A stretch of 64,000 nt of DNA from Candidatus Latescibacterota bacterium (GTDB lineage Bacteria > Latescibacterota > UBA2968 > UBA8231), in contig CBDETK010000013.1 in assembly GCA_965242865.1 (NCBI GenBank), forward strand, positions 4,736,001 to 4,800,000, written 5' to 3'. The stretch's first letter is position 1, and the number at the start of each line of letters is the position of its first letter. Below, one piece after another: positions 1-64,000 of the stretch. The position numbers and the translations under genes are program-made. The notes beneath the pieces are model-generated. The model worked only from the letters and a program-made list of their open reading frames with translations, was not told the DNA's origin and did no database searches.

Positions 1-340
1 GCACCCGCACCCGCTTAATCGCCCGGTCCAGCCCCAGATCGACGGTAAACTGCTTGTCGAACACGTGGTTGGTGCCCGAGATCCACTCGCTCCGCACGAG
101 GTCAATCGCGCCATCCGTTAGGGGCACGGGCTTGTCAAAATCGTCGATCACCGATCGTCCTAAAGCCACGTTTACAGCCTCGTCCAACTGCGCCAGAATG
201 ACGAGGCTATCGGGATGCACCTGTACGCCTTGGGTCGCTCCCAAGGCAAAGGTCTCGACCGCGTCCACCACCCAAGTCTTTAATTCGGCGCGACACGGAC
301 TCAACGAAAGCACCAGCAAAAGTGCGCCCAGCCCCAGCAC
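1..340 (-). CDS. Partial secreted protein, runs off the window edge; possible discoidin/F5-8-like motif
   Basis: Manually read open frame from GTG at 340 (VLGLGALLLVLSLSPCRA-E... FTVDLGLDRAIKRVRV), signal-peptide-like start, directly downstream of 342..992. Confidence 0.55.
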   Translation of the reverse strand, partial: MLGLGALLLVLSLSPCRAELKTWVVDAVETFALGATQGVQVHPDSLVILAQLDEAVNVALGRSVIDDFDKPVPLTDGAIDLVRSEWISGTNHVFDKQFTVDLGLDRAIKRVRV

Positions 341-341
341 T

Positions 342-992
342 TCAGAATAGCAATCGCTGGGTTAGGCTGGTCACCACCGCGATGGCGAGGGCCTCCTCCA
401 ACTCCCGCGAGTTGAAGGTCATGACAATGCCGGCATCCACTGGGCTTTTCTTGCTCACTTTGCCGGTCTTGAGATCCTTCACCGCGACCTCGACCTGCAC
501 CCGTTGCGTTTGCGGCGAGAATACTTTGCGCACCCGCTGACTGGTAATTATGGCCGTGCCGCTAATTTCCAAGTCGGCCTCGTCCGAGTCCTCGGCCACG
601 AGCGCGAAGGGATTGTTCACCTGCCGCACGCTGTCTTCGTCTAGCACCTCGACCCGGTCCGTCTGCATGAAGACCCGCACCCGCTGCTTGCGGAGCTCGC
701 GCAACAAGGCCCCGGACAGGTCCTCAATGCGCGAAGGCCGAGTAATCTGCAACAATCGGTTGCCGTGGCTGGCGAGGGCGTTGGTGCTGTACTGGCCCCC
801 TTGATCCGCGACCGAATTGGCACTCCGCGGATCGACCACGTTGGCCTTGCTCTCAACCGGAAATTCCTTGACGTATATTTTGACCGGCATCGCCGGCGGG
901 TTGGGCAAGCTGGTGTCCTTGAGGGCCTCGTACTTCAAAGTGCAGGCCGTCAAGCCGACGAGCAGCAGCGCGCCGAGACATATCTTTTTCAT
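342..992 (-). CDS. Hypothetical lipoprotein
   Basis: 216 aa; MKK + hydrophobic stretch + LTAC lipobox; 4-nt overlap with upstream gene. Confidence 0.75.
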   Translation of the reverse strand: MKKICLGALLLVGLTACTLKYEALKDTSLPNPPAMPVKIYVKEFPVESKANVVDPRSANSVADQGGQYSTNALASHGNRLLQITRPSRIEDLSGALLRELRKQRVRVFMQTDRVEVLDEDSVRQVNNPFALVAEDSDEADLEISGTAIITSQRVRKVFSPQTQRVQVEVAVKDLKTGKVSKKSPVDAGIVMTFNSRELEEALAIAVVTSLTQRLLF

Positions 993-1771
993 GGGCTATT
1001 CTCCACCCAACGCACGCCGTGATCGACCTTGAAGTGGAATTTCAGGTCGGTAAATTCCGTTGGATTGCCGTACCCTACTTGAAAGCGATCAAAGGCCAGA
1101 ATGAATTCGTTTACTTCGAGGGTGAACGACCTCGTCTCGGCCGGCAGCGGCGGAAAGGTCAGCTTGCCGCTGTATATGGAGCCTTTGCGCACGGGCTTTT
1201 CCCGGCTGTACTCGCTCTTGCTCCAGATTGGGTCGCGGTCCAAGCTGGCGTGGTATTTCACATTGCCTTCTTGCCCCCCCCACTTCAAGTAGGAATAATC
1301 GAAAAACTCGTCCGCGTCGTACCAATTGCCCGCCCCTTGGCGGCAGAGCAGGCGGCGGTCGTCGTCCAAGCGCAGAATGGCCTGCGTGGGATCGAGCTCC
1401 ACCCGCTCCCGAGTGCGGTTGATCACCGTCACGTCAAAAACGGTCCACAGCGGCGGCGTGTAATCCAACCCGGGGATTTCGACGCCCGTGAGCGTATAGG
1501 GCGTGAAGCGGGTGCCGTATTCGGCGTCGAGCATGGCATCGTCGTAGAACTTGACCTTGACTTGCACCCCTTGCTCGCTCCACACGACCGAGCTGTCAAT
1601 TGGATCGATGTAATAGGTATCTCCAGCGGGCAGGACCGGGTCCAGCTCGATGACGTACTCGCGCTGGGCCTGCGATTCGAGGGAGCGGAGGGTGGCGCAT
1701 CCCCCGGCGGCCAACGCCACGCACAGCAGGACGCGAATGTGTTTTGCGCTTGGTCTCATCTGCGTTCGCAT
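989..1771 (-). CDS. Hypothetical lipoprotein
   Basis: 260 aa; LAAGGC lipobox-like; tight operon spacing. Confidence 0.75.
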   Translation of the reverse strand: MRTQMRPSAKHIRVLLCVALAAGGCATLRSLESQAQREYVIELDPVLPAGDTYYIDPIDSSVVWSEQGVQVKVKFYDDAMLDAEYGTRFTPYTLTGVEIPGLDYTPPLWTVFDVTVINRTRERVELDPTQAILRLDDDRRLLCRQGAGNWYDADEFFDYSYLKWGGQEGNVKYHASLDRDPIWSKSEYSREKPVRKGSIYSGKLTFPPLPAETRSFTLEVNEFILAFDRFQVGYGNPTEFTDLKFHFKVDHGVRWVENSP

Positions 1772-1773
1772 CG

Positions 1774-4743
1774 TTAGAAGGGGGATATTAGCTCCACAAA
1801 GAGGATGCCTTGCTTGGAATCGGGCCGCCCTGCATGGCTAAAGTCTCGCCGCGTGCGCTGATAGCCGAAGAATATCGAATTGTCGCGGATGCCAAAGTAA
1901 TCTGCGGTGATGCTCAGCATGGCCAGATAATCGGTTTGGCTGTACGTCTCGTCCTCAAAGGCGCGATCCCAGTGCTTAAACGGCAGCAAGGGCAGCCCTT
2001 GGATGCCCAACTGAAAGCTGGTCTTGGGCGTGAGCTTGTACCGCCCCATTACGATGGGGATGAAGTCGCTGTACGACTTTCGCGGCCCCTCTTCGCTATC
2101 GACCTGCTCAAAGATCGTCCGGTGCTTGAGCTTGGGCGTGATGCTGAAGGCCCCCCAGCTGTGGGTAAAGTCGATCTTGTTGACGATGGAAAAGCGCGAG
2201 CGCACATCTTGGGGCTGCAACAGCCCGCTGCCGTCGGCAAGCTCAATTTCGGCTTGGCTGTTGCGCTGCCACAGGAAGCCGTTTTCAATGTTGAAGCCGC
2301 GGAAGCCCTGATAGGTGCTGTCGAAAAAGAGGAGATGCACAAAGCTGTCGCGCATCAGTAGCTCGTCCGGCGTGGCCGGCCGCCAAAAGCCGGCGCGCTC
2401 GGGCGGCCCGTCCGGCTCGTTGAACCAGTTGATGACCTCTATATCGTCAATGGGCACTCGGTACACGTACGTGTGATCCGGGATGTCGTCTTTGACCTGC
2501 TTGGCGTCGAAGTTGATTTTCAGCGCGCCAACGCCGCGCTTTTCCACCGAATAGGCGTAGCGGAAGTACATCCCCTCGGACTTGCCCGGGCCGGCGATCT
2601 GGCTGTTGTCGTAGCGGCCTATGCTGATGAACTTGCCCCAGCGCCCCAAGCGGTCGTAGCGGAGGAAGAGGTGGTTGCCCCGTTGGTCGCGCGGGTAGGG
2701 GTAGTCTGGCTTGTCGTCGTTTTCGCGGAAATCGGGCACGTTGTTGTTGTTGAAGTCAATTCCATAGACAAATTCGGGCGGCTCTGAATCATAGGTCAGA
2801 AACGCCTCTTCCCAATCGACGATGAAGTTCTCGTTGCGGTCCATGTCCGGGATGTTATCGACGTTCTCGTCGAGGCCCGGATACACCGAGGCACTCGGAT
2901 TGCCGGGATAAAGCAACCGCGGCTCAGCAGTGGCCGTATCGTCGCTGTGGCTATCGGGGAAGCTGTCGTGATCGTCGTTGTCCTCGTGGAGCGGGAACTC
3001 CTCGGTGACCGTAGAGGTCCGCTCGCCGGGCGCAGGCTGCCCATCGTAGTGGAAGGCCATGCCGCCGCGATAGCTGTCGTACCCGCCGCCGTAGTCGGGC
3101 TCCATGCGGTACAGCTCGCCGCCCACGGCCAAGCCGCCGGCGAGATCCTTGACGCCCTTGACCCACCACGCCAAGGCGCGCTCGCTGCTGCGCTCGCCCT
3201 CGTTATTGCCGACCGGGAACATGAAGTTCTGCAGGTTGTGCGCCATCTCGCCGCTGACTTCCAGCCCTACCAAGTCGATCTGATAGTTGATCGAGGCCAA
3301 GCTCTGCCCGGTGGGAATGCCGTAGTCAAAGGAGACCATCCGCCGATTGGCACCGCTACTGTCGCTGCCATCGGCGCGGACGACGGTGTAATAGATTTCC
3401 TCGTCTTCGTCTGTGTACCACTTGAACGGACGCCGGATGGCCCGCTCGTTGCTTTTAGTGATAGGGGCGGGCCAAGCCGACTCAGTGATCGTGGCGTCGC
3501 CCCGGCGGCTGATGTTGAAGAAGTCGTGGGTCTGGCTGACGCCAATTCGGTAATCGCCAGCCACGTCGGCGACAAAACGCGCCGAGCGCACCGTCACGTC
3601 CGGCGGAAGGACAAAGGTGTACACCACCGGCACCTTGCCTTCGGCCTCGCGCCCGCCGCCGGCGAGGGCGGCCCCCCCTTCGGGCGGCCCGGCTTCTATC
3701 GACGGATCGTAATCCGGGTCGTCGTCGAGGCTGGTCAGGCGCACCGGCTCTGCGTTGCGCTCGCCCTCGAGGACGATGTCCACGCCATAGACTATGGCAT
3801 TGGCGCGGGCGTTGTCGGGCGAGTCGTCGGCCACGAAGACGCGGATGGTCTTGGGGCCGAGCATCTCGTAGGGCAAGTCACCGCGCCAAGCACTGGTGCG
3901 CGACAGCGCTGGCGAGGCCATAATTTGGTTGACGAGCGTCCCGCCAACGCTGGCAAAGCTACCTACTTCGTGCTGCCAGTGGCCGCCAAAGAGCAGCACC
4001 GGCGAATTGTCCCAAGCGTCGTCGCCTTCTTGACCAAAGGCCCATTTGGAGAATAGCTGAGCACCGGAGTGGTCGCCGCCGCGTGAATAGAGGAACGTCG
4101 CCCGGTCGCGCGCCTTGTAGTTGATGTCCATGCGCAACACGTTCAGCTTGCTGTTGACCAGCGTGAGCGGCGTGAAGATGGTGCGCACATCCGTCGCACC
4201 GTCCGGTGAGCCCACGTTGCCCACTGTGGCGATCCAGTGCAAATCCTTGTGCGTGTAGTGGCCGATCCGAAACGAGCGATACTTGTGGTCGATGTAGCTA
4301 TACCCACTAAAGTCGTTGCCACTGCGCGATTCTTCTATCGTCAGGAGCCGCTGATAGCCACCGCCCATGTAGTTGCCCATCCGGTCCCAACCCACTTTGC
4401 GGGTCCGCTCCGTGCGGCCCGACGGGGTGGCCCAAGCAACCGTCTCTCGGTAGTAAGCAATGTATTTTTCGTCGGCGTAGTTGAGATAGGGAACGCTCAC
4501 TGCGGCGTTGAGGAAGGCCCTCCCGATCCCTCGGTCATAGCGGTCTTGGGGGCCGCGCAGGAAGGGGGGCCGCTTTTTCCACGGGGGGTCTTGCGGTGTG
4601 CCGGGAGCAGGGTTGTAATAGGGCCGCGCACCAGCAGATTCAGGGTGGCGCTGCGCCTCGGCTGGCGCGGACAAGCCAGTACCAACCAGCACGGACAAGA
4701 CCACCCAGCACTTGACAATACGGCGTTTTAGGAAATACAGCAT
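1774..4743 (-). CDS. Large secreted or outer-membrane protein with Asp-rich putative Ca-binding loops
   Basis: 989 aa; signal peptide; DxDxD/DxNxN motifs (EDNDDHD, DENVDNIPD, DFNNNNVPD); C-terminal Phe; GAGGGG RBS. Confidence 0.75.
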   Translation of the reverse strand: MLYFLKRRIVKCWVVLSVLVGTGLSAPAEAQRHPESAGARPYYNPAPGTPQDPPWKKRPPFLRGPQDRYDRGIGRAFLNAAVSVPYLNYADEKYIAYYRETVAWATPSGRTERTRKVGWDRMGNYMGGGYQRLLTIEESRSGNDFSGYSYIDHKYRSFRIGHYTHKDLHWIATVGNVGSPDGATDVRTIFTPLTLVNSKLNVLRMDINYKARDRATFLYSRGGDHSGAQLFSKWAFGQEGDDAWDNSPVLLFGGHWQHEVGSFASVGGTLVNQIMASPALSRTSAWRGDLPYEMLGPKTIRVFVADDSPDNARANAIVYGVDIVLEGERNAEPVRLTSLDDDPDYDPSIEAGPPEGGAALAGGGREAEGKVPVVYTFVLPPDVTVRSARFVADVAGDYRIGVSQTHDFFNISRRGDATITESAWPAPITKSNERAIRRPFKWYTDEDEEIYYTVVRADGSDSSGANRRMVSFDYGIPTGQSLASINYQIDLVGLEVSGEMAHNLQNFMFPVGNNEGERSSERALAWWVKGVKDLAGGLAVGGELYRMEPDYGGGYDSYRGGMAFHYDGQPAPGERTSTVTEEFPLHEDNDDHDSFPDSHSDDTATAEPRLLYPGNPSASVYPGLDENVDNIPDMDRNENFIVDWEEAFLTYDSEPPEFVYGIDFNNNNVPDFRENDDKPDYPYPRDQRGNHLFLRYDRLGRWGKFISIGRYDNSQIAGPGKSEGMYFRYAYSVEKRGVGALKINFDAKQVKDDIPDHTYVYRVPIDDIEVINWFNEPDGPPERAGFWRPATPDELLMRDSFVHLLFFDSTYQGFRGFNIENGFLWQRNSQAEIELADGSGLLQPQDVRSRFSIVNKIDFTHSWGAFSITPKLKHRTIFEQVDSEEGPRKSYSDFIPIVMGRYKLTPKTSFQLGIQGLPLLPFKHWDRAFEDETYSQTDYLAMLSITADYFGIRDNSIFFGYQRTRRDFSHAGRPDSKQGILFVELISPF

Positions 4744-4828
4744 GAAAACCCCTCGCGGGTCACTTGCGTATTGAGTAACTGAAAATCAACGGGCGAAAAC
4801 ATATACTTGCCAAATCTCGCGGGTCAAG

Positions 4829-4868
4829 AAAAAAAAACGGGAAGCAGGCGTCAAGCCCACTTCCCGTC
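4829..4868 (-). terminator. Rho-independent terminator
   Basis: Minus strand ACGGGAAG...CTTCCCG followed by a T-run, downstream of 4899..5852. Confidence 0.75.
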
Positions 4869-4898
4869 TTTCGTATAAACCTATCCAAGAGCCGTTGA

Positions 4899-5852
4899 CT
4901 ACTGGACGAAGGTCTCCTTGACGCGGCCCCAAGAATCGTCCTCAACCGAGGTTCCTGTCGGACCAGCCTGATCATCCACAAAGACATAGTTGGCGAACTC
5001 GGACATATTGCCACCCGCCCAAGCCACGCACTGGATCTGGCCGCCATAAGCGTCTTCGCCATCGGGATCGATCGGCAGCCAAGCAAAGCCCATCTCCGAG
5101 CCAACCGTGGGGGCTTCGTAGAGGTTTCCGTTGCGGAGGAAGGTATCCCACGGCAGCTTGCCTTCAATCACGTAGTCGGCGTCGCCATCTTCGCCGAACT
5201 CGGAGCCGGCGTCGCGGAAGCCGTATTCAAACCCATCAATCGCGTCGGGGTCGTGGACATCCACGCGCGCCATATCCACAGTGGTGATTAAGCAGACAGA
5301 CCACTCGTGCGAGCCAAAGGGCAGAGCCATGAAGTTGACCACATTCAAGTTGACGAACTCTCTGGTCGGGTCACCACCGGGGTGATCTTCATTATTCAGG
5401 TCGAGGTAGAGAGATATGCTGTCGCGCTCCCACCAAGCCCGAGCTTCACCCCCGCCCTCGGTGTCTCGGACATTGTCGCTGACCTCGGCGAGATAGTACA
5501 GGGCATCGTCGTCCCACGCCTGTAGGATGACCGACTCGAAATCGGCGTTGGTGCGGCCCTCGCCTGCAACCTCGGTCTCGCCGTTTTCATTGAGCTGGTT
5601 GGTGCTGACTTCGCTAGCCTGCTGCTCGATATTGCGCCAGCCATACTCTTGACCATCGAGCTGGATCTGGTCTGGCGAGCAGGGAAATTCCAGCGCACCA
5701 GCCCACTCGTCAGCCACGGTTGCGCGGTCGCCATCGAGCGTGGGGGCTTGGGTGAACTTGGGCAAGTCGAAGTAGCGCACAGGTGGCTGGGCGCTGGCCA
5801 GCGTCGTAAAACAAAGGGCCGCAATAGCGACCAAAAGAGCCAACTTCTTCAT
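4899..5852 (-). CDS. Secreted CBM9/DOMON-like sugar-binding protein
   Basis: APTLDG..EW, AWDDDALY..V.D, DSISLYLD, YVIEGKLPW motifs; signal peptide; AAGGAG RBS. Confidence 0.7.
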   Translation of the reverse strand: MKKLALLVAIAALCFTTLASAQPPVRYFDLPKFTQAPTLDGDRATVADEWAGALEFPCSPDQIQLDGQEYGWRNIEQQASEVSTNQLNENGETEVAGEGRTNADFESVILQAWDDDALYYLAEVSDNVRDTEGGGEARAWWERDSISLYLDLNNEDHPGGDPTREFVNLNVVNFMALPFGSHEWSVCLITTVDMARVDVHDPDAIDGFEYGFRDAGSEFGEDGDADYVIEGKLPWDTFLRNGNLYEAPTVGSEMGFAWLPIDPDGEDAYGGQIQCVAWAGGNMSEFANYVFVDDQAGPTGTSVEDDSWGRVKETFVQ

Positions 5853-5974
5853 TACTGCATCTCCTTAGCTGTGAGAAGTGGACGAAAAATTTGAAGGGTT
5901 TATAGTAAATTCTCGCTAAAAGGCTGTCAAGAAAAAAGTTGCTCTACATGCGTCTTCTGCATTCGTCTGCGTCC

Positions 5975-6356
5975 CCTATCGTTTGTAGCCAATAAAGGCC
6001 AGCGGGGGTGGTAATCAACCTTTTAACAAGATGCTTACAAGCAAGCCGACCAACGCGACAAATGTTCCGATTTGAATACCAATAAGCCAGTCAATCCGCC
6101 GGTTGACAGCGGCGAACTCTCGCTGCATGTCTTGGCGTAGCACGGCAATGTCTTGGCGCGTATCCTGTCGCAGCGCGGCAATGTCCTCGCGTTGGTGAGG
6201 CTCGATCCGGTCCAAGCGGCGCTCAATGGAGTCGAGCCGCTTGGATAGCTCGGCCACGACGCTGGGCAGCGGATCAGGATTTAGTTCGGGGGGAGTGGTC
6301 ATGATCTGCAACTCCTATCGTTTGTAGCCAATAAGGCTAGCGGGGTGGGTGGTAAT
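5975..6356. repeat. ~41-bp direct repeat pair (5975-6015, 6314-6356) flanking a small gene
   Basis: CCTATCGTTTGTAGCCAATAA(A)GGC(C/T)AGCGGGG..GTGGTAAT present twice. Confidence 0.85.
6015..6311 (-). CDS. Small coiled-coil protein with C-terminal TM helix (CCDC90/DUF1640-like)
   Basis: 11-aa repeats (REDIAALRQDT RQDIAVLRQDM) plus hydrophobic tail; AGGAG RBS; start may be ATG at 6302. Confidence 0.7.
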   Translation of the reverse strand: MQIMTTPPELNPDPLPSVVAELSKRLDSIERRLDRIEPHQREDIAALRQDTRQDIAVLRQDMQREFAAVNRRIDWLIGIQIGTFVALVGLLVSILLKG

Positions 6357-6451
6357 TCTGAGACTTCTGTCTGTTTATAGACAGAGCTACTATTATAAGA
6401 TAGTTTCTAAACAAAACACAGGTTTTCCACCGAGATCGCGCATTCAATCCC

Positions 6452-7483
6452 GTGAAACCTCTCTTCCTCATCGGATGGGCCGCCATCCTATTCGGCAACC
6501 AACCAGCCAACGCCCAGCCGCACATCTACACCATCGGCCTAGTCTTTACCGATCTCGTCGATCAAGAGGCCCTGCCCGTCCACCTCGCCGATCAACACCC
6601 CCTCTTAATGCGGGAAATCGACCGCACACTCAGCGACCTCTTTGCCGGCATGGGCCGCTTTCGCGCCGTGCGCTTGCCGAGCAGCGGCGAGGCCCGCGAT
6701 CCTGTATATCAAGGGGAAGAATCCGTCGATTACATCGCCCATTTCATGCTCAACAAGGCTTATAAAACATACCACAACAAGGTCATTCGCTACGAGAATT
6801 TGGGCCTGTTCGACGACGGAAGGCCGAGCGAAGACCGTTCTTATGAAGTGATTTCCCTGCCCGCCATCGTCGCCCAATTCGAAGTCAAGCTGGAGGACCC
6901 GCGCCGGGACAGAATTTTTTGGTCGGACTTGCGCGACACGTCGGCCGTGATACCTTATGACAATCAGCTATACCTTTATAATAGTTGGAAGTATCCGGGC
7001 GCGTCGCATCCGAGTTTGACGCGCGCTTTCCTAGCCGACCTCCTCCGGTTGCAGATGGCTAATCCCTCCACAGAACGCGCCCTGAACGTCGCCGAGCGTT
7101 GGTTTATCTCCAAGCCCAGTAGCGACCTCGCCGTTGCCCGAGGGGTGTTAAAGGGGCTGGCGGACCATCTAGCGCCCGACCTAGACGCGAATTTGCCGCT
7201 AGAGGGCCGCATCGCCGCCCTATTGCCCACGCGAAAAGGCAAGCCCCACGTCCGGCTCAACATCGGCGCTCGGCACGGGCTGCTAAAGCGAATGCGGTTC
7301 GAGGTGTGGCGGCCTAGGCCATCGCAGCAGAAAGTCGGGCAAATAGAGGTGGTTGAGATAGACTCCACTACGGCCATCGCTCGGCTGCGAAAACTCGACA
7401 AGGCACTCAAAAAACGCGGCGATGGCCTACAAATCCAAGACCGAGTCATTTCCCCCAAACGCCCTTTAAGGAGGTCACTATGA
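6452..7483 (+). CDS. Hypothetical secreted protein
   Basis: 343 aa; signal peptide; overlaps the next start. Confidence 0.65.
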   Translation: MKPLFLIGWAAILFGNQPANAQPHIYTIGLVFTDLVDQEALPVHLADQHPLLMREIDRTLSDLFAGMGRFRAVRLPSSGEARDPVYQGEESVDYIAHFMLNKAYKTYHNKVIRYENLGLFDDGRPSEDRSYEVISLPAIVAQFEVKLEDPRRDRIFWSDLRDTSAVIPYDNQLYLYNSWKYPGASHPSLTRAFLADLLRLQMANPSTERALNVAERWFISKPSSDLAVARGVLKGLADHLAPDLDANLPLEGRIAALLPTRKGKPHVRLNIGARHGLLKRMRFEVWRPRPSQQKVGQIEVVEIDSTTAIARLRKLDKALKKRGDGLQIQDRVISPKRPLRRSL

Positions 7484-8682
7484 GTAAAAAATGGGTCTCC
7501 ACGCGCTTTGCCTCGCCCGCTCAAGGCTTCGACCTTGACAGTCTGGTCCGCCGCCTGCGCCGAGGCTTTTATATCGCCCTAGCCTCGGCTGCGGCCCTCC
7601 TACTCGTCGTCGTTGCGATCAACCCCTTTGAGCAAGACGAGAAAAAGACGCCTCGCCCCCTGACGACCAAGTTCATCAAGCGCGAGCCGCGCCTGACCAA
7701 GCCGCTGGAGTTGCGCAAAATCCCCCAGCCCAAGCGTCAGCTCGCCCGCCGCGAAGTCCAGCTCGCGCAAGCGCGCATGGATCAAGTACAGGCTACGGCC
7801 TCGTTCAATACCCGCAGCCTCATCGCCGGGGTCAGCGGCTCGGGGATTCGCCTGTCTGGGCAATCCGCCTTCAGCCCCACGGGGACCATGACCATTGAGC
7901 CTAAGCTGACGGCCGCGGCCGTGACCAGCACCCGCACCTCCGAGCACAAAATCGACATGGGTCTAGAGATGCTCGACGTCAACGACATGGACACCGGTCG
8001 CTACCGCGCCATTATCGTCCAAGACGCCACGGACAAGCAGGCCATCAAGGGCTTTGTCAAGATGGCCCAAGTCGTATCCTCGCGGGCATTGGCCGGCAAC
8101 GCCGGGCTCAACGTCAAAACCATTGACCGGCTGCGCGATGTGGTCAACGAATACACTGGCCTCAAGGCCGAATTCCTCGGCTTTGTCACGTTCGACGACC
8201 CGCGGCTAATGGAAGTACCCATCATCCTACCCTACGGCTCGCCCAACGAGACCGAAATGGCCAACTTGGCTCAGTACCTCAAGTCGGGCGGCTTTACCTT
8301 TACGTTTAACGGAATCTATGAAGAAGCCCTCGAAAAGTACGGCGGCCTAGTCCGCGGCAAGGACTTCTGGTCCGAGCGGCTGCCGGAAGATCACCCCGTC
8401 TATACCGCCTTTTTCGACCTAAGTGGAGGCATGCCTTTTGGCTATTCTCCCTCGCTAGGGCAGGGCAAGTCGGGCGTCAGGACTTGGAACTATCTGCGCG
8501 GCCATTACATCAAAGGTAGGTTAGCGGGCGTCACGCCCGGCGACACCGGCGGCTGGGGTTGGCAAAACGACACGCGCGGCGGGGACTCAACGCGCCAGCT
8601 ACAACTGGCGGTCAACATCATCATCTACGCCCTGACGCAGGAAGGCTCCATTACCCAACGCCTAATGCAGATGGTCAACTAG
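7480..8682 (+). CDS. Membrane-anchored DUF4159-like protein
   Basis: N-terminal TM helix; C-terminal YLKSGGF, LPEDHPVY..FFD, AVNIIIYALT motifs; AGGAGG RBS. Confidence 0.7.
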   Translation: MSKKWVSTRFASPAQGFDLDSLVRRLRRGFYIALASAAALLLVVVAINPFEQDEKKTPRPLTTKFIKREPRLTKPLELRKIPQPKRQLARREVQLAQARMDQVQATASFNTRSLIAGVSGSGIRLSGQSAFSPTGTMTIEPKLTAAAVTSTRTSEHKIDMGLEMLDVNDMDTGRYRAIIVQDATDKQAIKGFVKMAQVVSSRALAGNAGLNVKTIDRLRDVVNEYTGLKAEFLGFVTFDDPRLMEVPIILPYGSPNETEMANLAQYLKSGGFTFTFNGIYEEALEKYGGLVRGKDFWSERLPEDHPVYTAFFDLSGGMPFGYSPSLGQGKSGVRTWNYLRGHYIKGRLAGVTPGDTGGWGWQNDTRGGDSTRQLQLAVNIIIYALTQEGSITQRLMQMVN

Positions 8683-8761
8683 TCGCCCAATGCCCTCTTT
8701 GTGCCTTTTGTGCCTCTTGTGGCCCTCTATACCAAACCAAGGCAAGAATCAGCCGCACTAC

Positions 8762-9580
8762 ATGTCCAAGCTCGCCCTAGCCGGCCTGTGCGTCGGCCTC
8801 TTGAGTTGCGCCGCCCAACAGGCCGAGTACTACATCGACCAACTCGCCGATCCACGACGTCAAGTCCGCCTCGACGCCAGCCATGCCTTGGTCCAACTAG
8901 GCGGCGCAACTATCGAGCCATTGATGGAGCGCGCGGCCACGGGCAGCGATACCCTGCGCTACATTGCCGCCCAAGTCCTCGGCCAAATCGGCGACCGGCG
9001 CGCCATCCCGTTCCTCAAATCGCTCCTCCGCGATGAAAACCTCCATGTCCGCGAACAAGCCGTCCGCGCCCTCGGCCAGCTCGACGCGCCCCAGCTCCAC
9101 CCCACCGTAGCCAGCGTCCTCGCCGGCGACTCAGTGCCCGAGGTGCGCGGCGCGGCCGCTTGGAGCTTGGGCAACCTCCGCGACACCACGGCCGTGCCCT
9201 CGCTGGTGCGCGCCTTGGCAGATACCGTGCCCTCGGTGCGCCGACAAGCCCTCGCCGCGCTGCAATTTCTGTGGACATCGGCCGCCGAAGCAGCGGTCCT
9301 CAACGCGCTCAGAGACCGCGACGCCAACGTGCGCTACGTCGCCGCGCAGCTATTGGGGCACCACCGAACTCACCGCGCCTTCGACGCACTGTGCCTCGCC
9401 TTGACCGACGACAATATCTGGGTCCGCGTGGAGAGCGCCCGCACCCTCGGCCGCATCGGCGACCCCGCGGCCGTGGCCCCGCTAGAACGCCTATTCGCCG
9501 AGCGCGAAGGCCCCGACCACGAGGCAGCAAAAGAAGCATTGCAACTGCTCACGGGCCTGAACTACGCAGTCGCCCCGTAG
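8762..9580 (+). CDS. HEAT-repeat lipoprotein
   Basis: ATG at 8762 gives LLSC lipobox; repeated 'L.D....VR..A..ALG' units. Confidence 0.85.
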   Translation: MSKLALAGLCVGLLSCAAQQAEYYIDQLADPRRQVRLDASHALVQLGGATIEPLMERAATGSDTLRYIAAQVLGQIGDRRAIPFLKSLLRDENLHVREQAVRALGQLDAPQLHPTVASVLAGDSVPEVRGAAAWSLGNLRDTTAVPSLVRALADTVPSVRRQALAALQFLWTSAAEAAVLNALRDRDANVRYVAAQLLGHHRTHRAFDALCLALTDDNIWVRVESARTLGRIGDPAAVAPLERLFAEREGPDHEAAKEALQLLTGLNYAVAP

Positions 9581-9781
9581 CCTTGCGCGTCTCGCCGCTG
9601 CTTTGCGCCGCTTCGTCATCCCGCGCACGAACGTCACCCCGTGCTCCGACACGGGGCGGGAATCCAGTCGCCCCGTAGCCGTACGCATCTTGCCGCTTTT
9701 TTGCGCCGTTTCGTCATTCCCGCGAAAGCGGGAATCCAGTCGCCCCGTAGCCTTGCGCGTCTCATCGCTGCTTTGCGCCGC
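9568..9781. repeat. Triplicated ~43-bp gene junction separated by two GTCATTCCCGC..GCGGGAATCCAG palindromes
   Basis: AGTCGCCCCGTAGCC...TTTGCGCCG at ~9568, ~9666 and ~9738. Confidence 0.8.
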
Positions 9782-11426
9782 GCTGCTTTGCACCCCCCTA
9801 CACGCCCAGCCCCAATTTAGCGACCAAACCGCGGCCGCTGGCATCACTTACCGCAATGTATTCGGCGGGCCAGAGAAGCAGTACATCCTAGAATCCCACG
9901 GCAGCGGCGCGGCCTTCTTCGACCACGACTCCGACGGCGACCTCGACCTCTACATAGTCAACGGAGCCACCTTTGCCACCTACCGCGACCGCTCAGGGCC
10001 GGGCAACGCGCTCTACCGCAATCGCGGCGACGGAACTTTTGTGGAAATCACCCGAGCAGCCGGGGTCGGCCACGCCGGTTGGGGCGGGGGCGCGGCCGTG
10101 GGCGACATCGACAACGATGGCCACCCAGACCTCTACGTGACCAACTACGGGGCCAACGTGCTCTACCGCAATCGCGGCCGCGACCGCTTTGCCGATGCGA
10201 CCCGAGCAGCAGGCGTCGGCGGCGATCAATACAGCGCCAGCGCGGCCTTCTTCGACTACGACCTCGACGGCGACCTCGACCTCTACGTGGCCAACTACGT
10301 CGTCTTCGATGCCGAGCGTCGGCCAGCCAAGCCCAAGCTCTGCACCTTTTTCGGCGGCCTCCGCGTCTATTGCGGCCCCAAAGGCTTGGTCGGCGCACCG
10401 GATGTGCTCTACCGCAACGAGGGCGACGGCGCGTTTACCGACGTCACCCAAGCGTCCGGTGTAGCCGCGGCCAATCGCTATTACGGCTTGGGCGTAGTGC
10501 CGGCCGATTGCGACTCCGACGGCGACCCCGACCTCTTTGTCGCCAACGACGAGACGCCCAACGTGCTCTTCCAAAACCAAGGCGACGGCACCTTCCAAGA
10601 TGTCGCCCTCATCGCGGGTGTGGCGTACAACGGCGATGGCGACGTCGAAGCGGGCATGGGCGCGGACTTTGGCGACTACGACGGCGATGGCGACCCCGAC
10701 CTGTACGTTACCCACTTTTTTACCGAGACGAATACGCTCTACCGCAACGAGGGCGGCATGCGGTTCGCGGACGTCACGACCACGGTCGGCCTCGCCGCGC
10801 CCACCGTAGAGTTGTTGGGCTGGGGAACGCGCTTTTTCGACTACGACAACGACGGCCGCCTCGATCTCTTCGTCGCCAACGGCCACGTATATCCGCAGGT
10901 TGACCCCGCCACAACCGGCACTACGTACCGCCAGCCCAACCAACTCTTCCGCAACGAGGGCGCCGCCGGCTTCGTCCCCGTACCGGCCGGTCCGGGGCTA
11001 GCCCAAGCCAAAGTCAGCCGCGGCACCAGCTTTGGCGACTACGACGACGACGGCGATATCGACCTCTTCGTCGTCGAGCTCAACGACGCGCCGACTTTGT
11101 TGCGCAACGATGGGGGGAATGCGGGAAATTACCTCGTGGTGCAGGTCTTGGGGCGCGAAGACAACCGCGCTGGGGTCGGCACCCGCATCGGCTTGCTGGC
11201 GGCCGGCCAGCGCCAATGGCGCACGGTCAACGGCGCGGGCAGCTACCTGTCGCACAGCGACTTGCGCACTCACTTTGGCTTGGGCGCAGCCCAAACCATC
11301 GACCGCGTCGAAATCACCTTTCCCAACGGCAGCACCTACGCGGTCGAAACCGTGCCGGCGAACAAGCTCTTAGTCGTCTGCCAAGGGCAGGGCCACGCCC
11401 TCCGCGAACTAGGCGCGAAGCCTTAG
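9753..11426 (+). CDS. CRTAC1-like FG-GAP repeat / ASPIC-UnbV protein
   Basis: Many DxDxDGDxDLYV repeats; C-terminal GSYLSHSD..HFGLG; TTG 9753 gives a clean signal peptide (start uncertain). Confidence 0.9.
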   Translation: MRVSSLLCAALLCTPLHAQPQFSDQTAAAGITYRNVFGGPEKQYILESHGSGAAFFDHDSDGDLDLYIVNGATFATYRDRSGPGNALYRNRGDGTFVEITRAAGVGHAGWGGGAAVGDIDNDGHPDLYVTNYGANVLYRNRGRDRFADATRAAGVGGDQYSASAAFFDYDLDGDLDLYVANYVVFDAERRPAKPKLCTFFGGLRVYCGPKGLVGAPDVLYRNEGDGAFTDVTQASGVAAANRYYGLGVVPADCDSDGDPDLFVANDETPNVLFQNQGDGTFQDVALIAGVAYNGDGDVEAGMGADFGDYDGDGDPDLYVTHFFTETNTLYRNEGGMRFADVTTTVGLAAPTVELLGWGTRFFDYDNDGRLDLFVANGHVYPQVDPATTGTTYRQPNQLFRNEGAAGFVPVPAGPGLAQAKVSRGTSFGDYDDDGDIDLFVVELNDAPTLLRNDGGNAGNYLVVQVLGREDNRAGVGTRIGLLAAGQRQWRTVNGAGSYLSHSDLRTHFGLGAAQTIDRVEITFPNGSTYAVETVPANKLLVVCQGQGHALRELGAKP

Positions 11427-11586
11427 AAGCGTTCTTAAAACTCATATTGCTTTTGGCTCGTCTTGCCTGACGACTCGTACGGTCATTCCCGCGCAAGAAC
11501 GTCACCCCGTGCTCCGACACGGGGCGGGAATCCAGAAAAGGACCAAGCCAAGTCAGAGACCGAAACCCTAGTTTTAAGAACGCTTC
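11426..11586. mobile_element. MITE family A, copy 1 (161 bp)
   Basis: TIRs GAAGCGTTCTTAAAAC / GTTTTAAGAACGCTTC; TTA duplicated on both sides; homologous to 32453-32586. Confidence 0.85.
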
Positions 11587-11655
11587 TTAGAAGTAAGCAG
11601 GTTGCGGCTTCTGCGTTTAGGCTTTTATTTAACGACAGCAAAGAACCTACAATCA

Positions 11656-11828
11656 GGGGCGGCCCCCGTGCCTGCCCGTTAGAATCCCGTTGGGGCAGGC
11701 CCCCGTGCCTGCCCGTTAGAATCCCGTTGGGGCGGCCCCCCGTGCCTGCCCGTTAGAATCCCGTTGGGGCAGGCCCCCGTGCCTGCCCGTTAGAATCCCG
11801 TTGGGGCAGGCCCCCGTGCCTGCCCGTT
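11656..11828. repeat. Tandem array of ~5 x 36-37-bp REP-like palindromes
   Basis: GGGGCAGGCCCCCGTGCCTGCCC-GTTAGAATCCCGTT repeated with identical linkers. Confidence 0.9.
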
Positions 11829-11960
11829 ACAGCGGCAAATTTGGCACGATCGGTTGGCAAATGAACGAGACGATGGTTAAGCATTTCACATCAGGCAGGG
11901 GCCTTGCTGTGGGGCAAAACCCTGTTGGGTGCTTGGAATCGTCGTCGGATTTAATGTGTC

Positions 11961-12003
11961 GTAAGTCCTTGAAAAACAACGACTTACCCCCCCCCCCCCC
12001 CCC
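11961..12003. repeat. Hairpin followed by a C17 homopolymer
   Basis: GTAAGTC...GACTTAC inverted repeat, then 17 C (11987-12003). Confidence 0.75.
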
Positions 12004-12404
12004 GAAAATTCTCCGCTAGCACCAAGCACTAAACTCTCTACTTCTCAGCATAGGCCGACGGATTGTGCGCGGCTGTTGGGCGGCGCGGCGGTCTGGCCGC
12101 GTGGCTCCAAACCGCACACGGCCGGTCGGCCTTCGTCTGTACGCCGTGTCCTTAGGCTGGGGTCTGTCCAAAGTATCGCCCTAGGGCGAGCCCGGCCGCG
12201 CCATTCCTCTTCTTCCTCACGATACGACCCACCACTCGCCTCCTTAATGATCGGGGGCATCCTGTCCTCGTCAAAGGCGAGACGCCCTCCAGCTCGGATT
12301 CATCGAGAACAGCGGAAAAGGCGACCGCAAAGTAGGGGGCGTGTATTCGGCCCCTCTTCCAACCTCCACACCATTTCTTCCCCAACCATACAAAGGAGCA
12401 AAAA

Positions 12405-14069
12405 ATGACTTCGTTGAAATCTCTCAAAACCCTGCTTGGGTTCGTCCTTTTAGGCGTCGTCGGGGCTTGGATGGGCTGTTCGGACTCCGCGCCGGTCGCC
12501 TCTCGGCCAGCGGGCAAAGCCACCTGTTCCTTGTGCGAATTCTTGGGCGACGACACCTATACCGCTGCCGACGGGCTGCCCGCCCCGGAAAGCCCCGACA
12601 CCACCCAAACCGACGCCGATAGCACTCAGACCGACGCTGACGCCGACAGCACCCAATCGGCGGTCGTGGAGTTCGCCGACGCCAATCTGGAGCGATGTGT
12701 GCGGGAAGCGTTAGATCGCCCGTCAGGGCCTCTGACCCCGACAGACCTAGCGGCCCTGACCGAACTCGACGCGAGCTATAAAAACATTGAGAGCGTGGCC
12801 GGCCTCGAACACGCGACGGCGCTGCACACGCTGTATCTGCGGGACAACGCGATTACCGACGTGAGTCCCTTGGCCAGTCTGACCAATCTGCACACGCTGT
12901 CGCTGTGGGGGAACAAGGTGGCGGACGTCAGTCCGCTGGCCAGCCTGATCCGCTTGCGCAAGCTGGATCTGTGGGGCAACGCGATTACCGACGTGCAGCC
13001 GTTAGCCGGCCTAACGAACCTGCAATGGCTCCAGCTAGGAGACAACGAGATTGAGGATGTGAGTCCGTTGGTGAGCCTGACCAACCTGCACACGCTGAGC
13101 GTGGTAGAAAACGCCCTCAGCCAGCACGCGGTCAACCAACAACTCGCCGCCGTGATAGAAAGCGGCCTCAGCGTCCAAGCGGTGATCGAAAAGTTCCCCC
13201 CCGTCGAAACCGTCCCAGTCGATCCTGAGCCGGAGATACCGATACCACAAGTGATCTCCATATACTGGACGGACACGGGCACGGATAAAATTCAGCGGGC
13301 CAACCCGGATGGCTCAGAGGTCACAGACCTCGTCACCGACACCGAGGGATTGTTGAGGCCAAGGTTTATCGCGCTGGATATGAGGCGTAGAAAGATGTAC
13401 TGGACGGACGCGGACGCGGATACGATTAAGCGGGCTAGCTTGGATGGATCAAGCATCGAAAACCTCGTCACCACGGCCGAGGGATTGGATCGTACAGGGG
13501 GCATCGCGCTGGATGTGGGGCGCGGAAAGATGTACTGGACGGACTATGGCACGGATAAAATTCAGCGGGCTAACTTGGATGGCTCAGAGGTCACAGACCT
13601 CGTCACCGACACCGAGGGATTGGCAACGCCATGGGGCATCGCGCTGGATCTGCAGGGCGGAAAGATGTACTGGACGGACAGTGGCACGGATAAAATTCAG
13701 CGCGCTGACTTGGATGGATCAAACATCGAAAACCTCGTCACCACGGCCGACACGCCCATAGTGACGCCATGGGGTCTCGCGCTGGATGTGGGGCGCGGAA
13801 AGATGTACTGGACGGACACGGGCACTTCGCCGAGTAGGATTAATCGGGCCAACTTGGATGGCTCTAGTGTCGAAGTCCTCCTCACCACGGGATTGACTAA
13901 TCCAGCGGGCATCGCGCTGGATGTGGTGGGCAAAAAGATGTACTGGACAGACTGGGGCACGGATAAAATTGAGCGGGCCAACTTGGATGGCACCACAGGC
14001 CGCGAAGAACTCGTCACCGCCGCCGATGGATTGAGTTGGCCAGAGGGCATCGCGCTGGAAATTCGGTAG
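12405..14069 (+). CDS. Surface lipoprotein with internalin-like LRRs and LDL-receptor class B (YWTD) repeats
   Basis: WMGC lipobox; 22-aa LxxLxLxxNxIxDxxPL repeats; six YWTD repeats; AAGGAG RBS. Confidence 0.9.
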   Translation: MTSLKSLKTLLGFVLLGVVGAWMGCSDSAPVASRPAGKATCSLCEFLGDDTYTAADGLPAPESPDTTQTDADSTQTDADADSTQSAVVEFADANLERCVREALDRPSGPLTPTDLAALTELDASYKNIESVAGLEHATALHTLYLRDNAITDVSPLASLTNLHTLSLWGNKVADVSPLASLIRLRKLDLWGNAITDVQPLAGLTNLQWLQLGDNEIEDVSPLVSLTNLHTLSVVENALSQHAVNQQLAAVIESGLSVQAVIEKFPPVETVPVDPEPEIPIPQVISIYWTDTGTDKIQRANPDGSEVTDLVTDTEGLLRPRFIALDMRRRKMYWTDADADTIKRASLDGSSIENLVTTAEGLDRTGGIALDVGRGKMYWTDYGTDKIQRANLDGSEVTDLVTDTEGLATPWGIALDLQGGKMYWTDSGTDKIQRADLDGSNIENLVTTADTPIVTPWGLALDVGRGKMYWTDTGTSPSRINRANLDGSSVEVLLTTGLTNPAGIALDVVGKKMYWTDWGTDKIERANLDGTTGREELVTAADGLSWPEGIALEIR

Positions 14070-14206
14070 GCATGGAGGTTCACCTGCCCGGCTTGCATAG
14101 CGTTGAGGCGACGCGGCAGAACGGGCTAAGGAGCCGAGCAGCCCGCCTCTACGGCTTGTTCAACATGCCCCAAGGTAGAATTTGCGGAGCAGACCGCTTC
14201 TAAGGG

Positions 14207-14255
14207 CCGCCCCCCTTAGCTTCCTGCTGTTGCGGCAAGGGAGCTAAGGGGGCGG
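14207..14255. terminator. GC-rich hairpin between convergent genes
   Basis: CCGCCCCCCTTAGCTTCC...GGGAGCTAAGGGGGCGG. Confidence 0.55.
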
Positions 14256-14264
14256 TAATTCTGC

Positions 14265-16397
14265 TTAATCTCCTTCTGCTGCTTCGACGACTTCTATCTC
14301 CAGGGTTTGCATCCCTTCGAGCAATAAATCGACATCCTCCTGCGTAGAAATAGGCTCCGGGGGCAGGTAGTCGTCCCAACTTCCCACAAGCACTTCCTCG
14401 CCTTCGGTCTCTTCCTCGCCTTCCGCCTCTTCCTCGCCTTCAAACTCCCCCTCCTCGCCTTCCGGCGGGTCGGGGGGTGAGACAAACGTCAAGCGAGCTT
14501 TTAAGAGGACGTTTTCGTCGGGTTTGTTTAGGCGGGCAAAAACATCGTCGAGCGTTTCGTCGTCGCCAAAATCGTCAAAGCCCCACTCCAAATCATCGGC
14601 CCCTAAAGAGGCGGCGGACCCCACTCCGAGTTGGTAAAAGCCCGGGGGCAGCGTGTCCGGTATGCTGAGGGCCAGCTCGACTTCTTGGTTGTGGCGGCGT
14701 CCCACGCGCAGGGAAGTGGTAATCGCCAGCGTGTTGCCGAGACTGACGACCGTGTCGGCCGCAACCTTTGTCACGGTGGCAAAACGAGTCTCGGGAATCA
14801 CTTCGACATGCACCTCGGCCGCGCGCACCTGTACGGCGTAATCGTTCCGCGTCATAAGCTCCGCGAGTGCGAGGTACACGTCGTCGTAAGCACTGTAAGT
14901 CGAGGCCAAAAGCCGTCCGCCCGGCGAGGAGTAGAGCCGGGAACGAGCGAGCGTTGAATCGGTGCCGGCAAAAGAAATATCCGTGGCAACGCGGATGCTG
15001 TGCTCAGGATCGTTGTCGATCCGGGCGATCAAGGGAGAGAAAAAGGCGCGGGCGACCAGCCCGAGCGAGGTATATGGGCCGATACTGACGGCCATCCGGT
15101 GCGCGAGTTCGAGTTCGCGGCCCGCTGGAAACGCATAGACGCTCTTAATCGGCACTAAGGCCGGCTCCGCGCCCAACACGCCGCGCACCGCCGGCCGCCG
15201 GTCTTCGGTCAGAGTGCCCCGCACCGTTGGATTCATCGCCACGTATTTGAACGGGGCGAACAAGTTGGAGATTTCGCCGAGTACCCGGGATTCGATGATG
15301 GGAAGCTCGACCGGACCCGCACTAGACATGGAGTGCCCAAACCCGTATATCCGGTTGCCATCCACGTACGATATGGTGCCGAACGAACCCAGCGTAAGCT
15401 CCCCGAGCAGCAACCCCACGGTCAGGGGCCGACCGGCCTCAAAGCTCGCTTGGCGTTCTTGGGTTATACCAGCGGCACTGGCTTGGCTCAGGATCGACGG
15501 CCTCCCGTCGGGCAGCGCATGCACGCCATTGAGGCCCGTGCTCAGCAAGGGAATCTCCAAGGGGATTATGCGGTTCCCCGCCCACGTGGCCGCGGGTTTG
15601 GCCGCCGGCGCGGTTCCTTGCGTGCCGATGACCCATTCTATGGGGGTGGCAAAAGCGTAGTACGGCGGGCTGTCTTGGCTATCAAAGCTATAAGCAACGG
15701 CCCCCCAAGTGCCCTGCTCGGTAAAAACGGGCGAACCGCTCATCCCCGCAGCAATGCCCCCGAGCTGGATCAAAACGGGATCAGAGGCTTCTAACATGTA
15801 AACCGGCATGGGCGCCAAGAAATCATCGACCACTTGGACGAAGGTCATTTCGAGATCGACCAGCTCGCCGTGGGCAAATTCAGTGCGTAGGAATACGGGC
15901 GTCCCCACGGGCAGGGCGCGGATTTCGTCCACCGAGACAATGGGCGACAGCTCCCAAGGCTTTAACTCCCCGGTTGGGCGCACTGGCATCTGCAGCGAAT
16001 GGGTCGCTGTCAGCATGGAGTCGGCCGCGGCGAGCATGGTATGGGCCGCGGCGAGCAGGGCGTCGGCATCGGCGGCAATCGTAGAGTCCGCGTCGGCTGC
16101 GACCATGGCGTTGGCCGCTGTCTGCATGGAATTAGCGGTGGCCATCATGTCATTGGCCGCGGCGAGCAGGGCGTCGGCATCGGCGGCAATCGTAGAGTCC
16201 GCGTCGGCTGCGACCATGGCATTGGCCGCTGTTCGCATGGAATCGGCCGTGGCCAGCATGGTATTGGCGGTGGTTAGCATGGCGTCGGCCGTGGCCAGCA
16301 TGGAATCGACAGCCGCGGCCGTTGGGGCCGGATCGCTGTCATCTCCACAGCTCCACAGACCAACGACGAGGGCGAATGGGGCTAAACGGATTAGCAT
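14265..16397 (-). CDS. SpoIVB/peptidase S55-domain lipoprotein with Ala/Met-rich N-terminal repeats
   Basis: GGIAAGMSGSPV motif, GAVAY, FGH; LWSC lipobox; 111-bp internal repeat. Confidence 0.8.
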   Translation of the reverse strand: MLIRLAPFALVVGLWSCGDDSDPAPTAAAVDSMLATADAMLTTANTMLATADSMRTAANAMVAADADSTIAADADALLAAANDMMATANSMQTAANAMVAADADSTIAADADALLAAAHTMLAAADSMLTATHSLQMPVRPTGELKPWELSPIVSVDEIRALPVGTPVFLRTEFAHGELVDLEMTFVQVVDDFLAPMPVYMLEASDPVLIQLGGIAAGMSGSPVFTEQGTWGAVAYSFDSQDSPPYYAFATPIEWVIGTQGTAPAAKPAATWAGNRIIPLEIPLLSTGLNGVHALPDGRPSILSQASAAGITQERQASFEAGRPLTVGLLLGELTLGSFGTISYVDGNRIYGFGHSMSSAGPVELPIIESRVLGEISNLFAPFKYVAMNPTVRGTLTEDRRPAVRGVLGAEPALVPIKSVYAFPAGRELELAHRMAVSIGPYTSLGLVARAFFSPLIARIDNDPEHSIRVATDISFAGTDSTLARSRLYSSPGGRLLASTYSAYDDVYLALAELMTRNDYAVQVRAAEVHVEVIPETRFATVTKVAADTVVSLGNTLAITTSLRVGRRHNQEVELALSIPDTLPPGFYQLGVGSAASLGADDLEWGFDDFGDDETLDDVFARLNKPDENVLLKARLTFVSPPDPPEGEEGEFEGEEEAEGEEETEGEEVLVGSWDDYLPPEPISTQEDVDLLLEGMQTLEIEVVEAAEGD

Positions 16398-16498
16398 AAT
16401 GCGGGTTCTCCTAAGTTAGGTGTATGCGGTGTTCTCGCGCTCGGCCTTGTAACCCCAAACGAGCCAAAAAATGCACAAAAGGCACAATTTGTATGACC

Positions 16499-17263
16499 TC
16501 AGACGCAGCCTGGGTGCGCTCGGCCTCGCAACAGGGGGTATTCGGGCTTGGCCTCGGGGCGGCCCGTCCAGTGCGAGCGCGCGCTCATGTAGTGAGTGGC
16601 CATGCCGCGGCGGCGCGTGGTGGTTTGGTTGGGACCGGAGCGGTGCAGGAGCAGGCTGTGGTGGAAGGAGCAGTCGCCCGCTTGCAGCAGGATGGGCCGC
16701 TCGCGCTGGCGGTTGATGGCTGCGTCGGGCACTTTTTTGTCTTGCCGCGAGCCGACCATCCACACCTCGCTGTGGTCAACCAACCCCTCGCGGTGGCTGC
16801 CCGGCACGACCCACAAGCAGCCGTTTTCAAGGGTAACATCGTCTAAGGCGACCCAAGCGGTAGCCAAGGCCATCGGCTCAATGTGGAAGTACGCGGAGTC
16901 TTGGTGATAGGTTTTTTCGATGCCGCCCGGTCCTTTAATAAAAACTTGGTCGCCGAAGAGCTTGACGTCTGGGCCGAGTAGGTCGACGGCTGCGGTGAGG
17001 AGGGGTTCCCGCGCGGCGTGGTCGCGGAAGAAGGCGTCGCATTGGGACGGGCCGTTGATCTTGCGCAAGTGATCGATGTGGCGTTGCCGGGGCGCGTTGG
17101 GGTCGAACTCGAGGCGCGCCTCGGGAAAGGGCCGGACGCCCGCGGCGATCCCTTCGAGGTGGACGCGGAGGGCACGCACGTCTTCTGCGGCGAGGGCGTT
17201 TCTCAAGATGGTGTACCCGTCTTGCTGGTACTGGACGATTTGTTTCGGGCTAAGTGCAGACAT
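16499..17263 (-). CDS. Phytanoyl-CoA dioxygenase (PhyH) family
   Basis: YHQD, WVALDD..ENGCL..VPGSH, FHH..LLHRSG.N motifs. Confidence 0.9.
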   Translation of the reverse strand: MSALSPKQIVQYQQDGYTILRNALAAEDVRALRVHLEGIAAGVRPFPEARLEFDPNAPRQRHIDHLRKINGPSQCDAFFRDHAAREPLLTAAVDLLGPDVKLFGDQVFIKGPGGIEKTYHQDSAYFHIEPMALATAWVALDDVTLENGCLWVVPGSHREGLVDHSEVWMVGSRQDKKVPDAAINRQRERPILLQAGDCSFHHSLLLHRSGPNQTTTRRRGMATHYMSARSHWTGRPEAKPEYPLLRGRAHPGCV

Positions 17264-17556
17264 GGCTTGCTCCAATTAGGGGATCTCGGCCGGCTTAACA
17301 TGGCTCTAGCTCAATTGTCGTATCAGCGATACGACAATCTCCCTATCCGGGAAACATTCGGCAAAACGGATCATTTCTTCAATTTCCTTCCGTCTCCCGC
17401 CCGGCGCATCAATGTCGGCGGCTTGAGTATATAAAATGGACTAAAAGCACAAGCGCAATGGCCGCGGCCCCGAGGAGTTGACGCGGCGGCTGTTCGCACC
17501 CATTCTTCTCGGGTCGCACACCATTCACCGCCCACCCCTCACCGCTCGCCACGGCC

Positions 17557-18651
17557 ATGTCCCCAACCGAATACGCCGTTGAAGTCGCGTCCTCCACGGA
17601 GGTTTCGCTGATCGACTGCGACGTCCACAACTATCCAAATTCCATCGACGACCTCATGCCCTTTTTGTCGGCGCGCTGGCAGGTGTACGTGCGGCAATCC
17701 GGGTTTAGCGGCCCGCCCGGGCCGATTTATCCCAAGGGGTTTGCCCAAGCCGCGCGGCGCGATGCTTGGCCGCCTTCGGGCCTGCGGCCGGGGGGCGATC
17801 CCGGGTTTGCACGCACCCAGTTGCTCGACGCTTGGGGCATTGACGTGGCCGTGCTCAATCCGCTCTACGGCATGACGGCCCTGCACAACCTCGACTTTGC
17901 CAACGCGCTGATGCGAGCGGTCAACGAGTGGACCGCGCACACTTGGCTCGACCACGACCCGCGCTGGCGCGGCTCCATTGTGGTCAATGCCAACGACCCG
18001 GCGCAGGCGGCCGCAGAAATCGAGCGGGCCGCGGCCGACCCGCGCTTTGTGCAGGTGCTGCTCTTGGTGCGGTCGAGTGCGCCCTATGGCAAACGGCAGT
18101 TTAGGCCGATTTTTGCCGCGGCCTGCGAGGCCGGTCTGCCGGTGGGGATCCACTTCGGCGGCAGCGGCCAGCCGATCACGGCCTGCGGCTGGCCTTCCTA
18201 TTATATCGAAGATCACACGGCCATGGCGCAAGCCTTTGAGGCGCAAGTCATCAGCCTCGTTTGCGAGGGGGTGTTCTGCGAATTTCCCGCGCTGCGCGTC
18301 GCGCTGATTGAGGGGGGATTCGCGTGGCTGCCCGGGCTGATGTGGCGGCTGGACAAAAACTACCGCGGCTTGCGCAGCGAGGTGCCGTGGCTGAAGAAGC
18401 GGCCCAGCGAGTACATCCGCGCCCACTGCCGCGCCACGACCCAGCCCATGGAAGAGCCAGACGACCCCCGGCACTTATTGCACATCATCGACATGATCGG
18501 TTGCGAGGATTTCCTGATGTTCGCCACGGATTATCCGCATTGGGACTTTGACTCGCCGGCCCGCGCGCTGCCGCCGGTGCTCGACGATGCGCTACGCCGG
18601 GGCATCATGGCCGATAATGCCGAGGCATGGTATGGGTTTGCAGCGCGTTGA
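17557..18651 (+). CDS. Amidohydrolase-2 family protein
   Basis: [31 protein letters not shown] motifs. Confidence 0.9.
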
Positions 18652-19003
18652 CTTGGGGCCGGTTGCGGCCTTTGCCGACGGCGCGGTCCGCCGGGTCGAG
18701 GTTGCGGGGAGGGGCTTGGCCATAGTGCGGCAGGGGGATGCTTGGTACGCGCTCCGCGATGTGTGCCCGCACCAAGGGGCGCGCCTGTCCGATGGGCGGG
18801 TCGGGGGCACAGCGCTGGCGCCGCGTCCGGGGGCCGAGATCGTCTTGGGGCGCGTGGGCGAGATTTTGAGTTGCCCGTGGCACGGCTGGGAATACGACGT
18901 GTGTACGGGCCGCTCGCTCTGCGAGCCTGAGCGGGTGCGGGTGCGGACCTATCCGGTGCGGGTGGAGGATGGGCGGGTGGTCGTGGAGGTGGAGGTGGAC
19001 TAA
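18632..19003 (+). CDS. Rieske 2Fe-2S ferredoxin
   Basis: CPHQG...CPWHGWEYD; ATG 18632 overlaps the upstream gene end. Confidence 0.9.
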
Positions 19004-19143
19004 GGGGATGGCCACAAGAGGCACAAGGGGCACAAGAGGATCGGCCCTAGCAGCAGGTTAGGAGCAGGGGGTGGCCACAAGAGGCACAAAGGGCACAAGA
19101 GGCGGCGGCCCCAGCAGGTTTAGGAGCAGGGGGTGGCCACGAG
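19004..19143. repeat. Tandem GGCCACAAGAGGCACAAAGGGCACAAGAGG repeats
   Basis: ~63-bp period; related copies at ~8696-8724 (reverse) and ~16465-16487. Confidence 0.75.
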
Positions 19144-19145
19144 AT

Positions 19146-20624
19146 TTAGAGATCCGCGGAGCGCCAGTTGCTTAGTCCAGTCACCAAACACTCTTCGAGC
19201 CAAACGCGGAATCGATCCTCTATGGACGCTCGGTCTTCCCGATAGTTGATCTGAAACAGGCTGCGCGCAAGCACTTGGGCCGGACTCGTCTCCCGTTCTT
19301 CGCGGTCCGTCTGAACTCGCTGAAAGAATACGGCCGAACAGGCCAGTACCCCACGGAATTCGCGTCCGATCCCATGGAAGGAAAGCAGAATCTGGCTCTG
19401 GTTTGCATTGTGGATGACCAGACGCACCCAAGCGCGGTAGGACTCTAAATTGGCGAAGTAGTTGAGTGCCTGCGCCCCGGCCACGATCTGCTGCTGGAAA
19501 TAGTGGCTGCGCTCGCCGTGGTCGGATTCTCCATCGACAAATACATGAACATGATCGAGGACCGCGCCCATGTTGGTCTCGATGGCCGCCTTGAGTTCGT
19601 TCATCCGCGTCTCGGCGCCCTGCCGCAGATATTCCGCCCGATCCTTGGCTTTGTTCCATTCGCCCGCGAGGCCGTCGCGCCGATGCTCCAATTCTCGGCG
19701 CGTGGCGCGGATCAAATCCTCGGCGCGAAAGTCCTTCTCCACTTCGCGGGACAAACCGAGTGCCCGCACGAATTCGCGTTGCTGGATTTCCGCAAAAAAG
19801 CCGATGAGTGGCTTTAGATCGCCGCGATCCGCGGCTTGCAGAGCGTCCAAATAGTCGCCTTTTGCCTTGCTCCGCACGACCAGAGGAAAGCGGCGCGCCT
19901 TGACGAGAACGAGCGTGGCCAGTGCTCTCGCTACTCGGCCATTGCCATCCTGAAACGGATGGATCTGCGTGAAGCGATGGTGGAGCCAAGCGGCCTCGAC
20001 TTCGGGCGCGATCTTTTCGTGGGCGCGGTGCATTTCGATTAGCCGGTCCATCTCGGAAGCGACCTGTTCGGGCGGACAGTATTCGTGGATTGCGCCGCCG
20101 CGGCCGAGCGGATTGTTGGGTCGTTTCTTGTAGTCGCCGCGTAGCAGCGGAATCCGCACCCGTTTCCCAAGCCGGTCCCTTCCCTCGGCGGTCTCCTGAT
20201 TCTGCGTCAGCAGTTGGTGAAGCTCCTTGATGTAGCTCGTGGAAAGGGTGCGCTCGTCCTTGACGAAGGCGAATACATACTCGATAGCCGCCTCGTGATC
20301 CTGAATCATGGAAGCGATCCGCTCCGGGTCGTCGCCCGAGCCGTGCGGGATTAAGGTCGCGTCAATGCCGCGCTCAATCAGGAGTTCTGTGACGCCGCGG
20401 TCGAAGTCGTACACCCGTTCTATCAATCCGGTCTCGATCGCCCATTCCCGGTGCAGTTTCCGGTTAAACTCGGACAGGGCCTCCGAGTCTGCTAACCGGC
20501 TGCGCTCTGTTTCCCATACCGCAGCGAGCGAATCGAGCTCCTGCTGAGCCAAGGGCGCCGGGTCGTTCTCATAGTCGAGGATCGGAGTCCACTTGTACCC
20601 GTTGTCTATACTACTTCTCGCCAT
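19146..20624 (-). CDS. Fic/DOC family protein
   Basis: Canonical HPFQDGNGRVAR motif. Confidence 0.9.
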   Translation of the reverse strand: MARSSIDNGYKWTPILDYENDPAPLAQQELDSLAAVWETERSRLADSEALSEFNRKLHREWAIETGLIERVYDFDRGVTELLIERGIDATLIPHGSGDDPERIASMIQDHEAAIEYVFAFVKDERTLSTSYIKELHQLLTQNQETAEGRDRLGKRVRIPLLRGDYKKRPNNPLGRGGAIHEYCPPEQVASEMDRLIEMHRAHEKIAPEVEAAWLHHRFTQIHPFQDGNGRVARALATLVLVKARRFPLVVRSKAKGDYLDALQAADRGDLKPLIGFFAEIQQREFVRALGLSREVEKDFRAEDLIRATRRELEHRRDGLAGEWNKAKDRAEYLRQGAETRMNELKAAIETNMGAVLDHVHVFVDGESDHGERSHYFQQQIVAGAQALNYFANLESYRAWVRLVIHNANQSQILLSFHGIGREFRGVLACSAVFFQRVQTDREERETSPAQVLARSLFQINYREDRASIEDRFRVWLEECLVTGLSNWRSADL

Positions 20625-20783
20625 GACTGCGCTCGTCGAGGCACTGCGCCGCGAATTGTTAAGGTGGGTTCCGCGGAAAAATAGGCGTTGAGGAACGATT
20701 AGCGACTAACCGCCGACGCTTTCAATTTACCTAAGTACGCGACCCTTACTTTGCGTCTGCCTTTTCTGGTGTTGCCGCTGCGT

Positions 20784-20836
20784 CCGGGATCGAGGGCGTC
20801 CCGCCCTTGACGAGGGCAAGATGCCCTCGATCCCGG
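20784..20836. repeat. REP-like compound palindrome
   Basis: CCGGGATCGAGGGC ... GCCCTCGATCCCGG, 14-bp perfect arms. Confidence 0.7.
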
Positions 20837-20885
20837 GGAAGGCGGGGCGCTGGTAGGAGCTTTGCTACACGCCCCGGCCCCATTC

Positions 20886-21872
20886 CTACCGCGGCACCGG
20901 AATGGGCACTGGCACGTTACCCTGTTTTTGCGATTCTAAGAACCCGATGATCAGCTCTACCACGAGGTGCCCGGCCCGGCCCGGCGACACGGACTCGACG
21001 CCTTGGTCCATGGCGGCGATGAGTTCGTGGATGCCGGCCGGAATGCCCTCGACCGGCCAAGCAGGCGGCGCAAGGGGTTCGGCCTCTTCGCCGCGATACA
21101 GGGTGCCGCTGTCGCTGCCGAGCAGCACTCGCCCGGTGGTGCCGACCACTTCGATTTGCTGCTTGGGCGCGGGCGTGGTCTTGGAGCCGCCGATGTAAAA
21201 ACCCCGCACCCCGTCGGCAAAGTGGATGTACCCGTTGGCCCCGGGCTCGGTGGCCGGCACGTGGCCGCCGTCGCCGCGGTACTCGGCGTACTCGGCGTAT
21301 CCCTCCTCCAGCTCGGCCACCACCCACTGGGGCTGCGCGCCCGCGTAGTAGCAAATAGCGTCGAGGGTGTGGGTGCCGTTGCGGAAGAGCATGGCGCGGG
21401 GGCCGGAGAGCGTGCCGATGACGTATTGCACCGGGCCGATGACGCCTTGATCGACGATGGCTTCTTTGGCATGCCGCCACAGGGGCATAAAGCGCCGGGT
21501 GTGATCGACCGACAGGGTGGTGGTGTTGGCGTTGCAAGCGGCGATCATGCGGTCGGCGTCGGCGAGGTTGGTCGCCAGCGGCTTTTCGCAGAAGATGCCC
21601 TTGGCCCCGGCGTTGGCCGCATCCACGACTAAGGCGGCGTGGCGGTGGTCCGAGGTGGCGACGGTGACGATGTCGAGTCTTTCGCGGGCGAGCATCTCGC
21701 GGTGATCGCGGTACAGGGCGAGGGATGCGTCCGGCCAGCGTTGTTCAAACTCGTGGAGAATCGCTTCGTCGAGATCGCAAGCCGCCACGAGGCGGGCGCG
21801 GTCCGATCCGACGATTCCGGTGGCGTGGGCCGCGCCAATGCCGCGGCAACCAATGACTCCAGCTCTATACAT
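20886..21872 (-). CDS. Gfo/Idh/MocA oxidoreductase
   Basis: GVIGCRGIG, CEKPLA, HTRRF motifs; AAGGAG RBS before ATG 21872. Confidence 0.9.
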   Translation of the reverse strand: MYRAGVIGCRGIGAAHATGIVGSDRARLVAACDLDEAILHEFEQRWPDASLALYRDHREMLARERLDIVTVATSDHRHAALVVDAANAGAKGIFCEKPLATNLADADRMIAACNANTTTLSVDHTRRFMPLWRHAKEAIVDQGVIGPVQYVIGTLSGPRAMLFRNGTHTLDAICYYAGAQPQWVVAELEEGYAEYAEYRGDGGHVPATEPGANGYIHFADGVRGFYIGGSKTTPAPKQQIEVVGTTGRVLLGSDSGTLYRGEEAEPLAPPAWPVEGIPAGIHELIAAMDQGVESVSPGRAGHLVVELIIGFLESQKQGNVPVPIPVPR

Positions 21873-21915
21873 GATTGTGCTCCTTGTGAAGGGATTTGCG
21901 CTGCGATCTATCTCA

Positions 21916-22962
21916 TTACCAAGCGCTCTTGAGCTCGCCCCACGTCGCCTCGAACACGGCCGTCGAAGGGTCCCACTGCGCGGCGCGCTGCATAAACACC
22001 GTGGGGTCGGCGCGCCAATCGCCGTAGCCAATGCGCTGGTTGTCCGTGAGATAGTTGATCTTGTCGTCGATGCAGGCTGCGAGGTCCGCGTCCGCTGCGG
22101 CGAGCGTGAACCCGCCCTGCTCGGCGTCGGCGTCGAGGGCCGTGACCGCAAACGCGCCGTTGGAAGCGTGGCTCGCGTCGCGGTTGCCGATTTCGCCGCG
22201 GGCGACCGCGTCAATGCGGCCGGCCGCGAGGGCGTCTAGCAACTCTATTTCGCCGGTCTCTTGCCCGAGGTACAGCACTTGCGGCATGGTGGCCGCAGGC
22301 GGCTCCAGCCGCAGCCGCCCTTCGAGATTGGCCGACGCGCCGGCCGCGGTGATGGTGTAATCGGCCGTGCCGTCGGCTACGAGCTCGCCATCGGCTGTTG
22401 TGATGCGCGTACCGGTCGCGAGTACGCCGTTGGCATCAACTACGCCCGTTAGCTCCAGCAGGCGGAACTCGCCCGTGGTGCCGCTCAGCACTCCCACTCG
22501 ATCGTCGCTGGTCAGGTCGCTGTGGCTGGCGAGCCGCTCGGCGTCTTCGGCCCGCACCAGCAGCGATTGCCGGAAGGCGATGTGCCCGGACGTGAAGTTC
22601 ACCACGTGTTCACCGGCTGCATTGCGGGTGCGGGAGTCGAGGATGGTGATGCCGCCGCCGACCAAGTCGTACGCCGGCCCGGCCGATTGCAGCCATATAT
22701 CGGGCCACTCGGCGATGGCCCGGCGTTCAAAGGACAATCCCGCCCCATCCATGGCCTCTAGCGCGGTCAACAAGTCCGCTTCGTACCCGCGATGTTCGTT
22801 GAACCCGGCTGTGTTGGGATCGGAGTCTGCGCTGTAACTGACCGGCTCGAAAAAGGCGTAGAACCCGACTTGGAGCCCCTGTCCGTCGCCGCATGCCACG
22901 GCTGAGGCCGAGCGAGCCGCTAAGACCACTAGGAAGAGGGATGCGTAAAAGGATGAGGGCAT
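21916..22962 (-). CDS. ABC-type amino-acid substrate-binding protein (SBP family 3-like)
   Basis: GYEADLL, D.V.GGIT...R, VGV.SGTT, AL.AGRIDAV; GAGG RBS before ATG 22962. Confidence 0.75.
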   Translation of the reverse strand: MPSSFYASLFLVVLAARSASAVACGDGQGLQVGFYAFFEPVSYSADSDPNTAGFNEHRGYEADLLTALEAMDGAGLSFERRAIAEWPDIWLQSAGPAYDLVGGGITILDSRTRNAAGEHVVNFTSGHIAFRQSLLVRAEDAERLASHSDLTSDDRVGVLSGTTGEFRLLELTGVVDANGVLATGTRITTADGELVADGTADYTITAAGASANLEGRLRLEPPAATMPQVLYLGQETGEIELLDALAAGRIDAVARGEIGNRDASHASNGAFAVTALDADAEQGGFTLAAADADLAACIDDKINYLTDNQRIGYGDWRADPTVFMQRAAQWDPSTAVFEATWGELKSAW

Positions 22963-23037
22963 GGAGGATACCTCGTTTTGGAGTGATGAGGATGGATGGG
23001 AGGAATATGGGGCGGGCAAAGGGGCGGAGCAAACCCG

Positions 23038-24468
23038 TTACTCGGCGTAGGGAACAGTGCCGCGAGCATCTACTCGGTAGCCCCAGCGGTCGAGATAGGC
23101 TGGGCCGGGGAGGAAGGGGTCGTCGGCTGCGGTGAGGCGGCGCGTTAGGTGGGCGTCTAATTCGTCGAGCAAGCCCTGCTGGCCGGGCTGGCCCACGAGA
23201 TTGTCCTGTTGGAAGGGGTCGGCTTGGTTGTCGTAGAGCAGCCACGGCCCCTCTAAGGCGCGCACGTACGTGTGGCGGCGAGTGCGCAAACCCCGGTAGG
23301 ACCGGCCGCCCACGCCGGTCCACCACTGCCCAAAGGGCTGGGGACACTGCAACAGGGCGGCGCCGTCCGAGGGATCGGGGCCGCCTCGCAGATACCCGGA
23401 GAAGTCGATTCCCTCCACAGTGGCAGGAATGGGTAGGCCGCACAGGCCCAACAGGGTCGGCATGAGGTCCGGCAGGTCAATCGGCGCGTCGAGTTGCCGA
23501 CCGGCCGCTCCCAGCCCCGGGTAGCGCAGCAGGAACGGGACGCGGATGGACTCTTCGTAGGGCTTTTGCTTTTTGTCCATGCCCTGCGAGCCGAGCATGT
23601 CGCCGTGGTCGGAGAAGAACAGGAAGATGGTCTCTTGCTCGAGTTCCTCCTCCTGCAAGGTCTGGAGCAACGCGCCGACGCAGTCGTCCAGTGCCGTGCA
23701 ATGGGCGTAGTACCCGGCGAGCCACTGCCGCGCACTATCGGCCCAGCTAGCCGGCACATTGGGCCGCAGGGCGATAGCGGCCGGATCGTACCGGGCTTGG
23801 TACGCTTGCGGGGCCGTGTGATAGGGGGCGTGCGGCGGCCCCCACGACAGGACCAGCAAAAAGGGCTTGGTCTCGCCGGAAGTCCCGCGCTTGCGGATAT
23901 AGGCTTGGGCGTCGCGGGTTTGGGCCGAGGCGTCGTAGCCTTCCCACACGAGTTGCTCGTCCGAGTCGCCGGCATAGTACGCCGAGCGATTGTAGGCGTG
24001 GGTGCATTCGAGGACCTTCCAGTACTCAAAGCCCTGCCGCCGCTCGGGCGGAATATAGCGGGAGCGGCCCCGGCCATTGACGTGCCACTTGCCGATATAG
24101 GCCGTGTCGTAGCCGCCCGCGCCAAAAGCCTGCGCCAGGCTCGTGGCGTCTTGGCCCAGTGCTACGTCGTTGACGAAGACGCCGTGCGTGAGGGGGTATT
24201 GGCCGGTCAGGAGCGAGGCACGCGCCGGCGAGCACACCGAGCAGCCAGACACCGCGTGGGTGCAGTTGACGCTGCGGCGGGCGAGCGCGTCCAAGTTCGG
24301 GGTTTGCACGTTGGGGTCGCCGGCGTACCCGAAGGCTTGGGCACGCCATTGGTCGGCGAATACGAGGACGACATTGGGCGGTTTGATGGCGCGTCTCCTG
24401 TTTTCTTTCTGCAATGAGGACGGGCCTTGCGGCCCGGAAGATAATTTGATGGAGCCTTTCCGGCCCAT
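23038..24468 (-). CDS. Formylglycine-dependent sulfatase
   Basis: PNVVLVFADQ, CSPARASLLTG, GKWH, PPH.P, SDHG; start uncertain. Confidence 0.92.
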   Translation of the reverse strand: MGRKGSIKLSSGPQGPSSLQKENRRRAIKPPNVVLVFADQWRAQAFGYAGDPNVQTPNLDALARRSVNCTHAVSGCSVCSPARASLLTGQYPLTHGVFVNDVALGQDATSLAQAFGAGGYDTAYIGKWHVNGRGRSRYIPPERRQGFEYWKVLECTHAYNRSAYYAGDSDEQLVWEGYDASAQTRDAQAYIRKRGTSGETKPFLLVLSWGPPHAPYHTAPQAYQARYDPAAIALRPNVPASWADSARQWLAGYYAHCTALDDCVGALLQTLQEEELEQETIFLFFSDHGDMLGSQGMDKKQKPYEESIRVPFLLRYPGLGAAGRQLDAPIDLPDLMPTLLGLCGLPIPATVEGIDFSGYLRGGPDPSDGAALLQCPQPFGQWWTGVGGRSYRGLRTRRHTYVRALEGPWLLYDNQADPFQQDNLVGQPGQQGLLDELDAHLTRRLTAADDPFLPGPAYLDRWGYRVDARGTVPYAE

Positions 24469-24627
24469 TGTCGCGGACTCCTGCGTAATTCAGGTCATCG
24501 ACAACGGCGCGCTCAAGCCGGGCGATGTCAGCCCGCTAAACCATGTCTAATCTTGCTACCGCTTCTTTAGATAATCAACAAATAGGCGGAATGTTCACAA
24601 GGGACAGTGCCTTTGGCCTCGGCGGCG

Positions 24628-26178
24628 TCAATCGTCATAGCGGATGAGCAACTCGACGTCGGTCAGCAGCAAGTCGCAGGCAAGCTGGGGGTGGCGTTGC
24701 AAGAGGACGACTTCTAAGCGATGGAGGCCGCGGGTGGCTTGGGCGGTCGTGAGCGCGAAGCTATGCCAAGCGGCAGTGCTGACATCGGCGATGGGCTGGG
24801 GATCGCCGTCGTGGCAATAGCTGATATCCGGGTCGGCCAATACCGCGCCATCCCAGCAGCAGCGAAGCTGGTCGCCGGCAACCCAATCTTGCAGCCGCAG
24901 CCGCAGGGTAAGGGCTGTCGGCGGATCTGCGCTCAGATCGTCGGCGAGGTCGAAGTCGAAGTGGGGGCCGGTCGCCCGCAAGGTCGGGTAGAGGGCGACG
25001 GGGAGGGTGCCGCGCAGCCGGTCGTGCTGGTACGCGCCGCGCCAAGGGCCGGTGTGCTGTCGGAAGCGGTGGGTTGCGTGGTAGAGCTTGCTCTGGCGGC
25101 GCAGGGTCTGCACCGCGCCCACTTGGGTTAGCAACTCGCGCTTTGAGTTGCGGTCGGCATGCCAGTTGAAGGCGTATATGCCGGTCGCCCCTTGGCGGTG
25201 ATACTGCATGGCCGTGGCTTTGGTGCGCATGGCGTGGCAGCGCAATTGACCTTCGGGGCCGGTCGCCGGGCCGGGGACGCCGCTGTCAAAACCCGGATAG
25301 ACTGCGATGTCGCGGTCGGCGCAGAGCGCGCGAAAGGCGCGGATTTCAATGGCCGGATCGGTGCCGGCCGCACCGGCCGGGATCAAGACATCGACGAGAC
25401 GTTCCTCGGCCCAAGTCTCCACATCGTAGCCAATGCGGTGGCAGCCCTCAATGGAGCCAGCGACGCGGGCCGCTAGGTAAAAGGGCCGGCCGCGCTGTTG
25501 GGCCAGTTCAGCGGTCCGTTGCCGCGCCGCCCGCATGAAGTCGGTGAGGACGTAGCGCAGGCGATAGCCTTGGTCGGCGGGAAAGTGGAAGGGGTGGCGT
25601 TGCCAGTCGAGTTCGACGCCGTCCCAAGGGTGGTTTTGGCAGACTTCGCGCAGGTGCTGGAAGCGATTTTCGCGCACTTGGGAGATGGCCATATTCCACG
25701 ACAGGGCAAACCACTCCTCGGTATCCGCGCCGAGGACCCATTCGGGGTGGTCCTTCCGCAGTTGGGTCAGTTCGGTGTGGTGCAGGGTCTGAAGGTCGCT
25801 TGGTTGTGCGCCGTTGAAGTGATTGTCGTTCATGCGCAACGAGGCATACACGTGCAGCCCGAGTTGGTGGCCGCGGTCAATGAGTGCCTCGTGGGGATCT
25901 TCGCCCCGCTCCAACATGCGGCGAATGTTTTCGGTGTGCGTGTACGCAGCGGCACTCTCATAGTGCCGCTGATGCACGTCGCCGAGCAGTTCGAGGGCGT
26001 CGCTTGGCCAGCGGGTGGCGTGTTCGCCTACGCACCAAAACAGGGCGCCGACTTGGGTGTCGTTGAGCGGGGCGTACACCTTGTCGAGAAAGGCGTCCAT
26101 GGACTGGGGAACGGGCGAGTACCCGTGCGGTGCGCTGTCCCAGTTGTAGATGATGCCGTAGTCAGGGGGGGCGGCCAT
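24628..26178 (-). CDS. Glycoside hydrolase-like (GHL10/DUF187-like) protein
   Basis: SLRMND.H, HPEW, DGVELDW.R, GIYAFN motifs; AAGGAG RBS. Confidence 0.6.
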   Translation of the reverse strand: MAAPPDYGIIYNWDSAPHGYSPVPQSMDAFLDKVYAPLNDTQVGALFWCVGEHATRWPSDALELLGDVHQRHYESAAAYTHTENIRRMLERGEDPHEALIDRGHQLGLHVYASLRMNDNHFNGAQPSDLQTLHHTELTQLRKDHPEWVLGADTEEWFALSWNMAISQVRENRFQHLREVCQNHPWDGVELDWQRHPFHFPADQGYRLRYVLTDFMRAARQRTAELAQQRGRPFYLAARVAGSIEGCHRIGYDVETWAEERLVDVLIPAGAAGTDPAIEIRAFRALCADRDIAVYPGFDSGVPGPATGPEGQLRCHAMRTKATAMQYHRQGATGIYAFNWHADRNSKRELLTQVGAVQTLRRQSKLYHATHRFRQHTGPWRGAYQHDRLRGTLPVALYPTLRATGPHFDFDLADDLSADPPTALTLRLRLQDWVAGDQLRCCWDGAVLADPDISYCHDGDPQPIADVSTAAWHSFALTTAQATRGLHRLEVVLLQRHPQLACDLLLTDVELLIRYDD

Positions 26179-26284
26179 ATCTGCTCCTTTGCTGGTCTGG
26201 CCCAAGGTACGGAGATTGTCCGAGACGAGCAACGGAGGCTGCTATGGCGACAAGCGTCCAGCGAGTGTAACCTAGCTACTTGGA

Positions 26285-26797
26285 TTAAAGCCCTTGGTCA
26301 ACGTCGAGAAAAATTCCCTTGTGTACTTTGGCAAAAAATTTGGTGTAGTACTGCCCGTCCGCGATCTGACGAACCGCTTTAGTACCCCCATTCCTTTTGA
26401 AGGTTTTAATCTGGAAGTTGACTCGGACGCGACATTTTTCGCCGTGTTTGGAGACATTGGCGGTTGCTTCAACGACCGAGTTCTGCGCCAGTTCTCCCTG
26501 AGTGTTGGTATAGGCTGCACCGAGCTCCGCCCAGAATGAGGTTTTCTCCTCATACTCCCTGACGGCCGAAAGAATTCCCAATTCTGAGTTAGCGTCCTTG
26601 ATCATGTAGCCACCGTCTTGGAGGACATTGACCATAGCCTTGAGAACGGCCTTGTCGTCTGGGGTTTCAAACATCCGGGTTTGCAACTGGCGTATCTGTA
26701 GCTGGGTCTTGGCCGGAGCCGGAGCCGTCGTTGCACAGCTAGTGAGGTACGTGAGCGCACCGAGTCCGGCTAGCATGAAAACTAGTACGTTACGCAT
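26285..26797 (-). CDS. Hypothetical lipoprotein
   Basis: LTSC lipobox; 170 aa. Confidence 0.75.
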   Translation of the reverse strand: MRNVLVFMLAGLGALTYLTSCATTAPAPAKTQLQIRQLQTRMFETPDDKAVLKAMVNVLQDGGYMIKDANSELGILSAVREYEEKTSFWAELGAAYTNTQGELAQNSVVEATANVSKHGEKCRVRVNFQIKTFKRNGGTKAVRQIADGQYYTKFFAKVHKGIFLDVDQGL

Positions 26798-26809
26798 TGA
26801 GAGCCTCTT

Positions 26810-27232
26810 TTAGAATTTGCTAGTGTGGTAGGAAAACGTATCGACGAGTTGCTGATCGTCGAACTTGATGACCACCGTCAAGGTTTTCTGCGTTGAAGCG
26901 GCGGCTCCAGAGTTCCTGCTGAGGCCACCGACTAGGAGTAATCCGATGCCGCTCGAACCGGTGGAATAGGATACTTCCGAGGCGATTTTGTCGTAAATCC
27001 AAGTCTCCTTGCCCTCCTTGTCCTTGCTGACGATGTTGGGAGATCCCAAGGCTTCAGCGACAGCCGCTTGATCCATCCCTTGGTAAATCTCTCGCTGAAC
27101 CGTGCCCACGGTCATCTCGCGTCCAGCGGCGGAGTGCAGATTGCGATGATGCTGGCTGCCGGACGCACATCCTAGGATGATCAACGCTGTCAGCCCGACC
27201 ATCACTTGCAGTACTGTTCTATCAAATCTCAT
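26810..27232 (-). CDS. BamE/SmpA-like lipoprotein
   Basis: LGC lipobox; GM.Q..V...LGSP...ETWIY; V.KFD. Confidence 0.75.
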   Translation of the reverse strand: MRFDRTVLQVMVGLTALIILGCASGSQHHRNLHSAAGREMTVGTVQREIYQGMDQAAVAEALGSPNIVSKDKEGKETWIYDKIASEVSYSTGSSGIGLLLVGGLSRNSGAAASTQKTLTVVIKFDDQQLVDTFSYHTSKF

Positions 27233-27339
27233 CTAATTTTCTCCTTAGCTTTGAAGTGGCATTTAACCAACTAAAAAAGAGGAAAAGAATTGGATGCGTT
27301 ATCGCATCTCTAGGTTCTTGCAGAAACAATCTGACGGTC

Positions 27340-27576
27340 CTAAAACAATCCTCCCAAAGTAAAGTTTAGTGCTCCGACAGAGTCGCCTTCTACTCGCCGC
27401 CCAGCTACGTTGATTTGGAAGGTCAAGCGCGTGCCGCTGGTGATTGGCTGAGACCAGCCAGCTCCCACTAACCCGCCTATGCCCCACTCGCTTGTTTCGT
27501 CAACGGTATTATCGTCAGAGGTGACGCGAAAAACAGCAGGTAGAAAATAGCAACAATGTACGGCTTCATAGGTCAT
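27340..27576 (-). pseudogene. Possible remnant of an outer-membrane beta-barrel gene
   Basis: C-terminal WGIGGLVGAGW...LNFTLGGLF resembles barrel strands; no signal peptide. Confidence 0.35.
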
Positions 27577-27901
27577 CTCCCTTTGGTGAGGATGAGTGGC
27601 TTCAAGTACGTTTGGTTAGGCTGAATTTTTGAATCAGCAGACTCCCATTTTCCAGTGAACACAAAAAGCCATTGACCGGACCCGATAGGGTGCCGGGCCA
27701 TGTCAACATCACACAGGTATAGTGGAAGTTCTGCCTATTTGCCGGGCTTCGGGGAGCTACCCCATGCCGAATAAAGGCTATTTTATTCAACAGATAACCC
27801 GACTGGCGGGTACCTGTCTGATGTTGACAGATGCTAATTTAAGATGAGAATATCCCAAGTCAACACTTCACTTTGTTTTTATCGCAAAAGGAGCTTTCTC
27901 A

Positions 27902-29056
27902 ATGAAAGACAACATACTACAGGCCGTTTATGAGCAGCGCCTACTTGACACGGCCCAAGAGCTGATTGCAGTGCCCAGCCCGACGCTGGACGCCGGTGCC
28001 GCGGCGGATGCGTTGGCGTCTATCCTAGCGGCCGAGGGGTTTGCCGTAGAGCGGCCCTCAGCCGATTGGCCCCCAGCACCGGCCGTAGTCGCTCGCCTCG
28101 ACAGCGGCCGGCCCGGGCGGGTGTTGCAGTTCGACGGGCACTTGGACACGGTGCATCTGCCCTTTGTGCCGCCCAAGGTGGAGGACGGCCAGCTCTATGG
28201 GTCGGGGGCGTCCGACATGAAGGGCGGGATTGCCGCCTTCGTCGAGGCACTGCGGGTACTGCGGGATGCGGGCGCACCGACGCAGGGGGCGATCTTGCTT
28301 ACGGCCCACGACCACCACGAAGCACCGTGGGGCGACCGCCGCCAGCTTTTGGCCTTGATTCGCGCCGGCTTGATCGGCGACGGGGTACTACTGCCGGAGT
28401 ACTTGGGCGATGCATTGCCGGTCGCCGGTCGCGGCTTGGCCGTGTTTAACGTGGCGATTGAGCGCGATGGGGTGCCCGTCCACGAGGTGCTGCGGCCCGC
28501 CGGACTGCCGGACGTACTAGCGGCCGGAGCCGAGGTCGTCGGGCGGCTGAATGCGCTGAACGAGCAGTTGCGCGAGCAAACCGCGCCTTACGTCGGCAGC
28601 GATTCGTTGTTTATCGGGCGGATCGAAGGCGGCCAACTCTACAATCAGGTGCCGACCCAATGCCGCATCGAAGGGACGCGCCGCTGGGTGACGGCTGGAG
28701 CGGAGTCCGCCGCGCGCTGCCAAATCGAAGCCCTACTCGCCGAGGTCGCCGCGGCCAGCGGCACTCGCATCCGGCTCGCCGACTGGAACGTGCCCGGCGA
28801 TGCCTTTGCGCTCGCGCCGAACAGCCCGTTAGTGGGCGCGTTCCAAGCCGCGCACGAGCAGGTGACCGGGAAGCCGTTGCCCGTGGGCGGCAAGCCCTTT
28901 ATCGACGACGGCAACGTCTTTATAGCAGCCGGGATTGAGGCCCTAACCCATGGTCCTTGCGCCGTGGGGGCGCACACGACCGACGAGCAGGTGGAGGTGG
29001 CCGAATTGGTGCGGGTGGCCAAGGTCTATGCGCTGACCGCGCAGGCGTTTTGCTAG
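27902..29056 (+). CDS. M20 family metallopeptidase/deacylase (ArgE/DapE-like)
   Basis: FDGHLDTV, YGSGASDMKGG, AHTTDE motifs. Confidence 0.88.
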   Translation: MKDNILQAVYEQRLLDTAQELIAVPSPTLDAGAAADALASILAAEGFAVERPSADWPPAPAVVARLDSGRPGRVLQFDGHLDTVHLPFVPPKVEDGQLYGSGASDMKGGIAAFVEALRVLRDAGAPTQGAILLTAHDHHEAPWGDRRQLLALIRAGLIGDGVLLPEYLGDALPVAGRGLAVFNVAIERDGVPVHEVLRPAGLPDVLAAGAEVVGRLNALNEQLREQTAPYVGSDSLFIGRIEGGQLYNQVPTQCRIEGTRRWVTAGAESAARCQIEALLAEVAAASGTRIRLADWNVPGDAFALAPNSPLVGAFQAAHEQVTGKPLPVGGKPFIDDGNVFIAAGIEALTHGPCAVGAHTTDEQVEVAELVRVAKVYALTAQAFC

Positions 29057-30333
29057 GAGGCTTCAAGGGCGCGGGCCGCGGCCGTGCCTCGCTCCTCATC
29101 GACGAAAAAGAGGCAGGCCCCGCCGGCGATGAAGAGGACGACGATCGACAAAATGCCCACTCGCGGGCTGCCGGTCAGCACCCCAATCCAGCCCACGAGC
29201 ACCGGGCCGATGACGGCCGCGAACTTGCCCAGCATGTTGTAAAAGCCGAAAAACTCGGCCGCTCGGTCGCGGGGAATGAGCCTTGAATAGAGCGAGCGGC
29301 TCAGGGCTTGGACCCCGCCTTGGACGAGGCCGACGGCGATGGCCAAGGCGTAAAATTCCCACACGGCATCTAAAAAGTAGCCCCACACGGTCGCTGCGAC
29401 ATAGACGGCTAGGCCGATGAAAATTCCCTTGCGGGTGCCAATTCGCTCGCCGAGCCAGCCAAAGGCGAGGGCCGCGGGAAAGCCCACGAACTGGGTAATG
29501 CCCAAGGCGAGGAGCAGGTCGTCGGTGGCAAGGCCCAGCGACAGGCCGTAGTCAATGGCCATGCGGATGATGGTATCGACGCCGTCGATGTACAGCCAAT
29601 AGCCAATGAGAAAGACAAAGGTCGTGCGCAGCTGCCCAATGGCGCGGCCGGTCGCGATGAGCTGCCGGTAGCCAGCCAAGACCGCGCCCCAGCCGCGGCG
29701 GACGCGCACCGGTGGGGACTCCTCGACCCACAAAAAGAGCGGCAGCGAAAAGCCAGCCCACCACAGGGCGACGAGCAAAAAGCTCACCCGCACGGCCGCG
29801 CTGGCATCGGCCAACCCAAAGGTCGTGGGGTGGAGGACCATGGCCACATTGAGCGCGAACAGCAAGCCGCCGCCCAGATAGCCGAGGCTGTATCCGAGCG
29901 CCGAGACCGAGTCCGACTTGTCGCGGCCGGCCACCTCCACGAGGAGCGCGTCGTAAAAGGTGTTGCCACCGGCGAAGCCAATGCCGGCCAAGACATAGAC
30001 CACCACCGCCAATTCCCACGCGCCAGCGGCGACCCAGTAGAGGCACCCGGTGGCGAGGACGCCCAAGAAGGCGAAGGCAAAAAGGAACTTGCGCCGGGTG
30101 CCGCCTTGGTCGGCAATAGCCCCCAAGAGGGGGGCCAGCAGCACGACGGTCAGACTGCTGAGCGAGTTGGCCAACCCCAGTTGGAAGGTGCTCTCGGTGA
30201 CGTCGCGGCCGGCGCTCCAATAGGACTTAAAAAACACCGGGAAGAAGGCGGCCAGGACCGTGGTGGCAAAGGCCGAGTTGGCCCAGTCGTACAAGGCCCA
30301 AGCGAGGATCGGTTTTTTGGCGTTGGTCGGCAT
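29053..30333 (-). CDS. MFS transporter (UMF1/ATG22-like)
   Basis: [33 protein letters not shown] motifs; ~12 TM segments. Confidence 0.9.
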
Positions 30334-30430
30334 GGTATTATTTACTTCTAGCTAGGAATCAGGTTTAAGATAGTATAAGGCAAAAAGGATCGGGTTGTCG
30401 CTGGCGCGACCCAGAAAGGACGATGTATCT

Positions 30431-31456
30431 ATGAACGACGAATGGCTGCGTTTTGACGCGGCGACCAACCCTTATGGGCCGTCGCCCAAGGTGCGGGAGG
30501 CGCTGGCGGCCTTTGCCCGCACCGGCGACTTCAGTCGCTACGACGACCAAGCGCGTGCGGAGCCGTTGCGCGAAGATTTGGCCGCGCATTGGGGGCTGTC
30601 GCCCGACCACTTCATCGTGTACAACGGCTCCGGGGAGGCCGTAGTCTGGCTCTTTTTGGCGCGGTTGCTGCTGGAACGGGAGTGCCTACTCGTCCCGGCC
30701 CCGTCGTACGAGCGCTTTGTGGCGTTGGGGCAGCGGTGCGCGACCGAAGTGATCCCGGTGCCCCTGCACGAGGCGGATTTTGCCTTGATCCCCGAGCGCG
30801 TTATCGAGGCGGGTCAGCGGTCGGGTGCGCGGGTGTTGCTGTTGAGCAGCCCCAACAACCCCACGGGCAACCTCCTGTGCGGCGATGGGGAGCTGGCGCG
30901 GGTGCTCGAGGAGTTGCCCGACTGTCTGTGCATCGTCGATGAAGCGTACGCCGACTATGCCGGCCACAGTTGGGTGCCTTGGGTGCGCGAGCGAGCCAAC
31001 TTGGTGGTACTGCGGACCTTTTCCAAAGCCTACGGCATGGCTGGTTTGCGGGTTGGCTATGCCATAGGGCCTAAGCCCGTGGTCGCGGCCTTGGGGCGGC
31101 TGCAGGTTCCTTGGGCCGTCAATGCGCTGTCGCTGGCCGCGGCGCGGGCCGCGCTGGCCGACCAGTGCTATTTGCGCCGGGTCGTCGCCCAGATCCGCAG
31201 CGATTGTCAGGTGCTCTACGAGGGGCTGAATGAGCGGCCGTGGTTGCGAGCCTATCCGAGCGCGGCGAATTTCTTTTGGGTGCGCTGCACGGGGCTTGAC
31301 TCGGCGCGGCTGCAGGCGGGTTTGGCCGAGCGGCGGATCCGCGCACGCTGGCGTCGAGACGCGCCCGGCTTTGTGCGGCTTACGTCGCTGCACCCCCAAG
31401 ACAACGACTATTTGTTGACCGCGCTCGACGAGGTCGGGCATACAGACACAGACTAA
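30431..31456 (+). CDS. HisC-like PLP-dependent aminotransferase
   Basis: NPYGPSP, PNNPTG, DEAY, RTFSKAYGMAGLRVGY. Confidence 0.88.
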   Translation: MNDEWLRFDAATNPYGPSPKVREALAAFARTGDFSRYDDQARAEPLREDLAAHWGLSPDHFIVYNGSGEAVVWLFLARLLLERECLLVPAPSYERFVALGQRCATEVIPVPLHEADFALIPERVIEAGQRSGARVLLLSSPNNPTGNLLCGDGELARVLEELPDCLCIVDEAYADYAGHSWVPWVRERANLVVLRTFSKAYGMAGLRVGYAIGPKPVVAALGRLQVPWAVNALSLAAARAALADQCYLRRVVAQIRSDCQVLYEGLNERPWLRAYPSAANFFWVRCTGLDSARLQAGLAERRIRARWRRDAPGFVRLTSLHPQDNDYLLTALDEVGHTDTD

Positions 31457-31471
31457 CACGAGAGGAGCGTT

Positions 31472-32452
31472 ATGGAATACCGCAATTTGGGTAAGGCCGG
31501 CGTCAAGGTGTCCAAGGTGTGCTTGGGCACGGCGTTTCGCGGCGAGGAGGACGAGGCGACCTGCATCGAGGTGGTGCAGCGGGCCTTGGACTTGGGCTGC
31601 AATTTCATCGATACGGCCCTGTATGGGGAGGGACGATCGGAAACAGTGGTCGGCAAGGCCATTCAGGGACGGCGCGAGGAAGTGGTGCTGACGACCAAAA
31701 TTTTTGGCACCTTGGGCCAAAGCCCCAATCACGTGGGGTTGTCGCGGGTCAATCTGCTGCGGGGCATTGAGGCGTCGTTGCAGCGGCTACAGACCGATTA
31801 TGTCGATCTGTACTTGCTGCACTCGTTTGACCCGGGCACGCCGCTGGAGGAGACCTTGGGCGCACTCGACGACATTGTGCGGCAGGGCAAGGCGCGCTAC
31901 GTGGGGTGTTCTAACTTCCCGCCGTGGAAGATCGTCGAGGCCCTGTGGATTGCGCAGCGCGAGCGGTTGGCCTCCTTTGCCTGCATCCAAAATCAGTACA
32001 ACCTGCTCAACCGCTGGGAGATGGAGCCCGAGCTAATGCCCCTCTGCCGCCAGTTCGGCTTGGGCATTATGACCTACAGTCCGCTGGCCATTGGCCTGCT
32101 CTCGGGCCGCTTCCGCCGCGGGCAAACGCCGCCGCCGGGCACGCCGTGGAGTGCGGAAAAGCTGCGCGGCCTGAGTCCGGGCCAATACAATTTTGCCGAG
32201 GCCATGACCGAGCGGGTCGATACCATCGTCCAGACGCTGATCGATATCGGGGCGCAGCACGGCAAGACCCCGGCGCAGGTGGCCATCGCTTGGATTTTGG
32301 ATCACGACGAGATCAGTGCCCCCATTTTGGGGGCCGACGAACCAGCGCACGTTGAAGAGGTGTTCGCGGGCTTGGACTGGTCCTTGGCCGCGGAAGAACG
32401 GGCTTTGCTGGACGAGGTCTCCGCGGTGCAGAGCCCGCAGAAGTACGCCTGA
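31472..32452 (+). CDS. Aldo/keto reductase
   Basis: MEYRNLG, IDTA..Y, SLQRLQTDYVDLY..H, YSPLA.G.L. Confidence 0.93.
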   Translation: MEYRNLGKAGVKVSKVCLGTAFRGEEDEATCIEVVQRALDLGCNFIDTALYGEGRSETVVGKAIQGRREEVVLTTKIFGTLGQSPNHVGLSRVNLLRGIEASLQRLQTDYVDLYLLHSFDPGTPLEETLGALDDIVRQGKARYVGCSNFPPWKIVEALWIAQRERLASFACIQNQYNLLNRWEMEPELMPLCRQFGLGIMTYSPLAIGLLSGRFRRGQTPPPGTPWSAEKLRGLSPGQYNFAEAMTERVDTIVQTLIDIGAQHGKTPAQVAIAWILDHDEISAPILGADEPAHVEEVFAGLDWSLAAEERALLDEVSAVQSPQKYA

Positions 32453-32586
32453 GAAGCGTTCTTAACACTCATGTTGTTTTTGGCCCGTCTTGCCTGACGC
32501 CTCTAGGGGTCATTCCCGCGCAAGCGGGAATCCAGAAAAGGACCAAGCCGAATCAGACACTGAAACCCTAATTTTAAGAACGCTTC
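32453..32586. mobile_element. MITE family A, copy 2 (134 bp)
   Basis: Same TIRs as 11426-11586; TGA duplicated on both sides. Confidence 0.85.
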
Positions 32587-32600
32587 TGAAGGAGGTGTCC

Positions 32601-34145
32601 ATGCCCAAGCTCAGACTGCCGATCGGCATTCAGACCTTCGGCAAAATTTGGCAGGAGGACTGCTACTACGTCGATAAGACCGCGTACATCCGGCGGCTGC
32701 TCGACGAGGGGACGCACTACTTTCTGTCGCGCCCCCGGCGCTTTGGCAAGAGCCTGTTCCTCGACACGCTCAAGGAGTTGTTCGAGGGCAACGAGCCGCT
32801 GTTTGAGGGGCTGTACATCCGCGATCGCTGGGATTGGTCGGTGCGCCATCCGGTCGTGCGTCTCAGCTTTGGCAGCGGCAATTTCAAGGAGCCCGGCTAC
32901 GTGGCGACGAACCTGATGGCGCAACTGGACGCGGTCGAGCGCCGGGCCGGTATGGCGTCGGACTACGCCACCGGGCCGGAGCGATTTGCCCACCTGCTGG
33001 AGACGCTGCATGGCCGAGCCGGGCAGGCGGTGGTCGTGCTGATCGACGAATACGACAAGCCGATTTTGGACGCGCTGGAGGTGCCGGAAATAGCCCGCGC
33101 CAACCGCGACTTTTTGCGCGGCCTGTACGCGGTCATCAAAGACTGCGACGCGCACGTCCGCTTCGCGTTCATCACCGGGGTGAGCAAGTTTTCCAAGGTC
33201 AGCCTGTTTTCCGGCCTCAACAACCTCACCGACATTACCCTCGAACCCGAGTACTCGGCCATCTGCGGGTACACCGACGCCGACTTGGACGCGGTGTTCG
33301 CGCCCGAACTTCCCGGCCTAGACCGCGATCAGATCCGCGACTGGTACAATGGCTACGCTTGGCTCGGGGCCGAGCGGGTGTACAATCCCTTCGACATCCT
33401 GCTGCTCTTTCGTCGCCGCCGATTCGACGCCTACTGGTTTGAGACCGGCACCCCCACGTTCTTGGTCGAAACCCTGTTCAAACGCCGCGTCAGTTCCCTC
33501 GCGCTCGGTCAGATGAAGGGCAGCAGCGAGTTGCTATCGACTTTTGACGTAGAAGACATGGCGACCGAGGCCCTGCTGTTTCAGACCGGCTACCTCACGA
33601 TAACGGCCGCAGAAAACCTCGGCGGCGAGCGGCTCTACCAATTGGGCTATCCCAACCGGGAGGTGCGCCAGAGCCTAAACCGCAGCCTGCTGCGCTACTT
33701 GGTCAAGGACCCATCGCGGCAGCTGGCCAACAGCGTCCAGCTCTACCGCCTGCTGGAGGCCAACGACTTCGCCGGGCTGGAGACGCTGTTCCACGCCTTT
33801 TTCGCCAGCATTCCCTACGAGTGGTATAACAACAACGACATCACCCAGTACGAGGGCTACTACGCCAGCGTGTTCTACTCCTATTTCGCCGGGCTGGGGC
33901 TGGACATTGCCGTGGAGGACAGCAGCCACGGCCGGTTGGATATGGCGGTTTTGTTTAACGGCTGCGTCTATCTGTTCGAGTTCAAGGTCGTCGAGTTGGC
34001 GTCTGCGGGCGCGGCCATGGCGCAGTTGCAGGAGCGGCGGTACGCAGACAAATATCGCGCTCGGGGCGAGCCGATGTACCTGATCGCCGTGGAGTTCAGC
34101 AAGGACGCCCGCAACCTCGCGGCGTTTACCGTGGAGCGCACCTGA
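32601..34145 (+). CDS. AAA-ATPase-like protein with C-terminal PD-(D/E)XK nuclease
   Basis: LPIGIQTF, YYVDKT, RPRRFGKS, IDEYDKP, GRLD...FEFK; AAGGAGG RBS before ATG 32601. Confidence 0.9.
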   Translation: MPKLRLPIGIQTFGKIWQEDCYYVDKTAYIRRLLDEGTHYFLSRPRRFGKSLFLDTLKELFEGNEPLFEGLYIRDRWDWSVRHPVVRLSFGSGNFKEPGYVATNLMAQLDAVERRAGMASDYATGPERFAHLLETLHGRAGQAVVVLIDEYDKPILDALEVPEIARANRDFLRGLYAVIKDCDAHVRFAFITGVSKFSKVSLFSGLNNLTDITLEPEYSAICGYTDADLDAVFAPELPGLDRDQIRDWYNGYAWLGAERVYNPFDILLLFRRRRFDAYWFETGTPTFLVETLFKRRVSSLALGQMKGSSELLSTFDVEDMATEALLFQTGYLTITAAENLGGERLYQLGYPNREVRQSLNRSLLRYLVKDPSRQLANSVQLYRLLEANDFAGLETLFHAFFASIPYEWYNNNDITQYEGYYASVFYSYFAGLGLDIAVEDSSHGRLDMAVLFNGCVYLFEFKVVELASAGAAMAQLQERRYADKYRARGEPMYLIAVEFSKDARNLAAFTVERT

Positions 34146-34146
34146 C

Positions 34147-34305
34147 ATGCTAGACGAACTCCGCAAAATCCGCTATGCCCGCTTCCGCTTGGAGATGACG
34201 GCGATTGACAGGTTGCGGTTGCCGCCCTACAAGGGATCGACCTTTCGGGGAGCCTTTGGCCATACCTTCAAGCGGCTGGTTTGCGTCAAGCGGGATTTGT
34301 TTTGA
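34147..34305 (+). pseudogene. cas6: Truncated cas6 5' fragment (52 aa)
   Basis: MLDELRKIRYARF...GSTFRGAFG...CVKRDLF*; near-identical to the 38126 copy. Confidence 0.85.
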
Positions 34306-34386
34306 TCCAAGGGACTTGAAACCTCTTGGTGTGCTTCACGTCGAGGTGAATCTCTTGGCACAGTTTGACCCGTAGGAGATTGAAAC
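34295..34386 (+). CRISPR. Degenerate two-repeat mini-array
   Basis: ATTTGTTTTGATCCAAGGGACTTGAAAC, 40 nt, GTTTGACCCGTAGGAGATTGAAAC; both end in the TTGAAAC handle. Confidence 0.5.
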
Positions 34387-34441
34387 GTAGATTAGCTGCG
34401 GCATGGGACGATATGGGCTGACCTGAGAGGAGAGCCGGCGT

Positions 34442-34801
34442 ATGGCTGAACAAAGTGCTTTGATTTTAGGTGCTCTATTGCATGATATTGGAAAGTTCTG
34501 GCAGCGGTCCGGTATTCGCAGAAGGCACGAGAATTTGGGGGCGGAATTTTTGGATTTGCCCGTTATTCGGGATAAGATCGAGGCATTGGTTGATCTTAGG
34601 GACGTTCAAAACATCATCTCTGATCACCATGAACCGGGCATGTATGATATACTCGTCCGCATTGCTCAGATTTCCGATAGACTTGCTTCTGGTGAACGTC
34701 GTGCATCGGGGAGAGGCGAAACCCAAACGCCGTGGGAGACACCATTGAAATCCGTTTTCGCACAGGTTTACAACCAAGAAGGGAGACTTTCAAAAATTTG
34801 A
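34442..34801 (+). CDS. Stand-alone Cas10/Csm1-type HD domain (119 aa), ends inside a CRISPR repeat; possibly a pseudogene
   Basis: GALLHDIGKF, RRHE, DHHE, SDRLASGER motifs; GAGGAG RBS; the TGA stop lies in the repeat's ATTTGA. Confidence 0.75.
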   Translation: MAEQSALILGALLHDIGKFWQRSGIRRRHENLGAEFLDLPVIRDKIEALVDLRDVQNIISDHHEPGMYDILVRIAQISDRLASGERRASGRGETQTPWETPLKSVFAQVYNQEGRLSKI

Positions 34802-34878
34802 AGTGTTGACCCTATTTCTACGAGGATTGAAACTCAACAACTTTCTTTTGCGTATCCACAGACAGCCGCTATAAAAAG

Positions 34879-34919
34879 AAGGGGCGGATACAGAAAATCG
34901 TTTTCTGTATCCGCCCCTT
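34879..34919. repeat. Perfect 19-bp-arm hairpin
   Basis: AAGGGGCGGATACAGAAAA-TCG-TTTTCTGTATCCGCCCCTT. Confidence 0.9.
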
Positions 34920-34951
34920 TCATTCCCCAAAACCCTATAAGGAGGGTTATT

Positions 34952-35884
34952 ATGCGACATTATTTAAGTACTAGTGGTAATCCAGAGGCCGTTCAAAGGG
35001 CCTATGAATGGATAGAGCAAGAACTGCGGCCAGTGGGCGGCGTTGTCATAACTAGCGGTGGGTATTCCTGTCATGGTTCGGTAGCCCGTAAGTGTTTGGA
35101 GAGAAGTGGACTACTCGACCATACTGCCGAAAGCATCCTTATAACAGAGGATGCCAATTATTCCCGGGAATGGCCTCATTACCCCAGCGGCATAGGATGT
35201 CTTTATGTTTCTCATCCGTATATGCAACGTCTGGAGCAGGAGCATGAGGGAGGTCTTGATAAAATTATTCAAGACATAAGCCATCGCTTAGAGGATGAGA
35301 ATATCAGCCTACTGCAAATAGATAGTAAGTATAGCTGGTATTATCCCGGCCGCTCTACCACAATCATCTATGGCGATACCGATCTTTTTACTACGCTATT
35401 TGCTAACGATGTCTTGGGTAATGACGAACAGGCTCGTTTTTTTGGGTTTGAGGCTGGGCCAAACAGCAGTTATGCCCTGAGAAAGCAGTTCGTCGAGGAT
35501 TTAAGCAAAGCCCAGGGATACTTTCCTCATCTTCCAACAGAAGGAGAGCTAAATCGGGAGTTATGCCAAGAGGAAAAGGATATGGAGCAAGAAAAGGTGG
35601 ATGCCGTAGAACGTCTTGCCTATATGATTTCTCGTAGCTATGGCTATAACGCATGGAAAGATGCAGCAAGAAGGGGCGATACGAAATGGGCTACTGCATT
35701 TATTGTAGATAGCATTACTTGCGCTAACGCCTATGAGGGTTTTGACCCCAGCGAGCTGAATGACCGTGCTGACGCTATCCATCATCATCTACTCAAGCGA
35801 GTAGAGAGCGGGGGATGGGATTTTCCTGATAGGGATGAGGGGATATTCGACCCAAAGTTTCTTCGGTCCTCTTTTGGCAGATAG
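34952..35884 (+). CDS. Hypothetical protein (cassette 1)
   Basis: 310 aa; AAGGAGG RBS; AT-richer than the host; no family recognised. Confidence 0.75.
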   Translation: MRHYLSTSGNPEAVQRAYEWIEQELRPVGGVVITSGGYSCHGSVARKCLERSGLLDHTAESILITEDANYSREWPHYPSGIGCLYVSHPYMQRLEQEHEGGLDKIIQDISHRLEDENISLLQIDSKYSWYYPGRSTTIIYGDTDLFTTLFANDVLGNDEQARFFGFEAGPNSSYALRKQFVEDLSKAQGYFPHLPTEGELNRELCQEEKDMEQEKVDAVERLAYMISRSYGYNAWKDAARRGDTKWATAFIVDSITCANAYEGFDPSELNDRADAIHHHLLKRVESGGWDFPDRDEGIFDPKFLRSSFGR

Positions 35885-35899
35885 TAACACCTAACATGG

Positions 35900-35942
35900 G
35901 AAGAGGCGGATACAGAATTTCATTTTCTGAAACCGCCTCTTC
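35900..35942. terminator. Hairpin related to 34879-34919, followed by a T-rich tract
   Basis: GAAGAGGCGGATACAGAA...TTCTGAAACCGCCTCTTC-TTTT. Confidence 0.7.
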
Positions 35943-36386
35943 TTTTATATCAACTAATAAAAGAGTTAGAAATTTAGCCAAGCACGGATTTGCTTGGCCA
36001 TTGTTACCCAAAACAAACTATTTGGGGAGGCCCCTTCAGTATCGACGCCCATGCCTAAAAGGCGGTCAAATATTCGTAATGCTAACTCAAGTTTTTTCGC
36101 TTCTGAGACAGAAAGAGGGTATTTTACTGATAGCATCACTATCATTATCCCTTAACTCCCATATAACCTCATCAGGCATATCCTACATAAAAATTGCTTC
36201 GCATGAACCGGCAAAAGCTGCATAGATTTGCCTAAGCTGGACATTTGAAGTGTTGACCCGATTTCTAGGGGATTGAAACCCGTGGGCCTCGCCAGCAAGT
36301 GCGACGCCATCGTCGAAATCTCGCTCGTCCGGCTCCCGCAAGAGGGTTTCTAACCAACTCTTTAACACTGAGAAAGGACAAGGATC

Positions 36387-37448
36387 ATGACCTGTAACAA
36401 GGACGACAAAGTACTATACAAGTACTACAGCCTTGCTGAGAAAGACATCGGATATACGCTCGCTGCACTGGAAGGATGATACGTCTGGCTTGCAAACCCC
36501 GCCGAGTTCTCCGATTGCTTTGATAATCCATTATCGTTCTCAAAGCACTTCAATATAGATCCTTTCCCGATGACTTGTAACACATTGCGACCCGAATACA
36601 TGCGCGAGACCTATAAATACCTAAAAGACGAAAGAGAAAAATACGAAAACACCGTCAAGGGCGATAGAGTGTTCTACTGGGGAGACGAAAAATTACATCA
36701 TCCCCTTGTCAATAAGTTCATGAACATCATGAACATTTGGGAAAAAATTAAACCAAATTACCGCATGGGATGTACAATAGACGGATTACGATCTTTCCTT
36801 TTTAATGATCTCGGGATCTGTTGCTTTACGTCAGATAATGGAAACCCCTTTATGTGGGATAAATACGCATCAGGATACAGCGGACTGTGTGCAGAATTCG
36901 CTTTTGATGATGAATACAAATTCCCTGAAAAAATCGAATATAGCAAAGAAAAAGCGATCAAAACAACAGACGACGAAACCAATGAATTAAGGCCATCCCT
37001 TATTAAAATCCTAAAAAATCCAACCAAGTTCGACAATCAGTTCTTCGTCAAAACTAAAGAATACCTCGGAGAACAAGAACACCGTCACTTGGAATACTTC
37101 GTCCCATCTCATTACAATCAACTCTTCCCGACCTCGGACGATGAAAAAGAGAAAAGGAAAAGAGAACAATACAAGCCCCGACTAAAATCGATCTGCTTTG
37201 GGTACAGGACAACAAGAGCAATGAGAAAAATATGTTGTCGGCTGGTCGCCCAGGACGTAGAGATACTTCAATTTGAATCCGATCCTTACTTTGTTGACAG
37301 ATTGAAACGCCCAACGATTACAACCACAAGCAATAAAGACCCCCTTACCGCTGGTGACGTTGTACGATACATAGACAAAGGAGCAATATCCTTTAATGCA
37401 GACAGTAAAAAATTACAAAGTATCCTGAAACTACTCAACGATTTTTAG
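36387..37448 (+). pseudogene. DUF2971-like protein (cassette 2) with an in-frame TGA at 36477; downstream ORF 36570..37448 is intact
   Basis: LYKYYS...*YVWLANPAEFSDCFD in frame with ICCFT..N..MW..YA..YSGLC.EF, K..EY..EQEHR, SICFG. Confidence 0.75.
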
Positions 37449-37552
37449 TCCACACCTACCCAAAGCGTTGTTTGAAGTGTTGACACCCGATTTCTAGGGT
37501 ATTGAAACTGCTTTGGATATATCTATTTAACCCTTTATCTGAGGAGGAAACG

Positions 37553-37915
37553 ATGCTACAATCAGTAGTATTAGCTGTTCCGTTTGGCGGGCTGCTAATG
37601 CTTGCGTTTTTCTGGTACGTTTGTATTGCTCATGGAAAAACAGAGCTTAGCGGATACGTATATACGTTTCACTTAGCTTGGACGTGTTCTCTGCTGTGGT
37701 GGGCTATATCTTCTAATCGTTGGCTGGCTGTAGGCTTAGCTTGGATCGCATATCTTGTTGCGAGAGACCAGACCCTTAGCAATGTTCATTTTATAGATGA
37801 GCGAGGCTTAGTTAGTCTGCAATTCGTAGCCAGAGACGCCTTATTCTATGTCAACGCTTTAGGGCCTTTGCCTATAGAGCTTCCTTATTCCCTTTACTTT
37901 TGTATTTTCTGCTAG
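37553..37915 (+). CDS. Small multi-pass membrane protein (cassette 3, 120 aa)
   Basis: GAGGAGG RBS before ATG 37553; 3-4 hydrophobic segments. Confidence 0.65.
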   Translation: MLQSVVLAVPFGGLLMLAFFWYVCIAHGKTELSGYVYTFHLAWTCSLLWWAISSNRWLAVGLAWIAYLVARDQTLSNVHFIDERGLVSLQFVARDALFYVNALGPLPIELPYSLYFCIFC

Positions 37916-38125
37916 CCAAACCAGCCACTAATTGGTCTTCGGCCAAGAATAGCTTAACGGGAAGGGGGTTTTTCTATTCTTCTTGCGTGTGAAGTGTTGA
38001 CCCGATTTCTAGGGGGTTGGAACATCCGTCGTCGTGGCTCGCTGTCTCGTATATACCCTCAATCGCCGTGGAGTTCAGCAAGGACGCCCGCAACCTCGCG
38101 GCGTTTACCGTGGAGCGCACCTGAC

Positions 38126-39056
38126 ATGCTAGACGAACTTCGCAAAATCCGCTATGCCCGCTTCCGCTTGGACCTGACGGCGATTGACAGGTTGCGGTTG
38201 CCGCCCTACAAGGGATCGACCTTTCGGGGAGCCTTTGGCCATACCTTCAAGCGGCTGGTTTGCGTCAAGCGGGATCTGGACTGTGCGACCTGCCTGATCT
38301 GCGACCGGTGCGTGTATTACTACGTCTTTGAGACCCCGTTCAGTGGCGAGGGGGACGCCCGCGGCTATGCCTTCGCGCCGCATCCCTTTGTGGTGGAACC
38401 GCCGGAGGAGACGCGGGAAATCTACGAGCCGGGGGACGAGCTAAGGGTCGGGCTGGTGTTGGTGGGGCGGGCGCTGGACTACCTGCCTTATTTCATCTAC
38501 GCCTTTGAGGAAATGGGGCGTCGGGGGATGGGCGTCGGGCGCGGCCAAGCCGCCTTGCAGCGAGTTATGGCCGGCGGTCAGTGCATCTATCAGCCGGACA
38601 CTGGGCAACTGGAGCCAGACTATCCGGTCTGTGCTGGGCCGCCCGACGGCGAGGCGGTTGGAACGCGGCTGCGGCTGCGGCTACACACACCTATTCGCCT
38701 CAAAGCCGCGGGGCGTTACACCTCCCGACTCGACTTTGCTCTGCTGGTGCGGGCCTTGTTGCGGCGCACTTCGGATCTGGCCCGCCCACTGCGGGGCCGA
38801 GTTGGACTTGGACTATCGGTCGTGGATTGAGCGCGCGGCGGAGGTATCGGCCGTGGCGACGACCCTGCGCTGGCACGACTGGGAGCGGTATTCCCAGCGT
38901 CAGGAACAGAAAATGAAATTGGGCGGCTTAGTGGGCGAAGTGGAGTTTGCCGGCGAGTGGGCTCCGTTCTTGCCGCTGTTGCGGCTGGGGGCCGATCTAC
39001 ACGTGGGCAAGGGGACGGGTTTTGGGCTGGGACGCTACGAGATTTTGCGATCGTAG
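38126..39056 (+). pseudogene. cas6: cas6 with a frameshift near 38786
   Basis: N-half GSTFRGAFG, Cys cluster, PHPFV in one frame; C-half WHDWERYS and LHVGKGTGFGLG G-loop in another. Confidence 0.88.
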
Positions 39057-39082
39057 AAATTGGGAAAGGAGACCTAGCGGGT

Positions 39083-40279
39083 ATGAGGTCATTGAATCAA
39101 GACAGACTGGATGTAGTAGAGAAGACTCGTTCCAACGCCTTCAATTGGCGGGGTCAATTCACGCCCCAATTAGTAGATTACCTGCTCGAGGAGTTCGCTC
39201 CAGAGGCATCGGTGGTCGTCGACCCATTTTGTGGCTCTGGCACCGTGCTGCTCGAATCGGCATCGAGAGATCTGGCTGCTTATGGCGTCGAGTTGAATCC
39301 GGCCGCGTACACGATGGCGAAGTTTTCTACCCTATCGGCACTACCACTCAAACAGCGACGAGCGTTTTGCCGTGAGGTCGAAGCTCATATTGATCACACC
39401 GCAATGGAATTTGGCGATTTGCCTCTTTGGGGTTCCTCTCCGCACTTTCGCGAAAAGGCGCGTAGTCTTCTCGATTTTAGTCGTGCTCTACTCGACCGAT
39501 GTGAGACTAAGCGCCAGACTTTGCTGGCTACGCTCGTCCTTTTTGAAGCAGAGTCGGTACGCAGTGGGAATTTGATCGCTGCTGTTAGATTCAGCTTCCG
39601 AAAGCTGAGCGAGCAGTTGTTGGGCTTACCGTATTTCACTTTTGTGCCCCAAGTCTTTCTATGTGACGCAAGGATAGCAGACAAAATCGTAAGGGAGGAA
39701 TGCGATTTTTTGATTACAAGCCCTCCTTACATCAATGTTTTCAACTACCACCAGAATCATCGAGCTATCGTAGAACTACTGGGCTTCGATGTCTTGAGTG
39801 TAGCGAAAAGTGAAATCGGCTCAAATCGAAAAAATCGCGGAAATCGATTCAAAACGGTTGTTCAGTATGCCTTGGAAATGGAAAGCTGTCTCTATGCTTT
39901 CAACCAACTCTTAAAAGACGAGAGCTACGCCGCCCTCGTAGTAGGCCGTGAGTCGAATGTTCGCGGCATTCCATTCAAAAACGGCGAAATGGTCGCTAGG
40001 ATCGCCCAAGAAGGGGAGCTCTTTCATCTTGATTCATCGCATGAGCGTTCTTTCGTGAATCGCTTTGGAGCGAAGATCGTTGAAGATGTTCTCATCTTGA
40101 AGAAGCGTACCATTTCTACTGCCATCCCTAGCAACGTGGGTAGAACAGTTGCGGAAGATGCCCTTAGAGCTGGATTGCACGTTGCCGAAGCCGATGTGGC
40201 CTCCGATATTGGGGCGGCCCTAGCAGAAATCGACAAAATTGCAGAATCGCCTCTACTTGAGCGAACACCTATTCTATGA
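39083..40279 (+). CDS. Amino (probably N4-cytosine) DNA methyltransferase
   Basis: DPFCGSGT motif I precedes TSPPY motif IV; AAGGAG RBS. Confidence 0.88.
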   Translation: MRSLNQDRLDVVEKTRSNAFNWRGQFTPQLVDYLLEEFAPEASVVVDPFCGSGTVLLESASRDLAAYGVELNPAAYTMAKFSTLSALPLKQRRAFCREVEAHIDHTAMEFGDLPLWGSSPHFREKARSLLDFSRALLDRCETKRQTLLATLVLFEAESVRSGNLIAAVRFSFRKLSEQLLGLPYFTFVPQVFLCDARIADKIVREECDFLITSPPYINVFNYHQNHRAIVELLGFDVLSVAKSEIGSNRKNRGNRFKTVVQYALEMESCLYAFNQLLKDESYAALVVGRESNVRGIPFKNGEMVARIAQEGELFHLDSSHERSFVNRFGAKIVEDVLILKKRTISTAIPSNVGRTVAEDALRAGLHVAEADVASDIGAALAEIDKIAESPLLERTPIL

Positions 40280-40282
40280 CTT

Positions 40283-41182
40283 ATGGATAAAACGCCCCAC
40301 AAAGAGAAGCTCACTGCGGCACTCCACAATCCAAAATGCAGTACCGAGGATCGATCTCTGCTCACAGAGATACTTCGATATTACGAGCAATGGATTTCGG
40401 CCATGCGGGAACTCACCGCGCAAGGCTCGGATCGCGTCAGACAGATGACAGGACTCTTAAACGAATACAAAGACAGGCTTGAGGTTGATTTTATTGCAAA
40501 AGAAGGCTCGCCATTTATCAAGCGTCAAAAGGGCCAACTAAAGATAGACAACTCCGTCTTAGAGGAGTTTTTAATCCACCTAGTGCATCCAGCGATTATT
40601 TCAGGGTTGCCGGATGACGATCTCGCACTTACCATAGGACCAACACGTGTATTTATGTCGCTGTCGTTTAATCCGCGAAATCTCGCTGCACTAGCAGAGA
40701 AACCAAACGTCGCCATTAAGACAAAAGACCAAGACTTCATCATTGGGAAAGAGATCTATTACAAGTTTTCACCAGATTTGAACTTCCCGGCGACAACAAC
40801 TGCCGCTGGAACTATTCCGCTAGCTATTCTCGCGGCAGAGTGTAAGATGAACTTGGACAAGACCATGTTTCAGGAAGCATCTGGAACAGCCGCTCGCCTC
40901 AAGCAAGGATGTCCATACGCGCAATACTATGTCCTGAACGAATATCTCGATATGTCACCAGAAGACTGTCGCCTTACTGCGGTCGATAATGTGTATTTGC
41001 TGCGTCATGCCAAGAGACTTCCCACTGATAAGCGGAATGACTACGATGAGATTCGCCGGCAACGTGAAAAACACCCGATAGATCCCAATGTAATACTTAA
41101 ATTTGTGGAAAATCTCGAAGCTTTTGTGAACGCTGTTTGGTATGATCCTGAAGCGGTGCTGGAGCGTGGCTCATTCGTCTAG
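40283..41182 (+). CDS. Type II restriction endonuclease, Bpu10I-like
   Basis: RQKGQLKIDNSVLEEF, KDQDF, AECK.NLDKTMFQEA; adjacent to the methyltransferase. Confidence 0.75.
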   Translation: MDKTPHKEKLTAALHNPKCSTEDRSLLTEILRYYEQWISAMRELTAQGSDRVRQMTGLLNEYKDRLEVDFIAKEGSPFIKRQKGQLKIDNSVLEEFLIHLVHPAIISGLPDDDLALTIGPTRVFMSLSFNPRNLAALAEKPNVAIKTKDQDFIIGKEIYYKFSPDLNFPATTTAAGTIPLAILAAECKMNLDKTMFQEASGTAARLKQGCPYAQYYVLNEYLDMSPEDCRLTAVDNVYLLRHAKRLPTDKRNDYDEIRRQREKHPIDPNVILKFVENLEAFVNAVWYDPEAVLERGSFV

Positions 41183-41193
41183 GGAGAAAATTT

Positions 41194-43527
41194 ATGGTAT
41201 CGAGAGACGCCTTGGTCGTCGGGGCTTTGCTGCACGACATAGGCAAATTTGAGTTCAGGACCGCGGACCGGCGGACGCGCCACTCCACTTACGGGGACTT
41301 TTTCGTCGGTGAGTACTTGAGCCGCTTCCGCTGTATGGAGCCAATTTTGGAGGAGGTCCGTCGGTTGGTGGCCCACCACCACGATTGGGAGGGGGATCCC
41401 TTTTTGCGGGAGGCCGATCATCTGGCCACGGCTGATCGGCAGGTAGATGGCAGCCCCGAGACCTTGCGGTCGCTGGTGAGCGTCCTGACCGCCGTGGACA
41501 TTGGGAAAGGTGCCCCACCGCAAGATGTGCATCGCTATGCTCCGGGGCCGGTGGATTTTGCCAATCCCTTTCCCGAACCCATCCCGGGCGTCGCGCCCGC
41601 CGAGTGGCAGCCCGACCGGGAGCAGGCGCGGGACGAGCATGACCGCGCTTGGCAGCAGTTTTGCGCCGAGGTTGAGGCCATGCCCGATGGCGACTTGACG
41701 AGTTGGATCGAGACGTTCTTGGCGGTGGCTCGCAAGCATCTGAGCCGCGTGGCTTCGGCGGCCTACAAATCGCATCCCGATATTTCGCTCTACGATCACG
41801 CCCGCTCGGTGGCCGCGATTGCGGTGTGCCTGCGCGAGGCCCCTCAGCAAGCCGAGCCTTTCTTATTGATCCAAGGGGATATCTCGGGCGTTCAGTCCTT
41901 TCTCTATAAACTGGCCAGCCCGGACGAGGCGAAAAACACGGCCAAACGCCTGCGCGGACGCTCCCTGTTCTTGGTGCTGTTGGCCGAGACCGCAGCGCGT
42001 TACTACATGTGCGCCTTGAATTTGCCGCCGACCAACCTGCTGTACTGTGGCGGTGGGCACTTTTCAATTTTAGCACCCCACACCGACGAAGTGACAGCCA
42101 AGCTGACCGAGGCCGAGAAGCGGGTCAACCGCTGGTTGATTAAGCAGCATCGCGGCGATCTGGCACTGGTGAGCGCGTCCACCCCGGCCGGTCGGGCGCT
42201 GATGGCCGATTTCGCCGGTTTGATGCAGCAGTCTGGCTACGCGCTCAATCGGGCCAAGCGGCAGAAATTTTGCGCTGTATTGGACGAGTCGCTGTTTGCG
42301 TTGCCAGACTACGAGGAGACAATGGACGTCTGCCCGGTGTGCCAAGCCGATTTCGTCAAAGGCACTGGAGATACTTGCCCGGCTTGTGAACGCCACGTGG
42401 AGACCGGACGCCGGATCGTCCAAGCCCAGTACTTGGTGCGGCTCGAAGGGGGCGATTTGGACCCAGCGAGCGATGAATTCGCCGCACTGGGCGCGGCCTA
42501 TAGATTAGCGGCAAACTGGACCGAGGTGGTCCAACACGTCGAGAATACTCGGGCGGAGCGCATGCACGTGGAACGGCTCAACGACAGTGGTTTTCTGACC
42601 GAGGAAGGCACGGCCCTCGGCAACCGATGCCCCGGGCTCAGCTTCGGGTTCCGGCCCCTCGGCCAGTACGCCCCGCGCGACGAGCAAGAGGGAGGGCCGC
42701 TGGACTTTGAGCACTTGGCCAAGCGGAACGCCGCCAATTACCCGCTGTTGGGGGTCGTGCGCCTCGATGTGGATGCGCTGGGCGCGGTATTCGCGTTGGG
42801 GTTGGGCGAGAAGCGGTCGCTGTCGCGCACGGCCACCCTAAGCCGCGAATTGGAGACCTTTTTCTCCGGCTACGTCAACACGTTGGCCGAAAAGCACGCT
42901 ATGTACATCACCTACGCCGGGGGCGACGACCTGTTCGCCGTAGGCTCTTGGATCAACGCCCTCGAATTTAGCCGCGCCCTGCGGCGGGCCTTTGGCTGCT
43001 TTAGCGGCGGCAATCCCAATCTGACCTTTTCGGGGGGCCTGCTCTTTTGCAAGCCGGATTTCCCCATCGGGCGGGCGGCCGAAGCGGCCGGCGAACTGGA
43101 GAAGCGGGCCAAGGATTTCTCAGGCAAAAACGCCCTCTGTCTATTTGACGAAGAGGTCTCATGGGACCGGCTCGACGAGTTGCTCGCCTTTGGCGACGAC
43201 CTGCTATACTTGGTGACCGAGGCGAAACCGGATGACCGCTTGCCCCGTTCATTTGTTCATCGTCTGTTGAACTTGGAAACTGAGCGACGGGCCGCGCACA
43301 AGGCGGGAAAATTGCACGCCGAGATAAAGACGCAGATGCAGCTCAAGTACATGGTAGCCCGACGCGGGGCCACCAGCGAGGCGATCCATGCCCCTGAAGA
43401 AATGGCGGCGGACCGCCGCAAAATAGGGGCCTTGGGACAGCTTGTTTGCGAGCCGAAACTGATGCGCCAGATCGCCGTGCCGGCGTCTTACGTGCTGTAC
43501 AAGACGCGCAACCTCAACAAGGAATAG
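41194..43527 (+). CDS. cas10: Type III-A Cas10/Csm1 (HD + palm domains)
   Basis: ALLHDIGK, DISLYDH, GDISGVQSF, LRGRS, CPVC..C..C, YAGGDDL. Confidence 0.95.
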   Translation: MVSRDALVVGALLHDIGKFEFRTADRRTRHSTYGDFFVGEYLSRFRCMEPILEEVRRLVAHHHDWEGDPFLREADHLATADRQVDGSPETLRSLVSVLTAVDIGKGAPPQDVHRYAPGPVDFANPFPEPIPGVAPAEWQPDREQARDEHDRAWQQFCAEVEAMPDGDLTSWIETFLAVARKHLSRVASAAYKSHPDISLYDHARSVAAIAVCLREAPQQAEPFLLIQGDISGVQSFLYKLASPDEAKNTAKRLRGRSLFLVLLAETAARYYMCALNLPPTNLLYCGGGHFSILAPHTDEVTAKLTEAEKRVNRWLIKQHRGDLALVSASTPAGRALMADFAGLMQQSGYALNRAKRQKFCAVLDESLFALPDYEETMDVCPVCQADFVKGTGDTCPACERHVETGRRIVQAQYLVRLEGGDLDPASDEFAALGAAYRLAANWTEVVQHVENTRAERMHVERLNDSGFLTEEGTALGNRCPGLSFGFRPLGQYAPRDEQEGGPLDFEHLAKRNAANYPLLGVVRLDVDALGAVFALGLGEKRSLSRTATLSRELETFFSGYVNTLAEKHAMYITYAGGDDLFAVGSWINALEFSRALRRAFGCFSGGNPNLTFSGGLLFCKPDFPIGRAAEAAGELEKRAKDFSGKNALCLFDEEVSWDRLDELLAFGDDLLYLVTEAKPDDRLPRSFVHRLLNLETERRAAHKAGKLHAEIKTQMQLKYMVARRGATSEAIHAPEEMAADRRKIGALGQLVCEPKLMRQIAVPASYVLYKTRNLNKE

Positions 43528-43536
43528 GAGACCATT

Positions 43537-43989
43537 ATGGCTAACGAACGCAGAGGATCCGACCGCCGGCGGGACCAGCCCACCCGGACGCACGAACCGC
43601 CCATTGATTTGAACGCCATCACCGCCAAGGAATTGGACCGCCGGGGTGAGGAATGGGGCAAGAGGCTGGCGAGGGAAGTTAAGACCAACCAGATCCGCAA
43701 TATCTACGGAGCGGTCCAGCACATCCGCGTCCGCGCCAGTCGGCCCCAGCCCGATACGGCGGACATCAACCGCCGCCTGATCTTCCTCAAGCCGAAACTG
43801 GCTTACGCCAGCGGCCGGCAGGGTGCGCTGAAACCCCTGCGGAATTTCTTGGTGCAGGCGATTGACAGCGTAGTGAAAAACTCCGACCCGAAAAAGCCGG
43901 AAAAAGCCGAAAAAGCGCGGGAGAACTTTTTCTTTTTGATGGAATCCATCGTGGCCTACCACAAATTCTACGGCGGCAAAGATTCATAA
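43537..43989 (+). CDS. csm2: Csm2 small subunit
   Basis: TNQIRNIY, LKPKLAYASGR, ESIVAYHKFYGG. Confidence 0.93.
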   Translation: MANERRGSDRRRDQPTRTHEPPIDLNAITAKELDRRGEEWGKRLAREVKTNQIRNIYGAVQHIRVRASRPQPDTADINRRLIFLKPKLAYASGRQGALKPLRNFLVQAIDSVVKNSDPKKPEKAEKARENFFFLMESIVAYHKFYGGKDS

Positions 43990-44010
43990 CCAGAGGAGGA
44001 CGCTACCATC

Positions 44011-44793
44011 ATGGCCCAATTCATCGGCAACATCATCGTGCGCGGCAAAATCGAGTGCCTCACCGGCCTGCACATCGGCGCGGGCAAAGACTCCGCGGAA
44101 ATCGGCGGGGTCGATAGCCCGGTGGTGCGCGATCCTCATAGTCGCCGGCCCTACATCCCCGGTTCGTCGCTCAAGGGCAAGATGCGCTCCATGCTGGAGT
44201 TTGCCACCGGCAAGGCGAAGGGTGGGAAGGAACACACCTGCGACAAGGCTGACTGCGAAGTGTGTCGGCCTTTCGGGGCGGCCGCAGAGGAGCGCAAATG
44301 CGGCCCGACGCGGCTGCTAGTGCGGGACGCCTATCCCGACGCGGCAACCGTGGAAATGTGGGGGAAGCTGAACTCGGACCTGCCCGACGCGGAAATAAAG
44401 TCGGAGAACTTCCTCGACCGCATCACCTCGGCGGCCAATCCCCGCTTCATCGAGCGGGTGGTCAAGGGATCGCGCTTCAACTTGGAAATGATCTACGGGG
44501 TCTATCGGGTGGACGGAGTAAACGACCTCGACTTTTTCGCTCATGTAGAGACTGCGCTACGCCTGCTCGAAGACGGGACTTTGGGCGGCAACGGCAGCCG
44601 CGGCTACGGCCAGATACGCCTGAAGCTGGCCGCGCCTGTTTTCTTGGACCGGCAGGACTACCGCGGGGGCAGCGACAAGTGGAAGCGAGCCAGACAGTGG
44701 CCCGAAGAAGAAGCCTTTTCGCTGGGCATGGGCGATTTCAAGCTGGACCGGGGGGATGCTACCTGCCAAGCATGGGATAAAGCCCTCGCATGA
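44011..44793 (+). CDS. csm3: Csm3 (Cas7 RAMP)
   Basis: TGLHIG, IGGVDSPVVRD, YIPGSSLKGK.RS, LGGNGSRGYG. Confidence 0.95.
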   Translation: MAQFIGNIIVRGKIECLTGLHIGAGKDSAEIGGVDSPVVRDPHSRRPYIPGSSLKGKMRSMLEFATGKAKGGKEHTCDKADCEVCRPFGAAAEERKCGPTRLLVRDAYPDAATVEMWGKLNSDLPDAEIKSENFLDRITSAANPRFIERVVKGSRFNLEMIYGVYRVDGVNDLDFFAHVETALRLLEDGTLGGNGSRGYGQIRLKLAAPVFLDRQDYRGGSDKWKRARQWPEEEAFSLGMGDFKLDRGDATCQAWDKALA

Positions 44794-45740
44794 AAGCGAT
44801 CTACTTGGAATCCCGAGGGGCCTACCGCAACGAGCTGCATTCGGACACCCTGTTCGGGCTGATCTGCTGGGCGATTCGCGAGGTCTTTTCCGAGGCGCGG
44901 TTGGTGGAACTGCTCGAAGCCTTTGCCGCGGGCCAGCCTCCCTTCCTGATCAGCTCGGCCTTTCCCCTCGCCCAAGACGGGAAGCCCTTTTTGCCGCGTC
45001 CCCAGCTCCAGCCGCCCCAGCCGGTGGGCGAACAAGAAGAAGCGCAGCGGCTCAAACGGTACAAGCGTCTCCGCTACATTCCCGCCGAGCACTTCAACCA
45101 GTTTGTGCAGGGCGGCTATTCCGAGCGTTCGTACTATGCGTCCGGCGACTGGGAAGACTTGAAAGCACCGGTTCCCCAGCGCACTGACCGCTTGCGTAGC
45201 ACCATTGACCGCTTGAGCGGCACCACGGATGGCGAGGGCACCCTATTCGCCGGGACTGAATACCGGGCCGGTAGCGGCCTCTACTTCCTCCTCGACGGGG
45301 CCGAGGCCGAGCTGGTGGAAAACGCGCTCCGTTTTTTAGAGGACTTCGGCTGGGGCGGCGGCAATAGCGTGGGCTATGGCCACTTTGCCGCGACGGTGGG
45401 TGAGAGTCCGCTTGGGGAGCCGGTAGCCGCGCCGGACCGCTTTGTCACCCTGTCCCTGTACCATCCCCGACCCGAGGAACTGACGCATTTTCGCACGGGC
45501 GAGGCGTGGTATGAGTTGACGGTGCGCAAGGGCAAGGTGGGCGGCCATTTCCTAGCGGCGGGCGACTTCTGGAAGCGGTCGGTATTGATGTTCGCGCCCG
45601 GATCGACCTTTTCAGCCATGGCGGAACAGCAAGTGTACGGACGCAATCCCATCGTCAAAGGGCGGCAGGATGGGTTGCCTTTTGATGTGCAGCAGTTCGG
45701 CTATGCTTTTGCCGTCGGGATGAGGGTGGCTAGGGAGTAG
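44790..45740 (+). CDS. csm4: Csm4 (Cas5 RAMP)
   Basis: HSDTLFG, ISSAFP, GGGNSVGYGHF, MFAPGS.F. Confidence 0.92.
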   Translation: MKAIYLESRGAYRNELHSDTLFGLICWAIREVFSEARLVELLEAFAAGQPPFLISSAFPLAQDGKPFLPRPQLQPPQPVGEQEEAQRLKRYKRLRYIPAEHFNQFVQGGYSERSYYASGDWEDLKAPVPQRTDRLRSTIDRLSGTTDGEGTLFAGTEYRAGSGLYFLLDGAEAELVENALRFLEDFGWGGGNSVGYGHFAATVGESPLGEPVAAPDRFVTLSLYHPRPEELTHFRTGEAWYELTVRKGKVGGHFLAAGDFWKRSVLMFAPGSTFSAMAEQQVYGRNPIVKGRQDGLPFDVQQFGYAFAVGMRVARE

Positions 45741-46010
45741 AATTGCCGCTATGCGCTATAAGGGGGACGGCACGGGGGCCGTCCCTTACAGCATTTTGCG
45801 TTGGTGTGGAGCGGTCGCTGTACGGGACGGCATGGAGGCCGTCTCGCACAGCACTTTGTCGTCAGGTATGAAGTGGCCGCTGTACGGGATGGCCCCCGTG
45901 CCATCCCGTACCCAATCACCAATCCAATCAGAAAACGGAGGCAAAAAAATGCCGCTGTACGGGACGGCCCCCGTGCCGTCCCGTACAGCATGAGGCTGGC
46001 TAGGGAGTAG
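45720..46010. repeat. REP-like cluster flanked by a 21-bp direct repeat
   Basis: Four to five GGGACGGC..GTGCCGTCCC-type palindromes; ATGAGG(G/C)TGGCTAGGGAGTAG at 45720-45740 and 45990-46010. Confidence 0.85.
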
Positions 46011-46013
46011 GAT

Positions 46014-47756
46014 ATGGAACGGATTGCACAGTGTCTGTCGCCGGTACACATCGGGACGGGTACGGATATTGACCCTTTTGACTATATCGTCGATGGGCCG
46101 CGCTATATTCGCATTGACCTCGACGCGGTACTCGAACAGATGACGCCCGAACAGGCCGATGCGCTGGCTAGTTGGCTCAGCGAGCGGGCCGACCGGATCG
46201 TAGAAGCGAGCGGGGGCCAACGCGACGATATCCGGCGGGAGATGCAGCTATTGAATTTCCCTGGGGCCGACGCCGCGTTGAAAGAGGCCCTCCGCAAGGA
46301 TGCGGCCCTGAGACGCTACTGCGGCGACCGGGGTTTTGGGCGCAACTTGCAGGTGCGCGAGCAGATCAAGGACGCGGATGAGACGCCCTGCATTCCGGGC
46401 AGTTCGCTCAAGGGTGCCCTGCGCACGGCCCTCGCTTTTGTCGCGTTGGAAGAAATGGGGCCGGACGAGCGGCAGACGGTGGGGCGGCGGCTCGAACAGA
46501 AGGTGCAGCAGGTCGAAGCGGCAGAGGCGCGGGGATGGCAACGGGACCTCCGCCGCCTGCAAGAATCCATCGGCCAAGAAATAGAACAGGCCGTCTTTCG
46601 CTGCGGCAAGAAGCAGCGAGATGGACGGGTTAGCTACGGCGACATCCACTACGACTTGATGCGGGCCGTTTCAATATCGGACACCTACAATGCCCAAGCG
46701 GAATTGATCGTGCCGCAGATATACACCTTTGTCGAGCAGCGCAACAAAGATGGAAGGACCCGGCTGGACTCCCAAGCCCCGCTCATTGCCGAGGCGCACG
46801 CGCCGGGCAATACCTTCCGCCTGCGGTTGCAAGTCAACGGTGCGCTCCTGCGGGCGGCGAGCCACAACCGGAGCAATAACGAGTGGATCGACTTTGATCG
46901 ACAGGTGCAACGGGCCTTTGGTCCCGAGGTGGCGCGGCTGTTGCCAAACGCTTCGGGCGAGCAAATTGAGCAGGCCGTGATCGCCCGGATTGAAGCGGCG
47001 GCCCGACGCTTTGCCCAAGCGGTTGTGGCGGCCGAACAGGGCTGGACGGACGCGCACGGACACGGTTCGACCGACGCCCTAAAGGACTTTTACAACCGGC
47101 TGGGTGGTCTGATCGGGGAAGGACAGGTGCCGTTGCGGCTGGGCTGGGGCAGCCACTTCATGGCTACTACGCTGCTGCTGGTGCTGAAGGAGGATGCGAG
47201 TTGGCGGCCTCTACTGGAGCGGTGCTTCCGGGCGTTTAAGTTGGGCCTTCCGCCGCGCAAAGGACCAAGCAAAAGACCGTACGCGATTGATCTCGACGAT
47301 TTCCCCCGCTCTCGCCGACTCGTTGCGTCCGGCAAACGGCCAATCGCGCCGCTGGGCTGGATCGCATTGGTGCCGACGGGCGAGGCGTTGCCCGGAGCAC
47401 TGGTGGAAAAGGAGCGGCTGCTCGCCCGAACTCAGGCGGAGGAACCGAGGCGGGCGAGCCGGTCCCAAGGCCGCGAGCCCCGATCGACGCCGCGCCCCGA
47501 ACGGCCTCTCCAGCCGATAAAAATTCCCAAGCCGGCCCCGAAACCGCCGCCCCGCAAAGGGCCTCAGCCGGGCGACCGCGTCAACGTGGAAATTGTGGCC
47601 AACGACAACGCTCAGGTCGTGGTAAAGGTGCTGGACAATCAGGGCGAAGAGGTGCGGTTTCGGCAGAGCTACTACCCGGGGCGGCCCGGAACGAGGAAGA
47701 AGATGAAGGTCAGGAAGGTGGACGCCCAAGGCCGGATAACGCAGGTGGCCCCTTGA
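46014..47756 (+). CDS. csm5: Csm5 RAMP with C-terminal extension
   Basis: LSPVHIGTG, IPGSSLKGALRTAL, LRLGWGS, PLGW. Confidence 0.9.
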   Translation: MERIAQCLSPVHIGTGTDIDPFDYIVDGPRYIRIDLDAVLEQMTPEQADALASWLSERADRIVEASGGQRDDIRREMQLLNFPGADAALKEALRKDAALRRYCGDRGFGRNLQVREQIKDADETPCIPGSSLKGALRTALAFVALEEMGPDERQTVGRRLEQKVQQVEAAEARGWQRDLRRLQESIGQEIEQAVFRCGKKQRDGRVSYGDIHYDLMRAVSISDTYNAQAELIVPQIYTFVEQRNKDGRTRLDSQAPLIAEAHAPGNTFRLRLQVNGALLRAASHNRSNNEWIDFDRQVQRAFGPEVARLLPNASGEQIEQAVIARIEAAARRFAQAVVAAEQGWTDAHGHGSTDALKDFYNRLGGLIGEGQVPLRLGWGSHFMATTLLLVLKEDASWRPLLERCFRAFKLGLPPRKGPSKRPYAIDLDDFPRSRRLVASGKRPIAPLGWIALVPTGEALPGALVEKERLLARTQAEEPRRASRSQGREPRSTPRPERPLQPIKIPKPAPKPPPRKGPQPGDRVNVEIVANDNAQVVVKVLDNQGEEVRFRQSYYPGRPGTRKKMKVRKVDAQGRITQVAP

Positions 47757-47775
47757 TCGGCCAAAGGAGATACTC

Positions 47776-49524
47776 ATGACGACGGAGCACATTCTACTGA
47801 CCAGTCTGGGGGTGAGACCTCAGGAAACGAAATACCAGTGGGGCGAGCGAACAGTTACCGCATCGTTTACCCCACTGGCATTAGTGCAACTTCTCGACCC
47901 GTCGCAGCAGCCCAATCGCGTTGTCGCGGTGGTCACGCAAGAGGCGAAAGCCAAAACGTGGCCGCTCTTTGAGAAGGGAATTCATCAAACGCTCGGTTTC
48001 GCGCCCGCAGGGATTGATATTCCCGACGGAAATAGCTCTGACGAAATTCGCCAGATTCTCGAATCCGTAGCCGCGTGCGTTCGAGAAGGCGCGGAACTCA
48101 CGCTCGATGTCACGCAAGGGTTGCGGCACTTTCCATTCATCTTTTACGCTTTGGCACTCTACCTTAAATCGCTTCGCAACGTAAAAATTCGCGGTGCTTA
48201 CTACGGCATGATAGAAGGGCTTTCAAAAGACGCGCCCAAGCCGATCATTGACCTTCGACCATTACTCGAATTGCCGGAGTGGTTCCATGCGGTGCGCATG
48301 TTCCGCGATCAGGGGACGACCTTGCCCATAGCAGAACTGCTTGAGCCGTTGGGATGTAGGCTAGAGAAGGAAACCGCGGAACTGTTCAAGGCTGGTAATC
48401 ATGCGGAGGGTCTAGAACGCAGAGCCCAAGTCAAGCAAGTCAAAGATGTCGTTGGTTGGCTTGAAAAGCGTTCGTTTGCTTATGAGTCTGCCTTGCCGCT
48501 CGAATTGGGAAGAGCGAGTCGGCTACTCAGCGATTCGATTAAGAACCTCACCTCTATGAAATTCGACGCGATCCCGCCACTTGCTAAAGAACTAACGGAT
48601 ACCATCGCCAGCGTGGCTGAAGACGCGGCCTTAGCAGGTAATCTGGCAAGAAAGAAGGGGGAATGGAAAACGAAAGCCTCTCTAGATACGGCGGAGTTAG
48701 AGCGTCAGGCTCAGATGATTGATTTGTACTTGGACCGGGACCAACTGCCGCTGGCGGCTGGTTTAATGCGCGAGTGGGTGGTCTCTTGGGCCGTATGGAA
48801 AGATGGAAATCAGCAGTGGCTAGACCGCAAAGTGCGCCGGCGGTATGAGCGTCGCCTCGGTGCTATTGGAGCCTTTGCCAGAGATAAGGCAAGCACACCA
48901 GCGCAGCAGGAGTTCGGCAACTTCTGGAATCAGTTGACCGATGATCTACGCAATGCCCTGCACCACCATGCCATGCGTGAAAAAGCACTTGAAGAGCCAC
49001 CCAAATCCCTTGAATCGGTGCGGTGCTTTTGGAACCGGCTGAGAGCGGGAGAGATCGACCTACCAGTGTTAGGCAGCGGTGGAGGTCGGCTGCTGCTCTC
49101 GCCGCAAGGGACGAAACCGGGTGTGTTGTTTTCAGCGTTAAAGGTCGCTCAACCCGATACCTGTCTGGTAATATGCTCAGCCACATCGAAAAGCAGCATT
49201 GGTGAAGCCAGCGAGCATGCTGGCTTTCAAGGTTCCATTGAGCAGATTGAACTGACCGATCCGCACGGCGATTTTAATAAAATCAAGGCGTTCGTGGAAC
49301 AGGCCCGTTGCCATCTGTTGAATGCTTACGAGGTGGTGGCTAACGTGACCGGCGGCACGACCCTGATGGGCCTGATTGTGCAACGGCTGGTTGAAGAGGC
49401 CCAAAAGCTGGATCGCCCGGTGCGACGCTTTGCCCTCATAGATCGTCGGCCTCCGGCCGAACAGGACCGCGATCCGTTTGTACAAGGCGAGCACCACTGG
49501 CTTGACGACCCACTAACCAAATAG
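47776..49524 (+). CDS. csx1: Csx1-family CARF-HEPN ribonuclease with an extra C-terminal CARF-like domain
   Basis: LTSLG, DVTQGLRH (DxTHG-like), YYG, HEPN RNALHH, C-terminal SPQG..PG / NVTGGT. Confidence 0.8.
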   Translation: MTTEHILLTSLGVRPQETKYQWGERTVTASFTPLALVQLLDPSQQPNRVVAVVTQEAKAKTWPLFEKGIHQTLGFAPAGIDIPDGNSSDEIRQILESVAACVREGAELTLDVTQGLRHFPFIFYALALYLKSLRNVKIRGAYYGMIEGLSKDAPKPIIDLRPLLELPEWFHAVRMFRDQGTTLPIAELLEPLGCRLEKETAELFKAGNHAEGLERRAQVKQVKDVVGWLEKRSFAYESALPLELGRASRLLSDSIKNLTSMKFDAIPPLAKELTDTIASVAEDAALAGNLARKKGEWKTKASLDTAELERQAQMIDLYLDRDQLPLAAGLMREWVVSWAVWKDGNQQWLDRKVRRRYERRLGAIGAFARDKASTPAQQEFGNFWNQLTDDLRNALHHHAMREKALEEPPKSLESVRCFWNRLRAGEIDLPVLGSGGGRLLLSPQGTKPGVLFSALKVAQPDTCLVICSATSKSSIGEASEHAGFQGSIEQIELTDPHGDFNKIKAFVEQARCHLLNAYEVVANVTGGTTLMGLIVQRLVEEAQKLDRPVRRFALIDRRPPAEQDRDPFVQGEHHWLDDPLTK

Positions 49525-49530
49525 CGAGGA

Positions 49531-49676
49531 TATAGTAATCCTACATCGTTTAAGGCTGGATTCCCGCCCCGTGTCGAGGCACGGGGTGACGTTCTTTCGC
49601 GGGAATGACGCCTCCTAGACAAAAAAGACGGTGCCGATGAACATTCCATGCTTTCAAGTCATTTAGGACGACTATA
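49531..49676. mobile_element. MITE family B, copy 1 (TATAG termini)
   Basis: Imperfect TIRs TATAGTAATCCTACAT / ATTTAGGACGACTATA; internal GGATTCCCGC..GCGGGAATGAC palindrome. Confidence 0.7.
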
Positions 49677-49744
49677 AGGTCTCTTCGGCGGTACGTTGAA
49701 TCCGATCTACAGCTCGAGATATACAGAAAGGAAACATTTACATT

Positions 49745-51358
49745 ATGAGTAGCGAATCGTTTGTCATTGTAGTTGATACCCCTTCTATCAAGCGGTATGT
49801 ATTTGGTACTGATTCCTTGAATGAGGTACGGGGTGCCAGTACTTGGCTGGATCGGCTAAATCGCGTCGAGATGAAACGGCGTTTGTGCGAATATCTCGGC
49901 GTGGAGCACGTGGAACAGATCTACGCCAACGGTGGATCGGCGCAGTTTGTAGTCTATCAATGCGACGAAAATACCGTGGAGAAGGCTTGCAAGAACATGG
50001 TCCAGTATGTCCGTGAGCAGACGAGCGGCGAAGTGCGAGTAGTTTACGGTATTGCGCTGCTCGAAGACGAGACATCCTATCAGGCGGCAGTGCAGATGGC
50101 GCATTTCCAGTTGCGCTGCCAACGCGAGATCGCAACTGGCCATCGCAGTACATCCTTGATGCCGATTATGATGGAATGCAAGTCGGCTTCGCATCTGCCG
50201 GCAGCTCATATTGCTGCTCGGGGCGCAGACGGTATGGCTATGTTGTCCAAGGCGAGTTATGAAAAGGATCGACATGGTCGCAACGCACATCGCCGTGGAC
50301 TCTGGGCCAAGTGGATGCAGCATTTGGCGGAGGTGGAGCCATGGCCAACGGAAGAGCAGTGGGACAAACTGCGGTGTTCGGACGTAGAGGAGATTGGCGA
50401 GCACTCGCGTGGCTACATCGGCGTGGTCTATGCCGATGGGAATGCCATGGGAAAAATCGTTCAAGCACTGGACCGACCAGAGACATTCCGCCAATTTAGC
50501 AAAATCGTCGATGAAAGCATTCGGAAGGCGTGTTTCACCGCACTCAGTCAAATCTCCCAACCGGAAGTTGAGCAAGTTCGGGAAGCTCTTGAGCATTCAG
50601 ACCCCCACTTCGAGCCCCTTGCCGCCGACATCTTGCTACTGGGCGGCGATGATTTGTTGGTAGCCGTTCCGGCCGACCGCGCCCTCGATTTTGCCTTGCA
50701 GGCCACAGAAGCGTTTGAACGCCTGACACGAGAGAAGGTTGCCGCTCTGCCAGATGCAAAAACTCAGCAGTTCTTCCGCGACCGCCTCGGCGATCAAGGC
50801 TTCACGATTTCTTGCGGCGTTGCCATTGCCAAAAGCAATTATCCGTTCTACCTTTCGCGGGACTTAGCCGAGCAACTGTTGAAAAACGCCAAGCGACAAG
50901 ACAGCCATGATCCGCAAAAAGCACAAGGGGCTGCACGCATTGATTTTCACGTCGTGGCCGGGGCCAATAGCCATGTTCTCAAAAAGGTGCGCGAGGACAC
51001 TTATCAAGAACTGACTAATGCACCGCGTACCCTTCGGCCTCTATCTCGTTCTCAGTTGGATACATTGCGCGGCACTGTACAGGAACTGCACAAAGTCGGG
51101 TTTCCGCGCAACAAATTGCACGAACTTCAGGAGGCGGCCTTGATAACGGAAGCAAAGCGGGCGGACTGGCACATTCGCAACATTTTCGTCCGTTGCCGCC
51201 ATGGGCAAGAGCGATCAGAACGCCGGGCGTTGTGGCAAGCGGTCGCCAATCTGTGTCCCGACGGGTATGAGTTTGATTTTCCGTGGTTGAAAAAAGAAGA
51301 CCAACGCCTTTTGTGCATAGCGGATCTGGTGGAAGCCTACGATTTATTCCAAAGGTAA
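49745..51358 (+). CDS. cas10: Type III-D Cas10 (no HD domain, GGDD intact)
   Basis: D..SIKRYVF...L.EVRGAS, YADGNAMG, LLGGDDL, EQLLKNAK. Confidence 0.9.
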   Translation: MSSESFVIVVDTPSIKRYVFGTDSLNEVRGASTWLDRLNRVEMKRRLCEYLGVEHVEQIYANGGSAQFVVYQCDENTVEKACKNMVQYVREQTSGEVRVVYGIALLEDETSYQAAVQMAHFQLRCQREIATGHRSTSLMPIMMECKSASHLPAAHIAARGADGMAMLSKASYEKDRHGRNAHRRGLWAKWMQHLAEVEPWPTEEQWDKLRCSDVEEIGEHSRGYIGVVYADGNAMGKIVQALDRPETFRQFSKIVDESIRKACFTALSQISQPEVEQVREALEHSDPHFEPLAADILLLGGDDLLVAVPADRALDFALQATEAFERLTREKVAALPDAKTQQFFRDRLGDQGFTISCGVAIAKSNYPFYLSRDLAEQLLKNAKRQDSHDPQKAQGAARIDFHVVAGANSHVLKKVREDTYQELTNAPRTLRPLSRSQLDTLRGTVQELHKVGFPRNKLHELQEAALITEAKRADWHIRNIFVRCRHGQERSERRALWQAVANLCPDGYEFDFPWLKKEDQRLLCIADLVEAYDLFQR

Positions 51359-51373
51359 AGAGGAGTTTTGCAG

Positions 51374-52117
51374 ATGAAACCCCAACGCTTGGACTTGTGT
51401 TACCGCATTGTTTGGAACGGACGTTGGCACGTCGGCAGTGGCTATCAATCGGCAGTGGCGGATCGCTTGTTGCGACGACTGCCTGATGGATCCTCCTTTG
51501 TTCCCGGCTCCCAGATCAAAGGCGTTCTGCGCCACCACTGCGAACGGTTGGCTTTAGCCTTGGACCTCAAAGCAGTTGACCCACATGCGAGTAGCGAGGA
51601 ACACAACCAGCATCTGGTAAAGCATTTCGCTCCATTGGCGAAGTCAAAGCTGATGGTCGATCGGCTGTTTGGCAGCCGCTACCAAGGAGAATGCTTGTTT
51701 GTAACAAACGCCGCGCCCGCATCGTCTGATAAGAAAAACACTACCTCCGTACAGGCGCGGACAGCCATAGATCGCGTCACGAGAACTGTGATGGAGAAAC
51801 ATTTGTTCACTACCGAACTAACGGAAGGCGACATTGCGTTACAGGGAACGATTCGCGCTCGGCATCCCGCTGATGTTCTGACGCAGGAGGACGATGGGTT
51901 TCCGTATGAATATAGTCTCCTGATAGCTGGCCTGCTGTCTCTCGATGCCTTGGGCGGCGACAAGAGCGTTGGCTTGGGGCGGTGTAGGATTGATTTCGAT
52001 GAGGAATCATTGCGTTGGAACGATGAGAGCGTCTCCAAAGAATATGCCCTTCAGAGCTTTGAAGATGAAGATTGGAACGATTGGGTGGATATTCTACGCG
52101 AGGAAGCAACGCCATGA
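51374..52117 (+). CDS. Type III-D Cas7-group RAMP
   Basis: WHVGSG, VPGSQIKGVLR, RTAIDR, LGGDKSVGLG. Confidence 0.88.
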   Translation: MKPQRLDLCYRIVWNGRWHVGSGYQSAVADRLLRRLPDGSSFVPGSQIKGVLRHHCERLALALDLKAVDPHASSEEHNQHLVKHFAPLAKSKLMVDRLFGSRYQGECLFVTNAAPASSDKKNTTSVQARTAIDRVTRTVMEKHLFTTELTEGDIALQGTIRARHPADVLTQEDDGFPYEYSLLIAGLLSLDALGGDKSVGLGRCRIDFDEESLRWNDESVSKEYALQSFEDEDWNDWVDILREEATP

Positions 52118-53358
52118 ACAAAGTGCCCGTAACAGCAAAATTGCTCGCGCCGGTAGTCATCAAACGCTACCGACAATCTGAACGCTCCGAAAGCGTACAT
52201 TCCGTGGCAGGGACGCTAGTGCGTGGCGCTTTGGCTGCCCTCTATTTGCAGCGTCACGGACAGGCCGACGCCACGTTCAATCGCTTGTTCCTGAACGAAG
52301 CCTCGTGTCGCTTTGGGCCATTGGACCCTGGCCCCAAGCACTTTCCCTTGACTGCTGCGTCCTGCAAACGCGAACGCAGAAAACACGCATTCGTGGACCA
52401 ACTGTGGTTCCGCATCGCTCAACACCACCTCGCGGGCCGCGTACCAGAAAACGCTGCCACCGCTTGGCGTCGATGTAGAGAATGCGAGGCCGATTTGAAG
52501 GGACATGACGGCTTTTGGCAACAACGAGAAAACGGTCATCTGTGCGACATGAGCATTGACACTCAAGTCGCCGCTCATGTCGGCATTGATCGCCAGACCG
52601 CCACCGCCGCCGAATCTATATTTTACACGCTTGAATCTATGTCGCCTTCTTGCAAGAAAGTAGATCTGCACGGCTGGCTCATGGCCGATGCCGAGGCACT
52701 CGCCGCCTTGGAGCAACTCTTGCAGGATGAAGACAGCAGCATCTCGGTCGGCCATCACCGCACACGCGGCTATGGCGATGTGCGCTTAACATTAGGTGAA
52801 CCTGTTGACAGAGACGATTCGCCGGTGCGCACGGAGGATTGGAAGCAATGGAGCCGCGATCTGATCGCCGATCTCGGCTCTCCACCGATCTCGGTTCCCG
52901 ACCTCGATCCAGAGGATTTTTACTTCGGTCTGTCATTTCCGACGGGTGCTGTGTTCGTCGATCGTTTTCTGCGCTATACCACGGATCCGGCCGACGTGAT
53001 TCCTTGGTTGCCCACTATGCCTTCTGTTGACGTTGCGTTTCCGCTAAAAGACCGCCCTGCTCGGCAACTTCCAGCGGGGGGCACAGTCCGCTGGATTACT
53101 GCTGTAACTCGGCACGAACGCCTGCGCGGCTGGAATGCGGCTCACGGCTTGCCGCGTCAGGATGAGTGGGTCGTAGCACGTGGTGCGGTCTATGTCTATT
53201 GCTTTCAGGGCACTGCCGAAGAGCGCGAAGCACTCATTGAGCGACTCGCTACTTTGTCCGAAGACGGCGTCGGGCTGCGGCGCAATGAAGGCTTTGGCAC
53301 GGTGATGGTGTCGGATGATTTCCATTGTCGATTTCACAAACAGGAGGTGCAGTCGTGA
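52114..53358 (+). CDS. csx10: Csx10 (Cas5-group RAMP)
   Basis: GTLVRGALA, HVGIDR, RTRGYG, GWN, GVGLRRNEGFG.V. Confidence 0.8.
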   Translation: MNKVPVTAKLLAPVVIKRYRQSERSESVHSVAGTLVRGALAALYLQRHGQADATFNRLFLNEASCRFGPLDPGPKHFPLTAASCKRERRKHAFVDQLWFRIAQHHLAGRVPENAATAWRRCRECEADLKGHDGFWQQRENGHLCDMSIDTQVAAHVGIDRQTATAAESIFYTLESMSPSCKKVDLHGWLMADAEALAALEQLLQDEDSSISVGHHRTRGYGDVRLTLGEPVDRDDSPVRTEDWKQWSRDLIADLGSPPISVPDLDPEDFYFGLSFPTGAVFVDRFLRYTTDPADVIPWLPTMPSVDVAFPLKDRPARQLPAGGTVRWITAVTRHERLRGWNAAHGLPRQDEWVVARGAVYVYCFQGTAEEREALIERLATLSEDGVGLRRNEGFGTVMVSDDFHCRFHKQEVQS

Positions 53359-53777
53359 CCGTTTTGAACAACGACCTGATTCAAAAAACCGATCGCTATA
53401 TTGACGAGAATCACGAGGCGTTTTCCGAGTTGGGAAAGCGTTTCTTTGAGGTGTTTGACTACGACAAGGGGAACAACCGCATCAGCACACAGATCCGCAA
53501 TCTGCAACAAATTACCTGCTCAGCCACGCGCTTTGCGGATATTGAAGATTTCGTGGAAAATCAGATGGGTAAGGAACAAAAAGAACATAAGTGGAAAAGA
53601 CTGGGCGGCGACATTCTGAAACAGTTGGAGGAATTGCGTAGCAAGAGTCAAAAGCTCGATACCGACCCTGCCAACCAGATGGCTCTGCGGTTGCGTCTCG
53701 CCCGCGGCTGGGTGCGGGCCGTGGTCAGCGAATACCTCTACCAAGTCGCGTGCGATCAGATGGGAGGTGCCAAATGA
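53355..53777 (+). CDS. Putative Cas11-like small subunit
   Basis: Helical; STQIRNL, F..NQMGK; position in operon; GGAGG RBS. Confidence 0.65.
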   Translation: MTVLNNDLIQKTDRYIDENHEAFSELGKRFFEVFDYDKGNNRISTQIRNLQQITCSATRFADIEDFVENQMGKEQKEHKWKRLGGDILKQLEELRSKSQKLDTDPANQMALRLRLARGWVRAVVSEYLYQVACDQMGGAK

Positions 53778-54262
53778 CGCTTGTGGACTTACTGTCTGAT
53801 ACGACCTATCGACAACAGGGCAAGGAGCAACTGGATAAACTATTGGGTGACGGCAATCGATTCCCTGTGGAGCGTACCCAGATTTACGGCCTTCGCCAGA
53901 TCGCTCGCCAGCAGCCCGGAAAGGTCAAAGAGTTTGCCAACCATCAGCGCGAGCGTGCCCGACTTAAAGAGAAACAAGCTGAAGTTGAGTTTTGGACTTT
54001 GGTGGCGGACTTGTGTAGCGACTCGACCTCTGATTGGTCCGTGCTCAAAGAAGGCCATTCCCATCTTCCCGAAGAACTACGAGAAGAAAACATCCCCACA
54101 AAACAAGAATGTAAAACGAATGAAGATCGGGGTCGCCGCAATAAACTCAGGAGACAGCAACGGGAGTGGCTTGCACAGTGGGAAAACGAGCACATTCCAG
54201 CGTTTTTTGAGCGTTTCTGTACGCACGCTTCGTTCCGCTTAGGACTGGCAGAAAAGGAGTAA
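53774..54262 (+). CDS. Second putative small-subunit-like protein
   Basis: RTQIYGL..., FANHQ; helical; translationally coupled. Confidence 0.55.
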   Translation: MTLVDLLSDTTYRQQGKEQLDKLLGDGNRFPVERTQIYGLRQIARQQPGKVKEFANHQRERARLKEKQAEVEFWTLVADLCSDSTSDWSVLKEGHSHLPEELREENIPTKQECKTNEDRGRRNKLRRQQREWLAQWENEHIPAFFERFCTHASFRLGLAEKE

Positions 54263-54265
54263 GAC

Positions 54266-55108
54266 ATGATGAATTTCAGATTACAGCAAAAGAACCGGAT
54301 CACCGCGTCCCTCGTGTTCGATACCGCGTGGCGCATCGGCTCCGGTAGAGAGGGCGAGACCATGGGCGATTTGGGTGTGATGCTCGATCCCAAGGGCCAA
54401 CCCATCCTTCCCGGATCCTCGCTCAAGGGTAAATTGCGGAGCACCTGCGAAACCCTATCGCATGCCTTGGGGCTGAATGCCTGCATGTTGAATCACGAGG
54501 CAAGCCGCGTCAAATGCACCAGCGATGTCAACTACTATCACAAGGTCAGGGAAGCGTATCAGGAGACGCTACAAAAGGAAAAGGGACTCCAAGCCCGTCT
54601 GAAATGGATTGACGACCACACCTGTGACGTGTGCAAGCTGTTCGGCTCTCCCGTACAGGCTGGTCGGCTGTGGGTCAGCGACGGCATGTTGCAAGAGTGG
54701 GCGTCCGTTGTGCAGGTGCGCGATGGCGTGGTGATCGACCGAGACAGCCAGACAGCGGTCAATGGTCTCAAATACGACTACGAAGTCGTCCCGCCCGGTA
54801 GCAAATTTGAACTTTGCGTTGATCTCGAAAACCCGACCGATCGAGATATGGCCTTATTCGGCGCGGCTCTGTTTGAATGGCATGCTGGCAGCAGTATTGG
54901 TGGGTTTACGAGCCGTGGGCTCGGGCGTTTCCGCTTGGAAAATATCAAACTTTCCGGTGTTGACCTGAACGACACACAGCAGCGAGTGAGGTTTTTGACG
55001 GCAACAAAAGCGGAAGATCGCCTTTCCTATCAGGATGATTGGGAGACTTACTTTACCGAGCGCATCCAACGGCAACTAAAACCTACTACCGAAATTGAGG
55101 AGAGCTAA
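54266..55108 (+). CDS. Cas7-group RAMP (Csx7-like)
   Basis: RIGSG, LPGSSLKGKLRS, CDVCKLFGS, VRDGVVIDRD, IGGFTSRGLG. Confidence 0.88.
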   Translation: MMNFRLQQKNRITASLVFDTAWRIGSGREGETMGDLGVMLDPKGQPILPGSSLKGKLRSTCETLSHALGLNACMLNHEASRVKCTSDVNYYHKVREAYQETLQKEKGLQARLKWIDDHTCDVCKLFGSPVQAGRLWVSDGMLQEWASVVQVRDGVVIDRDSQTAVNGLKYDYEVVPPGSKFELCVDLENPTDRDMALFGAALFEWHAGSSIGGFTSRGLGRFRLENIKLSGVDLNDTQQRVRFLTATKAEDRLSYQDDWETYFTERIQRQLKPTTEIEES

Positions 55109-55110
55109 CC

Positions 55111-56073
55111 ATGTTGCGGAAATGGCTCTGTCAAGCTGACGTAAAGATCGCCATCGAGCCGGTTGACCCGGTGCTGATCAAAAGTGGCTACGCGACCATC
55201 GATGGCGCAGACATGGTGCCCGTATCGACGTTCAAGAACGGCAAGCGCATGTATTACTTCCCCGGCACATCGCTCAAAGGCGTACTCCGCAGCCATCTGG
55301 AGCGCATCGCCCGCACCTTGAAACAAGGCAGCGTGTGCCTTCCCTACTACGATTCCAAGAAGACCATTGCAATACCCGTTGCGGAGGAACAAAACTCTTA
55401 TGGCTGCGGGTATCGTTCACAGGGTGGCCGGGGCGAGGATACGGCGTCGGTCGCCTACGCCGATTCGTGCGCTGCGTGTCGCTTGTTCGGCTCGCTCAAG
55501 TTTGGCGGGCGTTTCAGCATCGGCGATGCTTACCCGCTAAAGGGGCATGAGCCTACGCCGCCGGAATCGCGCAATGGCGTGGGGATTGATCGCTTTACGG
55601 GTGGAACGGTGCCCGGTGTCCTGTTCGATTTGCAAGTACTGGTCGACGGAAAATTTGAAGCTAGCTTGCGGCTGACGAATTTTGAACTCTGGCAACTGGC
55701 CGCTCTCAACCTGTTGTTGGTCGATTTGCAAGACGAAATGATCGCCATAGGTTCGGGACGCAGCAGAGGGCTTGGTCGCGTCCGCAGCACCGTCACTTCG
55801 TATCGCCTGACTTATGTGCGGACCGTTGAGCATCTCGTGGGTTTGTACCAACTCGCGACTTCACAAGAGCAGGACGCCTATTCTTTGCACGACTGGACTC
55901 CTTCCACCCCTATTGATCTACCAGATGCTCAGGTACACGGCCTGCGCCGACAGTACGATCTGAAGGACGATTGGGACCAAAAATTGCAGGTGCTCACCCC
56001 GGCCTTTGAGTCCTTTTTGCAGTGGCATGGTGGACCTCAAGGCGACATCGCTAATCAGGGGACCCGATCATGA
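55111..56073 (+). CDS. Cas7-group RAMP
   Basis: FPGTSLKGVLRS, CRLFGS, RNGVGIDRFTGG, IGSGRSRGLG. Confidence 0.88.
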   Translation: MLRKWLCQADVKIAIEPVDPVLIKSGYATIDGADMVPVSTFKNGKRMYYFPGTSLKGVLRSHLERIARTLKQGSVCLPYYDSKKTIAIPVAEEQNSYGCGYRSQGGRGEDTASVAYADSCAACRLFGSLKFGGRFSIGDAYPLKGHEPTPPESRNGVGIDRFTGGTVPGVLFDLQVLVDGKFEASLRLTNFELWQLAALNLLLVDLQDEMIAIGSGRSRGLGRVRSTVTSYRLTYVRTVEHLVGLYQLATSQEQDAYSLHDWTPSTPIDLPDAQVHGLRRQYDLKDDWDQKLQVLTPAFESFLQWHGGPQGDIANQGTRS

Positions 56074-56666
56074 TGGCTTTCTTGAAAGCGGCGGATTTAA
56101 CACAGAATAGCTTTCTGTCTCTGCTCGAAAATCTCCGCCCGCCCGACGCCGACAAATCCCGGGGGCACATCTGGCTGGAAGCCCCGGATGGCTGGGCTTT
56201 GGATTGGTGGGATTGGCAATCCGGCCTTAACGGCGATCTCCGTTGGTGTGGGGCGGGCCGCGAGCCAGTTCACGAATGTGCCAAGGACTGTCTGCGTCGC
56301 TCCACTGCCGGCCGGTTGTTTGCCCCCGATGGCGAGTTGCGTTGGCGCGTCATTCCCTCCTTGGGTCAATCGTGCTGGCGTGCGGTCTTTCTCGGCACGA
56401 CCGATTGGGTGAATGCGGTTCTGGAGGATCACTCTGACAGCCTGCATGATTTGAAGCCGCATCGGGACCGCTTTTTCCTTTGGGGCCAGCAAACCGCTGA
56501 GACGCCGGACGAATGGATCGAATTACGCATTCCGCATCGCTTCCGCTATCCGGTGAGTGGCAATCCTCGCAGCGTAAAAGTTGTCGTTGAACAGTGGAAC
56601 GACGAGATCGGCGAGCCTCACTTTGTCCGTCTGTGTGCCCTCGAACCTTATCAGGAGCAAGAGTGA
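56070..56666 (+). CDS. csx19: Csx19
   Basis: GRLF...GELRWR, FLWG, E.RIP, FVRL; precedes the final RAMP. Confidence 0.75.
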   Translation: MMAFLKAADLTQNSFLSLLENLRPPDADKSRGHIWLEAPDGWALDWWDWQSGLNGDLRWCGAGREPVHECAKDCLRRSTAGRLFAPDGELRWRVIPSLGQSCWRAVFLGTTDWVNAVLEDHSDSLHDLKPHRDRFFLWGQQTAETPDEWIELRIPHRFRYPVSGNPRSVKVVVEQWNDEIGEPHFVRLCALEPYQEQE

Positions 56667-57763
56667 TGCCTCAAGGCGAGACCTTCTGGAACCCCTATCG
56701 CTGGGTTACTGTCAGTAACCAACCCATTGAACGCGATGAGCCGCGTTATCATCATACCTCAAGCGGCCTTTCCGGCCGCCTCTGGTGCGAACTTGAGGCA
56801 CTGACCCCGTTGATTATCGGCGATGGTCGCGGCGAACTCATCAACTTTGTTCGCCACCGACATAATGAGCGTCCCTATATTCCGGCCACGTCGCTCAAGG
56901 GCGCAATGCGTTCCTTAGCCGAAGTCGTCGGCAACGCCGCCGTTCCGTTTTCAAAGGTTTCGGTTGATGCCCAACATGCATTGGCGCAGGCGCGAAAAAA
57001 TTCTCATTTCGACACCGTAGCCAGAACATTCGGCTACTTGGACGCTAGCCATGTCTTCGCTGGTTTGATTCGCTTCAGCGATGCGGAGATCTCTACGGAA
57101 GTGATGCCACCGAATAAGTGGCCGCAGTACAAAGTAGCTGTCGGCCAGCCCAAGCCGAGCCACAACGCATTTTATCGCCAAAAGAATCAACGCAAATTCT
57201 ACCATCATCACCCAAGAGTTCAGCAGCTCATCGAAGCACCTCCCAACATCAAGCAAATCGCCAACCTAAGACCCGCTCCACCCGGCACCTGTTTTAGCTT
57301 TACGGTGGACTTTGCAAATCTACGCGAGGCCGAACTCAATTTGCTGCTCTACTGCTTGGTGCTTGAAGAGGACGTCACCATCAAACTCAGCCCAGCGGCA
57401 TTGGATCCTGACGCTCAAGGGCCTGTCACATTACCCGGTCCGCTGCGTCATAAAATAGGCGGTGCCAAGCCGCACGGGGCTGGCTCTGTCCACATTTCCA
57501 TTGCGAAGATGGAACTACGCACGGACGCGATGGCACGCTATCGCGGCAGCGACCCTGTCGAGACATGGGAAGCAGAAGTTCTCAGCAGTGAACTCGACCG
57601 GCGCACCGCATCGTTTCGGGAGCGTGCCGATCAAACCATGCGAGAGTTGCGTTCTATGTTGATCTATTCTACTGACGATCCCAGAAAGCCTATTCGCTAT
57701 CCAACCTTTGGATGGTTTCAGAATACAAGCAATTCAAGCAGGCAGTTAAAACCTACGATTTAG
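56666..57763 (+). CDS. Type III-D terminal Cas7-group RAMP (TIGR03986-like)
   Basis: F.NPY.WV, LTPLII, IPATSLKG..RS, RKFY.H, KIGGAKP.G.G. Confidence 0.85.
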   Translation: MPQGETFWNPYRWVTVSNQPIERDEPRYHHTSSGLSGRLWCELEALTPLIIGDGRGELINFVRHRHNERPYIPATSLKGAMRSLAEVVGNAAVPFSKVSVDAQHALAQARKNSHFDTVARTFGYLDASHVFAGLIRFSDAEISTEVMPPNKWPQYKVAVGQPKPSHNAFYRQKNQRKFYHHHPRVQQLIEAPPNIKQIANLRPAPPGTCFSFTVDFANLREAELNLLLYCLVLEEDVTIKLSPAALDPDAQGPVTLPGPLRHKIGGAKPHGAGSVHISIAKMELRTDAMARYRGSDPVETWEAEVLSSELDRRTASFRERADQTMRELRSMLIYSTDDPRKPIRYPTFGWFQNTSNSSRQLKPTI

Positions 57764-57802
57764 ATCGCAGAACACTTGATCTCCGAAAGGAAGTTGACGC
57801 GC

Positions 57803-58870
57803 ATGCCACGTTTACTCGTCACCACGGTCGGCACATCTCTGCTCACCAACCGCGATGATCGCCCGTGGGCGGGATGGAATGGACGGGGCGGTGACCCACT
57901 GCCCGAGGCCGCGGCTGTAGATGATTGGTTGGCTGGTGCAGATGCGGTTAAAGCCAGTGCCGAGACCAATACCTTACGAGCTATTGAAGCCCAAGCCTCG
58001 GATCATCTGCTCTTTCTGCACTCCGACACGCCGGAAGGACGCTTCTGCTCGGAGCGACTGCAACACTTCTACGCTGAGGTGGTGAAGTGCCGCGACATCG
58101 CCGGGCGTTCGCTAACCGCTTTGGGGTATGCCCACCCCAGTTTCTCGCAAAAGGGATTGAAAATCTTGGTGCAAGAGGCTATCGAAGCCGTGAAGCAGGC
58201 GCGTAATAAAACGCTTCAACCCGTGTTTTGCGCCACGGGTGGCTTCAAGGCCGAAATCGCCTTTCTCAATCTATTGGGTGCCTTGCTTGAAGTCGAGGTG
58301 TACTACATCCACGAGCAATTTCGAGAAATTGTTCGCTTACCTCGCTTGCCCTTGGGTTGGAATACGGAATGGGTGCTGCAACGCCAAAAATTTTTTGAAT
58401 GGATCGATGAAGAGCCGCGTCCGAGTGCGGAGGTGGCGAGCCGACTAAGAGCCGATCCAGAACTCCAGCCGCTCGTCGAAGATGCTGGCGATGGCTACTC
58501 GTTCCTCAATGCTGCTGGCGACTTGCTGTTTCGCGCTGCCAAAGAACTTGGCCCCCGTGCGACTTGGCCGGCTGCGGTGGCGAGTCCACCGGACGAAAAG
58601 GACGGCCTCTCCAGTGAGGGACACCACCGTCCGAGAGGTTGGGAGAATTTCGTCCAGCGTCTTTGTCAGATCGATTGCGTAAGCCGGGTTTCTTACGAGG
58701 AGGCCGCTTATGGCGGTCAAGAGGTTAAGATACTCGACCGTGCCAACGGCGTCATCGCGGTGCGATATGGCCCAAGGGGCGAGGAGTTGCCCTTGCGTGT
58801 TGAAACGTCTGCTCGCGGGGCGGCCCAAACGGAATTGGTTGAGGAATACATTGCACAGCGTATCCTATAG
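57803..58870 (+). CDS. APE2256-family CARF protein with C-terminal domain
   Basis: TTVGTSLL, SAE.N.L, HSDT.EG, ATGGFKAE, YYIHE.F. Confidence 0.85.
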   Translation: MPRLLVTTVGTSLLTNRDDRPWAGWNGRGGDPLPEAAAVDDWLAGADAVKASAETNTLRAIEAQASDHLLFLHSDTPEGRFCSERLQHFYAEVVKCRDIAGRSLTALGYAHPSFSQKGLKILVQEAIEAVKQARNKTLQPVFCATGGFKAEIAFLNLLGALLEVEVYYIHEQFREIVRLPRLPLGWNTEWVLQRQKFFEWIDEEPRPSAEVASRLRADPELQPLVEDAGDGYSFLNAAGDLLFRAAKELGPRATWPAAVASPPDEKDGLSSEGHHRPRGWENFVQRLCQIDCVSRVSYEEAAYGGQEVKILDRANGVIAVRYGPRGEELPLRVETSARGAAQTELVEEYIAQRIL

Positions 58871-58955
58871 CAATCCTACATCATTCAAGACTGGATTCCC
58901 GCTTGCGCGGGAATGACGCCTCATAGGTAAAAAAACTGTGCCGATGGGCGTTCCA
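58866..58955. mobile_element. MITE family B, copy 2 (right end missing)
   Basis: TATAGCAATCCTACATC...CTGGATTCCCGC..GCGGGAATGACGCCTC..AAAAAA..GTGCCGATG matches the 49531 copy. Confidence 0.7.
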
Positions 58956-58983
58956 GCGGATTTACTAATGGAATTTTCCCCCC

Positions 58984-60015
58984 ATGCCTACCCTATACGT
59001 CACCGAACCTAGATCGGTCGTCCGGCGGTCAGTCGGCTCGGTCGTGGTAACGCTCACTGAGGACCCCGACGGGCCGGGGCCGCTGCCAGAGCGGCGGCGG
59101 CGTTTGCTCGAAGTCGAGCCGCACCGGCTAGAATTGATCGCCTTGGTGGGCCGCGTTCACATCACGGCCGACGCGCTCCAACTCTGCCTAGAGCAAGGGA
59201 TTGCGGTCGCTTGGCTGCGGGCCAATGGGAGCTTTATGGGCCGCCTCGTGCCGGAGCTGTCGCGCACGGCCGACCTGCGCTTGGCGCAGTTTCGCATGGC
59301 CGACGACGAGCCGCAGGCCCTAGCGCTGGCTCAGACTTTTGTCGCGGCCAAGCTCCACAATGCGGTTGGCCTGCTGACGGCTTTGCGCTCCAATCGCCGG
59401 GCGCAGCCTGCTTTGGGGCAGGCCATCGGCGCACTCAAGGCCATGGTCGATGGGGTGTCCGAGACGAAGAGCCGGGAGGTGCTGCTGGGTTTTGAGGGCG
59501 ATGCGGCTCGGCGTTATTTTACAGCACTGCGGCTTGGTTTTACCGGTTCTATCGCCTTTACGGGTCGCGCTCGCCGTCCGCCGCCGGACCCGGCCAATGC
59601 CTTGCTGTCGTTTGGCTACGTGTTGCTGGCCAATGTCTTGGCGAGCCTGCTGGAGGCCAGCGGCTTTGATCCCTACTTGGGTTTTATGCACGCGGTCCGT
59701 TCCGGGCGGCCCAGCTTGGCACTCGACCTTTTGGAGGAACTGCGGCATCCCGTCGTGGATCGCTTTGTGCTGCGAGTGTGCAACCGAGGCCAGTTGCGTC
59801 CCGAGCATTTTGAGACCGATGCCGAGCGGGGCGGTGTGCGCCTCACCCGTGCGGGGCTGCGGATTTTCTTTCGCACGTGGGAAGCCTTTATGGACGCCCC
59901 GCTACCGGGGATTGGCGAAGAGTTGTCGCCGGAAGAATTGCTGCGCCGTCAGGTTGACCGCTTGGCGGCCCATCTGCGCGACCAAGTGCCGTACCAACCG
60001 TTGCTGTTGCGCTGA
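58984..60015 (+). CDS. cas1: CRISPR-associated endonuclease Cas1
   Basis: LYVTE, GFEG.AARRYF, RRPPPDP.NALLSFGY, GFMH, LALDLLEE.R. Confidence 0.95.
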   Translation: MPTLYVTEPRSVVRRSVGSVVVTLTEDPDGPGPLPERRRRLLEVEPHRLELIALVGRVHITADALQLCLEQGIAVAWLRANGSFMGRLVPELSRTADLRLAQFRMADDEPQALALAQTFVAAKLHNAVGLLTALRSNRRAQPALGQAIGALKAMVDGVSETKSREVLLGFEGDAARRYFTALRLGFTGSIAFTGRARRPPPDPANALLSFGYVLLANVLASLLEASGFDPYLGFMHAVRSGRPSLALDLLEELRHPVVDRFVLRVCNRGQLRPEHFETDAERGGVRLTRAGLRIFFRTWEAFMDAPLPGIGEELSPEELLRRQVDRLAAHLRDQVPYQPLLLR

Positions 60016-60025
60016 GGAGTCTTGC

Positions 60026-60313
60026 ATGTCTCGCTTTGTCGTGTGCTACGATGTGGCCAACAGCACCCGCCGCTACAAGGTGGCCGCCTGCTTGGATGGG
60101 TATGGCGACCGCGTGCAGGACAGCGTATTCGAGCTGCCAGTCAATCGCCTCCTCTTGGATCAATGCCTAGCCGAGGTCGTTGGCCTAATCAATGCGGCTG
60201 AGGACAGTGTGATCATCTATCGGCTCTGCGCGGCCTGCGAGAAAGAGCGGGTCTATTTGGGCGTGGGCGAACAAGGCGCCCATATTGGCGAGGAGGATGT
60301 ATTCATCGCATGA
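60026..60313 (+). CDS. cas2: CRISPR-associated endonuclease Cas2
   Basis: VVCYDV, YGDRVQDSVFE, EDSV.IY.LC; GAGGAG RBS. Confidence 0.95.
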   Translation: MSRFVVCYDVANSTRRYKVAACLDGYGDRVQDSVFELPVNRLLLDQCLAEVVGLINAAEDSVIIYRLCAACEKERVYLGVGEQGAHIGEEDVFIA

Positions 60314-60506
60314 ACAGTCGTAACCTCGGATGGCCCGTCTATTTCCTCGGAGTTACGAATTTGGCTAACCGATTGAAATTTCTGCAATTCGGTATCATCA
60401 GCCGGATCGAAGACCGCCGTGATAGGCGTTGTTCGTCGCGCTGGCCACTCGATTACGAAAAGTGTTCCCGTAACCTCTTGCAAGACAAGGAGAACTATGG
60501 CATACT
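60314..60506 (+). promoter_or_regulatory. CRISPR leader
   Basis: AT-richer non-coding stretch between cas2 and the first repeat. Confidence 0.7.
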
Positions 60507-63500
60507 ATTTGAAGTGTTGACCCGATTTCTAGGGGATTGAAACTCAATGAAAAAGTAATGCACCAAAGAGCAACGGTATTCAGATTTGAAGTGTTGACCC
60601 GATTTCTAGGGGATTGAAACTGCTCGCCATCGACCAAGACGGCGGACAACCCGAAGCGATTATTTGAAGTGTTGACCCGATTTCTAGGGGATTGAAACTC
60701 ATGGGGGCGTTGATGGGGGATGGGATTTAATGGATACGCATTTGAAGTGTTGACCCGATTTCTAGGGGATTGAAACGAAGAGAGGCATGACGCACCCAAA
60801 GAGGCAGAGCTAGCCCATTTGAAGTGTTGACCCGATTTCTAGGGGATTGAAACGGGTGTGATTGGATTTTGCTTGCCGCGCCGCGCCTTGACAATTTGAA
60901 GTGTTGACCCGATTTCTAGGGGATTGAAACTATCCGCATCGCGGATTGGCACATTCAAATTCGCAACATTTGAAGTGTTGACCCGATTTCTAGGGGATTG
61001 AAACCGGTGGGCGACTTCGACCGCGCGGCTGAGGAGATGCTCGAATTTGAAGTGTTGACCCGATTTCTAGGGGATTGAAACAAATATGCACTTGACGCTC
61101 TAAATCAAATGCCGCGCACAAATTTGAAGTGTTGACCCGATTTCTAGGGGATTGAAACGAAAAGGCAAAAACCGCTTGACCAACGTGAGAGGGTTGTTAT
61201 TTGAAGTGTTGACCCGATTTCTAGGGGATTGAAACCCCTTTTTTTTAACGTATTGCGGGGCAATCGTTTATGCCATATTTGAAGTGTTGACCCGATTTCT
61301 AGGGGATTGAAACAACACGCCGCCGCGCCCCAAACTCCGAAGTCCTTAGGATTTGAAGTGTTGACCCGATTTCTAGGGGATTGAAACCCGGCACCACCAT
61401 CAGCGTAGTGGTGCTCATTGGCCTTAATTTGAAGTGTTGACCCGATTTCTAGGGGATTGAAACGGCTGCGCCCGCATTTTTGCGATCAATTCTTTGTGCG
61501 TCATCATTTGAAGTGTTGACCCGATTTCTAGGGGATTGAAACTAAGGGAGGGGTTATCCAGCAGTAAGGAACCAGCGTCGAATTTGAAGTGTTGACCCGA
61601 TTTCTAGGGGATTGAAACGGTTCATCTCCCCCTTGCGCGCCATCCTCACGGGTTTGCTATTTGAAGTGTTGACCCGATTTCTAGGGGATTGAAACCTTAA
61701 CGTAGTGGCTCGCCGTCTGGTCCAAGTGGACATAATTTGAAGTGTTGACCCGATTTCTAGGGGATTGAAACGGTCCACGCCAGCAGACTGGGCTTCCACG
61801 CTGGCGGCGCAATTTGAAGTGTTGACCCGATTTCTAGGGGATTGAAACTGTTCATCCTCCGCACCGTCCGCGACGCGCGGAGCGCGACATTTGAAGTGTT
61901 GACCCGATTTCTAGGGGATTGAAACGGCCCTATTTTTGTGCTGTTGACTTACACTCTTTAGTGTAATTTGAAGTGTTGACCCGATTTCTAGGGGATTGAA
62001 ACCGGCGGATCAGTGGCGGCCACCGTTGGTTACATCGTGGTATTTGAAGTGTTGACCCGATTTCTAGGGGATTGAAACATAGACGCCGGCCCGACACGCG
62101 CACACGGAGAATTGAGATTTGAAGTGTTGACCCGATTTCTAGGGGATTGAAACATGATGAGAGCAAAGCCGCCCCCGAGCGCGAGTACCATTTGAAGTGT
62201 TGACCCGATTTCTAGGGGATTGAAACCACAAACAAGCCCTTCGGGCTTGTCTCCAGCCCTGTTGTTATTTGAAGTGTTGACCCGATTTCTAGGGGATTGA
62301 AACATACTTTCAAAGTTTCCTGCCTTGAAATTCTGAGCGTGGTATTTGAAGTGTTGACCCGATTTCTAGGGGATTGAAACTCGAATACCTTGAATGCGAT
62401 GACGGCCATGACGAGAGATTTGAAGTGTTGACCCGATTTCTAGGGGATTGAAACTTTCTCAGATTCATGGAGTGACGCTTCGAATGTGCTATTTGAAGTG
62501 TTGACCCGATTTCTAGGGGATTGAAACAAGGAGCGGTTCCCGTGGAGCAAAGCCCTTTCTCAGAACCATTTGAAGTGTTGACCCGATTTCTAGGGGATTG
62601 AAACCGAGGAGCTGCTGGGGGCGAAATTGATTTAAATACGCATTTGAAGTGTTGACCCGATTTCTAGGGGATTGAAACGACGTATATGATGGCCGAGTTG
62701 GCGCACCGTGTGGTCGAGCGTGGCGGCATTTGAAGTGTTGACCCGATTTCTAGGGGATTGAAACCCCGATCAGCGCATGGCTATCCGCATCCTGCATCCA
62801 AATTTGAAGTGTTGACCCGATTTCTAGGGGATTGAAACATAGATCCGCCGGCCGCGGCGATAATGGGTGATCGGCTCCATTTGAAGTGTTGACCCGATTT
62901 CTAGGGGATTGAAACATCCCGATGGATGATGGCTATCTGCGATTCGGGGATGCGATTTGAAGTGTTGACCCGATTTCTAGGGGATTGAAACCCACACGTT
63001 CCCGATAGCGATCTCCGCAGCACCGCTGTTGTATTTGAAGTGTTGACCCGATTTCTAGGGGATTGAAACATCTGGTTGCCCATAAGCATAATCAGACTCG
63101 CAGCCGACATTTGAAGTGTTGACCCGATTTCTAGGGGATTGAAACCGTGTGAGTGTGAGTGGGTTATTCAAAGCATCGATATTTGTTATTTGAAGTGTTG
63201 ACCCGATTTCTAGGGGATTGAAACTGGGCTTTAGGCCGGATGAGGCGAGGCCATCGGACGACATTTGAAGTGTTGACCCGATTTCTAGGGGATTGAAACT
63301 CGCCCTTTGGTTTGCCGCCACGCCCGCCAGCGCGGTCAACCCATTTGAAGTGTTGACCCGATTTCTAGGGGATTGAAACGGTCGCAGTGCTGTTCTCGCC
63401 AGCGATCCATCGGTTCACATTTGAAGTGTTGACCCGATTTCTAGGGGATTGAAACCGGACGAACACGACGACCTGATCGAGATAGCCGCCCGCTGTCTGG

Positions 63501-64000
63501 TCAATTTGAAGTGTTGACCCGATTTCTAGGGGATTGAAACCGGGACAGGTCGTCGGCGGCAAACTGTCGCCGCAAGTAGAATTTGAAGTGTTGACCCGAT
63601 TTCTAGGGGATTGAAACACAGATGCTGAGAGCCGTTGCAGCCAACTAATCGACATTCGATTTGAAGTGTTGACCCGATTTCTAGGGGATTGAAACCACCG
63701 CCTGTGCGCCTTGTGGAACGATGCGGGCCCGTGGGATTTGAAGTGTTGACCCGATTTCTAGGGGATTGAAACTCGGTCGATCCCGAAACCTACGGCAAAC
63801 TACAGCCGTACATTTGAAGTGTTGACCCGATTTCTAGGGGATTGAAACTTCGAGCACCCATCTTTGTCCATTCGATCTTCTGCACTTCATTTGAAGTGTT
63901 GACCCGATTTCTAGGGGATTGAAACTGGGCGATCCGATAGACCCCACCAACACAAACTCCTCTGAAAATTTGAAGTGTTGACCCGATTTCTAGGGGATTG
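60507..64000 (+). CRISPR. CRISPR array, 37-nt repeat, at least 46 repeats (last one cut by the window edge)
   Basis: ATTTGAAGTGTTGACCCGATTTCTAGGGGATTGAAAC invariant; spacers ~36-49 nt; 3' ATTGAAAC gives + orientation. Confidence 0.99.

What the first reader, a model, noticed from the sequence alone, without database searches (positions are those of the whole stretch)
34796..38061. CRISPR repeats delimiting whole genes: an array whose spacers are gene cassettes
Seen: four copies of the locus's own 37-nt repeat lie 22-26 kb from the main array and in the same orientation. They are separated by 1409, 1190 and 478 bp rather than ~40 nt. Each interval is AT-richer than the host and holds one ORF on the repeat's strand with its own RBS (310-aa unknown, DUF2971-like, 120-aa membrane protein). 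The last repeat is followed by a spacer-sized 38 nt. Known: Cas1-Cas2 duplicates the repeat on integration, and Cas6 cuts 8 nt before the repeat end. Inference: an integron-like cassette system in which the repeat acts as the capture or recombination site, and/or Cas6 splits the transcript into tagged mRNAs. I know of no described system with this layout.
Basis: partly seen in the sequence, partly recalled or inferred. Interest (0 to 1): 0.9.

Follow-up and report, generated by a model that had tools for sequence, protein, structure and literature searches.

The report
CRISPR repeats bracketing foreign genes
Four real copies of a CRISPR repeat bracket three foreign orphan genes, but the whole 3.8-kb block looks like a one-off, decaying insertion beside the cas6 gene rather than a working gene-cassette system.

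Summary
Four same-strand copies of the locus's 37-nt repeat lie at 34796-38023, with 1409, 1190 and 478 bp between them. Each interval is low in GC and holds one ORF with its own ribosome-binding site. Contigs from two independent studies support the layout. New findings: the repeats belong to one 3762-bp foreign block (34300-38061). It is flanked by a 217-bp direct duplication of the host junction between the AAA-ATPase gene and cas6. Intact relatives have that site empty; G019 has an unrelated insertion there. The block also holds one or two further eroded repeats. It carries a 5' fragment of a foreign cas10 whose homology stops exactly at the first base of repeat 1. The middle ORF is a DUF2971/PDC-S31 defence-candidate gene with a nonsense codon here. 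cas6 is frameshifted. The three ORFs are near-orphans. Nothing shows cassette mobility: there is no recombinase and no variation in content between the two strains seen. Relatives also have gene-sized intervals between repeats at array ends. My reading is a decaying mosaic of a mini-array with cargo. The repeats mark past joining of foreign DNA at array borders. An active integron-like or Cas6-tagging system is not supported, but past gene capture at repeat edges stays open.

The parts
32490..34145 (+). Host AAA-ATPase_like / PDDEXK_9 gene. In relatives it lies directly upstream of cas6.
   Evidence: Pfam PF09820 at 4.7e-62 and PF08011 at 4e-17. The gene is multi-copy in the genus.
34083..34299 (.). 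Copy 1 of the 217-bp direct duplication. It comprises the last 63 nt of the AAA-ATPase gene, TGAC, and the first 51 codons of cas6.
   Evidence: the repeat finder family D9, 98% identity; alignment A3.
34147..34305 (+). Truncated cas6' (52 codons). It stops where the foreign block begins.
   Evidence: ORF list; tblastn with the Cas6 of G007.
34296..34323 (+). R0a, a possible eroded repeat (ATTTG...CTTGAAAC).
   Evidence: Gapped alignment score 22, not above the shuffled maxima of 24-27. It is suggestive only because it lies about a spacer's length before R0b.
34362..34386 (+). R0b, a degenerate repeat with a 5-6-nt internal deletion (AGT-TTGACCCG/TAGGAGATTGAAAC).
   Evidence: Score 34 against shuffled maxima of 24-27.
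34442..34801 (+). cas10', a 119-codon HD-domain 5' fragment of a foreign cas10 with its own RBS. Its stop codon lies inside R1.
   Evidence: Pfam HD at 4.3e-10. It is 79-80% identical at the DNA level to the cas10 5' end of G048 and G050, which belong to another family. The homology ends at the first base of R1. GC3 is 0.44.
34796..34833 (+). R1, CRISPR repeat copy (38 nt, 92%).
34879..34919 (.). 19-bp-stem hairpin upstream of ORF1. Its stem resembles the hairpin after ORF1.
   Evidence: Terminator scan; sequence.
34952..35884 (+). ORF1, 310 aa, near-orphan of unknown function.
   Evidence: No hit in Pfam, NCBIfam, PADLOC or PHROGs. Only 3 homologs at E<=0.001 in the 5.8-billion-protein search. 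Not found in 131 other genomes of the class.
35900..35942 (+). Terminator-like hairpin followed by TTTTAT, directly after ORF1.
   Evidence: Read from the sequence. The consensus scan did not call it.
36243..36279 (+). R2, a perfect repeat copy (37 of 37).
36387..37448 (+). ORF2, a divergent DUF2971 / PDC-S31 family gene. It is broken by TGA at codon 31 (36477-36479).
37470..37508 (+). R3, a repeat copy with a 2-nt AC insertion that is absent in strain X3.
37553..37915 (+). ORF3, 120 aa. The hydrophobic sequence suggests a membrane protein; this was read by eye and no transmembrane predictor was run. Orphan.
37987..38023 (+). R4, a degenerate repeat copy (33 of 37).
38024..38061 (+). Spacer-sized 38 nt ending at the block/host junction.
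   Evidence: No match elsewhere.
38062..38278 (.). Copy 2 of the 217-bp duplication, continuous with the full-length cas6.
38126..39056 (+). cas6 of the locus, frameshifted near 38785 in this genome.
   Evidence: tblastn gives frames 1 and 2 joined at codon 227. Relatives have intact proteins of 313-315 aa. X3 and X5 contigs carry +TT after 38785, while X1 agrees with the window.
38957..41182 (+). Context: a low-GC restriction-modification pair (N6_N4 MTase and a Bpu10I-type REase) inserted between cas6 and cas10.
   Evidence: It is shared in degraded form with G019 and G030.
60508..64000 (+). Main array with the same repeat, downstream of cas1-cas2. It runs on past the window end.

Best explanation
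This is a relic mosaic, not a working cassette system. An eroded mini-array of the host's own repeat type has long intervals filled with DNA from a low-GC donor. That DNA comprises a cas10 5' fragment and three small cargo genes, one of them a defence-candidate DUF2971/PDC-S31 gene. The whole 3.76-kb unit entered this lineage once. It landed at an insertion-prone site between the AAA-ATPase gene and cas6, through a recombination event that duplicated 217 bp of host sequence.

The genes lie between repeats because arrays and stray repeats of this genus are tolerated, recombination-prone landing sites, and foreign DNA was joined there at or near repeat borders. Since then the block has drifted as passenger DNA: the repeats have eroded, ORF2 has a nonsense codon, and amino-acid changes have accumulated between strains.

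Shown: the repeats, the duplication, the empty or differently filled site in relatives, the foreign composition, the exact cas10'|R1 junction, the decay, and the same layout in a second study.

Inferred: entry in a single event, the way the block was built, and the lack of any present function for the repeats.
For: One unit, one lineage.
- A 217-bp, 98% duplication flanks the block exactly.
- In 3 of 3 relatives with an intact locus read at sequence level (G007, G001, G027), the AAA-ATPase stop is followed by the cas6 start within 8-46 nt.
- No DNA match to the block interior was listed in 60 relatives, apart from array repeats and the cas10 5' end of another genus. That output was cut, with 620 weaker matches not listed.

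Hot spot. G019 has an unrelated insertion of about 944 bp at the same site. It is flanked by a duplication of about 48 bp of the AAA-ATPase 3' end and holds no CRISPR repeats.

Chimeric make-up. The repeats are of the host type. The exact 21-mer was found in only one other record among the GTDB species representatives, and in none of IMG/VR. The interior has GC3 of 0.41-0.45 against 0.74-0.83 for host genes. cas10' is about 80% identical to the cas10 of a 48%-GC genus whose own repeat differs.

Recurrence of gene-sized intervals between repeats. This was seen in 2 of the 8 relatives whose loci I fetched, and those 8 were chosen because they had cas6 or array matches.
- G007: a reverse-transcriptase/maturase gene plus a 495-aa ORF (4014 bp), and a 105-aa ORF (427 bp).
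- G019: a HAD hydrolase gene (1082 bp).
- G048, in another genus, has a significant solitary repeat in front of an EcsC gene inside its cas locus.

Decay.
- ORF2 has a nonsense codon.
- ORF1, ORF2 and ORF3 differ from their closest relatives (P0001, P0004 and P0005, the only close ones found) by 7, 14 and 1 residues.
- R1, R3 and R4 have eroded, while all 57 array repeats are perfect.
- cas6 is frameshifted.

No mobility signal. X1 and X3 carry the same parts in the same order.
Against: - Three of the five long intervals hold exactly one complete gene with an RBS, all on the repeat strand. By my rough estimate, random fragments of 1409, 1190 and 478 bp would rarely contain whole genes of 933, 1062 and 363 bp. 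The joint chance is of the order of 1 in 100 or less. This is an inference, not a computation. It points to selection, or to a process that handles gene units.
- The cas10'|R1 junction is exact to within about 1 nt, and the block ends exactly one spacer length (38 nt) after R4. Chance breakpoints would rarely do both. This hints at a repeat-edge-specific cut such as Cas1-Cas2 makes.
- R2 is still perfect.
- The origin of the 217-bp duplication is unexplained.
- I could not see the contigs that carry the only distant homologs of ORF1 (P0002 at 69% and P0003 at 42%). Independent repeat-flanked copies therefore cannot be excluded.
Confidence: 0.45

Rival explanations
1. The block is a piece of a mobile element's counter-defence or cargo island. 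The element carried mimics of the host repeat (solitary repeat units, Racr-like, plus a mini-array) between its genes. It also carried a stand-alone Cas10 HD fragment and a captured copy of the host AAA-ATPase/cas6 junction. It integrated by single-crossover homologous recombination through that 217-bp copy, which produced the duplication. The repeats would then soak up or misdirect Cas proteins.
For: - Foreign composition throughout the block.
- Host-type repeats sit in intergenic positions, co-oriented with the genes.
- Complete genes between repeats are expected if the repeats evolved within an element's operon.
- A direct duplication flanking the insert is what a Campbell-type crossover leaves. 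The three differences between the copies sit together in the 5' part of copy 2.
- Solitary repeat units next to acr genes on viruses and plasmids are documented (PMC10651486, passages read). Phage mini-arrays are documented too (10.1101/2023.03.03.530964, passages read).
- cas10' keeps its own RBS and start codon.
Against: - The block has no integrase, replication, capsid or transfer gene.
- The repeat is not found in IMG/VR. ORF1 is not found in IMG/VR or in plasmids. No low-GC contig is present in the assembly.
- There is no excess of promoter-like sites (6 found, 6.5 expected).
- ORF2 belongs to a candidate defence family, not an anti-defence one.
- A 4-kb circle has no means of its own to replicate or transfer.
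- The spacer-sized pieces have no target in the window above shuffled controls.
Confidence: 0.2
2. The long intervals are 'giant spacers'. The adaptation machinery (Cas1-Cas2), or breaks it makes at spacer/repeat borders followed by repair, joined kilobase pieces of one low-GC invader into an array, duplicating the repeat each time. The array segment later moved upstream of cas6.
For: - Host-type repeats alternate with fragments of similar foreign composition: GC3 of 0.44, 0.43, 0.45 and 0.41.
- Ordinary spacer-sized units lie at both ends: about 32-38 nt between R0a and R0b, and 38 nt after R4.
- The cas10 fragment is fused exactly to the 5' edge of R1. That is where Cas1-Cas2 joins incoming DNA (established knowledge, recalled).
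- Two intervals are plain gene fragments.
- cas1 and cas2 are intact. The array shows heavy recent uptake, including 17 of 56 spacers that match the host chromosome.
Against: - Cas1-Cas2 measures its substrate, and spacers here are 36-49 nt. I know of no kilobase spacer on record. My four literature searches found none, but they were narrow.
- Three whole genes in three fragments is unlikely for random uptake.
- The block is not at the leader end and shows no similarity to the leader.
- R1, R3 and R4 differ from the consensus, which fresh duplication would not give.
Confidence: 0.15
3. One reading: an active integron-like platform in which the repeat is the capture and recombination site, and/or Cas6 cuts a long transcript into repeat-tagged single-gene mRNAs.
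For: The layout itself: one co-oriented ORF with an RBS per interval. The junction at R1 is exact. One cassette is a defence-type gene, as in chromosomal integrons that store defence genes (recalled, not read).
Against: - No recombinase gene is adjacent.
- The repeats are unstructured.
- Content is identical in the two strains seen, and the block is absent from relatives as a whole.
- No joint skipping a cassette was among the 15 joints listed for 4 runs; 24 more were not shown.
- cas6 is frameshifted, and no second copy was found by tblastn or by PF01881.
- ORF1 carries its own terminator-like hairpin before R2.
- ORF2 is broken.
Confidence: 0.07
4. Assembly artefact: array repeats were wrongly joined to unrelated low-GC contigs.
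For: R2 is identical to the array repeat, and short-read contigs break there.
Against: Independent contigs from two studies run without a break from the host duplication through R0b, cas10', R1 and ORF1 into R2. They also run from R2 through ORF2, R3, ORF3, R4 and the 38 nt into the host duplication. P0004 and P0005, the close relatives of ORF2 and ORF3, each lie on a contig recorded as 7573 bp, probably the same one.
Confidence: 0.02

Closest known systems
[quoted passage not shown] 2023, bioRxiv 10.1101/2023.03.03.530964; passages read)
   Same: Repeat copies lie outside the array but within the cas neighbourhood, and the outer copies are degenerate. For type III loci, that paper judges such elements to be mostly degraded, non-functional repeats. 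It notes that repeats are recombination-prone and that cargo genes sit in cas loci.
   Different: Those elements are one to three repeats with spacer-sized gaps. Here four to six repeats have gaps of 0.4-1.4 kb, each holding a foreign gene or gene fragment, and the set is a strain-specific insertion. I found no target for the spacer-sized pieces. The paper's supplementary tables, which I could not open, may list comparable cases.
Solitary repeat units / RNA anti-CRISPRs (Racr) on phages and plasmids (Camara-Wilpert et al. 2023, PMC10651486; passages read)
   Same: Mimics of the host repeat sit in foreign DNA, next to small genes of unknown function.
   Different: Racrs are usually single, lie behind a promoter, and sit on recognisable mobile elements. 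Here several copies sit in the chromosome, with no mobile-element genes and no promoter signal.
Integron cassette arrays (attI/attC sites and the IntI recombinase; recalled knowledge)
   Same: A row of promoter-poor, co-oriented single genes separated by a recurring short site. The cargo includes a defence-type gene.
   Different: There is no integrase and no hairpin-forming site. No cassette turnover was seen, and the block's ends are not the recurring site.
Cas1-Cas2 spacer integration, including off-target 'neo-CRISPR' integration (Nivala et al. 2018; recalled and not read. only listed papers that cite it.)
   Same: New DNA is joined exactly at repeat borders with duplication of the repeat. 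An exact border is seen at cas10'|R1.
   Different: The inserts are 10-40 times longer than any spacer of this array, and three of them are whole genes.
Cargo and defence genes lodged in CRISPR-cas loci (the defence-island habit; recalled). The restriction-modification pair between cas6 and cas10 in this same locus is an example.
   Same: Low-GC foreign defence-type genes are inserted among cas genes.
   Different: The R-M insertion has no repeats at its borders. The block does.

Membership tests
Canonical CRISPR array | Three or more near-identical direct repeats of 23-55 nt in one orientation | tested here: met
   There are 4 clear copies (37 of 37, 33 of 37, and two at 92% with small insertions) plus 1 significant degenerate copy. 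All are on the + strand.
Canonical CRISPR array | Unique spacers of uniform short length, about the size of the repeat | tested here: not met
   The intervals are 410, 1409, 1190 and 478 nt. Main-array spacers are 36-49 nt. Only the two end units are spacer-sized.
Integron | Adjacent tyrosine-recombinase (IntI) gene | tested here: not met
   Pfam on the ORFs of 32490-43527 found an AAA-ATPase/PDDEXK_9 gene, an HD fragment, cas6, an MTase, an REase and cas10. No integrase was found. The rest of the window was not scanned for one.
Integron | Recombination sites that fold as imperfect hairpins (attC) | tested here: not met
   The repeat and its variants fold no better than shuffles, with z-scores from -0.55 to +0.93.
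Integron | Cassette content that varies between close strains, and free circular cassettes | tested here: inconclusive
   X1 and X3 show the same content and order. Among the joints listed, none skips a cassette. Contigs drop rare variants, and no raw reads were available.
Stand-alone repeat-like element / mini-array of a cas locus | A repeat match of at least 16 bp outside the array, in or beside the cas locus | tested here: met
   The threshold is the one stated in the passage read.
Stand-alone repeat-like element / mini-array of a cas locus | A spacer partly complementary to a cas promoter or a cargo gene (the regulatory kind) | tested here: not met
   The best matches of five repeat-adjacent pieces anywhere in the window (18-24 bits) lie within the shuffled range (mean 21-22, maximum 24-28 bits).
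Racr / solitary repeat unit of a mobile element | A repeat mimic carried on a virus or plasmid | tested here: inconclusive
   The composition is foreign. No mobile-element gene is present. The repeat and ORF1 are absent from IMG/VR, and ORF1 is absent from the plasmid collection.
Racr / solitary repeat unit of a mobile element | The RNA binds Cas6 or Cas7 and inhibits interference | not testable with these tools
   This needs expression in a host with this type III system.
Cas1-Cas2-acquired spacer | The insert abuts the repeats exactly on both sides | tested here: inconclusive
   The one junction with an outgroup (cas10'|R1) is exact to within about 1 nt. The other junctions have no outgroup.
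Cas1-Cas2-acquired spacer | Length within the system's narrow range | tested here: not met
   410-1409 nt against 36-49 nt.
DUF2971 / PADLOC PDC-S31 (ORF2) | A significant match to the family profile | tested here: met
   PADLOC PDC-S31 at 5.6e-21 and phrog_1762 at 4.9e-22, both with P0004. Pfam DUF2971 does not match ORF2 or P0004 directly. Of the 8 more distant homologs scanned, 7 match it at E<=0.01, and 6 of those clear Pfam's 22-bit cut-off. A DUF2971-annotated plasmid gene matches at 4e-4.
Type III CRISPR-Cas locus (context) | cas10 with csm/cmr-type RAMP genes, cas6, cas1-cas2 and an array | tested here: met
   III-A: cas10, csm2, csm3, csm4, csm5. III-D-like: a cas10-like gene, csx10, csx7 (two copies), csx19 and TIGR03986. 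Also present: a gene matching TIGR02619 (putative CRISPR-associated protein), cas1, cas2 and the array. cas6 is frameshifted.

The most novel reading that the evidence does not exclude
In this lineage the borders of CRISPR repeats are sites where whole foreign genes are captured. Capture could work in one of two ways. Cas1-Cas2, or breaks it makes at spacer/repeat junctions, could join kilobase DNA with repeat duplication, giving 'giant spacers'. Or repeat-to-repeat exchange could occur with elements that carry repeat mimics. Either way, arrays would double as gene-capture platforms for defence or counter-defence cargo. The block at 34300-38061 would be a displaced piece of such a platform.
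Probability: 0.15. Interest if true: 0.9.

Novelty: new variant of a known kind. Interest (0 to 1): 0.5.

Why it matters
If the ordinary reading holds, this is a well-documented case of how a CRISPR-cas locus erodes while collecting foreign cargo. It shows stray repeats, a truncated duplicate cas6, a foreign cas10 stump, an R-M pair and a defence-candidate gene, all packed around a frameshifted cas6. It also warns that repeats flanking genes need not mean a system.

If the bolder reading holds, gene capture at repeat edges would be a new route of horizontal gene gain tied to the adaptation machinery. It would be testable with this locus's intact cas1-cas2. The exact cas10'|R1 fusion, and three whole genes in three intervals, are the two facts that keep that door open.

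Tried and rejected
Searches for homologs and their context.
- ORF1: none in the GTDB representatives by pattern scan, none in JGI metagenomes, none in IMG/VR, none in plasmids, and none in 131 other genomes of the class.
- ORF2: none in JGI metagenomes.
- ORF3: only one 99% relative.
- I therefore could not test whether homology elsewhere stops at the repeat edges. The contigs behind P0001-P0005 could not be fetched, because the look-up of encoding contigs is marked closed and I did not call it.

Function.
- AlphaFold2 on ORF1 with 4 sequences gave pLDDT 45.7, so I ran no fold search.
- ESM Atlas gave only weak leads: scores of 0.84 or less, with alpha/beta-hydrolase-like clusters for ORF1 and nothing for ORF3.
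- A 59-aa minus-strand ORF at 35966-36145 had no PADLOC or PHROGs hit.

Ideas rejected.
- A further degenerate repeat after the GC-rich 66 nt downstream of R2 ('R2b'): alignment score 12, rejected.
- TGA recoding for ORF2: the close relative has GGA (Gly) at that codon, so it is a point mutation.
- Regulatory-guide role: no target for the spacer-sized pieces in the window, the genome or IMG/VR.
- No main-array spacer matches the block.
- Degenerate repeats at the borders of the R-M insertion: none at 20 of 37 or better in an ungapped scan.
- A low-GC donor contig in the assembly: none.

Other negatives and limits.
- No RNA holder was listed for the stretch, so nothing can be said on expression.
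- In run X5 the block is covered at depth 5-10 and the flanking variant contigs at about 200-250. This may mean a dominant strain without the block, but no contig joins across the site, so I draw no conclusion.
- Literature: four searches for genes flanked by CRISPR repeats, long spacers, or integron-like CRISPR layouts found no description of this layout. They were narrow phrase searches of open-access text only.

Full report
1. The observation.

They are all on the + strand, like the main array that starts at 60508 behind cas1-cas2. R2 (36243-36279) is a perfect 37-mer. R1 (34796-34833) and R3 (37470-37508) carry small insertions and one to three substitutions. R4 (37987-38023) matches 33 of 37 positions and has a degenerate 3' end. 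In the 6-Mb genome the repeat occurs only in the main array (57 perfect copies) and at these four places. BLAST E-values for the four copies run from 8e-15 to 7e-6.

The gaps are 1409, 1190 and 478 bp, and 38 nt follow R4. The region has GC of 0.38-0.49 against 0.58-0.67 around it. Each gap holds one + strand ORF behind a Shine-Dalgarno-like motif.

Short-read contigs from a run that may be the source sample (X1, 0 differences) and from a different study (X3, about 1% divergence) run unbroken from host sequence through R0b, the cas10 fragment, R1 and ORF1 into R2. They also run from R2 through ORF2, R3, ORF3, R4 and the 38 nt back into host sequence. Only the step across R2, which is identical to the array repeat, rests on the assembly alone. 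A mis-assembly is very unlikely.

(a) The repeats sit in a single foreign block, 34300-38061. It is flanked by a 217-bp direct duplication (34083-34299 equals 38062-38278, 98% identical). The duplicated segment consists of the last 63 nt of the upstream AAA-ATPase/PDDEXK_9 gene plus the first 51 codons of cas6. So a truncated cas6' lies before the block and the full-length cas6 after it.

(b) Between cas6' and R1 lie one significant further repeat and one weaker candidate. R0b (34362-34386) has an internal deletion and scores 34 against shuffled maxima of 24-27. R0a (34296-34323) scores 22, which is not significant alone. It lies about a spacer's length upstream of R0b.

(c) The 410 nt between R0b and R1 are the 5' end of a foreign cas10. 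This is a 119-codon HD-domain ORF with its own RBS. It is 79-80% identical in DNA to the cas10 start of G048 and G050, two genomes of another family with 47-48% GC. In the alignment the homology runs to ...TTTCAAAA and stops at the first base of R1.

(d) ORF2 carries TGA at codon 31. Its only close relative, P0004 (96%), has Gly there. P0004 shows the same 9-nt and 3-nt deletions as the X3 contigs, so the sister strain probably has an intact allele.

(e) cas6 of this genome is frameshifted near 38785. tblastn with a relative's Cas6 gives two frames that join at codon 227. Relatives have intact proteins of 313-315 aa. X3 and X5 contigs carry two extra T at that site, while X1 agrees with the window. 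Neither tblastn with a relative's Cas6 nor the Cas6 Pfam model PF01881 found another cas6 in the genome.

3. The neighbourhood.

The locus is a composite type III system. It runs:
- cas6;
- a low-GC restriction-modification pair (a DNA methylase and a Bpu10I-type endonuclease) lodged between cas6 and cas10;
- III-A genes (cas10, csm2-5);
- a TM1812-family gene;
- a III-D-like module (a cas10-like gene, csx10, csx7 twice, csx19, TIGR03986);
- a gene matching TIGR02619 (putative CRISPR-associated protein);
- cas1 and cas2;
- the array.

One search found the exact repeat 21-mer in only one other record among the GTDB species representatives, titled as an uncultured Latescibacteria bacterium. The runs that hold the stretch are mostly labelled sponge metagenomes.

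4. Relatives.

In the three relatives with an intact locus that I read at sequence level (G007, G001, G027), the AAA-ATPase stop is followed by the cas6 start within 8-46 nt. This is an empty site. A DNA search with the block against 60 relatives listed only array repeats and the cas10 5' end of the other genus; 620 weaker matches were not listed.

G030, one of the two closest relatives I looked at (91-95% in the flanks), has lost nearly everything. It keeps cas6', shreds of the R-M pair, then a solitary repeat and the downstream genes. G005 has a deletion from cas6' into the downstream HAD gene.

G019 shares the R-M pair (93-94%) and the identical repeat. It has its own insertion of about 944 bp at the same spot. 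That insertion is a lower-GC, minus-strand gene for a secreted-looking protein. It is flanked by a duplication of about 48 bp of the AAA-ATPase 3' end and contains no CRISPR repeat. The site upstream of cas6 is thus a hot spot for insertions that duplicate the target. The block entered as a unit through junctions that are not repeats.

5. Do repeats bound genes elsewhere?

I fetched the loci of eight relatives, chosen because they had cas6 or array matches. Two show gene-sized gaps between repeats at the trailer end.

In G007 the last regular repeat is followed by a reverse-transcriptase/maturase/HNH gene and a 495-aa ORF (4014 bp, GC 0.44-0.59). Then come a degenerate repeat, a 105-aa ORF (427 bp), a repeat, a 39-nt spacer and a last degenerate repeat.

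In G019 a HAD hydrolase gene lies between the last perfect repeat and a 27-nt repeat remnant that abuts the start codon of the next gene. By eye, similar sequence sits at that start codon in G005 and G007; this was not scored.

In the other genus, G048 has a significant solitary repeat (score 38 against 24-28) in front of an EcsC-family gene inside its cas locus.

The window genome's second CRISPR locus has a degenerate repeat on the far side of cas1.

Stray repeats and genes between repeats are therefore recurrent here. This agrees with the survey that found stand-alone repeats in 10-14% of type III loci and judged them mostly degraded (passages of 10.1101/2023.03.03.530964).

6. The cargo.

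ORF1 has no family in four libraries. It has three homologs at E<=0.001 in the 5.8-billion-protein search (98%, 69% and 42%). It was not found in the other collections searched. Its structure model was too poor to use.

ORF2 is a divergent DUF2971 protein. P0004 matches PADLOC's candidate defence family PDC-S31 at 5.6e-21 and phrog_1762 at 4.9e-22. Of the 8 more distant homologs I scanned, 7 match Pfam DUF2971 at E<=0.01, 6 of them above Pfam's cut-off.

ORF3 is a 120-aa hydrophobic orphan.

The three ORFs and cas10' share a GC3 of 0.41-0.45. Host genes have 0.74-0.83 and the R-M pair 0.48-0.49. This is compatible with one low-GC donor pool.

The repeats that separate them are of the host type, not the donor genus's type. 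The block is therefore chimeric. It was built where this repeat exists: in an array of this lineage, or on an element that mimics it.

7. Weighing the mechanisms.

I rank the plain reading first, at 0.45. The block is a displaced, eroding piece of mini-array into which foreign DNA was joined at or near repeat borders. It was inserted once at a hot spot and is now passenger DNA. The evidence for it:
- the single flanking duplication;
- the empty or differently filled site in relatives;
- the recurrence of genes between stray repeats in the genus;
- the decay (broken ORF2, eroded R1, R3 and R4 against 57 perfect array repeats, frameshifted cas6);
- 7, 14 and 1 residue differences between the window's ORFs and their closest relatives;
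- identical content in both strains seen.

Two facts resist it. First, three intervals each hold one whole gene on the repeat strand, which random fragments would rarely do (my rough estimate, not computed). Second, two breakpoints fall exactly where a repeat begins or would begin: cas10'|R1, and the block's end 38 nt after R4.

These facts feed three rivals.
- A mobile-element island with repeat mimics, integrated by a crossover in the 217-bp homology (0.2). It explains whole genes and the duplication, and it has a documented precedent in solitary repeat units next to acr genes (PMC10651486). But no mobile-element gene and no viral or plasmid copy was found.
- Capture of long DNA by Cas1-Cas2 or at Cas1-made breaks, giving 'giant spacers' (0.15). 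It explains host repeats between foreign pieces and the exact border. But it conflicts with the 36-49-nt spacers of this array and with what is known of the enzyme's ruler (recalled).
It lacks a recombinase, a structured site, any turnover and, in this genome, a working cas6.

An artefact gets 0.02.

8. Novelty and verdict.

The layout is real and unusual. I found no description of several consecutive repeats each bounding a foreign gene (searches; narrow, open-access text only). Its parts are nevertheless known kinds: stray repeats and mini-arrays in cas loci, cargo genes in defence loci, and repeat mimics on mobile elements. It is a single-lineage event with clear signs of decay.

I file it as a new variant of a known kind, with interest 0.5. 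The most novel reading the evidence leaves open is gene capture at repeat edges, at probability about 0.15. It would be of high interest and can be tested with the steps listed.

Noticed in passing
window 60508-64000 and on to about 64849 (G000:C13:4796507-4800849): 17 of the 56 main-array spacers match the host's own chromosome elsewhere at 95-100% identity, and 11 of them match perfectly. One of the 17 (sp4) hits about 18 copies of a repeated element. Ten of the 17 are among the first 18 spacers next to the leader. By a crude ORF-strand test, 5 would pair with an mRNA and 12 would not. Together with the frameshifted cas6, this suggests recent self-sampling by an adaptation module whose interference is off or tolerant.
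   Followed up: partly
window 38126-39056: cas6 is frameshifted near 38785 in this genome and in run X1. Contigs of X3 and X5 carry two extra T there, and relatives have intact genes of 313-315 codons. Neither tblastn with a relative's Cas6 nor the Pfam model PF01881 found another cas6 in the genome.
   Followed up: yes
window 38957-41182: A low-GC restriction-modification pair (an N6/N4 methylase and a Bpu10I-type endonuclease) is lodged between cas6 and cas10. It is shared with G019, where the methylase is interrupted and most of the endonuclease is lost. In G030 only shreds remain.
   Followed up: partly
L029 (G019), reverse strand, about 3838-4781 in the orientation of the window: An independent insertion of about 944 bp at the same AAA-ATPase/cas6 site. 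It is a lower-GC gene for a secreted-looking protein on the opposite strand, flanked by a duplication of about 48 bp of the AAA-ATPase 3' end. It holds no CRISPR repeats.
   Followed up: partly
L025 (G030) 8636-9345; L007 (G005) 2050-2730: Two relatives have lost the whole CRISPR-cas locus by deletions that start inside cas6'. G030 keeps one solitary repeat 13 nt after the endonuclease stop. G005 fuses cas6' into the downstream HAD gene.
   Followed up: partly
L030+L031 (G007), joined coordinates 17331-21900: At the trailer end of the array, a reverse-transcriptase/maturase/HNH gene without obvious intron RNA domains upstream, a 495-aa ORF and a 105-aa orphan ORF lie between regular and degenerate repeats.
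   Followed up: partly
L026 (G048) 9522-9558: A solitary degenerate repeat of that genus's own type lies between a 611-aa ORF and an EcsC-family gene, just upstream of cas10. The 611-aa ORF had no Pfam hit, and its DNA aligns with the window's TM1812-family gene.
   Followed up: partly
G000:C13:1805070-1819291: In relatives the HAD and SDR genes and their neighbours follow the array. In this genome they lie 3 Mb away, next to a gene whose translation looks like coaBC (my reading, not tested). One breakpoint of a large rearrangement therefore sits at the array's trailer end.
   Followed up: partly
G000:C13:3522934-3527423: A second CRISPR locus has a different 37-nt repeat (41 perfect copies), its own cas1, and a degenerate repeat copy (89%) on the far side of cas1. 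Two more copies lie on the small contig C4.
   Followed up: partly
window 32490-34145 and many places in the relatives: The AAA-ATPase_like/PDDEXK_9 gene upstream of cas6 is multi-copy at 70-87% DNA identity, with 3-5 or more matches per genome in the genus and in a second family. It may itself be mobile, or a recombination substrate.
   Followed up: no
window 11656-11840: Five tandem copies of a GC-rich 37-nt unit (GGGGCGGCCCCCGTGCCTGCCCGTTAGAATCCCGTTG). Related 78-nt sequences occur at 11420 and 32447. Not examined.
   Followed up: no
window 34879-34919 and 35900-35942: The hairpins before and after ORF1 share the stem GGCGGATACAGAA...TTCTG.A.CCGCC, as if from one family of terminators in the donor genome.
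   Followed up: no
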